The notes under the pieces: model-generated
The model's database searches: none
What the model saw: the letters and a program-made list of their open reading frames with translations, nothing else
What the model was told of the DNA's origin: nothing
Shown: one piece after another, positions 1 through 32,000 of the stretch
How positions within the stretch are numbered: the stretch's first letter is position 1
Layout of the letters: every line of letters starts with the position of its first letter
Assembly (NCBI GenBank): GCA_965195345.1
Contig: OZ239628.1
Span: 387,940 to 419,939, forward strand
Origin: an uncultured Thiomicrospira sp.
Lineage (GTDB): Bacteria; Pseudomonadota; Gammaproteobacteria; CAKMZV01
DNA length: 32,000 bases
Reading direction: 5' to 3'
Made by a program: the position numbers and the translations under genes

Positions 1-1
1 A

Positions 2-145
2 GAACCTATAAAAACACTGCGCAAAATTAACCCACAACCTAATAAAAAAGGTGCGTATTTTGGACAAAACGCAACGCTTTTATATGGAGAAGGATGCACT
101 ATTAAAGTAGGCGATATGTTGGTCCCGAGTGCGCAGTTGGCGTAA
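2..145 (+). CDS. C-terminal fragment of a MOSC-domain protein (YcbX-like), truncated by the window edge
   Basis: Frame 2 reads EPIKTLRKINPQPNKKGAYFGQNATLLYGEGCTIKVGDMLVPSAQLA*, resembling the MOSC C-terminal FGQN...G.I.VGD pattern. Not in the ORF track because it is partial. Confidence 0.6.
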   Translation, partial: EPIKTLRKINPQPNKKGAYFGQNATLLYGEGCTIKVGDMLVPSAQLA

Positions 146-184
146 TACGTATATATAAATATTTAATAAAACGAGAGTTAAAAA

Positions 185-649
185 ATGGAAAAAGCATGTT
201 TTGGAGCAGGGTGTTTTTGGGGTATTCAACAACGGTTTGCTCGTTTAGATGGTGTCATTGATACCCAAGTTGGCTATAGTGGGGGGAATACCAACAATCC
301 AACCTATAAGGAAATTTGTTCGGGAACTACCAATCATGCAGAAGTGTGTGAAGTACATTTTGATCCGCAGAAAAATTCTTTTGAACAGCTTATTGAAGTC
401 TTTTGGAAGATGCATGATCCAACCACGTTAAATCGTCAGGGTCCAGATTTTGGCACGCAATATCGATCGGCTATTTTCACATATAGTGACGAACAAGAAC
501 AAATAGCTCAACAGGCAAAAACGGAGGCCGCAAGTCGGTTTAGAAATCCCATAGTGACGCAAATTGCGCCCATTAATGTTTTTTGGCCAGCTGAAGACTA
601 TCATCAACACTATTTTCAGAAGCGCGGCATGGTTGGCGGTTGCCATTAG
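185..649 (+). CDS. msrA: Peptide-methionine (S)-S-oxide reductase MsrA
   Basis: FGAGCFWG catalytic motif, GYSGG, YHQHYF; length typical of MsrA. Confidence 0.97.
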   Translation: MEKACFGAGCFWGIQQRFARLDGVIDTQVGYSGGNTNNPTYKEICSGTTNHAEVCEVHFDPQKNSFEQLIEVFWKMHDPTTLNRQGPDFGTQYRSAIFTYSDEQEQIAQQAKTEAASRFRNPIVTQIAPINVFWPAEDYHQHYFQKRGMVGGCH

Positions 650-724
650 TGGAGTGCATATAAGACGAGCCTCTCTTCGGAGAAGAAGTAGATATGCTAT
701 CGGCTGTATGGGCGAAGTGTTCGC

Positions 725-2683
725 TTAGCGTATATCCAACACTTGGTTAAGGTCTTGGCAAACATTTTGGTCATTGCTATTGCACACCCTAATCGTTATT
801 GTTGAAATGCCCGTTGCTACAGTACTGCTTGCTGCATAGGTAATCCTAGAAAAGGGTGTAGCAGAAAAGCCACCATTGTCATCCATCGTTGCTATTGATG
901 AATTCGATGCCTCGATACCTTCAGGTAAATTTTGGTATTCAACACTCCATGAGTTGGTTGAATCAGGGAAACCTATATCATAAGGCAAAAATGAATAGCT
1001 ATTAGTAACCGAACTACCACGAACTATCTGACAACCATCTGCGCAAGGCAATCTACTGGTTATCCTTACGGGTATTTTCCTAGTAGGAATTATTGGACTT
1101 AACCGAAGATCAAACGATATTCTCTCGTCATCAGTATGACGAACGAGATTCTCGACATAAACTCCGAGTGCCTCAGCGATATAACCATCAGATGTTAGTG
1201 CAATGTTCAATTGATCCGGAAAGCTGTGCTCATACATTCCGATTATCGGGTTGTACCTCACAGGAGTGTTTGTCCCTGTGCTGAATTGGACTGAAGCTGG
1301 AGAAGCATCTAACAACATATTTCCTTGATAAACCAAGAGTCCATTCACTGAATTAGTAAATGATGAATGTCTTAGACTATAGTTGATCGTACTCGCCGCG
1401 ATATTTTGTATCCATAAATCGCTCGCCCAATACCCTTGAAAATCAATTCTAATTGAATTATGGCCTAAGGTGCTGTTCTCAGGATATAAGGTTACACTAT
1501 ATGTCTGAGTCGCCTCATTAGGAGGTGTGGCTTTTATTATTCTTGTTGAAGAACTATCAAACCAGCCAGACATATTACGATTAAGTGGATTCAGGATATT
1601 GGAAAATATTCTAGATGAACCCATTAAGTCATAGAAATTAAAACTGTGGTTTACACAGATGTCACCTATGGGGGAAGTTGGACTATTACAGCTTAATAGC
1701 GCTGGATGGATGGCATTGCCCTTAGTGTGTATATATTCATGCACTAGAACACTGTCAATGTTGAAAAAACCATTGTTGCTGCTAATACACTCATCGCTTT
1801 GAGTAAATAGAACTTGGTGGCCAAAGCATTGGTCAGTCAATAAAGAGGAAGTAGAGCCATAAATGCCTATCACCGCAGTTTCGCCATAGCTCGTTCCAGC
1901 AATATTCACAGGTTCTTTTGCCGCTCCAGTATTTCCCATCAACCCTCCTGTATCAGTGCTTTCGTAGACGGCATAAATAATGTCATAATTTTGTGGGATG
2001 AACTGATTGGTCTGAACAGCCAAGATCACATCAGCGTTTGTCATCCAATAGTCTGGACCAACTCTTGTGGCAGTAATCGTTGATATATTTTCAGCGGATA
2101 GGAAATAAGGTCCGAAACTATCAATTGTGCCGACTGACTCTTGATTCAAGCTCGCCGATTCTAGAAGTGTTCTCGCATTATTACTACCATTGTCTGCAAA
2201 ACGACTGCTGATGGAAGTGGTTGTCAATCCAGTGGTGCTTCCTGTTTCTTTGAACAAAATAACAGCTATACTTTGATCTCGTACAGCATCCTTAATCATT
2301 GAGAAACCAGCATTGATTGTTTCATTAAAACTCATGGAGATGGTTAAAGTACCATCAGCGAGGCTGGCTATATCTATATTTGGAAGCAGGAGTCTTGGGG
2401 TAAGTTGCATACCACTGCCATTGACGGTATTAGAGTTTTGGTCAGTAATTGAGTAGGTATATCTTGTATCGGAGGGAATATTGCTAAAAATAATATCCAA
2501 TGAATTTAATGGATATCTAGGAGAAATACTAATCTCTGGCGCGATCTCATTTCGTAGGTCGATCATAGGATCAGTGCCATTTCCTAAATTCCCCGAACCG
2601 CCTTCTGTGCCGTCTGAACCACCACAACCACTGATGATAAGGAAACTCAAGGTGATAAGCAGTATTCTATTAAATCTTAACAT
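725..2683 (-). CDS. Secreted lipoprotein with zincin-like HEYIH motif and a possible C-terminal Ig-like domain
   Basis: N-terminus MLRFNRILLITLSFLIISGCGG is a signal peptide with lipobox. VLVHEYIHTKGN fits HExxH. Family not recognised. Confidence 0.55.
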   Translation of the reverse strand: MLRFNRILLITLSFLIISGCGGSDGTEGGSGNLGNGTDPMIDLRNEIAPEISISPRYPLNSLDIIFSNIPSDTRYTYSITDQNSNTVNGSGMQLTPRLLLPNIDIASLADGTLTISMSFNETINAGFSMIKDAVRDQSIAVILFKETGSTTGLTTTSISSRFADNGSNNARTLLESASLNQESVGTIDSFGPYFLSAENISTITATRVGPDYWMTNADVILAVQTNQFIPQNYDIIYAVYESTDTGGLMGNTGAAKEPVNIAGTSYGETAVIGIYGSTSSLLTDQCFGHQVLFTQSDECISSNNGFFNIDSVLVHEYIHTKGNAIHPALLSCNSPTSPIGDICVNHSFNFYDLMGSSRIFSNILNPLNRNMSGWFDSSSTRIIKATPPNEATQTYSVTLYPENSTLGHNSIRIDFQGYWASDLWIQNIAASTINYSLRHSSFTNSVNGLLVYQGNMLLDASPASVQFSTGTNTPVRYNPIIGMYEHSFPDQLNIALTSDGYIAEALGVYVENLVRHTDDERISFDLRLSPIIPTRKIPVRITSRLPCADGCQIVRGSSVTNSYSFLPYDIGFPDSTNSWSVEYQNLPEGIEASNSSIATMDDNGGFSATPFSRITYAASSTVATGISTITIRVCNSNDQNVCQDLNQVLDIR

Positions 2684-2795
2684 TCGTATTTTGAAAATAA
2701 TGAACTATCTTTATTAATAACTCTGTGCCTCCACAAGCAGTACATTGTACAGGATATACTTTTTAACTGCCCTTAGTTTAAAGATTAAGGATTTT

Positions 2796-5225
2796 TCAGC
2801 TTTTCAGACGAGCATTGTCGGGGTCAAAAACAGGATTTAGTTCAACGTGACCATGGCGCATGCCAAGTGTTGTTAGCACTTGTAAAGGCAAAGATTGTTG
2901 ATTTATTTCAGGCGAAACATAAGCAAAAGCGAGACTGCGCCCGACACGATGACCAAATGCGCCACTGGTTGTCAAGCCAACAAGGATACCCTCAGAATAG
3001 ACGGCCTCGTTGCCCCAGCATTCGCAAGGAATGTCATCATCAAAAACAATAAAGACTAATTGCTGATCAACGCTGTTTTGCATACGTTGAACGAGATTGT
3101 CTCGACCAATAAAATCTCGGGATGTATCAACAAATCTTTGCATTCCAGCTTCTACTGCGCTTATTTCTTCAGTGAATTCATGCCCCCAAGCACGATAGGC
3201 TTTTTCCATGCGCATGCAATTCATGGTGTATCCGCCAAAGTGGCAGAGACCTTTACTTTCTGAGCAGACTTTTTCCCCTGCCTGTTGCAGTGATTCATAA
3301 ATTGACATCAATTGCCAAGTGGGCATGTGCAACTCGTAGCCTAACTCGCCAACATAGGATACCCGTGTTAGCTGCACAGAGGCACTGTCGAATATTACAT
3401 TTTTAGAGGAAAGCCAAGGCATAGCGGCGTTTGATAAATCTGCTTCAGTACAATGTTGTAATACATCGCGTGATTTTGGACCTGTAACTAAAACGGCACC
3501 TATTGAGTCAGTAACGTTCTCTAAATGAATGTTAAAGTTTTTTGCATGCGTTTGCAACCAATGAAAATCACGATGCTCAGCGGCGATTGCGCTTTGTAAA
3601 TAGTAGTTTTCTTCATCAATGCAAGTAATGGATAATTCGGATACGATGCCACCATTTCGGTTATGTAGTAAGGTTAATCCGATGCGCCCTTTTTTTGGTA
3701 ATTTATTAGCAGATAATTGATTTAAAAATATATTTGCATCTTTACCAGTCACTTTAAACTTCGCTGATCCAGATACATCAGATATTCCAGCTGAATTGTG
3801 AATTGTTTGACATTCTTGGGCAACGGCATAGTGCGCTTCACTGCGAGACCATGTAGATGCTTCTTTTGGTGTTTCAAGTGTCTTAAACCATAAGGGTTTC
3901 TCGTAACCTTGTACAACCCCGTGTTCAGCACCATTAGCAGCCAATTCAGCATAGAGCGGACTAGTACGTTTTGCGCGGGCAACGTGTCGGTTTTCATTAG
4001 CGCCCATAGCAGTGTACATAACCTCATAAGATTCAATGCCTTTTGTAATGCAATAGTCTTGATCTGCCCAATTACTAAAACGGCGAGAATCGAGGGGTGC
4101 CATATTGATTTCAGTTTGTCCGTGTACCATCCACTGCGCCATAAACTTGCCAACTCCACCCTGAGCAATGCCGATGCTTGATCCGCATAAATTCCAAAAA
4201 TTTTGTAGCCCTGCTTGTGGACCCGCTAATAAGTTATCATCTGGTGTGTGTGTAATCGGACCGTTGATGATAGTGCTAACACCGACTTCAGCAAAGGCAG
4301 GAGTGAGTTCCATGCAACGTTCAAGAAAAGGCATTAATCTTGTTAAATCGCCTTGAAATAACTCCCGATCAAAGCCCCAGTCGACGCCATTCAAAGCCCA
4401 TGGTTTTGATCCAAATGTTTCGTAAGGACCAACTAAAAAGCCGTCCCCTTCTTGACGAATGTATGAACATGAATAAGAGTCGCGGCATACTGGAAGCTCA
4501 AAATCAAGCGCTTTAATTGCTTCGTGCGCGTCTGTGACTAAATATTGGTGCTCCAAATTTACAATTGGTAATTGCACACCTACCATATTAGCAACTTGAG
4601 GGGCAAAACAACCTGCCGCATTGACCACATGTTCGGCAATAATGGTGCCTTTTTCAGTCACTACTTGCCACTCACCGCTATCTAGTGGATTGATTTCTAA
4701 AACTCTATTAAAGCGTTCAATAGTTGCACCGTTAGCGCGTGCCAATTGCGATAAAGGCATAACTACAGAGGTCGGATCCACATGCCCATCATCTGGGGTG
4801 CTGACGATGGTGCGCGCACGTGAGAAATCCATTAAAGGGTTTAATTCTTGAGCCTCTTCTTTGCTAATAAAGTTAAAAGCACAGGGAACGTTTTTAGAAC
4901 GACTCAACAAATTGTTAAACCATTCTTCTTCCAATGCGCTGTAACCAATTCTCAAACTGCCTGTCGTATGAAATGGCGTTGGTTCACCTGTTTCTTTGGG
5001 AAGAATGTCTCTATACAATTCAATCGAATATTGATGGATTTTTGCCACCGTCATGTTGCCAATAAAATTGGAGCAAAGACCCGCAGCATGCCAAGTTGAT
5101 CCGCTTGTAATTTCGCCTTTTTCAACAAGCATGACATCAGTCCAGCCTTCTTTGGTGAGGTGATAAAGCAGACTTACTCCAAGGGATCCTCCACCAATGA
5201 TTAAAACTTGAGTATGTGTTTTCAT
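2796..5225 (-). CDS. FAD-dependent oxidoreductase with GcvT/aminomethyltransferase-like C-terminus (dimethylglycine/sarcosine dehydrogenase family)
   Basis: N-terminal dinucleotide-binding motif IIGGGSLGVSLLYHL and GSTWHAAGL. C-terminal GcvT-like features include GYELHMP, MEKAYRAWGHE and VSAVEAG-like EISAVEAG. Confidence 0.85.
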   Translation of the reverse strand: MKTHTQVLIIGGGSLGVSLLYHLTKEGWTDVMLVEKGEITSGSTWHAAGLCSNFIGNMTVAKIHQYSIELYRDILPKETGEPTPFHTTGSLRIGYSALEEEWFNNLLSRSKNVPCAFNFISKEEAQELNPLMDFSRARTIVSTPDDGHVDPTSVVMPLSQLARANGATIERFNRVLEINPLDSGEWQVVTEKGTIIAEHVVNAAGCFAPQVANMVGVQLPIVNLEHQYLVTDAHEAIKALDFELPVCRDSYSCSYIRQEGDGFLVGPYETFGSKPWALNGVDWGFDRELFQGDLTRLMPFLERCMELTPAFAEVGVSTIINGPITHTPDDNLLAGPQAGLQNFWNLCGSSIGIAQGGVGKFMAQWMVHGQTEINMAPLDSRRFSNWADQDYCITKGIESYEVMYTAMGANENRHVARAKRTSPLYAELAANGAEHGVVQGYEKPLWFKTLETPKEASTWSRSEAHYAVAQECQTIHNSAGISDVSGSAKFKVTGKDANIFLNQLSANKLPKKGRIGLTLLHNRNGGIVSELSITCIDEENYYLQSAIAAEHRDFHWLQTHAKNFNIHLENVTDSIGAVLVTGPKSRDVLQHCTEADLSNAAMPWLSSKNVIFDSASVQLTRVSYVGELGYELHMPTWQLMSIYESLQQAGEKVCSESKGLCHFGGYTMNCMRMEKAYRAWGHEFTEEISAVEAGMQRFVDTSRDFIGRDNLVQRMQNSVDQQLVFIVFDDDIPCECWGNEAVYSEGILVGLTTSGAFGHRVGRSLAFAYVSPEINQQSLPLQVLTTLGMRHGHVELNPVFDPDNARLKS

Positions 5226-5350
5226 GAGTCGTTATTTAGATTTTGTACGCATTATACGCATTTAGAATTGTCACATAAAAGCGTTTTTTGTACGATTGAT
5301 TACAATCAGTATGCAGAATTGGGAACCGCAGATGCGGCATAAGCTCAAAA

Positions 5351-6733
5351 TTAAAGCGATTTTAAAACTTCATCAAGGCATGTTTGAGCATTGCCAAATA
5401 ACATACGAGTGTTAGGCATATAAAACAAAGGATTATCAACGCCAGCATAGCCAGTTGCCATTGATCGTTTAAGCACAACACAAGTCTGACTTTTCCATAC
5501 TTCAAGTACAGGCATGCCAGCAATAGGACTATCGGGTTGATCTAAAGCAGATGGATTGACGATATCATTCGCACCAACAACTATCGTGACGTCAACATTT
5601 GGAAAATCATCGTTAATTTCTTCCATTTCAAAAACAATATCATAAGGTACTTTTGCCTCAGCTAACAGAACGTTCATATGTCCAGGCATACGACCAGCAA
5701 CAGGATGAATAGCAAAACGTACATCAATGTCTTTCTTTTTAAGTGTTTTGGTGATCTCGGAAACCGTGTGCTGCGCTTGTGCTACAGCCATACCATAGCC
5801 AGGAACGATGACTACTCGTTTGGCGTTTTTGAGAAGTTCTGCCACTTCGTTGGCATCGGTTGGTGTTACTTCGCCCTCAATTTTAGTCGCTGCTGAAGGT
5901 TTGGAAATGCCAAAGCCACCAGAAATCACAGAGAGAAAATTACGATTCATTGCTTTACACATGATGTAGCTAAGGATCGCACCAGAAGAACCTACCAGCG
6001 CACCAGTCAAAATAAGCAAATCATTGCTTAACATGAAGCCCATAGCAGAAGCTGCCCATCCTGAATAGCTGTTAAGCATAGAAATGACCACAGGCATGTC
6101 TGCGCCACCTATTGAGGCAACGAGATGAATGCCCAAGATCAAAGCCATAACCGTTACTAAAATAAGCCAAATAAGTGCAGTATTTGAATCTGCTGTCGAG
6201 ACAAATTGAATGCATCCATAAATGGCTACTGCAATAATTATTAAATTTATGACATGTTTTAAGGGCAATACTAAAGGATTACCGCTTATCTTAGCACTTA
6301 ACTTGAGATAAGCAACGATTGACCCTGAAAAAGTAATTGCACCGATAAGAATACCAATACTTGTTTCAACCAGATTAATAGTGTATTCGACACCTACGTG
6401 CTTAATAATTGGGTCAAAGAAGTTCCCAAAACCAACGAGAATAGCAGCCATGCCTACAAGGCTATGGAGGACAGCTACAAGCTCTGGCATTTGGGTCATT
6501 TGTACTTTACGTGCCAATACAACGCCAATCGTTCCGCCAACGACCAGCCCCCCAATAAGAATTACAATGTTATTGGAAGTGAGCGCAACGGTTGCTACTA
6601 TAGCGAGTGCCATACCAATCATACCGTACAGATTGCCTAATCGAGCGGTTTCAGGGTGGCTGAGACCACGAAGAGTTAGTATAAATAAAATGGCGGCGCC
6701 AAGATAAGTAGCAGTTACTAAAGTTTCTAACAT
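5351..6733 (-). CDS. pntB: NAD(P) transhydrogenase subunit beta
   Basis: Polytopic membrane N-terminus and C-terminal dIII domain ([46 protein letters not shown]). Confidence 0.97.
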
Positions 6734-6770
6734 TATTCTTCCCAGATATTAATTTATTCGTTTAATTGGA

Positions 6771-8315
6771 TTATCTTTGAAACATGCCAAGCATGCGTTT
6801 GGTTACAGCAAAACCGCCAAAGATATTGATAGCAGTGATCGTACAGGCAATAGCAGCAAGTATCAACACGATGTTTTGTTGAGAATCTATTTGTAAGACA
6901 GCTCCGACAATGATGATACTACTAATGGCATTGGTGACACTCATCAATGGCGTGTGTAGTGCTGGTGTCACATTCCAAACAACCATGTAGCCAATGAAGC
7001 AAGATAATATAAATACGGTAAAGTGTGCCATAAAGGACGCAGGTGCTGTCAAACCGACTCCAACCAAACACAACGCCCCCAATACAAATGCCCATGCAGA
7101 CTTATTGGATGATTCAGGTTTTTCAGGGACAACAGGTATTTCCTTTGGTTTTGCAACTGGTGGAGCAGATACTTTCACTTCGGGAGGTGGCCAAGTAACT
7201 TTGCCATCGTGTACAACTGTCAAGCCACGAATAACGTCATCTTCCATATCAACTACGAGCATTCCGTCTTTTTCTGGACACATGTCATTAAGAAGATGGC
7301 GAACATTGGTTGCGTAAAGTTGGCTCGCTTGTGTTGGCATACGACTGGGCAGGTCTGTGTAACCAATAATGCTAACCCCATTTTTGACGACTACCTTATC
7401 CATTTGAGTGAGTTCGCAATTGCCGCCTTGTTCGGCAGCCAAGTCAACAATAACACTGCCATTTTTCATGAGTGCAACAGTATCCGCTGTAATTAACTTA
7501 GGTGCAGGGCGTCCAGGAATGAGGGCAGTGGTAATGATAATGTCGACTTCTTTTGCTTGTTCAGCAAACAATGCCATTTCAGCCTTAATAAATTCATCAC
7601 TCATTACTTTGGCATATCCACCTTCACCAGAGCCATCTTCTTCAAACGCCAATTCGAGAAACTCAGCGCCCATGCTTTCAACCTGCTCTTTAACTTCAAG
7701 GCGCGTATCAAAAGCACGAACTATTGCCCCCATGCTGCCAGCCACACCAATAGAAGCAAGACCAGCCACACCCACTCCAATGACCATTACTTTAGCGGGT
7801 TGAACCTTTCCAGCAGCGGTGATTTGTCCTGCAAAAAAACGGCCAAAATGTTGAGCGGCTTCAATAACTGCTCGATAACCTGCAATATTTGCAGTCGAGC
7901 TTCTAGCGTCAAGTTTTTGTGCTCTGGAGATTCTTGGAACATTGTCCATTGCCAAAGCCAATAATCCTTTTTCCGCAAATTTTTTCAATAAATCTGGATT
8001 TTGGGCGGGCCAGATATGGGTAATTAGTGTTTGTCCTTTTTTAAGAAGATCAATTTCTTCACAACCGAGATTTGACTGGAAACCTAATTCACCGACTTTA
8101 ATAATAATGTCGTTGTTCTCCCATAAAGAACGCGCGCAGGAATCAATAGTGGCACCGGCTTCTTGATAGTCTGCATCACTGTATTTCGCTTCTTTCCCAG
8201 CGTCCTTTTCCACATTGACTTGAAAACCAAGTTTGATTAAATGAACGACCACTTCAGGGGTGATGGATACCCGTTTTTCCGCCGGGTTGGTCTCAAGTGG
8301 GATTCCAATTTTCAT
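6771..8315 (-). CDS. pntA: NAD(P) transhydrogenase subunit alpha; start chosen at MKIGIPLE, the ORF-track start is 8375
   Basis: MKIGIPLETNPAEKRVSITPEVV, VIGVGVAGLASIGVAGSMGAIVRAFD, then C-terminal transmembrane helices. Confidence 0.95.
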   Translation of the reverse strand: MKIGIPLETNPAEKRVSITPEVVVHLIKLGFQVNVEKDAGKEAKYSDADYQEAGATIDSCARSLWENNDIIIKVGELGFQSNLGCEEIDLLKKGQTLITHIWPAQNPDLLKKFAEKGLLALAMDNVPRISRAQKLDARSSTANIAGYRAVIEAAQHFGRFFAGQITAAGKVQPAKVMVIGVGVAGLASIGVAGSMGAIVRAFDTRLEVKEQVESMGAEFLELAFEEDGSGEGGYAKVMSDEFIKAEMALFAEQAKEVDIIITTALIPGRPAPKLITADTVALMKNGSVIVDLAAEQGGNCELTQMDKVVVKNGVSIIGYTDLPSRMPTQASQLYATNVRHLLNDMCPEKDGMLVVDMEDDVIRGLTVVHDGKVTWPPPEVKVSAPPVAKPKEIPVVPEKPESSNKSAWAFVLGALCLVGVGLTAPASFMAHFTVFILSCFIGYMVVWNVTPALHTPLMSVTNAISSIIIVGAVLQIDSQQNIVLILAAIACTITAINIFGGFAVTKRMLGMFQR

Positions 8316-8770
8316 TCCAGAACTCATGTTAACCTCTTGTAAAAATCTTTCCTGTGTTTGGTAATGCGTATTCAACGTATTTGTATTTCAGCATGCAGCA
8401 AAAACTTATCCGTTACGCGTTTTGGTATTGCCTCTATAGGCAAAGGGTTGGGTATTTTACTTTGTTCTGGCATGTTAGTTGGGTCAAAAAACGACAGTCA
8501 TCAAAAAATTGCATTGGAAGACTTATGAAAAACATTTTGGTTACATCTTACAAAAAGCTGTTTTAAATTTAATTTAGCAGTAATTTCAAATGAAATGACG
8601 AGGCTATAGAAAGTAATAAAATTTGCGCTTTTAGTCGAGTACCGACTCAGATTATTAAATCTCTACTATGCATTGTGCACAACGCGCTACTCGTTTCTCA
8701 CATCAACTATATTGGTACTATAATGCGCTATATATTTTTTTAATTTTTCAATTTAAAATATGTAGTAGTT

Positions 8771-9577
8771 ATGACGGTGCAAAAATTTGACATAAAGGTT
8801 TTTGAAAAGGGCGTAATGTCGAGACGCGCTGTTGAACCTGTGGCAATTGAAAGCGCAGTAAGCATCACAGTTTATGAACGAGACGAAGAACATGTTTTGG
8901 TTACTACTTTATGCACGCCGTGTGATTTAAAGCAGATGGTTTTGGGTTTTTTGTTTTCGGAAGGTTTAATCAGCAGACATTCCGATGTTAATATTACTTT
9001 TAACGATACCAACCCTTTTCAAGCGCAAGTGAGATTCGTGCAAAAGGTTCATTGGAAGCAATCTATACGATCTTTTGTGCAACATGGCGGTTGTGGTTTA
9101 TGCAGTAAAGCAGTGTTGGAAAAAATTAATAAGCCAGTGCAAGGAATGGCAAAAGAAGCGAGGCTGCAAGTATTAACTCCAAGTAATATTATTCATCTTT
9201 ATCAGCAGTTATCCCTCAAGCAACCACTATTCTCTGATACTGGAGGGACACACGCTGCAGCACTATTCGATTTTAAGGGTAAGATTCTGGGTGTTTATGA
9301 AGATGTGGGTCGACATAATGCAGTTGATAAAGCAATCGGACATGCTTTACAAAATGATTGGGAAATTCATAATAAAATTTTATGGGTGAGTGGGCGCGCA
9401 GGATTTGAATTGGTTCAAAAGGCAGTGAATGCCAATTTTGCTGTGATGTTATCAATTGGAGCGCCTACGTCGATGGCGGTCGAATTGGCAGCGGGAACGG
9501 GATTGGTGTTAATTGGGTTTTTTAAATATGGAGAGGAAGGGCTCTCTGATAGTTCGTATAACATTTATAATGAATAA
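8771..9577 (+). CDS. fdhD: Formate dehydrogenase accessory sulfurtransferase FdhD
   Basis: GGTHAAALFD, DVGRHNAVDKAIG, SGRAGFELVQKA, CGLC (CxxC); upstream of a formate dehydrogenase cluster. Confidence 0.95.
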   Translation: MTVQKFDIKVFEKGVMSRRAVEPVAIESAVSITVYERDEEHVLVTTLCTPCDLKQMVLGFLFSEGLISRHSDVNITFNDTNPFQAQVRFVQKVHWKQSIRSFVQHGGCGLCSKAVLEKINKPVQGMAKEARLQVLTPSNIIHLYQQLSLKQPLFSDTGGTHAAALFDFKGKILGVYEDVGRHNAVDKAIGHALQNDWEIHNKILWVSGRAGFELVQKAVNANFAVMLSIGAPTSMAVELAAGTGLVLIGFFKYGEEGLSDSSYNIYNE

Positions 9578-9619
9578 TTATGTAAATTAGAATATTTTTG
9601 ATTTGTTTTTCAAACTAAA

Positions 9620-10000
9620 ATGAACACTATGAAATTAAGAATTTGGGGGAATAAGATTCGCTTGCGTCTTAGAACGGATGATTTTGATGCATTGCTCAGT
9701 GGTGATGGGGTTGTTGAACATATGCTTGAGATGCCAAGCGAGCAAAGTTTCATGTATCGATTGAAGGTAAGCAATGGCGAAAAAAAGGTCGATCCAATTT
9801 TTAAAAATGGTGTGCTTGATGTAGTCGTACCGATGAAAGCATTAGAGGCTTTGCTCAATTCGCCCGAACAAGAAGGACTGCATTATCAATTTGATACAGC
9901 AGGTACGCCATTAAAGGTTGCTGTTGAGAAAGATTTTCCGTGTCAACATGACCATGTTGATGAACCGAATGATTATTCAACGTGCTTTGACAGATTTTGA
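9620..10000 (+). CDS. Small conserved-looking soluble protein of unknown function within the formate dehydrogenase cluster
   Basis: Lies between fdhD and fdsG. Starts MKLRIWGNKIRLRLR and ends in a His/Cys-containing tail (CQHDHVDEPNDYSTCFDRF). Confidence 0.6.
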   Translation: MNTMKLRIWGNKIRLRLRTDDFDALLSGDGVVEHMLEMPSEQSFMYRLKVSNGEKKVDPIFKNGVLDVVVPMKALEALLNSPEQEGLHYQFDTAGTPLKVAVEKDFPCQHDHVDEPNDYSTCFDRF

Positions 10001-10023
10001 AGCCAATAGTTAGAGAGAATGCA

Positions 10024-10464
10024 ATGAGTATTGAAGCTATTATTGATAAATGGATTGACCAGTCAGGTCCTTTGTTGCCTATTTTGCTTGATGTCAAGAA
10101 AGAATATGGCTCTATCAGTGATGAGGCAATCGATGAGATAAGTAAAGGGCTAAATTTAAGCCGTGCTGAAGTATATGGAGTGGTTAGCTTTTATGAAGAT
10201 TTTCATCGTGACTCCCTCGTAAATTCTAAGGCAAAGCGCATTATAAAAGTATGCACTGCTGAAGCTTGTCAAGCTCAGGGTTGTCGTACGCTGGTCAACC
10301 AGTTGGAAGAAAAACACAAGCAGAAACTCAATGAGAAAGGAACAGATATCACTATTGAGTCGGTGTATTGTCTAGGAAACTGTGCGTTAGGTCCGAGTGT
10401 GATGTTAGGAGATTGCGTTTTTGGTAGAGCAACTTTGGAGAAAGTAGATAAATGGATAGCGTAA
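10024..10464 (+). CDS. fdsG: NAD-dependent formate dehydrogenase gamma subunit (NuoE-like 2Fe-2S); the ORF-track start is 9997
   Basis: Thioredoxin-like 2Fe-2S pattern CTAEACQAQG...CLGNCALGP; located directly before the beta subunit gene. Confidence 0.9.
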   Translation: MSIEAIIDKWIDQSGPLLPILLDVKKEYGSISDEAIDEISKGLNLSRAEVYGVVSFYEDFHRDSLVNSKAKRIIKVCTAEACQAQGCRTLVNQLEEKHKQKLNEKGTDITIESVYCLGNCALGPSVMLGDCVFGRATLEKVDKWIA

Positions 10465-11978
10465 AATTTTATATTCCATTCGACACCAGTGCAGTTTCTG
10501 TAGGAGCAAGCGCGGTGGCTGAGGCTGTGATGAAGGCTTATCCAAACACAACGATTGTACGTAATGGATCACATGGTGCTTTATGGCTTGAGCCTTTGGT
10601 TGAAGTGGAAAGCAAAGGCGTTCGATATGCTTTTGGCAATTGTTCTGTTGAATGCGTTAGCACATTGATTCAAAATGGTGCGATTAATACGCAACATGAA
10701 AACTATCTGGGTGAGACAAAATCTCTTGATTTCTTTGCTAGTCAAAAGCGGGTAGTGTTTGATAAGTGTGGCTGGATTGATCCTTTTGATTTCTCTCAGT
10801 GGTCAGCATATGGAGGAGGCGTTGGTTTAAGACATGCTGTTCAAATATCTGGTCAAGAAATTATAGACAATGTTAAGTCTTCAGGACTGCGCGGACGTGG
10901 AGGCGCAGCGTTTCCAACGGGAATAAAATGGCAGACGGTACATGATGCGCAAGCAGATCAGAAATACATAGTGTGCAATGCCGATGAAGGTGATAGCGGA
11001 ACGTATGCTGATCGAATGCTGATGGAAGGGGATCCACTAACACTCATAGAAGGGATGGCAATTGCTGGCGTTGCAGTCAATGCAACAGTAGGATTTATTT
11101 ACATTCGCTCAGAATATCCAATTGCCATTAAGCACTTTAAGAAAGCCATTCTGTTGGCTTATGAGAACAACATGTTAGGGCGCGATATATTCGGTAGCGG
11201 CAAGCACTTTGATATGGAAATTCGCGAGGGGGCGGGTGCGTATATATGCGGTGAAGAAACATCGTTATTGGAAAGCCTTGAAGGAAAACAAGGCACGATT
11301 CGTTTTAAACCACCATTGCCAGCTTTGGAAGGGATGCTGGGTAAACCAACGGTTGTTAATAATGTCATTAGCCTTGCGAGTTGTCCGTATATATTGTCTA
11401 ATCCGGGAAATTTTGAAAAGCTAGGTTGCAATCGTTCAACAGGAACGTTGACTGTACAACTATGTGGGAATGTTAGACATGGTGGTTTGTATGAAATGGA
11501 ATTTGGTTTTAATTTGAAAGATATGGTTGAGCAGATAGGTGGCGGTACGCTAACTGGCAAACCAGTGCGTACTATGCAAGTAGGAGGCCCGCTTGGTCCG
11601 TATTTGCATCCAGACGAATTTGATACTCCGTGTGATTATGAAGAATATGCAGCGAAGAAGTTGATGATTGGACATGGAGGAGTAGTTGTTTTTGATGATG
11701 ATGTTGATATGAGTGAACAAGCTAAGTTTTCTATGCAATTTTGTGCGGATGAGTCTTGTGGAAAATGCACTCCTTGTCGCATTGGGTCAACGCGTGGGGT
11801 AGAATTGATTGCTGCTATTCAAAAAGGTGAGAAAAGACAGCATTACAAATTAGTTTTAGAAGAATTGTGCGATACGATGGAAAAAACATCTTTATGCGCA
11901 ATGGGGGGGCTGACACCGATGCCCGTTATGTCAGCAGTAAATAAATTCCCTACTGACTTTGGGTTTGAAAAAGATTAG
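10452..11978 (+). CDS. fdsB: NAD-dependent formate dehydrogenase beta subunit (NuoF-like FMN/4Fe-4S)
   Basis: GLRGRGGAAFPTGIKW, CNADEGDSGTYADR, GAGAYICGEETSLLESLEG, ESCGKCTPCRIG. Confidence 0.95.
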   Translation: MDSVKFYIPFDTSAVSVGASAVAEAVMKAYPNTTIVRNGSHGALWLEPLVEVESKGVRYAFGNCSVECVSTLIQNGAINTQHENYLGETKSLDFFASQKRVVFDKCGWIDPFDFSQWSAYGGGVGLRHAVQISGQEIIDNVKSSGLRGRGGAAFPTGIKWQTVHDAQADQKYIVCNADEGDSGTYADRMLMEGDPLTLIEGMAIAGVAVNATVGFIYIRSEYPIAIKHFKKAILLAYENNMLGRDIFGSGKHFDMEIREGAGAYICGEETSLLESLEGKQGTIRFKPPLPALEGMLGKPTVVNNVISLASCPYILSNPGNFEKLGCNRSTGTLTVQLCGNVRHGGLYEMEFGFNLKDMVEQIGGGTLTGKPVRTMQVGGPLGPYLHPDEFDTPCDYEEYAAKKLMIGHGGVVVFDDDVDMSEQAKFSMQFCADESCGKCTPCRIGSTRGVELIAAIQKGEKRQHYKLVLEELCDTMEKTSLCAMGGLTPMPVMSAVNKFPTDFGFEKD

Positions 11979-11995
11979 GAAATCTGGAGATCGCC

Positions 11996-14779
11996 ATGAA
12001 ATATATTGACTTGACAGACTACGGAACGCCTGTTTCAAAAAATACTACTATGGTCAATTTGACTATAGATGGCGTTAATGTTAGGGTTGCAGAAGGGACG
12101 AGTTTGATGCGTGCTGCAATCGAAGGGGGAATTCATATCCCTAAACTGTGCGCAACGGATTCACTTAATCCTTTTGGCTCATGTCGTTTGTGTATGGTTG
12201 AAATAGTCGGTCGTCCTAATCCAGTTGCTTCGTGTCATACGAATGTGACTGAAGGGCTAATTATTCGCACACAAAACGAACAATTGGCGAAGTGGCGTAA
12301 GAATCTTATGGAGTTGTACATATCTGATCATCCTTTAGATTGTTTGACTTGTGCCGCTAATGGCGATTGTGAGCTACAGGATATGGCAGGAGTGGTTGGC
12401 TTGCGTGATGTGCGTTATCCTAAAGGAGGCATAACGCATTTGGAGCAAGAAAAAGACGAATCCAATCCTTATTTCACATTTGACCCAAGCAAGTGTATTT
12501 TGTGCTCTCGTTGTGTGCGTGCTTGCGATGAGGTGCAAGGAACATTAGCGTTAACCATAGAAAAGCGAGGATTTAACTCAAAAGTTTCAGTGGCAAATGT
12601 TGACTTTATGGCTTCTGATTGCGTTTCGTGTGGCGCATGTGTTCAAGCCTGTCCAACAGCTACGTTGATGGAAAAAAGTGTTATTGCATTCGGTTTGGGT
12701 GAGAACAAAACAATTACCACTTGTGCTTATTGCGGAGTAGGTTGTAATTTTGTTGCACACACTCAAGGCGAACAAGTGACGCACATGGTGCCTTATAAAG
12801 ACGGGAAAGCGAACCATGGTCACTCTTGTGTTAAAGGGCGATTTGCTTGGCAATATGCGACCCATGAAGAACGAATAACAAAACCTTTAGTCCGTGAGAG
12901 TATTCATGATGAATGGAGAGAGGTTAGTTGGGATGAAGCTTTTGAGTTTGCTGCAACAAGGTTGAAGAATATCCAAGAAAAATACGGTGTTGATTCGATT
13001 GGAGGTATTACTTCGTCGAGGTGTACTAATGAGGAAACCTATTTGGTGCAAAAACTCGTACGAGCTACTTTTAAAAATAACAATGTTGATACTTGTGCTC
13101 GAGTTTGTCATTCACCCACAGGATATGGACTAAAACGTACTTTTGGAGCATCGGCAGGCACTCAAAATTTTGACTCAGTACAGCATACTGATTTGATCTT
13201 TGTAGTTGGAGCCAACCCTACGGATGCGCATCCAGTGTTTGGATCTCGTATGAAACGTCGTTTGCGTGAAGGGGCGCAGTTAATAGTGCTTGATCCACGG
13301 CAAATAGATTTGGTCAAAAGTCCTCATATTAAAGCGAATGTGCACTTGCCCCTAACTCCAGGAACAAATGTTGCTGTTCTTAATGCTATCGCTCACACGA
13401 TCGTTAAGGAAGGACTGCAAGATCAAGATTTTATAAGCAAACGCTGTGATTTAGACACCTTTAAAGATTGGCTAACCTTTATTCAACATGAAAAAAATGC
13501 ACCTGAGACGATCGCCTCTCAATCAGGACTGGACGTAAATGACATTAAAAAAGCAGCAAGGCTGTATGCTAAAGCACCGAATGCTGCGATTTACTATGGG
13601 TTGGGAGTTACGGAGCATTCGCAAGGGTCTTCAACAGTAATGGCAATAGCTAATTTGGCAATGTTGACAGGGAATATTGGTCGAGAAGGTGTTGGTGTTA
13701 ACCCATTACGTGGACAAAATAATGTACAGGGCGCATGTGATATGGGTTCTTTCCCTCATGAGTTGCCCGGTTATCGTCACGTTGGTGATCCTAAAGTACG
13801 CGAATTATTCGAATCAGAGTGGGATGTTGAATTGTCCGCTGATCCTGGATTGCGCATTCCTAATATGTTTGATGCCGCCACTGCTGGTTGGTACAAAGGC
13901 ATGTATATTCAGGGTGAAGACTTAGTGCAATCTGATCCGAACTCTCATCATGTGATAAAGGCCTTTGAAAACATGGAGTGCGTTATAGTCCATGATCTGT
14001 TTTTGAATGAAACGGCTAAATACGCACATGTTTTTTTTCCAGGAGCTTCCTTTTTGGAAAAAGATGGAACATTTACTAACGCAGAAAGGCGTGTTAATCG
14101 TGTTCGTAAAGTCATGTCACCGTTAGGTGGTATGTCAGAGTGGGAAGTAATCTGTGCTTTAGCAAAAGCAATGGGGTACTCAATGGAGTACAACCATCCT
14201 AGTGAAATCATGGATGAAATTGCGCGAACTACTCCAGGATTTGCTAATGTAAGCTATGACTTGCTTGATGAGAAAGGAAGTATTCAATGGCCTTGCAATG
14301 ACGCATCACCAGAAGGGACGCCTATTATGCACCAAGAATATTTTGTGCTTGGTAAAGGACATTTTATCAATACTGAATACGTGCCCACAAGTGAAAAAAC
14401 CAATCGTAAATATCCCTTATTACTTACTACTGGACGAGTATTGCATCACTATAACGTAGGCACACAAACGAGGCGCACGGCCAATTCAAAGTGGCAACCA
14501 GAAGACATATTAGAAATTCATCCAAGCGATGCGGAGTCAAGAGGTATTGTTGACGATATGCGCGTTGCAGTCACTTCACGCTCAGGTGAAACTTATTTGC
14601 ACGTGCGCGTTTCAGAAAAAATGGAACCAGGTGTTGTTTATACAACTTTTCATTTTCCAGAAAGCAATACCAATGTTATTACTACGGATAATTCAGATTG
14701 GGCAACAAACTGTCCCGAGTACAAGGTGACGGCTGTGGAAGTTCGTCCTCATGATCAGGCTATTCCTAAAGTTGGGTGA
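11996..14779 (+). CDS. fdsA: NAD-dependent formate dehydrogenase catalytic alpha subunit (molybdenum, Fe-S)
   Basis: N-terminal NuoG-like clusters and 2x[4Fe-4S] (CILCSRCVRACDE, CVSCGACVQACP), CAYCGVGCNF, active-site-like CARVCHSPTGYGL, C-terminal molybdopterin-binding region. Confidence 0.96.
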   Translation: MKYIDLTDYGTPVSKNTTMVNLTIDGVNVRVAEGTSLMRAAIEGGIHIPKLCATDSLNPFGSCRLCMVEIVGRPNPVASCHTNVTEGLIIRTQNEQLAKWRKNLMELYISDHPLDCLTCAANGDCELQDMAGVVGLRDVRYPKGGITHLEQEKDESNPYFTFDPSKCILCSRCVRACDEVQGTLALTIEKRGFNSKVSVANVDFMASDCVSCGACVQACPTATLMEKSVIAFGLGENKTITTCAYCGVGCNFVAHTQGEQVTHMVPYKDGKANHGHSCVKGRFAWQYATHEERITKPLVRESIHDEWREVSWDEAFEFAATRLKNIQEKYGVDSIGGITSSRCTNEETYLVQKLVRATFKNNNVDTCARVCHSPTGYGLKRTFGASAGTQNFDSVQHTDLIFVVGANPTDAHPVFGSRMKRRLREGAQLIVLDPRQIDLVKSPHIKANVHLPLTPGTNVAVLNAIAHTIVKEGLQDQDFISKRCDLDTFKDWLTFIQHEKNAPETIASQSGLDVNDIKKAARLYAKAPNAAIYYGLGVTEHSQGSSTVMAIANLAMLTGNIGREGVGVNPLRGQNNVQGACDMGSFPHELPGYRHVGDPKVRELFESEWDVELSADPGLRIPNMFDAATAGWYKGMYIQGEDLVQSDPNSHHVIKAFENMECVIVHDLFLNETAKYAHVFFPGASFLEKDGTFTNAERRVNRVRKVMSPLGGMSEWEVICALAKAMGYSMEYNHPSEIMDEIARTTPGFANVSYDLLDEKGSIQWPCNDASPEGTPIMHQEYFVLGKGHFINTEYVPTSEKTNRKYPLLLTTGRVLHHYNVGTQTRRTANSKWQPEDILEIHPSDAESRGIVDDMRVAVTSRSGETYLHVRVSEKMEPGVVYTTFHFPESNTNVITTDNSDWATNCPEYKVTAVEVRPHDQAIPKVG

Positions 14780-14806
14780 ATACAGGAAACTAAAAGGTAT
14801 TATTTC

Positions 14807-15019
14807 ATGAAACAATCACGATTTGACCCCGATCGCATTGTATCGCTCGCTAATCAAATAGCTGAAAATCAATTTGGTATGAGTGAGACTGAGGCAGTGA
14901 AGATGGTGGCGACGCATATTAATGCTTTTTGGAACTCCAGCATGAAACAAGTTTTACATTCGTTGGACGAAAAAAAACTACACCCATTTTGTGCAAAAGC
15001 GCTTGAAGATATTAACTGA
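14807..15019 (+). CDS. fdsD: Formate dehydrogenase delta subunit
   Basis: FDPDRIVSLANQIAENQF...EAVKMVATHINAFWNSSMKQVL matches the FdsD pattern; directly follows fdsA. Confidence 0.85.
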   Translation: MKQSRFDPDRIVSLANQIAENQFGMSETEAVKMVATHINAFWNSSMKQVLHSLDEKKLHPFCAKALEDIN

Positions 15020-15164
15020 TCTTACCAATAATGTATTTGCTGAACTAAATAGAATGATGAGTGCCGAATCAAAATAAGTTATTCATCGTACTAATGTCCA
15101 TAAAATCGTCATAGAGGGAAGGGTTAACTTTAATCTGTGATTTTAAAACTACTTTTCTAATACT

Positions 15165-16394
15165 ATGTTTTTTTCATGTAATAAGATAAAGAAAGATGTT
15201 TTTAAATCTTCAAAGATGCTTTTTTTGGGAGCATACTTTGTTATTTTATTGTCATCTGCTTTCATGACATTACCCGCGAATGCCGACGAACACGAACAGG
15301 CTACAGAAACCTCAACAAATACTATTCAGCCAAGAGAACAAGCAAAAAAAGAAAATCCAGAGGTGCTGCCCTCTCACTTGCCGATTAAGAATATTCAATT
15401 CACTCCCTCTAAAAAAGAAAAAATTTTCTTTCATCATAACGATGAAAGAGACGAAGAACTTAGGGTGATCATATTGCAACAATTATTTGATCCTCTATTA
15501 TGGGAAAAGGCAAAAGTGAGCGCCATACAGTCAAAAATTGAATCTGCTTATATTGTTTATGATGATTCTAAAGGGGAGCGACAACATAGCCCTGATTTTT
15601 ACGATAGCTTAGAAAGCGCTCTGCTTAAAAAGATGGTTCAAACTACAGATATATCATTCAAAGGATGTGCTTACTCTTGTGTGCAGAAAAAAACAATCAC
15701 CATAACACAAAGTCGCTTGATTATTAGTACGAAGAACTTAAATAGACGCATTCGAAAAGAAATTGAATCGGGTGAAGTACAGGGCATTTTAAAATGGAGT
15801 TTCTTCTCAAATGCAGCTGGCAGTAAAGGAGGAATATCTGTTAGCCTACTCAATGCAAACAATAAGATTGTTTGGACCGATACGATTTTTGCAGACATTA
15901 ATGAGTTAATAGTAGCTGACGAAAACAAAGCGTCAGAAGGTGAAAGCCAATTAGGTATAGCATTGATGAGTCAGAGAATTCAGTTTGAAGAAGGAACGGA
16001 TCCAGTAACAGAATCAAACCAAAATGTTGTGGTGAGTTTTGGTTATAGAGAACGCATTACACCGTTCACCAGACTTAAATATTATTTAGGGGGGCGTGTG
16101 CTGTATAGCACTGGTTTAGCAAATAACTATTTTGCCATTTCAGCGAGTGCTCGTATAGGTTATACCATTTTTAATCTGCCCAAACGCGACGTTGATTTTT
16201 TCATAGGATTCGAGCAAGACCTCATATTAGTTCAAGGATTTAATGGCACACTTGCTGTAGATTGGCAGCTGAGTGATGCTTTTTATTTGCGAGGGATTTA
16301 TGAGCTGCCGTTGGATTCAGAACGCACAGATAATTTTGGTCAAGAGTATACCCTTAGTCCGGGTTTTTTGTTAGAAATGGGGGTTAAACTGTGA
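15165..16394 (+). CDS. Secreted/outer-membrane protein of unknown function; mixed N-terminal domain and C-terminal beta-strand-rich region. First gene of the putative motor cluster; start uncertain
   Basis: Signal-like MLFLGAYFVILLSSAFMTLPANA; alternating amphipathic segments from about ERITPFTRLKYYLGGRVLY to the C-terminus. Its stop overlaps the next gene by 4 nt. Confidence 0.6.
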   Translation: MFFSCNKIKKDVFKSSKMLFLGAYFVILLSSAFMTLPANADEHEQATETSTNTIQPREQAKKENPEVLPSHLPIKNIQFTPSKKEKIFFHHNDERDEELRVIILQQLFDPLLWEKAKVSAIQSKIESAYIVYDDSKGERQHSPDFYDSLESALLKKMVQTTDISFKGCAYSCVQKKTITITQSRLIISTKNLNRRIRKEIESGEVQGILKWSFFSNAAGSKGGISVSLLNANNKIVWTDTIFADINELIVADENKASEGESQLGIALMSQRIQFEEGTDPVTESNQNVVVSFGYRERITPFTRLKYYLGGRVLYSTGLANNYFAISASARIGYTIFNLPKRDVDFFIGFEQDLILVQGFNGTLAVDWQLSDAFYLRGIYELPLDSERTDNFGQEYTLSPGFLLEMGVKL

Positions 16395-16960
16395 ACGGGC
16401 TTAAAATATTATTTATCATCTCTGCAGTGATTTTTTTGTCAGGCTGCAGTTCAACAGAAGAGTTACAAACTTTGGATGCGGGCAGAGCAATCAAAGAGGG
16501 AGACGGTAAGGAAAATCTACCCTCGTCATTAATTGTTGAAAATGGCGTTATTTTTTTTAGAAAAGAAAGTGGTGGTGAAAAAATCGAATTTATTTTTAAT
16601 ATTGGTGAAAATGAAAACATCGAGTACGAGATAGAATTTGCTCCCCCTGAGAAAGAAAAGAGCGATCATCTTCCTGCCCAAAATAGTACCTCTGTAAGTG
16701 GCGAGTCTAAAAAGCTTGCGGATCGATTATTCCTATCTGCACAAGGCTATTTTTTAGAAGGAAATTATCGTCGAGCTTTGGTTGAGGTTAATCGAGCGCT
16801 ACGAGAAGACATGAAGTCTGGACTTCTTTGGGCTTTAAAGGGTTCCATACACTATAAGCTTAATGAATTTGGATTGGCACGCAATGCATGGAGTAAGTCG
16901 CAGGAATTAGACAAAGATATTACAGGCGTTCGAGAAATGTTATTAAAAATAGGGACGTAA
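16391..16960 (+). CDS. Lipoprotein with TPR-like repeats (GTG start)
   Basis: MNGLKILFIISAVIFLSGCSS lipobox; TPR-like AQGYFLEGNYRRALVEVNRALREDMKSGLLWALKGSIHYKLNEFGLARNAWSKSQELD. Confidence 0.75.
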   Translation: MNGLKILFIISAVIFLSGCSSTEELQTLDAGRAIKEGDGKENLPSSLIVENGVIFFRKESGGEKIEFIFNIGENENIEYEIEFAPPEKEKSDHLPAQNSTSVSGESKKLADRLFLSAQGYFLEGNYRRALVEVNRALREDMKSGLLWALKGSIHYKLNEFGLARNAWSKSQELDKDITGVREMLLKIGT

Positions 16961-16988
16961 TTAAGAATTAATTTGTGAGTATGAAACC

Positions 16989-19172
16989 ATGAAAAGTTTT
17001 TTTGTAAAAATCATAGCAAATGTAGTCACTATTTTTGTGATTGCCGTTACGGGGGTACATGCACAAGAGATTGAACGAGCAGGGCAAGTAGATGCCATAA
17101 AGCAGAGTGTTTTTGAGCGGGATTTGGAAAATAATATTAGCAGTGCGCTCAGGTTACAGCTCGGTAGCATTCCTTTTTTGGTTCAAGTGAGTGCTGAATT
17201 GCGCTCGATAAAAACATACGCGATTGATACTGTCTCCATATATCAGCCGAGTTCTGTTGAAGCGCCTTCTCTTGAAAGTAAAAAAACAATTGTGAGACAA
17301 CAGCTGCAAGAAGTTGATGCTGGTAGAACGAATCAAAACATTGATCCTGCTGACGATGGAGGCCAAGGTATTTCAAATGCTTTGCCAGGAGCCCCAATTC
17401 TTTTGACGAATAGTGACGATGGATCTGAGCAAAATCAGCCGAGAAGAAGTCAACCTATAACTGAGGTCATTCAATCAACTGAGCCTATCAGTGAAGCGTC
17501 AGAAAGTCAACCGAGAAGTGTTGGTCGATTTGTGAATACCACCCGTGAAACGTTCATTGAAAGTCATGTGTTAATTGACAGAATTGACGTCAAGCTATGG
17601 CTTCCATCTGATTTGGAACCTAGTAGAATTCGTTTTCTCAAACACTTGGTTTCTGAAAAAGCAAGAATTAATTTAATAAGGGGCGATCAGTTTACAACTA
17701 TTTTAACAAATTTTCCAGAAACTGAAAAAAAGGAAGATACCCTAACAACTAACCAGAATAGCTCAACTGAGTCTATAAATATTGATAATATTGGTCGGAG
17801 AATAGGATTAGATAGAGTAGTAAGTGAGCTGAGTCAAAACAATTGGTTACCTTGGGCGCTTGCTGGGTTACTCTTTTTATGGTTATTGTTTTTGCTTTTC
17901 CGCAAAAAAAGAACCGCGCATCACCAACCGCCGATCGCAACGTACCATCACAGCGATGTTCCATTTAACCCTCCATCATTAACGAACATCAACCCTCCTG
18001 AATCCGCATCTCTTGAAGATAAACAACAAGATCACGAACATAAACAGCGATTGAAAATTCTTAATGAAGACATAGTGAGTAATATCATGCTGCATGAAGG
18101 GTTGTTGCTGAATGCGCTAAATAACCCTAACCTTGCAATAGAAAAAGTACGATTTACGGCTTGGTTGATTAAATTGCTTGGCACAGCCGTGGTTGCAAAG
18201 TATGCATATGATCAGCTTAATGAAAGCGAATTAAAAAACGCGAATGCGTTGCAAGAAGTTATTGAACAAAGCACATTGATAGAACAATGTGAATGGGCAG
18301 CAAAGGTGCATAGAAGCTTACGCGATAGTGAGTCGCTTTCTAATAAAAATATTTCCCAACCTTTTGATTTCTTAAATGAAATGAATGATCAGAAATTGAA
18401 ACGCTTGCTAAATGAAGAGCATGTGCAGGCAAAAGCACTGATACTTTCTCAAATTGATCAACGACGCTCGGCAGCAATCCTTGCTATGTTTTCTGCTGAG
18501 GAACAAGCAAGTATTGCCATAGCAATGGGGAAACTTACGACACTTCCAGTATCTTCATTTCATGACATAGCTAATCAATTAGCTCGTAAGGCTCAAAGCA
18601 TTCCAGAAGTAAATGAGCTTAACATTGATGGAACGGAAGCGCTAGTGCAGATGATAGAGTCCATGGATTTGGCGAATGGAACAGCGTTCCTGAATGAATT
18701 GAGAAAACAAAATCCTGATCAATATTATCGCATTAAGAAATTGTATATGGGCTTTGAGGATATTCCAAAAATTCCGAAGGCTATATTGAAAAACTTTTTG
18801 CGTGAAATTGAACGAGAAGAGTTGGTTACGGCACTGTACGATGAGGAAGATGCTTTTAGAGAACAGTTACTCAGTGCGCTTCCTGATCGAGCAAAGGCAT
18901 TAGTTCAGCAGTTATTGAGTGAAATACAAACACCAACTGCAGCAAAGATTATGCAATCGAAAAAAATGATTAGCACCAAAGCAAGGCAGTTATTGCGAGC
19001 TAAAGTATTTGAATTACCAACAGATGAAGAGACCTTCACAGCGTCTTCAACATCTGAAGCAGGGCTACAAGAAGAGTCTATAGTTCCCTCTATAGAGGTT
19101 GAGTCAAGGCTTTCGGAAGAGTCAAACACAGGGTCAAGAAGCTCCTCAAACCTTAATAACTTAGAAAAATGA
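16989..19172 (+). CDS. Membrane protein: FliF C-terminal-like periplasmic region plus transmembrane helix fused to a cytoplasmic FliG-like region
   Basis: Signal peptide; FliF-like FERDLENNISSALRLQLGSIPFLVQVSAELRS and ...RIDVKLWLPSDLEPSRIRFLKHLVSEKARINLIRGDQFTTILTNFP; single TM WLPWALAGLLFLWLLFLLFRKKR; FliG-like FEDIPKIPKAILKNFLREIEREELVTALYDEEDAFREQLLSALPDRAKALVQQLL. Confidence 0.75.
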   Translation: MKSFFVKIIANVVTIFVIAVTGVHAQEIERAGQVDAIKQSVFERDLENNISSALRLQLGSIPFLVQVSAELRSIKTYAIDTVSIYQPSSVEAPSLESKKTIVRQQLQEVDAGRTNQNIDPADDGGQGISNALPGAPILLTNSDDGSEQNQPRRSQPITEVIQSTEPISEASESQPRSVGRFVNTTRETFIESHVLIDRIDVKLWLPSDLEPSRIRFLKHLVSEKARINLIRGDQFTTILTNFPETEKKEDTLTTNQNSSTESINIDNIGRRIGLDRVVSELSQNNWLPWALAGLLFLWLLFLLFRKKRTAHHQPPIATYHHSDVPFNPPSLTNINPPESASLEDKQQDHEHKQRLKILNEDIVSNIMLHEGLLLNALNNPNLAIEKVRFTAWLIKLLGTAVVAKYAYDQLNESELKNANALQEVIEQSTLIEQCEWAAKVHRSLRDSESLSNKNISQPFDFLNEMNDQKLKRLLNEEHVQAKALILSQIDQRRSAAILAMFSAEEQASIAIAMGKLTTLPVSSFHDIANQLARKAQSIPEVNELNIDGTEALVQMIESMDLANGTAFLNELRKQNPDQYYRIKKLYMGFEDIPKIPKAILKNFLREIEREELVTALYDEEDAFREQLLSALPDRAKALVQQLLSEIQTPTAAKIMQSKKMISTKARQLLRAKVFELPTDEETFTASSTSEAGLQEESIVPSIEVESRLSEESNTGSRSSSNLNNLEK

Positions 19173-19948
19173 AAACACTAATTAGTCGATTAATAGCAAT
19201 GGCTTTGGTAGGGTACGCAGCTTACAGCATTATTGTTTTTCCAGAGCATACAGCTCTTTTTACGCATGCAGAATCAGTGATTTTGGTATTGGGTGGTACA
19301 TTCGCAGCAAGCCTGATGAGCTTTAATATTGAGACAATATTGAAGGCATTTTTAAGCTTTTTTAAAGGTCTTATTTATGCCTCAGACAATCAGTCAAAGA
19401 TCAGAGAAATAAAAGAAATCATTACAATTGCAGAACGCGTTAATGAAACAAACGGATTCGGATGTATTGATGATATGTTAGAACAAAAAAAAAAATATTC
19501 AGATTTTGTGCGATTAGGATTAGAGCTGATTTCTGCGGGTTACAGCGAAGTTGGACTTAGAGTACAGCTAACAAATTTTGCAGATGAACTAGATGAAGAA
19601 GAGCGTTTGATGGAAGACGTTTGGTTTCAATTTGCAAACTATGCTCCAGCTTTGGGAATGGTTGGAACAGTTATAGGGTTGATTCTTATGTTGGATAATC
19701 TTGATGTCAATAGTTTAAATATTGGAGCTGGACTTTCATTGGCACTGTTGACTACTTTGTACGGTGTTTGTATAGCGAACTTTATTTTCAAACCAACTGC
19801 TCGGTTTTTAGCTGAAGAACGATTGAAAAAATCCAGAAATTTAGCACTTTATTTAGAAGCAATGCTAATGGTACAAAAAAAAACAAGTCCAATTTTAATG
19901 AAAGATTACTTAAATAGTAGCTTGCCTATTAAATTGCAATTAAAGTAA
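19169..19948 (+). CDS. MotA/PomA-like stator protein
   Basis: Four hydrophobic segments, ESVILVLGGTFAASL near TM1-2, and ANYAPALGMVGTVIGLILML, typical of MotA TM3. ATGA overlap with the preceding gene. Confidence 0.88.
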   Translation: MKTLISRLIAMALVGYAAYSIIVFPEHTALFTHAESVILVLGGTFAASLMSFNIETILKAFLSFFKGLIYASDNQSKIREIKEIITIAERVNETNGFGCIDDMLEQKKKYSDFVRLGLELISAGYSEVGLRVQLTNFADELDEEERLMEDVWFQFANYAPALGMVGTVIGLILMLDNLDVNSLNIGAGLSLALLTTLYGVCIANFIFKPTARFLAEERLKKSRNLALYLEAMLMVQKKTSPILMKDYLNSSLPIKLQLK

Positions 19949-20014
19949 TGTTAAGAATAAGCCTAAAATCAACTTCTGTGAAGATTGATTTTTCGTAACT
20001 AAGGATACGGCTTC

Positions 20015-20734
20015 ATGAATTCAGTTTTACGCAAAAAAAAGTCTATCAATAGAACAGATAACCTTTGGTTAATAACCTATTCAGATGTTGTGACGTTACT
20101 GTTGGTTTTTTTTGTGCTAATCATCGCTTTTTCAGTCGTTGATCAATCTAAATTTGAAGTGATTGCTGAAGCCATAAAAGCAAATAAGTTCGATGGGAAA
20201 AAGACGCTTCCTTTTCAAAAATTTGAACAAGAATTGCAAAAAATTATCGAAAAAAATGATTTAGAAGAAAAGGTTGTTGTAAATAAACAACCTCTAGGCG
20301 TTAGTATTGAACTTTCTGGTGAAAGTCTATTCCAATCTGGAGAAGCTATTTTGAATGCAACGGGTAGCCTCGCAATAAAACAATTAGCGAAGGCTATAAA
20401 AAACATTGAATATCCTAACTATCAAGTAGAGATTGAAGGACATACCGATGATGTGCCAATAAATAATGAGAAATACTCTTCCAATTGGGAATTGTCTGTC
20501 TTTCGCGCCATTGATGTGCTTAAGCTGTTAACAGAGCAGGGAATACCCAATGATAAATTCAAAATAGCTGGTTACGGAGAAACAAAACCTAAATATTCAA
20601 ATGAAACGGCTGATGGTTTACCTAATGTCGCTAACAGAGCTAAAAACAGACGAATAGAGATTAATGTTTTTCGTAAGGAGCGGCGTTATAGGGAATCGTC
20701 AACAAAAGAGGAAAATCAAAACACAGAAAAGTAG
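20015..20734 (+). CDS. MotB/PomB-like stator protein with OmpA-type peptidoglycan-binding domain
   Basis: N-terminal TM with acidic residue WLITYSDVVTLLLVFFVLIIAFS; C-terminal VEIEGHTDDVPINNEKYSSNWELSVFRAIDV...ANRAKNRRIEINVF. Confidence 0.9.
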   Translation: MNSVLRKKKSINRTDNLWLITYSDVVTLLLVFFVLIIAFSVVDQSKFEVIAEAIKANKFDGKKTLPFQKFEQELQKIIEKNDLEEKVVVNKQPLGVSIELSGESLFQSGEAILNATGSLAIKQLAKAIKNIEYPNYQVEIEGHTDDVPINNEKYSSNWELSVFRAIDVLKLLTEQGIPNDKFKIAGYGETKPKYSNETADGLPNVANRAKNRRIEINVFRKERRYRESSTKEENQNTEK

Positions 20735-20794
20735 TTTTTATAATATTTTTTGATTTTTGGCACGCATTGAGACTATTTTTAAGCAGGTTCTAAA

Positions 20795-22210
20795 ATGCAA
20801 AGAAAGGGTATGGGATTCATATTTAACCGAATAAATGCTCTTACTTTTTCTAGTATGAGAAAAAAAAATCCAATTCTACTGGTCTGCTCTTTTGTGGTGT
20901 TTCTCTCCTTCCCTATAAAAGCAACGAGCAATTTTCAACCTTCCCAATTGAGAACTTTGTTTAATCCTGCCGCTGAGAATCCATCAGCAGCAGTTATCTA
21001 CAGTTACTTATTCAATGATAGTGATATCGGGTTGCAAGTATATGGAGAAGCGCAAGGACTAGTAGAAAACACCATAGATGAGAATCAACTTCTAATGGAG
21101 TTGAACGGTATTATAAATTCTAATATTGGCGTTAATTCTATTAATCAATTTGAAACACAAATAAATAATTTCCTTAGAACTACTCAACCTATTCTTCGTG
21201 GTAATGCAAACGCAATCCTCGCTTTTCGAAAAGGATCAAATACAAAAAAAACTGCTGTCACTCTTAGTTATGATGATAGTCTCTTGTACTATCAACAATT
21301 GCGATTTATCAATGGCGTTGATGTTGATGTGCCGGCAGTAACAGCCTTAATTGCGGGCAACACGACCATTGATTCTGCAGATTTTTTGAACGCTATTGAT
21401 ACTGATGTGGGCATTAATAATACATTGGCACGTATCAGAACGTTCAGCTTAGGATATAGCCATCGCTACACGATTAATCCAATAATTAAATTCAGCTATG
21501 GTGTGCGTTTTAAAGCACAATCGGCATCTATTTCTTCAAACTTGGTGGACTTTCGAACAGTTATATCCACGACCAATGAGGTAGTTCAGTTAGAAAGTGC
21601 TGATATATTTGGAAATTTTGACACAGCAAACGAGCATATATATGGTAATGTTGATTTAGCTCTAACATTGCATGGAAGACAATATTTTATAAGCATATAC
21701 TCACTGGATACCATACCGCAAAGGTTAGCATTACCAAGTTTTTCCGATACATGCGAGTCTGTAAATGATTGTGCTATATCAGCACTGTATCCAAATGGGA
21801 ATGAGTTTTTTTATATCGACCCTAAAGTGCGTTTTGAATACAGCTATCTGTCACGACGCAAGCAATTTCGCTTTAGCTTTTTGTACGATATACTCCCTTG
21901 GAGAGATGGAAGTACTGCCGAGCGCCAACTGCTAACTATCCATACTGAAATTGCGACGACTAAGCGAAACACTAATAGACCCTATTGGGGACATCCCTCC
22001 CCTTCGATAAGGCTATCTGCTTTTATAGATGATGCTTCTTCTTTCGTGAATGATACTCTTATTCAGACAGGGTTCAGTGCATGGTTTATAGATTTAAACT
22101 TCACATTTGGCTTTAGAAAACCAGGTATATTAGTCTCTAGACCATCTAGAATTGAGAACAGCAGGACACTTCTACGCGGCATTCAGTTGGGAGTTAACGT
22201 TGATTTTTAA
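20795..22210 (+). CDS. Predicted outer-membrane beta-barrel protein of unknown function
   Basis: Signal-like MRKKNPILLVCSFVVFLSFPIKA, many alternating-hydrophobicity strands, C-terminal ...LLRGIQLGVNVDF ending in Phe. Follows the MotB-like gene by about 60 nt. Confidence 0.6.
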   Translation: MQRKGMGFIFNRINALTFSSMRKKNPILLVCSFVVFLSFPIKATSNFQPSQLRTLFNPAAENPSAAVIYSYLFNDSDIGLQVYGEAQGLVENTIDENQLLMELNGIINSNIGVNSINQFETQINNFLRTTQPILRGNANAILAFRKGSNTKKTAVTLSYDDSLLYYQQLRFINGVDVDVPAVTALIAGNTTIDSADFLNAIDTDVGINNTLARIRTFSLGYSHRYTINPIIKFSYGVRFKAQSASISSNLVDFRTVISTTNEVVQLESADIFGNFDTANEHIYGNVDLALTLHGRQYFISIYSLDTIPQRLALPSFSDTCESVNDCAISALYPNGNEFFYIDPKVRFEYSYLSRRKQFRFSFLYDILPWRDGSTAERQLLTIHTEIATTKRNTNRPYWGHPSPSIRLSAFIDDASSFVNDTLIQTGFSAWFIDLNFTFGFRKPGILVSRPSRIENSRTLLRGIQLGVNVDF

Positions 22211-22224
22211 AAGCGATATTCTTA

Positions 22225-22812
22225 TTATTTTACAGAATCGATTAATTCCATTAAATTGCCTTTATGCATTCTAATTTCATCTTCAGATAAGCCGACTAAT
22301 TCGTGAGGGAATACTAGCCAGTCGGTTGTTTTATGCACGTGAAAATCGGGTTCAATAACTGTTTGATTATTATTTGGTTTGTAATAAGCAGTGGCAATCT
22401 TTATTTTGGGAGTGTTTTTTCGGCAATGAAGTTTGATGTCATTTACCACCTGCTGGATACTCAAACCAGTATCAAAAACATCGTCAACGATGAGTAAAGA
22501 ATCGGTATCATTAACGTTTTCAATAATATAGTGTAGGCCATGAACGCGGATATTACGTTCACGCTCAGCAATACCAGTATAAGAAGAAGTACGTATGGCG
22601 ATGTGATCGGTTTTAATGCCAAGATATTGTAGCAACTCCTGTACGGCAATACCGACGGGTGTTCCTCCACGCCATATTCCGACAATGTAGTTTGGGACGA
22701 AGTTGCTTTTGTGGATTTCAATGGCTAGTTGGTAAGAAACATCAAGCAATTCTTGGCTGCTTAAGTATACTTTAGGGACGGTTTCCTTGTTGTCTGGGTG
22801 GTTAGTTGACAT
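22225..22812 (-). CDS. Hypoxanthine-guanine-type phosphoribosyltransferase; start chosen at MSTNHPDN, the ORF-track start is 22875
   Basis: IVGIWRGGTPVGIAVQELL and PRPP loop SLLIVDDVFDTGLSIQQV. Confidence 0.85.
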   Translation of the reverse strand: MSTNHPDNKETVPKVYLSSQELLDVSYQLAIEIHKSNFVPNYIVGIWRGGTPVGIAVQELLQYLGIKTDHIAIRTSSYTGIAERERNIRVHGLHYIIENVNDTDSLLIVDDVFDTGLSIQQVVNDIKLHCRKNTPKIKIATAYYKPNNNQTVIEPDFHVHKTTDWLVFPHELVGLSEDEIRMHKGNLMELIDSVK

Positions 22813-22813
22813 A

Positions 22814-23425
22814 TTACTCCATGTTTTTTTTGTGCTGATTGTAAACAATAAGGCTATGAAAAATAATTTGGGCAAGTAAAGAAGTTATGATTTGTTGAGT
22901 AAAAGCAGAGATGATGCAAAATATAAGTCCACCGATTGCCGCACTCAACCATTCTTTGCTTGGGCAGAAACGCCAAAGAGACCAAGCTAAAGTACTGACT
23001 ATGATGACTTTCCAAGAGGGCAGTTCATAGAACCAATTAAAGATGCTTGCACGAAATAGTAATTCCTCACCAAGAGGAATTAAGGCAACAAATACAAAAA
23101 TTGCGATAGGGTTTTTACCGCCACAAAAAACAGGTAACTTGAAAAAGTGAAATGAAAGCATGAACAAAACCGCACCCAAGAAAATACCCAGCAGTAATGC
23201 TAATGGCATGCTCGAAGTGAATAAGTAATCTTCAAAGTCAAATACAAAGTCTTCGCGTGTGAAAAACCATGCAAAGTAAAACCCAATCAAAATGACGAAG
23301 CGCAAGCGCATGATAGAAACGGATAGAAGATCGCTTTTTTTACTAATTTTAGCCAACAAAAATATTGCTAATATAAGCATTCCAGGTGTAAAAAGCCAAA
23401 TTAGATTAAGAATTGTTTCGGTCAT
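22814..23425 (-). CDS. CPBP-family intramembrane glutamic protease
   Basis: Multiple TM helices; EELLFRASIFNWF (EExxxR) and C-terminal FHSLIVY. Confidence 0.75.
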   Translation of the reverse strand: MTETILNLIWLFTPGMLILAIFLLAKISKKSDLLSVSIMRLRFVILIGFYFAWFFTREDFVFDFEDYLFTSSMPLALLLGIFLGAVLFMLSFHFFKLPVFCGGKNPIAIFVFVALIPLGEELLFRASIFNWFYELPSWKVIIVSTLAWSLWRFCPSKEWLSAAIGGLIFCIISAFTQQIITSLLAQIIFHSLIVYNQHKKNME

Positions 23426-23547
23426 GAAGAGTGCTCGTTTTTGTCAAAGTATATTTTAAGAAGCTTAGTTATGAGAACCATAAGCACGACACCTAACGCT
23501 ATTATGGTGATTGCTATGATGAATAGTGAACCGTGGGTGATAAGCAT
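23422..23547 (-). CDS. 41-aa single-TM small protein, translationally coupled to the CPBP gene (not in ORF track)
   Basis: Read by hand: MLITHGSLFIIAITIIALGVVLMVLITKLLKIYFDKNEHSS*. Its stop overlaps the downstream start as ATGA. It lies 11 nt after the U32 gene stop. Confidence 0.5.
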   Translation of the reverse strand: MLITHGSLFIIAITIIALGVVLMVLITKLLKIYFDKNEHSS

Positions 23548-23558
23548 AGGAGTTAAAC

Positions 23559-24845
23559 TTACAAATAACGCGCTAACATGACAAATGGGCCGTTGATTTC
23601 GGGAAGTGGTAATTTTATAGTGACTCCGCCACCTTTTGCTTCCTCAATTTTTTGTCCCTTGTCCGTTTCAATGTGCTCTACATGAATATCAAAATTACCT
23701 TGCGGTTGGACTACTTCAAGGCGATCTCCAGTCTTTATTTTGTTTTTGGTGAGTACAGTTGCAATACCATTGTTGTAATCTGTAACTTCAGCACAAAATT
23801 GTTGCTGACGAGAGGTTGAATGTGAATCAACATAATTCTGATAGTCAGCGTTATGATGTCGCTGAAAAAAACCATCGGTATAACCTCTATTAGATAAGTT
23901 TTCTAAGTCGGAGATAAGGTTAGGGTCGAATGGCTTGTTTGAACAAGCATCATCGATAGCTTGACGGTAAGATTGGGCAGTACGGGCTACGTAGTAATGT
24001 GATTTAGTGCGTCCTTCAATTTTCAAACAATGCACACCAAGTTTGGCTAGTGCATGGACATGTTCGATTGCGCGCAAATCTTTGGAGTTCATGATGTATG
24101 TGCCATGATCATCTTCTTCAATTGGAAGGAATTCACCAGGACGGTTGCTCTCTTCCAATAACCACGTTTTCTGTGGAGGTGGACTAATTTCTTTGATGAT
24201 GGTGCCTTTTTGTTCATCATTGACGCCTTCATGGACCTGATAGTTCCAGCGACAAGCATTAGTACAAGTGCCTTGATTTGGATCGCGATGGTTAAAATAA
24301 CCTGATAAAAGGCACCGTCCTGAATAGGCAATACATAGGGCACCGTGGACAAAAACTTCCAGTTCAACTCCAGGACAGTGATCTTTAATAGATTCAATTT
24401 CGGTTAGTGAAAGTTCTCGAGAAAGAATGACACGTTCGATGTTTGCAACTTCATGCCAAAAGCGTACGCTTGCCCAGTTGACGGCATTGGCCTGTACTGA
24501 AAGGTGAATTGGAATGTCGGGCCAATTTTCTCTTGTAAGTGCTATCAATCCAGGGTCGGCCATGATTAGAGCATCTGGATTACAGTCAATGATTTCCTCT
24601 ATATCTTTAACAAACGTTTTAAGTTTAGAGTTGTGAGGTAAAAGATTAACGGTGCAGTAAAATTTCTTGCCTTGAGCATGCACTTCTTCAATGCCCTTTG
24701 CAAGATTAGGAATAGTAAATTCATTATTGCGGGCACGCAGTGAATACCGAGGAGGCCCAGCGTATACTGCATCTGCTCCAAAGGCCAATGCAAAGCGCAT
24801 GTTCTTTAAAGTTCCAGCGGGTGAGAGGAGTTCAGGTTTTTGCAT
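23559..24845 (-). CDS. trhP: Peptidase U32-family protein (TrhP/YegQ-like tRNA hydroxylation protein)
   Basis: ELLSPAGTLKNMRFALAFGADAVYAG; VHGALCIAYSGRCLLSGYFNHRDPNQGTCTNACRW; KIEGRTKSHYYVA. Confidence 0.88.
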   Translation of the reverse strand: MQKPELLSPAGTLKNMRFALAFGADAVYAGPPRYSLRARNNEFTIPNLAKGIEEVHAQGKKFYCTVNLLPHNSKLKTFVKDIEEIIDCNPDALIMADPGLIALTRENWPDIPIHLSVQANAVNWASVRFWHEVANIERVILSRELSLTEIESIKDHCPGVELEVFVHGALCIAYSGRCLLSGYFNHRDPNQGTCTNACRWNYQVHEGVNDEQKGTIIKEISPPPQKTWLLEESNRPGEFLPIEEDDHGTYIMNSKDLRAIEHVHALAKLGVHCLKIEGRTKSHYYVARTAQSYRQAIDDACSNKPFDPNLISDLENLSNRGYTDGFFQRHHNADYQNYVDSHSTSRQQQFCAEVTDYNNGIATVLTKNKIKTGDRLEVVQPQGNFDIHVEHIETDKGQKIEEAKGGGVTIKLPLPEINGPFVMLARYL

Positions 24846-24884
24846 AGTAATGGTTAGAAGGGTAAGAGGGAAGCTATATGATTG

Positions 24885-25490
24885 CTATTTAAAACTATCC
24901 AAGATAGACTTCAACTCCTTTGGATTAGGGTTCGTATGTTTCAAATTATTAAAGATACCTTTTAGTTGATCGCAAGCACTTTTAAAATCGGCGTTAATTA
25001 TTAAGTAGTCGTATTTTGTATGGTTTTTAATCTCATTACGCGCTTCTTGTAAACGTCGTGATATGACATCAATCGCATCGGTAGAACGCGCACGTAGGCG
25101 AGTTGCTAAAGTTTGAAAATTAGGAGGGATGATGAAAATACTTTGGGTATCACTTTTCTTTGAGCGAATTTGATCCGCGCCCTGCCAGTCAATTTCAAGT
25201 ACAACATGCTTACCATTATCTAAGTTTTTTTCCACAGTGCTTCGTGCAGTGCCATAAAGATTACCAAACACATAAGCATATTCCAAAAAAGCATCTTGTT
25301 CGATGAGTTCTAAGAATTTTTGTTCATTAACAAAGTAGTAATTTTCGCCATCAGTCTCATTATTGCGAATAGGTCGAGTCGTGTGAGAAATAGACAAAAC
25401 CGTATTGTTCAACTCACTAAGAGCACTTGCAAGAAGGGAGGATTTGCCTGTTCCAGAAGGAGCAGATACTATAAAAAGTGTCCCTCGCAT
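24885..25490 (-). CDS. gmk: Guanylate kinase
   Basis: P-loop IVSAPSGTGKSSLL; SHTTRPIRNNETDGENYYFV; LEIDWQGADQIR. Confidence 0.97.
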   Translation of the reverse strand: MRGTLFIVSAPSGTGKSSLLASALSELNNTVLSISHTTRPIRNNETDGENYYFVNEQKFLELIEQDAFLEYAYVFGNLYGTARSTVEKNLDNGKHVVLEIDWQGADQIRSKKSDTQSIFIIPPNFQTLATRLRARSTDAIDVISRRLQEARNEIKNHTKYDYLIINADFKSACDQLKGIFNNLKHTNPNPKELKSILDSFK

Positions 25491-25504
25491 ATTCTAAAAA
25501 GGAG

Positions 25505-26629
25505 TTATATGGTCATCGGCATGATGACGTGCTGCAAGTGTACATCATCATCTTTTTCTTCAATAAGAACGCTGGCAGTGGGCGTGGATATTTTTATATT
25601 GATGATGGGTTGACTTAATGTGCTTATCGTTTGCTGTAGGTAGCCTTCATTAAAGGCAATTTCAAGATGTTCACCATCATAAGAAGCAGACATGACAACT
25701 TCGGACTTTTCCTGCTCGGCATTTAAGCAAGTTATCGTAGCAGTGTCGTCTTCTTTGGCTATTAAGCGCACCTGCCTCGTAGAATCTTTGTTAATAAGCG
25801 TCGCCTGTTTCAATGTTTTTGAGAAGCTGTCGCAATCAGCACTGAAGGTGTAATCATTATTTTGAGGGATAACACCGGCGTAGGAAGGAAAAGAACCAAC
25901 GATTAATTTGCTGGCAAACGTTAGGTTTTCTGTGCGCTTTAGCTGAAATGAAATGAAATTGTCACTGATTGAAAGAGTCAGGTCTCCTTTTTCATCTTCA
26001 AGCAATCTTTTAATTTCAGTGACTGCTTTGAGCGGAATAATAATACTACAATCGCTATCAATTTCTTTTTCTAAAGAAGATACCGCACTTGCTAAACGAT
26101 GACCATCGGTGGCGACTACTCGGATTTGAGTTCCTTGGGCTTCAAGTAACATGCCTCGCAAAGGCGCTCTGATATCCTTAGTTGAAATGGCAAAAGATAC
26201 TTTATTGATAAGTGTTTTTAGTGTTTTCTTAGAAACAGTTATTGATTGATCAAAGTTGGTAAGGTCTAGCTGCGGAAATCCTTCGGAAGGCAAGGTTGAA
26301 AGATTGTAGCGTGCGTAATCAGTATGAATGACCGCTTGTGTATCAGAAAATTCAATGGCGATGGTTTCTGCTGTGGTGCTTGACACGATGTCGAGAAGTT
26401 TTTGAGCTCCAAGTGTCGTATCAAATTTACCTCCAGCGATCTCTCCTTCAGGCATTGGTAGTTGAGCAACCATTTGCAATTCAGTATCTGTAGTGGTGAG
26501 GACCATTCCAGATTCATCAACTTGCAGTTTTACGTTGCCAAGGATCGGCAAAATTTTCACACGATCAATAACACTTGCTATATTTTGTAGCACTTGATAG
26601 AGTGGCTTTCTCTCAAATAATAGTTTCAT
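25505..26629 (-). CDS. dnaN: DNA polymerase III beta sliding clamp
   Basis: MKLLFERKPLYQVLQ.., VVATDGHRLA, C-terminal HVIMPM; directly downstream of dnaA. Confidence 0.97.
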   Translation of the reverse strand: MKLLFERKPLYQVLQNIASVIDRVKILPILGNVKLQVDESGMVLTTTDTELQMVAQLPMPEGEIAGGKFDTTLGAQKLLDIVSSTTAETIAIEFSDTQAVIHTDYARYNLSTLPSEGFPQLDLTNFDQSITVSKKTLKTLINKVSFAISTKDIRAPLRGMLLEAQGTQIRVVATDGHRLASAVSSLEKEIDSDCSIIIPLKAVTEIKRLLEDEKGDLTLSISDNFISFQLKRTENLTFASKLIVGSFPSYAGVIPQNNDYTFSADCDSFSKTLKQATLINKDSTRQVRLIAKEDDTATITCLNAEQEKSEVVMSASYDGEHLEIAFNEGYLQQTISTLSQPIINIKISTPTASVLIEEKDDDVHLQHVIMPMTI

Positions 26630-26637
26630 GGGTTAGT

Positions 26638-27963
26638 CTAGTTGGACAAGGTTATAAAAAGATTGTTAAAGTCGTTCTCAAAATTGGTATTTTCTTTTCG
26701 CAATCGTTCAACATTACGACAAGCATGCAAAACAGTGGTATGGTCTCGAGCGAATGCATCTCCAATTTCTGACAAACTTAGATTGGTGAGTTGTTTTGCC
26801 ATAGCCATAGCCATATGGCGTGCACGAACAACAGGTTGACGGCGGACTTTACCAAGTAAGTCGGTTGAGCGTAAACGGAAGTAGGAGGCAACGGTTTTAA
26901 TGATTTGGTCCACTGATACAGCGCGCGAATGTGAAGCAAAAACATTATCCAATGCTTCATGAGTGCTAAGCAGTGTCATAGGTTTACCACTGAAGTCGTG
27001 GTAGGCTTTGAGTGTCGCAAGTGCGCTCTGAAGTTCGCGAACGTTCGAACGAATTTTTTGGGCGACTAAGAAAGCAATTTCTTCTGGTAGGTCAAGGGAA
27101 ACTTCGCGAGCTTTTGCCTTAAGTATGGCTACACGGAGTTCGAGCTCTGGTGGTTTAAGCTCAATAGCTAATCCAGCTCCAAAGCGCGAGCGCAACCGAT
27201 CACTAAATCCACTCAGATCTTTCGGATAGCGGTCACAAGTAAAGACTACTTGTTTATGACCTTCAAGCATAAGATTGACTATTTGAAAAAGCTCTTCTTG
27301 TGTGCTGGCTTTTTCTGCGAAAAAATGCACATCATCAATCAAAAGAACGTCAAAGCTACGATAAAACCTTTTGAACTGTGGCATTGTCTTCTCGTTTAGA
27401 GAAGCGATGAAGTTAGAAACAAAACGAGGAGCGTGCTGATAGAAAACTTTTGTGTTTGTATGGCGAATCATATGATTGCCAATTGAATAAAGTATGTGCG
27501 TTTTTCCTAGTCCAGAGCGACCATATATAAAGAAAGGGTTGTAAATGCTCGCTTGAGTGTTTTCGGCAATTTGTTTGGCAATAGATGACACCATAGTATT
27601 GGACTCGCCAGTAACAAAATTGCTAAATGAAAATTGTGGTTGCAATCCTGCTTCTTTAATGCGCTCATTGACATCGGCATGATTAGCGCGCGCTTGTAGT
27701 CGAGAAATTGAGTTTTCTTCAATATCTTCTTCGGCTTCTAGGTGTATGTGCAAAGTTTGGGGGCTTGCAGAGTCAATCGTGCTTTTTAGTATTTCCCAAT
27801 GAGCATTGGCATGTAAGCAATCTGCGAAATGTTCGTTTGGAGCTATGATGTGAAGTTTATTTCCATTAAGCTTTGCTCTTAAGGGAGCGACCCACCGCTC
27901 AAAGTCATGTTGCTCTAACGTATTCTCAAGTAGCCTAACACATCTGTTCCAGATGTCACTCAT
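26638..27963 (-). CDS. dnaA: Chromosomal replication initiator DnaA
   Basis: NPFFIYGRSGLGKTHILYSIGNH; signature FARDHTTVLHACRNVERL. Confidence 0.98.
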   Translation of the reverse strand: MSDIWNRCVRLLENTLEQHDFERWVAPLRAKLNGNKLHIIAPNEHFADCLHANAHWEILKSTIDSASPQTLHIHLEAEEDIEENSISRLQARANHADVNERIKEAGLQPQFSFSNFVTGESNTMVSSIAKQIAENTQASIYNPFFIYGRSGLGKTHILYSIGNHMIRHTNTKVFYQHAPRFVSNFIASLNEKTMPQFKRFYRSFDVLLIDDVHFFAEKASTQEELFQIVNLMLEGHKQVVFTCDRYPKDLSGFSDRLRSRFGAGLAIELKPPELELRVAILKAKAREVSLDLPEEIAFLVAQKIRSNVRELQSALATLKAYHDFSGKPMTLLSTHEALDNVFASHSRAVSVDQIIKTVASYFRLRSTDLLGKVRRQPVVRARHMAMAMAKQLTNLSLSEIGDAFARDHTTVLHACRNVERLRKENTNFENDFNNLFITLSN

Positions 27964-28207
27964 TCGTTCTCCTATTTGTTGGTCGGTTTTAAAAAAAGCC
28001 TCACGGTTTGCTTTTCTTTGAAAATATTATAGATGTCAAGTTATTTTTATATTTCTAAAACAGCATTCAAAAACAAGATTTTATTGATGGTTTTTATGCG
28101 TGACTATCAGGTCAGTATTTTGCATTATTTGCCGATGAAATGTTGTAAAAAATCACGTAAAAAAACTTTTCATTTCATCACAAATTGTTAAAAAAACGTT
28201 AATAATT

Positions 28208-28216
28208 TGTGCATAA
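28208..28216 (-). promoter_or_regulatory. DnaA box (TTATGCACA on the minus strand)
   Basis: Exact match to TTATNCACA in the AT-rich region upstream of dnaA. Confidence 0.5.
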
Positions 28217-28262
28217 CTTGAAGAAAAGGAATAAAAGCGTATCGTTGTACCTTTGCAACGAT

Positions 28263-28883
28263 TTATTTTTCCAGTGGAAAAATATTTTGAGATATTTTTA
28301 GTGCTAATTTATCTGCTATTACAGCAATCGATTCTGTGATTCCGAAATGATGCATGTCGATTACGTTCTGCTTTAACCCGCAAGGAGCAATGGAGCTGAA
28401 AGGGCTTAAATCCATAGAAACATTAAGACTGATACCATGATAGGTCCCTCGTTTTTTACAACTCAGTCCAAGTGCTGATATTTTCCCTGCCTCAGTATAC
28501 ACTCCCGGCAAATTGGCTTTGCGAAATCCCTCAATATTGTAGTGTGCTAGAGTGTCAATGGCTGAACCTTCCAAAGCGTTGATTAAGGTTTTAATGCCGA
28601 TATTTGCCCTAAAAATATCGATGAGTACGTAGATGATAATTTGACCGGGTCCATGATAGGTAACTTTTCCTCCACGGTCCGTTTGAATTACTGGAAGAGT
28701 AGTTTTCTTTAAAAAATGCTTTGGATCACCAATGCGACCCAAAGTGTAGACAGGATGATGGTCGGTTATCCAAAGTTGGTCGGAACTTTTTTCATCACGT
28801 GTAAGCGTGTATTCGCGCATTGATTTGAAGCAAGTTTCGTAATCAACTGTCCCTTTACGAATTATTTGAAGCGGGGGGTGCAT
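28263..28883 (-). CDS. lipB: Octanoyltransferase LipB; start chosen at MHPPLQII, the ORF-track start is 28928
   Basis: DRGGKVTYHGPGQIIIYVL, KISALGLSCKKRGTYHGISLNV. Confidence 0.95.
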   Translation of the reverse strand: MHPPLQIIRKGTVDYETCFKSMREYTLTRDEKSSDQLWITDHHPVYTLGRIGDPKHFLKKTTLPVIQTDRGGKVTYHGPGQIIIYVLIDIFRANIGIKTLINALEGSAIDTLAHYNIEGFRKANLPGVYTEAGKISALGLSCKKRGTYHGISLNVSMDLSPFSSIAPCGLKQNVIDMHHFGITESIAVIADKLALKISQNIFPLEK

Positions 28884-28899
28884 TTCTAAGGATGCTAAA

Positions 28900-29511
28900 T
28901 TACCGTCTTTTTGACAAAACTTCGTCAACCAATCCGTATTCTTTGGCTTCCTCTGCGCTTAAAAAGTTATCTCTATCAGTGTCTTTGCTCACTTGATTGA
29001 TGCTTTTCCCAGTATGGTGAGACATGATGTTATTCAAGGTTTCTCGGGCTTTTAATATTTCTTTCGCATGAATTTCTATGTCACTTGCTTGTCCGTGAAA
29101 TCCGCCCAAAGGTTGGTGGATCATCACGCGCGAGTTTGGTAAACAAAAACGTTTGCCAGTTGTACCAGCCGCTAATAGTAGAGCACCCATGCTGGCAGCC
29201 TGCCCTAAACACATTGTGTTAACTTCAGGTGTAATGTATTGCATGGTATCGTATATAGATAGACCAGCAGTGACTGAACCACCAGGAGAGTTTATGTAGA
29301 AGTGGATGTCTTTTTTTGAGTTTTCAGATTCGAGGAAAAGGAATTGAGCAACAATCAAATTTGCTGTTTCATCGGTGACTGGACCAACTAAAAAAATAAC
29401 ACGCTCACGCAGAAGTCTGGAATAAATATCAAATGAGCGCTCCCCTCTACCACTCTGTTCAATAACCATTGGTACAAGGGTATTGTTTTCAATTGGTCGA
29501 TTTTTGTTCAT
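28900..29511 (-). CDS. clpP: ATP-dependent Clp protease proteolytic subunit; start chosen at MNKNRPIE, the ORF-track start is 29595
   Basis: [43 protein letters not shown] (active Ser), [20 protein letters not shown]. Confidence 0.97.
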
Positions 29512-29545
29512 ATCTGATCCTTGAGACACTACTGTTTTATTTGGT

Positions 29546-30853
29546 TTAATTCCTAAGCGAACTGAGAGGAATCTGTTCAAAAGTTGCTTTGACACTTTCC
29601 ATCAAAACGTTGATGATTTGTTTTTCAAGAACGGAATTTTCTAAATCAGCCCGCACATTTTTATTTTCAGTGAAGTATTTGCGAGCCTCTTCACGGTTTG
29701 GATAATGAACTATTTGCTCCTCAATGGTTTGGTTTAGCAAATCTTCGTCCAATTTAATGTCATGATGAACGATTAACTCACGTAATATCAATCCTAATTT
29801 CACGCGTTTGACTGCATCTTCTTTTGCCCCTTGCTCCTTTAAATCCTCATCGCTTGAAACGGGGGATTGAGACATTTTTTGGCGGTCCTGAATCTGTTTT
29901 ATTATGCTTTTTATTTCCTCATCAATCATATGCTGAGGAATGGGGAAGTCGTGTTTTTCAAGCAGCAGATCGAAAAGACTTTGTCTATTGTTGCGATAGC
30001 TGAGTTGTTCAGCTTCATTTTCAAGACGTTTTTTAATGTCTTCTCGTAATGCTTCAACAGTCCCTTCTTTAATTCCAATGGATTGGATATATTCTTCGTT
30101 AATCTCAAACGGCTTGGGGGCTTCGATGTTTTTAACGATGCAACGAAACTCAACGTTTTCTCCAGCCAAGTCCTTTGCATGATAGGTTTCGGGAAAGGTT
30201 AGTGAAAAGGTTTTATTGTCTCCTTTACTCTGACCAAGCAAAGCATCTTCAAAACCTGGAATCATTTGTCCTTTACCAAGGACAAGTTTAAAATCGGTTG
30301 CTTGCCCGCCTTCAAAAGGCTTGTCGTCTTTAAATCCTTCGAAATCAATTGTTATTTGATCGCCATCAATCGCCGCACGATCCACCTCACTCCAAGTGGT
30401 ATTGTTATCCTTAAGACTATCCATAGTGGCGTCAATGTCAGACTCCTCAACAACTGGTTTGACAAGCTTAATTTTGAGTGTTGCTGTTTTAGCGAGAGTA
30501 ATTTCTGGAAATACTTCAAATGTAACAACGAACTTAACGTTATCATCCTCAAGATTTTCGATGCTAGTAATTTTTGGTGCGCCAACAATACTTAGCTTGT
30601 TTTCTTGGATGGCTTTGTATGTGTTTTGATCAATTTGATCATGAATGATTTCGTCTCGAATTTCTTTCCCGTAGCGCTGTTGCAGGAATGAAAATGGAAC
30701 TTTACCCGGTCGAAATCCGTCAATACGAGTACGATTGCCGATTTTCTGCAAACGCTCTTTCATTAAAGCAGGCAGATTTTTTACAGGAAACTCAATCGTT
30801 AATGTTTTTTCAATGGGACTGTTAGGGGAATTTTCAACGTTTGCTTTCATCAA
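29546..30853 (-). CDS. tig: Trigger factor (peptidyl-prolyl isomerase)
   Basis: [44 protein letters not shown]-like [20 protein letters not shown], location next to clpP. Confidence 0.95.
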
Positions 30854-30980
30854 CTAGCTCAAAAGGGAGAGGGACTTAAATATTAAAGTGTGCCTTTTCG
30901 GTTTTTTTGATAAAAAACACCGTAAGACATGCGGAAATTGGAAATCAATAATCAGCTGAAACGATTAAGTTGTTTCGTGT

Positions 30981-31106
30981 TCAACGCTGACGCGCCTTAA
31001 ATCGAGGGTCAGACTTACAAATCACAAAAATCTTGCCACGGCGGCGTACAACTTGACAATCTTTGTGGCGTTTCTTTGCAGATTTCAATGAGGATACAAT
31101 TTTCAT
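30981..31106 (-). CDS. rpmJ: 50S ribosomal protein L36, type B (YkgO-like); not in ORF track
   Basis: Read by hand: [41 protein letters not shown]. Confidence 0.92.
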
Positions 31107-31340
31107 AATGCAACTAATGTGTTGGTAAAATTAGAACGGCGTGCATTATACGGTGCGAACACGATGAAAATTTGTTTTTTTTAGCTTAGATTACAGATAA
31201 GAGTTGAAACTTGGTACATTCTGTCGTAATATTTGCACATTGATATGCTAATTAGTTCACTTTGAAAATTTTTTCCCATTCTGTCTTGGCAGACTTTCTG
31301 TTCATTCGAATAGCTTTGCTATACATTTTACATACTGCGT

Positions 31341-32000
31341 ATGCTCGATCATAAAATCCAACTTCTCCCCGAGAATAATGATTATTTGCGGTGTTTAGGG
31401 GGTGTTGAGAATAATCGAATTTCTTTTTTGGAAGTGCATTATGACGTTCGTATTTCTCAAAGAGGCTTTAAAATGCGCATACAAGGGAATGATATTGACT
31501 GCATACGTGCTGGAAAAGTTATATTAGGGTTGTATGAAGAAGCAAAAAAGGGAGAGATTGATGATAAGAGCATGTTCAGTATGTTAAATCAATTTGATAA
31601 AAAAGGAAATCAAATTTTGCCAATTGTATATGCAACGTTTCAAGCCGGAGATAAGACTATTAAGGCGCGAAATACTTCTCAACAGCGCTTTATTGAGCTA
31701 ATGAACGAAAAAGATGTTGTATTTGGCATCGGACCTGCGGGAACAGGTAAGACCTATTTGGCGGTGGCTAAAGCAGTGGAGTCTTTAGAGCGTCGAGACA
31801 TAAAGCGCATTGTGTTGACACGCCCTGCCGTTGAAGCTGGGGAGAAATTGGGTTTTTTGCCTGGAGATTTAAGTCAAAAAATTGACCCGTACCTGCGCCC
31901 CTTATATGATGCATTGTTTGAAATGTTGGGTTCGAGGAAAGTTGAAAAATTGATCGCTAAAAATATAATTGAAATAGCACCATTGGCTTTTATGCGTGGT
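31341..32000 (+). CDS. PhoH-family ATPase (YbeZ-like), N-terminal part, truncated by the window edge
   Basis: Open frame from ATG 31341 (MLDHKIQLLPENNDYLRCLGGVENNRISFLEVHYDVRISQRGFKMRIQG...) with GIGPAGTGKTYLAVAKAVESL and VLTRPAVEAGEKLGFLPGDLSQKIDPYLRPLYDAL. Confidence 0.92.
   Translation, partial: MLDHKIQLLPENNDYLRCLGGVENNRISFLEVHYDVRISQRGFKMRIQGNDIDCIRAGKVILGLYEEAKKGEIDDKSMFSMLNQFDKKGNQILPIVYATFQAGDKTIKARNTSQQRFIELMNEKDVVFGIGPAGTGKTYLAVAKAVESLERRDIKRIVLTRPAVEAGEKLGFLPGDLSQKIDPYLRPLYDALFEMLGSRKVEKLIAKNIIEIAPLAFMRG

Follow-up and report, generated by a model that had tools for sequence, protein, structure and literature searches.

A compact cluster of six genes, within a window of 32,000 nucleotides from an uncultured Thiomicrospira sp., encodes a FliF-FliG fusion, a flagellar-type stator pair and putative outer-membrane partners. 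Our preferred reading, held with middling confidence, is that the cluster encodes a rotor-stator machine that is complete in itself, works without a flagellum and is coupled to the outer membrane. This proposal builds on four observations: the identities of the domains, the topology, the conserved linkage of the genes and purifying selection.

The ORF list confirmed six ORFs on the + strand (ORF1 to ORF6 at 15165-16394, 16391-16960, 16989-19172, 19169-19948, 20015-20734 and 20795-22210). The spacing given in an earlier, sequence-only reading of this DNA was correct as well: ORF1/ORF2 and ORF3/ORF4 overlap by 4 nt (16391/16394 and 19169/19172), and the gaps elsewhere measure 28, 66 and 60 nt. 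Because of the placement of the signal peptides, the true starts of ORF1 and ORF6 may be the internal Met18 (15216) and Met21 (20855). The cluster is flanked by housekeeping genes and no other flagellar gene lies inside the window. The same reading had noted the absence of export apparatus, rod, hook and flagellin genes from the window, and the domain calls agree: no export-gate, rod, hook, flagellin, FliM or FliN domain was found in the other domain-assigned ORFs of at least 110 aa. FdsA was assigned via the gene table of locus L001, the cut ORF at the 3' end of the window is PhoH-like by eye, and a 652-aa ORF at 725-2683 gave no match in a Pfam search.

The FliF-FliG fusion and its stator

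ORF3 (727 aa, 16989-19172, + strand) is a natural fusion of a truncated FliF, with RBM3 only, and a full FliG, which makes it a putative rotor subunit. It contains, in order, a signal peptide or TM1, an RBM3-type periplasmic ring domain, TM2, a FliF C-tail and a complete FliG (N, M, C). There are just two hydrophobic segments (residues 5-23 and 286-304). The first falls in the signal peptide or TM1 (residues 1-25, …VHA followed by QE; 16989-17063, from hydropathy). Among the first 60 family members, about half have an N-terminal hydrophobic segment that reaches the threshold used. The second is TM2 (17844-17900), which aligns to that of FliF. The first half of RBM3, a helix and a strand, was placed by family profile and hhalign at residues 40-75 (17106-17213; FERDLENNISSALRLQLGSIPFLVQVSAEL). 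The second half (residues 196-243, 17574-17717; IDRIDVKLWLP…EKARINLIRGDQFTTILTNFP) pairs with FliF …IERLSVAVVV…SDKRGDTLNVVNSPF in the profile and hhalign alignments, and its R231, G232 and D233 vary little or not at all across the family. The low-complexity stretch between the halves (residues 76-195) holds a conserved LPGxP motif at 132-136. A FliF C-tail-like helix (residues ~350-384) precedes the FliG N-domain equivalent (residues 385-455, 18141-18353), assigned by hhalign and a weak profile match to FliG_N chain 5tdy_B. The FliG middle domain, with EHVQ replacing EHPQ, spans residues 456-545 (18354-18623; PF14841, E 6e-12; PDB FliG alignments), and the C-domain with its torque helix (…PDRAKALVQQLLSEIQTP…) residues 570-680 (18696-19028; PF01706, E 1e-16; T. 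maritima FliG alignment).

The FliF/FliG match and the MotA/MotB pair claimed in the sequence-only reading were thus upheld, profile searches and hhalign finding a match of ORF3 to both FliF and FliG. The M and C domains of FliG exceeded the Pfam gathering scores and the PDB FliG match reached E 5e-13. The FliF part was not detected by Pfam from the single sequence. The family profile matched Salmonella FliF 233-558 (E 8e-13); a profile of the N-terminal part only matched FliF 234-534 (E 8e-4) in an alignment that takes in RBM3a, the PGxP motif, RBM3b (RGD…F) and TM2, and 14 out of 30 family members matched PF08345 individually. In hhalign, the family was linked to unfused FliF-like proteins (probability 96.5%, E 7.5e-10) and to unfused full-length FliG (100%, E 9e-40), the latter alignment spanning N, M and C (window residues 385-681 with FliG 9-305).

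ORF4 (259 aa, 19169-19948, + strand) is a MotA/PomA-type stator A subunit with four TM segments (PF01618, E 2e-17) and the conserved motifs GMVGT in TM3 and LLTTLYG in TM4. Its best NCBIfam match is PomA (E 3e-33), against E ~1e-3 only for the TolQ/ExbB models, and PomA in the PDB (8bri) is matched over residues 12-251 (E 1e-24). ORF5 (239 aa, 20015-20734, + strand) is a MotB-type B subunit with one TM holding the channel Asp24 (nt 20084-20086), a plug (MotB_plug, E 2e-15) and an OmpA-like peptidoglycan-binding domain (E 3e-19); it matches NCBIfam MotD at E 1e-48. All NCBIfam equivalog-level cut-offs, including those for PomA and MotD, were missed by the cluster proteins. Judged by these matches, the stator is of the flagellar and not of the Tol/Exb type. 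The channel Asp is kept in all nine partner MotBs. In the nine partner MotAs, the column of PomA E96 is acidic in eight and that of R88 is Arg in seven, ORF4 having Asn at the latter position.

A Zorya-like anti-phage system on a MotAB-type motor is hardly credible. PADLOC ZorB models do match ORF5 (E 6e-23), and ZorA matches ORF4 weakly (E 7e-4), but these matches reflect generic MotB/MotA similarity and the flagellar models score far better. With 259 aa, ORF4 falls short of the ZorA profiles (413-550 positions) and so is without the long C-terminal extension; ZorC, ZorD and other effectors are absent, and the surroundings are housekeeping genes and no defence island.

Two features of flagellar rotors are missing from ORF3. 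RBM1 and RBM2 are absent; as the part of FliF housing the export gate, which is enclosed by RBM2 (PMC11739650), their loss fits the absence of export genes. Furthermore, the family conserves neither the FliM-binding EHPQR motif nor the two acidic residues of the torque helix: E. coli FliG D288/D289 correspond to Q/L in the window protein and the equivalent of R297 is lost. This makes a switch function unlikely and implies a modified rotor-stator interface. Together with the Asn in the MotA R88 column, these changes mean that no more than part of the canonical electrostatic interface is kept.

The same features bear on another reading, in which the cluster would be an accessory or alternative rotor-stator set serving an ordinary flagellum whose genes lie in another part of the genome. 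One such arrangement would be a second stator equipped with a FliG paralogue and a periplasmic scaffold of its own, in the manner of PflA/PflB, MotX/MotY or FlgP. Every recognisable domain is flagellar and the IMG annotation of family members is 'flagellar motor switch protein FliG'. Stator scaffolds made of TPR and Sel1 proteins are known, and in loci L005 and L008 the gene before MotA encodes a Sel1/SPOR protein. However, a FliF part without RBM1 and RBM2 cannot stand in for FliF as the housing of the export gate, a 1:1 FliF-FliG fused ring would rival the genuine MS-ring and not complement it, the EHPQR motif is unconserved, and no flagellar genes adjoin the module in any distinct locus inspected. 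This reading is considered improbable.

Putative outer-membrane partners

ORF1 ('X'; 409 aa, 15165-16394, + strand) and ORF6 (471 aa, 20795-22210, + strand) are secreted, putative outer-membrane barrel proteins, the first small and the second larger. The label is plausible and relies on sequence heuristics: an N-terminal signal-peptide-like segment as sole hydrophobic stretch, runs of amphipathic beta-like segments and beta-signal-like C-termini (…GVNVDF in ORF6, …GYRF/GFRF in ORF1 homologues). In ORF1, the signal-peptide-like segment (residues 18-36) is followed by a periplasmic N-domain, in which Cys168 and Cys172 form a conserved pair, and by a beta-rich C-terminal region (residues 286-409) of ~8 amphipathic segments. 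No match was found in Pfam, NCBIfam or PDB, but ORF1 is homologous to proteins of ~360-390 aa adjoining FliF-FliG elsewhere (hhalign probability 90%, E 1.7e-6), with which it has the conserved C..C motif in common. ORF6 has ~16 amphipathic segments and ends in …GIQLGVNVDF; Pfam, NCBIfam, PADLOC and PDB searches gave no relative.

ORF2 (189 aa, 16391-16960, + strand) is the TPR lipoprotein that the sequence-only reading had proposed, with an LSGC lipobox (LPAM_1; Cys19, Ser at +2) and a C-terminal two-repeat TPR module (TPR_2, E 2.5e-6). The TPR partner bears a lipobox in all loci of the fused type. In the unfused variant, the module recurs at the end of a 455-aa barrel-like protein (40% identity over 65 aa, E 1e-11). 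The TPR module is thus predicted to be tethered to the outer membrane in two ways, by the lipobox in fused-type loci and, where FliF and FliG are unfused, by being joined to a barrel-like domain.

Gene linkage and selection

Many uncultured bacteria carry the same module. ORF3 belongs to a large, uncharacterised family in which its layout is shared by at least 119 clusters at 50% identity; among the best 150 representatives at this identity, 122 have at least 500 aa, 119 a mid-protein TM, 96 an RGD before this TM and 110 an LPG. Genes for the ORF1-like protein, TPR lipoprotein, FliF-FliG, MotA and MotB are linked, in shuffled order, in seven independent arrangements (window/L001, L002, L005, L008/L014/L015, L009/L010, L012/L013 and L022), where the neighbours of the module are always unrelated genes. 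In L002, the six-gene unit sits between miaA/NUDIX and ksgA/apaH. Co-occurrence of the six genes in relatives, which the sequence-only reading had named as a check, was found for five; ORF6 is confined to the window, its 98% twin L001 and L002, a relative with 42% identity. The conserved unit therefore consists of five genes, with ORF1 and ORF2 as core members and ORF6 as an accessory, lineage-restricted gene. An unfused variant (TPR protein, MotA, MotB, FliF-like, FliG) occurs in L016-L021. Counting against the preferred reading, no stator gene is adjacent at L003, L004 and L024; at L006 a LysR-type gene lies downstream where MotA is expected and the upstream side ends at the contig end.

Purifying selection acts on all six genes, with dN/dS versus L001 of 0-0.20 (ORF1 0.17, ORF3 0.16, ORF4 0.04, ORF6 0.20), no non-synonymous change in ORF5 and a pooled pN/pS of 0.12. 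A decaying, now functionless leftover from a flagellar operon that a shrinking genome has lost would agree with the small host chromosome (~1.92 Mb) and the presence of only a subset of flagellar functions. It is strongly disfavoured and very improbable: the six ORFs are intact with low dN/dS, functional residues are conserved, non-flagellar partner genes belong to the module, and in this large, old family even members with less than 25% identity retain architecture, motifs and partners.

Polysaccharide export genes (BBP2_2, Wza, Wzz, Wzy) lie directly after the module in L008. They are in line with a reading in which the ORF3 ring is static, a trans-envelope conduit or tether like SpoIIIAG that would connect the barrel proteins with the inner membrane, while MotAB and FliG would provide ion-motive energy for Tol-Pal/Ton-like gating, transport or outer-membrane stabilisation. 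The shared fold proposed for FliF RBM3 and the sporulation protein SpoIIIAG (PMC4768692), the outer-membrane direction of the partners and the non-canonical torque-helix charges point the same way. Nevertheless, a complete FliG with C-domain and a plugged flagellar-type stator are maintained by purifying selection, and the module conserves no cargo, ATPase or TolA/TonB-like spanning protein. A FliG C-domain with a flagellar-type stator means rotation in every known case, and the static ring is regarded as doubtful.

Proposed mechanism and comparison with known systems

In the preferred rotor-stator reading, we infer ring assembly, rotation, the contacts of ORF1 and ORF2 with the ring and the output. 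The RBM3 domains of ORF3 subunits would form an inner-membrane ring with an S-ring-like periplasmic face; isolated Salmonella FliF RBM3 makes rings alone (PMC8786727). Because FliG is covalently attached, this ring would also carry a FliG ring on its cytoplasmic face. MotA/MotB (ORF4/ORF5) would be anchored to peptidoglycan by the OmpA-like domain, and ion flow past Asp24 would make them push the FliG C-domain, so that the ORF3 ring is turned or strained. Torque may then be handed on in the periplasm to the outer-membrane-tethered ORF2 and the barrel-like ORF1, and here to ORF6 too. With RBM1/RBM2, FliM/FliN, rod, hook and filament absent, it would not be spent on spinning a filament; candidate outputs at the outer membrane are movement of a surface component, transport or envelope energisation.

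No described equivalent of the FliF-FliG/MotAB module was found in the open-access papers and preprints searched, in line with the unfamiliar composition noted from the sequence. As a recurrent combination of a torque-making flagellar core with outer-membrane-directed partners, it may be an undescribed ion-driven envelope machine. As in the flagellar rotor with MotAB/PomAB, RBM3, TM2, FliF C-tail and FliG N/M/C are present in homologous form, the A subunit is PomA-like with 4 TM segments, and the MotB combines a plug, the channel Asp and a domain that binds peptidoglycan. Unlike in the flagellum, FliF and FliG are on one polypeptide without RBM1/RBM2, the EHPQR motif and acidic torque-helix pair are unconserved, export gate, FliM/FliN, rod, hook and filament genes are missing from the module, and a TPR lipoprotein and barrel-like proteins are linked to it.

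The head-to-tail topology of ORF3 is that of FliF-FliG fusions engineered in Salmonella and Vibrio; those of Salmonella also support motility. These are laboratory constructs with full-length FliF in a complete flagellum, whereas ORF3 is natural, N-terminally truncated and outside flagellar loci. Engineered fusions are reported to form rings in Vibrio (PMC10941966, PMC11481574) and in non-motile expression hosts (PMC6079021). A natural joining of a shortened FliF to FliG sequence, as in ORF3, is known from the Chlamydiaceae, bacteria thought to be non-flagellated (Bergeron 2016, PMC4768692). That fusion of ~330 aa has RBM2, one further RBM-like domain and the FliG M region only; it was discussed as an injectisome partner (PMC4768692) and has no linked MotAB. 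Members of the ORF3 family, by contrast, have ~600-730 aa, RBM3 only, a full FliG and linked MotAB.

Elaborate motors have periplasmic scaffolds such as the TPR proteins PflA/PflB, Vibrio MotX (Sel1-like)/MotY, the FlgP lipoprotein and the TPR proteins of the spirochaete collar. TPR/Sel1 proteins and lipoproteins are likewise encoded beside the stator genes of the module, but ORF1 and ORF2 have no family match beyond generic TPR, and the known scaffolds decorate a complete flagellum. TolQR-Pal, ExbBD-TonB, AglRQS-Glt gliding, GldLM-T9SS and ZorAB are other 5:2 ion-driven motors that energise the envelope, and they share with the proposed machine the logic of an inner-membrane MotA/MotB-type motor coupled to outer-membrane proteins, TPR and barrel proteins included (compare Glt). 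None of them is known to have a FliF/FliG ring as driven element. Under the classification of PMC12505986, the A subunits of TolQR, ExbBD, AglRQS, GldLM and ZorAB belong to the 'generic' type and ORF4 to the flagellar PomA type.

Composition and surroundings of the gene cluster

Six ORFs on the forward strand were recovered in the ORF listing of the window, at the coordinates of the sequence-only reading: ORF1 (15165–16394), ORF2, a TPR lipoprotein (16391–16960), ORF3, the FliF-FliG fusion (16989–19172), ORF4, of MotA type (19169–19948), ORF5, of MotB type (20015–20734), and ORF6, a putative barrel (20795–22210). The 4-nt overlaps at 16391/16394 and 19169/19172 and the gaps of 28, 66 and 60 nt were also as that reading described. 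Hydropathy profiles showed only an N-terminal signal-like segment in each of ORF1, ORF2 and ORF6, an N-terminal segment and a single transmembrane (TM) segment at residues 286–304 in ORF3, four TM segments in ORF4 and one in ORF5, patterns which fit the roles assigned to the predicted proteins. The start codons of ORF1 and ORF6 are uncertain (15165–15216 and 20795–20855), as the signal peptides start only at the internal residues Met18 and Met21. The cluster is slightly less G+C-rich (0.35–0.40) than the flank upstream of it.

Immediately upstream, on the same strand, lies a complete operon for an NAD-dependent formate dehydrogenase (fdhD, DUF7009, fdsG, fdsB, fdsA, fdsD; 8771–15019, forward strand), with 145 nt between fdsD and ORF1. 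With this spacing and no convincing terminator, read-through co-transcription from the operon into the cluster is possible; promoter and terminator scans returned chance-level results only. The remaining genes of the window are housekeeping genes according to domain scans. Elsewhere in the window are msrA, a DAO/GCV_T dehydrogenase, pntAB and a 652-aa ORF without Pfam match (725–2683, reverse strand). Downstream, on the opposite strand, genes for a phosphoribosyltransferase, a CAAX protease and a U32 peptidase are found with gmk, dnaN, dnaA, lipB, clpP and tig, and the 3′ end of the window cuts a PhoH-like ORF. A 216-aa ORF (22225–22875, reverse strand) shares 62 nt (22814–22875) with the next ORF and is called at 195 aa in L001, a metagenome contig. 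Scans of the window for tRNA genes and Rfam families gave no match. In the dnaA region (24885–28262, reverse strand) gmk, not recF, directly follows dnaA and dnaN, and the 299-nt gap upstream of dnaA (27964–28262) is a candidate replication origin, which would put the likely origin some 6 kb away from the cluster. The host chromosome, bearing exact copies of the cluster proteins, measures 1,920,693 bp (NCBI/ENA), so that the host genome is small.

Domain scans found no other flagellar domain in the 32-kb window, where the sequence-only reading had seen no export apparatus, rod, hook or flagellin gene. Genes for the export gate (FlhA, FlhB, FliPQR), FliM/FliN, rod, hook and filament were absent from the window; related loci, too, lacked them in all flanks with domain annotation. 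A rival explanation takes the module for an accessory of a conventional flagellum.

Domain layout of the FliF-FliG fusion and its family

Both halves of the FliF/FliG fusion proposed for ORF3 were recovered by profile searches and hhalign. In the FliG part, FliG_M (PF14841; E 6e-12, 46.0 bits against a Pfam gathering cut-off of 25) and FliG_C (PF01706; E 1e-16, 61.6 bits against 23.3) were matched directly. With ORF3 alone, Pfam set FliG_N on the M region, below its cut-off; the FliG N-domain, which binds the FliF C-tail, is present by hhalign, in which ORF3 residues 385–681 correspond to residues 9–305 of unfused FliG proteins bearing PF14842. The family as a whole aligned with unfused FliG (hhalign 100%, E 9e-40), and the profile of a 30-member family alignment (A1) matched FliG structures at E 1e-38. 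ORF3 did not reach the FliG equivalog TIGR00207 (75.1 bits against a cut-off of 226.7).

For the FliF part, the window sequence alone gave no Pfam match, and PF08345 (YscJ_FliF_C) matched 14 of the 30 A1 members individually. Positions 37–332 of A1 aligned with residues 233–558 of Salmonella FliF (6scn_A; E 8e-13), and a profile built from only the N-terminal halves (A5) with residues 234–534 (E 8e-4). The A5 alignment pairs both halves of the periplasmic ring domain RBM3 (RBM3a and RBM3b), the PGxP motif, the ‘…RGDxLxV…F’ strand and TM2; the periplasmic motifs are conserved in A1 (n = 30). Compared with unfused FliF-like proteins bearing PF08345, the family aligned over ORF3 residues 39–244 (hhalign 96.5%, E 7.5e-10). 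In the family profiles, TM2 and a C-terminal tail come after the RBM3/YscJ_FliF_C region.

The other two ring domains of FliF, RBM1 and RBM2, in which the export gate is housed, are missing. No match to this region (SctJ homology, PF01514) was obtained in the window ORF3; the A1 members matched 41 families in all, and PF01514 was absent from the 25 commonest. The match begins at FliF residue 233–234 directly after the ORF3 signal peptide, leaving no RBM1/RBM2 stretch. From the family profiles and the hhalign comparisons with unfused FliF-like and FliG proteins, the predicted order reads: signal peptide or TM1, RBM3, TM2, FliF C-tail, and FliG N, M and C, without RBM1 and RBM2. The predicted protein thus pairs a ring-building periplasmic domain covalently with a complete FliG. 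Published cryo-EM work shows the RBM2 ring to enclose the export-gate complex (PMC11739650). Isolated RBM3 forms rings by itself (PMC8786727). Engineered FliF-FliG fusions assemble rings, according to the available text of three papers (PMC10941966, PMC11481574, PMC6079021).

A low-complexity, Q/P/S-rich stretch lies between the RBM3 halves (window 17214–17573, ORF3 residues 76–195). Family members differ here in both length and sequence, and only an LPG(x)P motif is invariant; this motif aligns with ‘VPGAL’ of the region inserted between the RBM3 halves in Salmonella FliF.

The family came to light with HMMER, in an exhaustive search over 1.84 billion representatives that gave 2,227 matches at E ≤ 0.001; queried with ORF3, with the family alignment or with the ORF1 family, word-indexed protein searches gave almost no match. 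Ordinary FliG is about 330 aa long. The best-scoring matches, at 560–820 aa and aligned to ORF3 over its whole length, are ruled out as ordinary FliG. Among the 150 best representatives, 122 are at least 500 aa long, 119 have a hydrophobic helix at residues 120–420, 96 carry RGD just upstream of this helix and 110 the LPG motif. As database labels of family members read ‘hypothetical protein’ or ‘FliG’, the present analysis corrects their annotation.

Stator, putative outer-membrane partners and conserved neighbourhood

ORF4 has a MotA_ExbB domain with four TM segments; among NCBIfam models PomA scores best (E 3e-33), and residues 12–251 were aligned with Vibrio PomA (E 1e-24). ORF5 combines MotB_plug, a TM Asp and an OmpA-like domain, with MotD as its best NCBIfam model (E 1e-48). 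Both missed the equivalog cut-offs (PomA 115 bits against 341, MotD 166 bits against 283). Residues were compared in nine MotA/MotB pairs encoded beside family members. The channel Asp of MotB (YSD; Asp24 in ORF5) is invariant in these pairs, and the TM3 ‘GMxGT’ and TM4 ‘TTLYG’ motifs are retained in the MotA partners. The column of PomA R88 holds Arg in seven of the nine MotAs, with Asn in ORF4 and an Arg two residues earlier; that of PomA E96 is acidic in eight of the nine (Asp in ORF4).

On the rotor side, the equivalent of E. coli R281 in the FliG torque helix is retained in ORF3. D288/D289 are replaced by Q/L in the window protein and variable across the family, R297 is lost, with A or T in its place, and an acidic residue reappears about one helical turn later. 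The FliM-binding EHPQR motif reads EHVQ in the window protein, and the family keeps the Glu alone; no sign of a FliM/FliN switch is seen in the predicted module. Judged by the residues kept and lost in the torque helix, EHPQR and the MotA columns, the rotor-stator interface is altered yet recognisable. Another rival explanation has the module act as a non-rotating conduit or tether.

Of the other proteins, ORF2 carries a lipobox and TPR repeats in the domain scan, and a lipobox is present in the TPR partner of every fused-type locus. ORF1 and ORF6 matched no Pfam or NCBIfam family, and neither ORF6 nor the ORF1 family had a relative in PDB profile searches. Similarity between ORF1 and ORF6 was not detectable. 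At other loci, the protein here called ‘X’ is an ORF1 homologue (hhalign 90%, E 1.7e-6) in which a Cys pair is conserved.

For pattern-based locus scans, A1 and a further alignment, A6, were too diverse; narrower alignments gave four genome loci and eight metagenome loci. The sequence-only reading had asked for co-occurrence of all six genes in relatives. This held for five (X, TPR, FliFG, MotA, MotB); among the loci inspected, ORF6 was found in the window, L001 and L002 only. L001 is 98% identical to the window and fully syntenic, and L002, a Gammaproteobacteria MAG with 42% ORF3 identity, has the same order, ORF1–TPR–FliFG–MotA–MotB–ORF6. X–TPR–FliFG–MotA–MotB is found in L009/L010 and L022, FliFG–X–TPR–MotA–MotB in L012/L013, and Sel1/SPOR–MotA–MotB–X–TPR–FliFG in L005 (Ectothiorhodospiraceae MAG) and L008/L014 (Gammaproteobacteria MAG). 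L015 follows the latter order from MotA on, its upstream side being cut, and the short contigs L006 and L011 show X–TPR–FliFG and TPR–FliFG. In L003, L004 and L024, FliFG has no adjacent stator. Flanking genes differ at every locus, the six genes of L002 lying between miaA/NUDIX and ksgA/apaH, so that the cluster behaves as a discrete unit. The linkage of the module is tight and ancient, and the sequence-only reading was largely right on composition and conservation. A decaying remnant, as a further explanation, is disfavoured by dN/dS ratios of 0–0.20 against L001 across all six genes.

An unfused variant was found in JGI metagenome contigs (L016:2216-9945, also L017–L021), in the order TPR (213 aa), CarboxypepD_reg (396 aa), barrel-like + TPR (455 aa), MotA, MotB, FliF-like and FliG. 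The FliF-like protein (579–617 aa) has PF08345 only, with a long coiled-coil-like stretch ahead of the TM segment; the 311-aa FliG has N, M and C domains and is followed by unrelated genes. The 455-aa protein ends in an ORF2-like TPR module (40% identity, 65 aa); its N-terminal part is barrel-like and showed no relation to the ORF1 family.

Some loci differ in their genes or neighbours. The Sel1-repeat and SPOR (peptidoglycan-binding) protein encoded directly before MotA in one branch (L005:2686-4281, L008:3137-4663) is a sixth gene in place of ORF6; it resembles the Sel1-like MotX stator scaffold of Vibrio. On two gammaproteobacterial MAG chromosomes of about 2.1 Mb (OZ255827.1, OZ255843.1), the fusion stands alone (L003:8992-12700, L004:8992-11316), with no MotAB, TPR or ORF1-like genes within 9 kb; that of L003 has an ABC-transporter operon on one side and a KAP-family P-loop NTPase on the other. 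Giant adhesin-like genes (He_PIG/FG-GAP/faint SprB; HYDIN/ASH Ig repeats) occur within 8 kb of two members (L007:1-5285, L009:1-850), and polysaccharide export genes (BBP2_2, Wza, Wzz, Wzy) directly after the module in another (L008:10614-16819). These are possible hints to the output, weak and inconsistent across loci. Two response-regulator genes precede the TPR and FliF-FliG genes at L023:84-1733, and PilZ and cNMP-binding genes adjoin a distant 814-aa member (L024:10823-11799); control by second messengers or a phosphorelay is possible.

A proposed envelope motor compared with known systems

To our knowledge, flagellar rotor and stator are known only as parts of the flagellum. The predicted stator is flagellar-type, plug-bearing and peptidoglycan-anchored, and the predicted partners are directed to the outer membrane. 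In the proposed machine, ORF3 subunits would form a membrane ring driven by MotAB units. As neither an export gate nor a rod or filament is encoded in the module, mechanical output would go to its outer-membrane partners, the TPR lipoprotein and the putative barrels. We put forward tentatively, as a reading somewhat short of probable, a free-standing ion-driven rotary motor in which MotAB turns a FliF(RBM3)-FliG ring and delivers torque to outer-membrane proteins without a flagellum. We regard the module as a putative flagellar rotor-stator core without a flagellum, and there is a substantial chance that it is a new kind of envelope machine.

A free-standing motor of this kind would belong to a class of envelope machine not recognised before and widespread among uncultured bacteria, and would be a candidate new route for ion-motive energy to the outer membrane. 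Models of flagellar origin dispute whether the torque-generating core could work without secretion apparatus and filament. A natural experiment on this dispute would be provided by a conserved, selected module that combines the FliF S-ring part, FliG and MotAB with partners at the outer membrane. Derived offshoot or pre-flagellar relative alike, such a motor would mean that type III secretion is not needed for the rotor-stator core to function. Being small (five genes, a single-polypeptide rotor), the module is attractive for reconstitution, cryo-EM and single-molecule torque work without the complexity of a full flagellum.

Among known ion-driven systems, the Zorya anti-phage system combines a ZorA with a long C-terminal tail and ZorC/ZorD or other effectors, a composition not found in the cluster. 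PADLOC gave generic ZorB and weak ZorA similarity only, with no other match among the six proteins, and Zorya was rejected; a Zorya-like defence system is accordingly a disfavoured explanation of the module. Tol-Pal and ExbBD-TonB pair an A subunit of TolQ/ExbB type with a spanning partner of TolA/TonB type. ORF4 scored E 0.007 with TolQ and E 0.002 with ExbB against E 3e-33 with PomA, and in the Pfam scan none of the cluster proteins had a TonB or TolA domain. In its available text, a survey of MotAB relatives splits them into flagellar and generic ion transporters and describes no FliG-linked non-flagellar module (PMC12505986); no description of the module was found in the open-access papers and preprints searched. 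The only natural FliF-FliG fusion described in these is chlamydial, the others being engineered. The chlamydial protein, of about 330 aa, has RBM2, an RBM-like domain and the FliG M region only, with no link to MotAB described (PMC4768692), whereas ORF3 is a protein of 727 aa with RBM3 only and FliG N, M and C.

Follow-up and report, generated by a model that had tools for sequence, protein, structure and literature searches.

To our knowledge, the flagellar motor is known only within the flagellum. How a rotor and a stator could be of use before an export apparatus and a filament, or without them, has long been asked about the origin of the motor. This question is raised by a locus of an uncultured Thiomicrospira sp., which lies in the stretch of 32,000 nucleotides analysed here (32 kb, hereafter the window). 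An operon of six genes in this window encodes an outer-membrane barrel protein, a TPR lipoprotein, a protein related to FliF and FliG, MotA, MotB, and a second OMP-like protein. The genes are as follows.

15165-16394, + strand: X409, first gene of the operon, predicted to be secreted, with a periplasmic alpha/beta domain at the N-terminus and a small outer-membrane beta-barrel at the C-terminus (ORF, AF2, Foldseek)
16391-16960, + strand: TPR lipoprotein of 189 aa (Pfam TPR_2 and LPAM_1)
16989-19172, + strand: fusion of FliF (RBM3 to C-tail) with FliG (N-M-C), the proposed rotor, 727 aa (Pfam, profiles, AF2/Foldseek)
19169-19948, + strand: MotA/PomA-type stator A subunit of 259 aa (Pfam MotA_ExbB)
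20015-20734, + strand: MotB-type stator B subunit of 239 aa with a plug, a TM helix containing Asp24, and an OmpA-like peptidoglycan-binding domain (Pfam MotB_plug and OmpA)
20795-22210, + strand: Y471, last gene of the operon, a predicted secreted protein with an OMP-like C-terminus ending in GVNVDF (ORF)

The stop codon of X409 overlaps the GTG start of the TPR lipoprotein gene (GTGA). Likewise, the start of motA overlaps the stop of the FliF-FliG gene (ATGA), an arrangement of translational coupling. All six genes are intact and under purifying selection, with pN/pS values of 0.00-0.21 between the window and a 98%-identical metagenome copy. A scan of the operon for promoters and terminators gave sites no more numerous than in shuffled sequence.

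A preliminary description proposed that the third gene encodes a natural, covalently joined fusion of FliF and FliG. The profiles bear this out, as they match FliF (RBM3, TM2, and C-tail) together with FliG and no unrelated family. The AF2 monomer contains both an RBM3-like unit and the helical N, M, and C domains of FliG. Its overall pLDDT is 78, and the RBM3, collar hairpin, and FliG domains exceed 90. The 727-aa ORF is laid out as a signal peptide, a single periplasmic domain, a single TM helix, and a cytoplasmic FliG, with the following parts.

16989-17063, + strand: signal peptide, aa 1-25, with VHA before and QE after the predicted cleavage site (hydropathy, heuristic)
17067-17708, + strand: RBM3-like ring-building domain with beta-collar hairpin, aa 27-240 (AF2, Foldseek, profile)
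17256-17522, + strand: disordered loop at the collar tip, aa 90-178 (pLDDT 40-50)
17679-17687, + strand: RGD motif, aa 231-233, common to FliF (KRGDTLNVV) and aligned to the FliF RGD by profile
17844-17903, + strand: TM helix equivalent to FliF TM2, aa 286-305 (hydropathy; AF2 helix 287-305; profile alignment to FliF TM2)
18012-18092, + strand: helix on the cytoplasmic side, aa 342-368, counterpart of the C-terminal FliF tail that binds FliG (profile, AF2, split homologue)
18120-18353, + strand: FliG N-terminal domain, aa ~378-455 (family profile, Foldseek, L013 alignment)
18357-18608, + strand: FliG middle domain, aa 457-540, in which the EHPQ motif reads EHVQ at aa 477-480 (Pfam)
18630-19001, + strand: FliG C-terminal (torque) domain, aa 548-671 (Pfam, residue mapping)

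The N-terminus is hydrophobic at aa 5-23, and by eye and hydropathy the VHA/QE site after it fits the -3/-1 rule. N-termini that resemble signal peptides, with AXA or SAQ sites, are found family-wide. The only other hydrophobic segment lies at about aa 286-304, exactly where a TM helix had been placed before. FliF has two flanking TM helices; here there is a single internal one, and the N-terminal segment carries a predicted signal-peptidase-type site. The proposed replacement of TM1 and the early RBMs of FliF by a cleavable signal peptide agrees with these data, as RBM1, RBM2, and TM1 are absent and a cleavable-looking signal peptide is present throughout the family. Pfam YscJ_FliF (PF01514), which represents RBM1 and RBM2, matches neither the window protein nor any of 28 N-terminal segments of the family. 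The structured periplasmic region is one RBM, and the RBM1 and RBM2 that seat the export gate in FliF are missing.

This one RBM is of the RBM3 type. In the AF2 model it consists of a strand (27-33), a helix (36-58), two strands (64-86 and 180-206), a helix (211-225), and a strand (234-240), with pLDDT of 94-98 across these elements. The order is therefore beta-alpha-beta-beta-alpha-beta; the collar hairpin is long and two-stranded, and the loop at its tip is disordered. The two peptides that the preliminary description had likened to FliF are located here, at aa 42-73 and 198-243. Foldseek aligns the model with the RBM3/collar structures of FliF at E-values of 4e-5 to 4e-4. The similarity to SpoIIIAG is marginal (Foldseek E 0.19; profile E 0.07). 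By itself, the 727-aa protein matches neither YscJ_FliF nor YscJ_FliF_C of Pfam. The FliF likeness is thus below significance for the single sequence but significant at the family level, where it rests on profiles and fold. The full-family profile, built from 113 homologues, matches residues 227-558 of Salmonella FliF (E 2e-15), and the best PDB match of an N-terminal-only profile is again Salmonella FliF (residues 234-507, E 2.6e-6). YscJ_FliF_C (PF08345), the RBM3/beta-collar family, is detected in 18 of 28 family members, with a best E-value of 8.9e-9.

Two motifs of this domain are conserved. An LPG(A/L)P motif in the collar-tip loop (aa 132-136, nt 17382-17396) is family-invariant, with L132, P133, and G134 conserved in at least 90% of the 113 members. 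The position of this loop is presumably that of the unresolved collar loop of FliF, which contains VPGALSNQP. In the RGD motif, G232 and D233 are invariant and R231 is nearly so.

The profile alignment to FliF extends to residue 558 of 560, and the AF2 helix 342-368 precedes FliG_N. Binding of FliG_N by a FliF-type tail is moot here because FliF and FliG are fused. The cytoplasmic part had been lined up earlier with the middle and C-terminal domains of FliG. Both are above the Pfam thresholds (FliG_M at aa 468-539, 46 bits against a cut-off of 25; FliG_C at aa 570-671, 61.6 bits against 23.3), but the extent was underestimated, since FliG_N and the FliF tail are also present. The three FliG domains follow one another in order. 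The family profile matches residues 11-327 of full-length Aquifex aeolicus FliG (3hjl) and an isolated FliG_N chain (5tdy_B, E 8e-5). Foldseek aligns 310-328 columns with full-length FliG (E 1e-10), and FliG-MC of Thermotoga maritima in PDB matches the 727-aa protein at E 5e-13. The FliG equivalog of NCBIfam, TIGR00207, scores 75.1 bits, under its cut-off of 226.7.

The residues of FliG function have diverged. Four of the five torque-helix charges of E. coli FliG, in a reconstructed numbering, are replaced in the window protein: K264, D288, D289, and R297 correspond to Y, Q, L, and T in a MAFFT alignment, and only R281 is retained, as R634. At this last position, R is found in six and K in one of eight loci aligned. 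The EHPQ motif of the FliM partnership reads EHVQ in the window, and Glu alone is conserved in the family.

The order of the parts is that of a fusion engineered in Vibrio. The family profile is collinear with this FliF-FliG protein (8z4d, residues 270-937, E 5e-53), and the match to FliF plus FliG covers about 570 profile positions. An unfused form exists as well. The related locus L013 encodes MotA (partial, its 3' part being cut by the contig end), MotB, a short FliF of 382 aa, and a FliG of 310 aa. The short FliF has a signal peptide, YscJ_FliF_C, a TM helix, and a tail that terminates it and corresponds to the helix at aa 342-368; the FliG aligns to aa 390-668 of the window protein. The separate short FliF and FliG of L013 indicate that the window protein is a true FliF-FliG fusion. 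In the 727-aa protein, a shortened FliF (signal peptide, RBM3/beta-collar, TM2, and FliG-binding tail) is naturally fused to a complete FliG.

The stator genes downstream are also of the flagellar type. MotA has four TM helices and the two conserved prolines (P151 and P199 of PomA), and MotB has a plug, an Asp at position 24, read from the sequence, and an OmpA-like domain. The best NCBIfam match of MotA is PomA, at 115 bits and under the equivalog cut-off; PomA in PDB is matched at E 1e-24. MotB matches MotD, MotB, and MotS at 126-166 bits, all under their cut-offs. Judged by sequence, MotAB is a divergent member of the stator family that misses every NCBIfam equivalog cut-off. The acidic pair of MotA (E96/E97 of PomA) is D-D in the window, and the basic pair R88/K89 is replaced by E/T. 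In locus L005, MotA keeps R88/K89 and FliG has E-E at D288/D289, as it does in some relatives, while the window lost both sides. The charge pairs at MotA R88/K89 and FliG 288/289 thus look as if they covary. The Zorya anti-phage system was considered for these genes and rejected: PADLOC gave only generic ZorB matches of the MotB type and a marginal ZorA match (E 7e-4), it found neither ZorC nor ZorD, and MotA has 259 aa compared with the long-tailed ZorA.

The remaining three genes point to the outer membrane. The TPR lipoprotein is probably anchored there, as its lipobox LSGC is followed by Ser at +2. X409 has no match in Pfam, NCBIfam, or PADLOC. Its AF2 model is of moderate confidence (mean pLDDT 61), with strands at aa 260-408, and its Foldseek matches are OmpA-TM, Ail, OmpW, NspA, and OmpX (E 3e-4 to 2e-3). 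X409 and its versions outside Gammaproteobacteria show weak sequence homology (hhalign probability 51%). Y471, also unmatched in Pfam, NCBIfam, and PADLOC, is matched by a homologue of 34% identity that occupies the equivalent position in locus L002, and is restricted to the clade of the window. It may be a barrel, an assignment drawn from its sequence pattern only.

Relatives of the fusion protein are about 560-780 aa long and form more than 100 clusters at 50% identity. They come from Gammaproteobacteria, Fibrobacteraceae, and metagenomes of Bacteroidota-like bacteria and "Deltaproteobacteria". Marker genes (Fib_succ_major, PorZ, and PorP/SprF) assign some loci to non-flagellated groups. One relative of 43% identity was found by exhaustive search and missed by a word-indexed search; the latter gave near-empty results, probably due to low-complexity words, and its low counts are uninformative on rarity. 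A search with a three-sequence alignment returned one GTDB genome, a MAG of Gammaproteobacteria.

The rotor gene is flanked by stator genes, a TPR gene, or both in all 12 related loci read. Among the 12 fused loci (the window and 11 others), a homologous TPR domain adjoins the rotor gene in all, as seen by BLAST and mostly with a lipobox, and MotAB is adjacent in 10, L007 being without adjoining MotAB. A barrel protein of the same size and architecture as X409 lies within the module in nine of the 12 related loci and, counting the window, in 10 of the 12 fused loci; both counts include a candidate in L012 (profile match E 2.4e-10). No genes for FliM/N, FlhA/B, FliPQR, rod, or hook are present in the window or in the Pfam-annotated flanks of 11 related loci; the flanks of a further one, L002, were read by ORF sizes alone. 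The FliF part is thus encoded apart from flagellar export, rod, and hook genes at the loci read. The surroundings of the six-gene cluster differ between the window and L002. The module is conserved across phyla without other flagellar genes nearby. The operon that joins MotAB, the TPR lipoprotein, and the barrels without other flagellar genes was not part of the preliminary description and is the larger finding. No prior description of a FliF-FliG/MotAB family was found in the open-access literature, and the family looks like an undescribed, widespread rotary engine without a flagellum.

Genes seen beside a single locus are EPS export (L009), PorP/SprF (L011), an SprB-like adhesin (L003), and PilZ (L007). 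A function read from these neighbours was not adopted, because each occurs in one locus only.

These facts probably describe a ring rotor that is driven by MotAB, lacks a secretion apparatus, rod, and filament, and is coupled to the outer membrane. Upon export and cleavage of the signal peptide, the RBM3 and collar domains of about 30 subunits would oligomerise into a ring at the inner membrane, on its periplasmic side. Beneath the membrane, each subunit would contribute its own FliG to a 1:1 ring that lacks FliM and FliN. MotA5B2 units anchored by MotB would conduct H+ or Na+ and push the C domain of FliG, so that the ring turns in the membrane. The collar, via its conserved LPGxP loop, could transmit rotation or a force to the barrel proteins and the TPR lipoprotein in the outer membrane. 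Candidate outputs are surface motility, envelope remodelling, and the displacement of an adhesin or polymer.

Ring formation, rotation, and the contact between MotA and FliG are inferred from the parts. The modelled collar hairpin would have no plausible role in a monomer and would suit a capacity to form rings, and the isolated RBM3 of FliF does form rings (PMC8786727). Since family members do not conserve the FliM-binding EHPQ, the architecture of the ring may differ from that of the C-ring. In L012, one lipoprotein joins an RBM3-like segment to the TPR domain of the module, which indicates a link between the TPR protein and the ring. Since genes for an export gate, rod, hook, or filament do not accompany it at the loci read, the machine would not be a flagellum. 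Several observations count against this reading: the lack of a YscJ_FliF_C match for the window protein by itself, the lost torque charges, the absence of R88/K89 from MotA, the unconserved EHPQ, L007 without MotAB, the weak homology of X409 across clades and its moderate model, and the neighbouring genes that vary between loci.

It is unlikely, but deserves weight, that the stator is the working part and FliF-FliG is a non-rotating platform, whether a ring or not, which recruits and unplugs MotAB to energise an outer-membrane process via the TPR lipoprotein and barrels. Force would be transmitted as in ExbBD-TonB, TolQR-TolA-Pal, or AglRQS-Glt, possibly in a linear or processive manner and not by ring rotation. 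A MotA/B-type motor with a TPR lipoprotein and small barrels resembles Tol/Ton and Agl-Glt, but the MotB plug is of the flagellar type and MotA is nearest to PomA/MotP, not to ExbB/TolQ. Most canonical torque charges are gone and the FliM/N switch is absent from the loci read, as a platform would allow; against this, all three FliG domains including C are retained under selection, and the apparent charge-pair covariation between MotA and FliG implies a contact of the flagellar type. The neighbours that hint at surface functions (EPS export, PorP/SprF, and the SprB-like adhesin) are in favour of a platform, whereas the collar hairpin and RBM3 are the ring-building parts of FliF (PMC8786727).

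Every recognisable part has a flagellar homologue, and the locus could be the leftover of a lost flagellum, or a divergent FliF/FliG of an unusual flagellum with its other genes elsewhere in the genome. This is quite improbable. No member has TM1 or the RBM1 and RBM2 that house the export gate, and a type III gate would therefore find no seat of the FliF kind. A leftover would also fit poorly with six intact genes at pN/pS of at most 0.21, with a cluster kept together in the unlike neighbourhoods of the window and L002, and with the recurrence of the module beside non-flagellar partners in distant phyla, including Fibrobacteraceae and Bacteroidota-like contigs. Least credible is a membrane-anchored regulator or sensor (of an ion or second messenger, for example) with a FliG/MgtE-N-like helical domain and an incidental or regulatory proximity to MotAB: the FliG fold is common to the MgtE N domain, Pfam MgtE_N matches weakly, and a PilZ gene adjoins L007, but MgtE_N is under its own threshold while FliG_M and FliG_C are well above theirs, the collinear match to FliF and FliG is long, and MotAB adjoins in all but two of the 12 fused loci and is translationally coupled in the window.

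If the ring rotor is real, the rotor-stator core would be an independent, reusable module. Rotor proteins turn up in non-motile species in genome surveys (PMC12199754), which this module would explain. It would be a minimal torque system of about five genes with a fixed 1:1 ratio of FliF to FliG and no switch complex, and would point to a further function at the envelope or surface of Fibrobacterota, Bacteroidota-like bacteria, and uncultured Gammaproteobacteria. It can be speculated, tentatively, that a widespread undescribed class of ion-driven rotary machine combines an RBM3 ring with FliG and MotAB, dispenses with rod, filament, and type III secretion apparatus, and is connected to the outer membrane through beta-barrels and a TPR lipoprotein; in the strongest form, the module, fused or split, would keep the state of the motor before it joined the secretion system. 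Such a module would offer a living model of how the flagellar motor arose.

Among the closest known systems is the rotor-stator core of the flagellum (FliF, FliG, and MotAB/PomAB). It shares RBM3/beta-collar, TM2, the FliF C-tail, FliG N/M/C, the MotA prolines, and the plug, Asp, and OmpA-like domain of MotB, and the principle of torque is probably the same. Unlike that core, the window protein has no TM1, RBM1, or RBM2 and carries FliF and FliG in a single polypeptide. FliM/N, export, rod, hook, and filament genes are not near, most torque charges and EHPQ have diverged, and a TPR lipoprotein and outer-membrane barrels accompany it.

Agl-Glt/Nfs of Myxococcus and Tol-Pal/ExbBD-TonB link an ion-driven motor of the MotA/B family to TPR lipoproteins and small barrels. 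Their motors are of the TolQR/ExbBD type with TonB- or TolA-like connectors and no FliF or FliG homologue, whereas the stator of the window is flagellar-type with a MotB plug. GldLM/PorLM of type IX secretion is a rotary 5:2 motor outside the flagellum and powers a process at the outer membrane in the Bacteroidota-Fibrobacterota group, and some loci of the present family are near PorP/SprF or PorZ genes. Its rotor is unrelated in sequence, however, with GldM as a periplasmic shaft and no FliG-like cytoplasmic ring. SpoIIIAG, which also assembles into a ring, a large one, has an RBM3-type domain with an inserted beta-hairpin, but it belongs to Firmicute sporulation and has neither FliG nor a stator.

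Deletion-fusion mutants of Salmonella FliF-FliG form rings and support rotation. The engineered Vibrio FliFG fusion (PDB 8z4d/8z4g) forms rings (PMC11481574). These facts indicate that a covalent 1:1 linkage is compatible with function. The engineered fusions have the same part order; they are laboratory constructs with full-length FliF, three RBMs, and two TMs inside a complete flagellum. The FliF-FliG protein of Chlamydiaceae is, like the window protein, a natural fusion in bacteria without known flagella (PMC4768692). According to its description, it has two TMs in about 330 aa, one RBM2-like domain and another that is RBM-like, and only an FliG-M-like region; it has no SpoIIIAG-like RBM3 and is tied to the injectisome, not to MotAB (Bergeron 2016, PMC4768692). 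The domain content of the window protein is the opposite. With RBM3 only, one TM, a whole FliG, and MotAB beside it, it is the complement of the chlamydial fusion.

The third gene of an operon encodes a fusion of FliF and FliG parts, and it belongs to a conserved rotor-stator module that is apparently non-flagellar. The six genes of this operon, all on the + strand, start 145 nt past the formate dehydrogenase genes:

15165–16394, + strand: X409, the first operon gene
16391–16960, + strand: TPR lipoprotein with the lipobox LSGC
16989–19172, + strand: fusion (proposed rotor) protein, an uninterrupted ORF of 727 aa
19169–19948, + strand: MotA, PomA-like
20015–20734, + strand: MotB (plug, Asp24, OmpA domain)
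20795–22210, + strand: Y471, with the OMP-like end ...GVNVDF

The stop of X409 overlaps the start of the TPR lipoprotein gene (GTGA), and the stop of the fusion gene overlaps the start of motA (ATGA). In the structural model of X409 (pLDDT 61), a periplasmic alpha/beta domain is followed in the C-terminal half by a predicted small outer-membrane barrel of the OmpA-TM/OmpX/Ail/NspA type (Foldseek E-values of 3e-4 to 2e-3).

Directly upstream, a complete NAD-dependent formate dehydrogenase cluster (8771–15019) contains FdhD, DUF7009, a 2Fe-2S thioredoxin-like subunit, a 51K-like subunit, the molybdopterin alpha subunit (927 aa) and FdsD. The 98%-identical metagenome contig preserves the cluster as well. 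On the − strand, dnaA, dnaN, gmk, a lipoyl transferase gene, clpP and tig are found at 23559–30853. GC skew turns from negative to strongly positive near 8–9 kb, ~18 kb from dnaA, and remains positive across the change of gene strand. The dnaA neighbourhood and the skew switch place the operon near a likely replication origin region. Between these genes and the operon, a phosphoribosyltransferase-like ORF listed with a TTG start (22225–22875, − strand) overlaps the upstream Rce1/CPBP-like ORF (22814–23425, − strand) by 62 nt. Since the metagenome annotation of the former is 195 aa long, its real start is probably further downstream. A 652-aa ORF (725–2683, − strand) without any Pfam match adjoins a dimethylglycine-dehydrogenase-like gene and pntAB.

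The fusion protein has two hydrophobic segments by hydropathy, aa 5–23 and aa 286–304. The first is followed by VHA|QE, by rule a signal-peptidase-type site, and the second lies where the preliminary description placed its single TM helix. The FliF-like peptides quoted there are present at aa 42–73 and 198–243, so its observation is accurate.

RBM3, the final ring-building motif of FliF, makes up the periplasmic half. By itself, the fusion protein matches no FliF family in Pfam. An exhaustive search yielded 2227 proteins at E < 1e-3. Most of the 150 best, on which the layout was judged, are ~560–780 aa long and consist of a signal peptide, ~170–280 periplasmic residues, one TM, and then FliG. 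The expected profile matches to both FliF and FliG were obtained: a profile of 113 homologues matches the FliF of Vibrio (E = 6e-12) and, over residues 227–558, that of Salmonella (E = 2e-15), and FliG_M and FliG_C score above their cut-offs. With the same profile, residues 270–937 of 8z4d, an engineered FliF-FliG fusion from Vibrio, align as a single collinear block (E = 5e-53). An N-terminal-only profile (28 members, ending ~40 residues past the TM) has Salmonella FliF residues 234–507 as its top PDB match (E = 2.6e-6), followed by other FliFs and then SpoIIIAG at E = 0.07. In Pfam, YscJ_FliF_C is matched by 18 of these 28 segments (best E = 8.9e-9) and YscJ_FliF, the RBM1/2 model, by none.

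The predicted fold agrees with the preliminary description and has an RBM3/collar-type periplasmic part and an all-helical cytoplasmic part. In the AlphaFold model, built from the 113-sequence alignment (mean pLDDT 78), the periplasmic order is strand, helix, long strand (aa 64–86), disordered loop (aa 90–178), long strand (aa 180–206), helix and strand, with pLDDT of 94–98 for the structured elements. The TM helix and the helical cytoplasmic part follow. The N-terminal part of the model matches FliF RBM3/collar structures at E-values of 4e-5 to 4e-4 (Foldseek), against 0.19 for SpoIIIAG. LPG(L/A)P in the disordered loop and RGD ahead of the final strand are invariant across the rotor family, and this RGD aligns with KRGDTLNVV of FliF in the N-terminal-only profile.

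The cytoplasmic half is a whole FliG (N, M and C). It had been described as the M and C domains, which are indeed present: in Pfam, FliG_M at aa 468–539 (46 bits; cut-off 25) and FliG_C at aa 570–671 (61.6 bits; cut-off 23.3). That description was incomplete, as FliG_N and the FliF tail are there too. The best PDB sequence match is T. maritima FliG-MC (aa 457–656, E = 5e-13). The 113-homologue profile spans the N domain as well, matching residues 11–327 of the full-length A. aeolicus FliG chain and the isolated N-domain chain 5tdy_B (E = 8e-5). Full-length FliG structures align with the AlphaFold model over 310–328 columns (Foldseek, E about 1e-10). Against the NCBIfam FliG equivalog model, the protein scores 75 bits with a cut-off of 226.7, indicating a divergent relative and not an ordinary FliG.

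The unfused locus L013 carries the same parts separately:

L013:1–3227: unfused module with the motA 3′ part, MotB, short FliF and FliG, in this order

Here motA is truncated by the contig edge. In the short FliF (382 aa), a signal peptide, YscJ_FliF_C and a TM are followed by a tail of 80 residues, and the separate FliG (310 aa) has N, M and C domains and matches aa 390–668 of the fusion protein (E = 7e-32). These two genes support the fusion reading: the window protein is a true fusion. About six other FliG-like homologues of ~305–312 aa (e.g., P0053, P0072 and P0128 in the match list) may be split forms.

Including the window, 12 fused loci were compared. The same six genes are seen in another neighbourhood in a Gammaproteobacteria MAG (L002), at 42% identity. 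The more distant members L003–L012 stem from Gammaproteobacteria MAGs and one "Deltaproteobacteria" MAG, from Fibrobacteraceae, and from Bacteroidota-like contigs that carry PorZ or PorP/SprF. A TPR homologue adjoins the rotor gene in all 12 loci and MotA-MotB in 10, the exceptions being L007 (no adjacent MotAB) and L010 (whose contig is 3.8 kb long). X-type proteins (~360–410 aa) lie within the module in 10 of 12, including a weaker candidate in L012. Database names of the rotor proteins are "hypothetical protein" or "FliG C-terminal domain-containing protein".

L012:5291–6889: lipoprotein of 532 aa with an RBM3-like segment and the TPR domain of the module

The RBM3-like segment shows weak YscJ_FliF_C similarity and BLAST matches to rotor proteins of L004, L005 and L008. 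Because this lipoprotein fuses both parts, a Rosetta-stone-type hint, it suggests that the TPR protein may touch or bind the ring. In L011:4864–5982, a 372-aa MotB bears additional C-terminal TPR repeats, which hints that TPR elements are on the stator/scaffold side of the machine. Surface- or motility-related neighbours differ in each case, none recurring: BBP2 porin, Wza, Wzc and Wzy exopolysaccharide export genes (L009:10614–16819), PorP/SprF (L011:5991–7070), a 1925-aa He_PIG/SprB-like adhesin (L003:508–6285) and a PilZ protein (L007:8456–8797).

E. coli FliG numbering was transferred via T. maritima FliG, with reconstructed residue numbers. The equivalent of R281 is R634 in the fusion protein (R in six and K in one of eight aligned loci), and the equivalents of K264, D288, D289 and R297 are replaced. 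Both conserved MotA prolines are present in all seven stators compared. In the window MotA, E96/E97 of PomA correspond to D-D, and R88/K89 to E/T. Based on D-D and R634, the MotA-E98/FliG-R281 pair appears to be retained. The MotA R88/K89 site and the FliG D288/D289 site are both lost in the window (19169–19948 and 18630–19001) and in L002; judged from these residues, the MotA-R90/FliG-D289 pair appears lost from both partners in the window. In L005, MotA R-K and E-E are present, and FliG 288/289 are also E-E. Among at most eight loci, the pattern of charge pairs fits a co-evolving MotA-FliG contact.

The data establish the domain homologies, the operon, its conservation and the selection on its genes; from these it is inferred that RBM3 and the collar probably assemble into a ring. 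FliF RBM3 in isolation does oligomerise into rings (PMC8786727). Every subunit would then bear its own FliG, MotAB units held on peptidoglycan would drive rotation, and the collar loop would hand the movement on to the TPR lipoprotein and the barrel proteins. Alternatively, FliF-FliG could be a static platform serving a Tol/Ton/Glt-like force transducer, which we consider unlikely. That it is a flagellar relic, or a diverged part of a flagellum, is quite improbable. No further flagellar genes are found in the 32-kb window, and export-gate, rod, hook, FliM and FliN families are absent from the annotated gene lists of the related loci (L002 was judged by ORF sizes only). The EHPQ motif is not conserved across the rotor family, which fits the missing FliM. 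Relative to the metagenome copy with 98% identity, all six genes have pN/pS values of 0.00–0.21, which rest on small counts but agree in direction. A sensor with a FliG fold deserves hardly any credence.

Among known systems, the flagellar MS-ring/FliG/MotAB core comes closest, together with laboratory FliF-FliG fusions, which assemble rings (PMC11481574). The rotor family is not described in the open-access literature searched, where the only natural FliF-FliG fusion is the chlamydial one. According to a genome survey, 11% of non-motile species have rotor proteins that lack an explanation (PMC12199754). The chlamydial protein has an RBM2-like domain, two TMs and only FliG-M (PMC4768692), a domain content opposite to that of the window protein. 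Unlike FliF, the window protein is without RBM1/2, two TMs and a flagellar context; unlike FliG, it misses the equivalog score, most torque charges and EHPQ. As several defining features of both are lacking, it is classed as neither FliF nor FliG: the rotor family is a distinct one, assembled from FliF and FliG parts.
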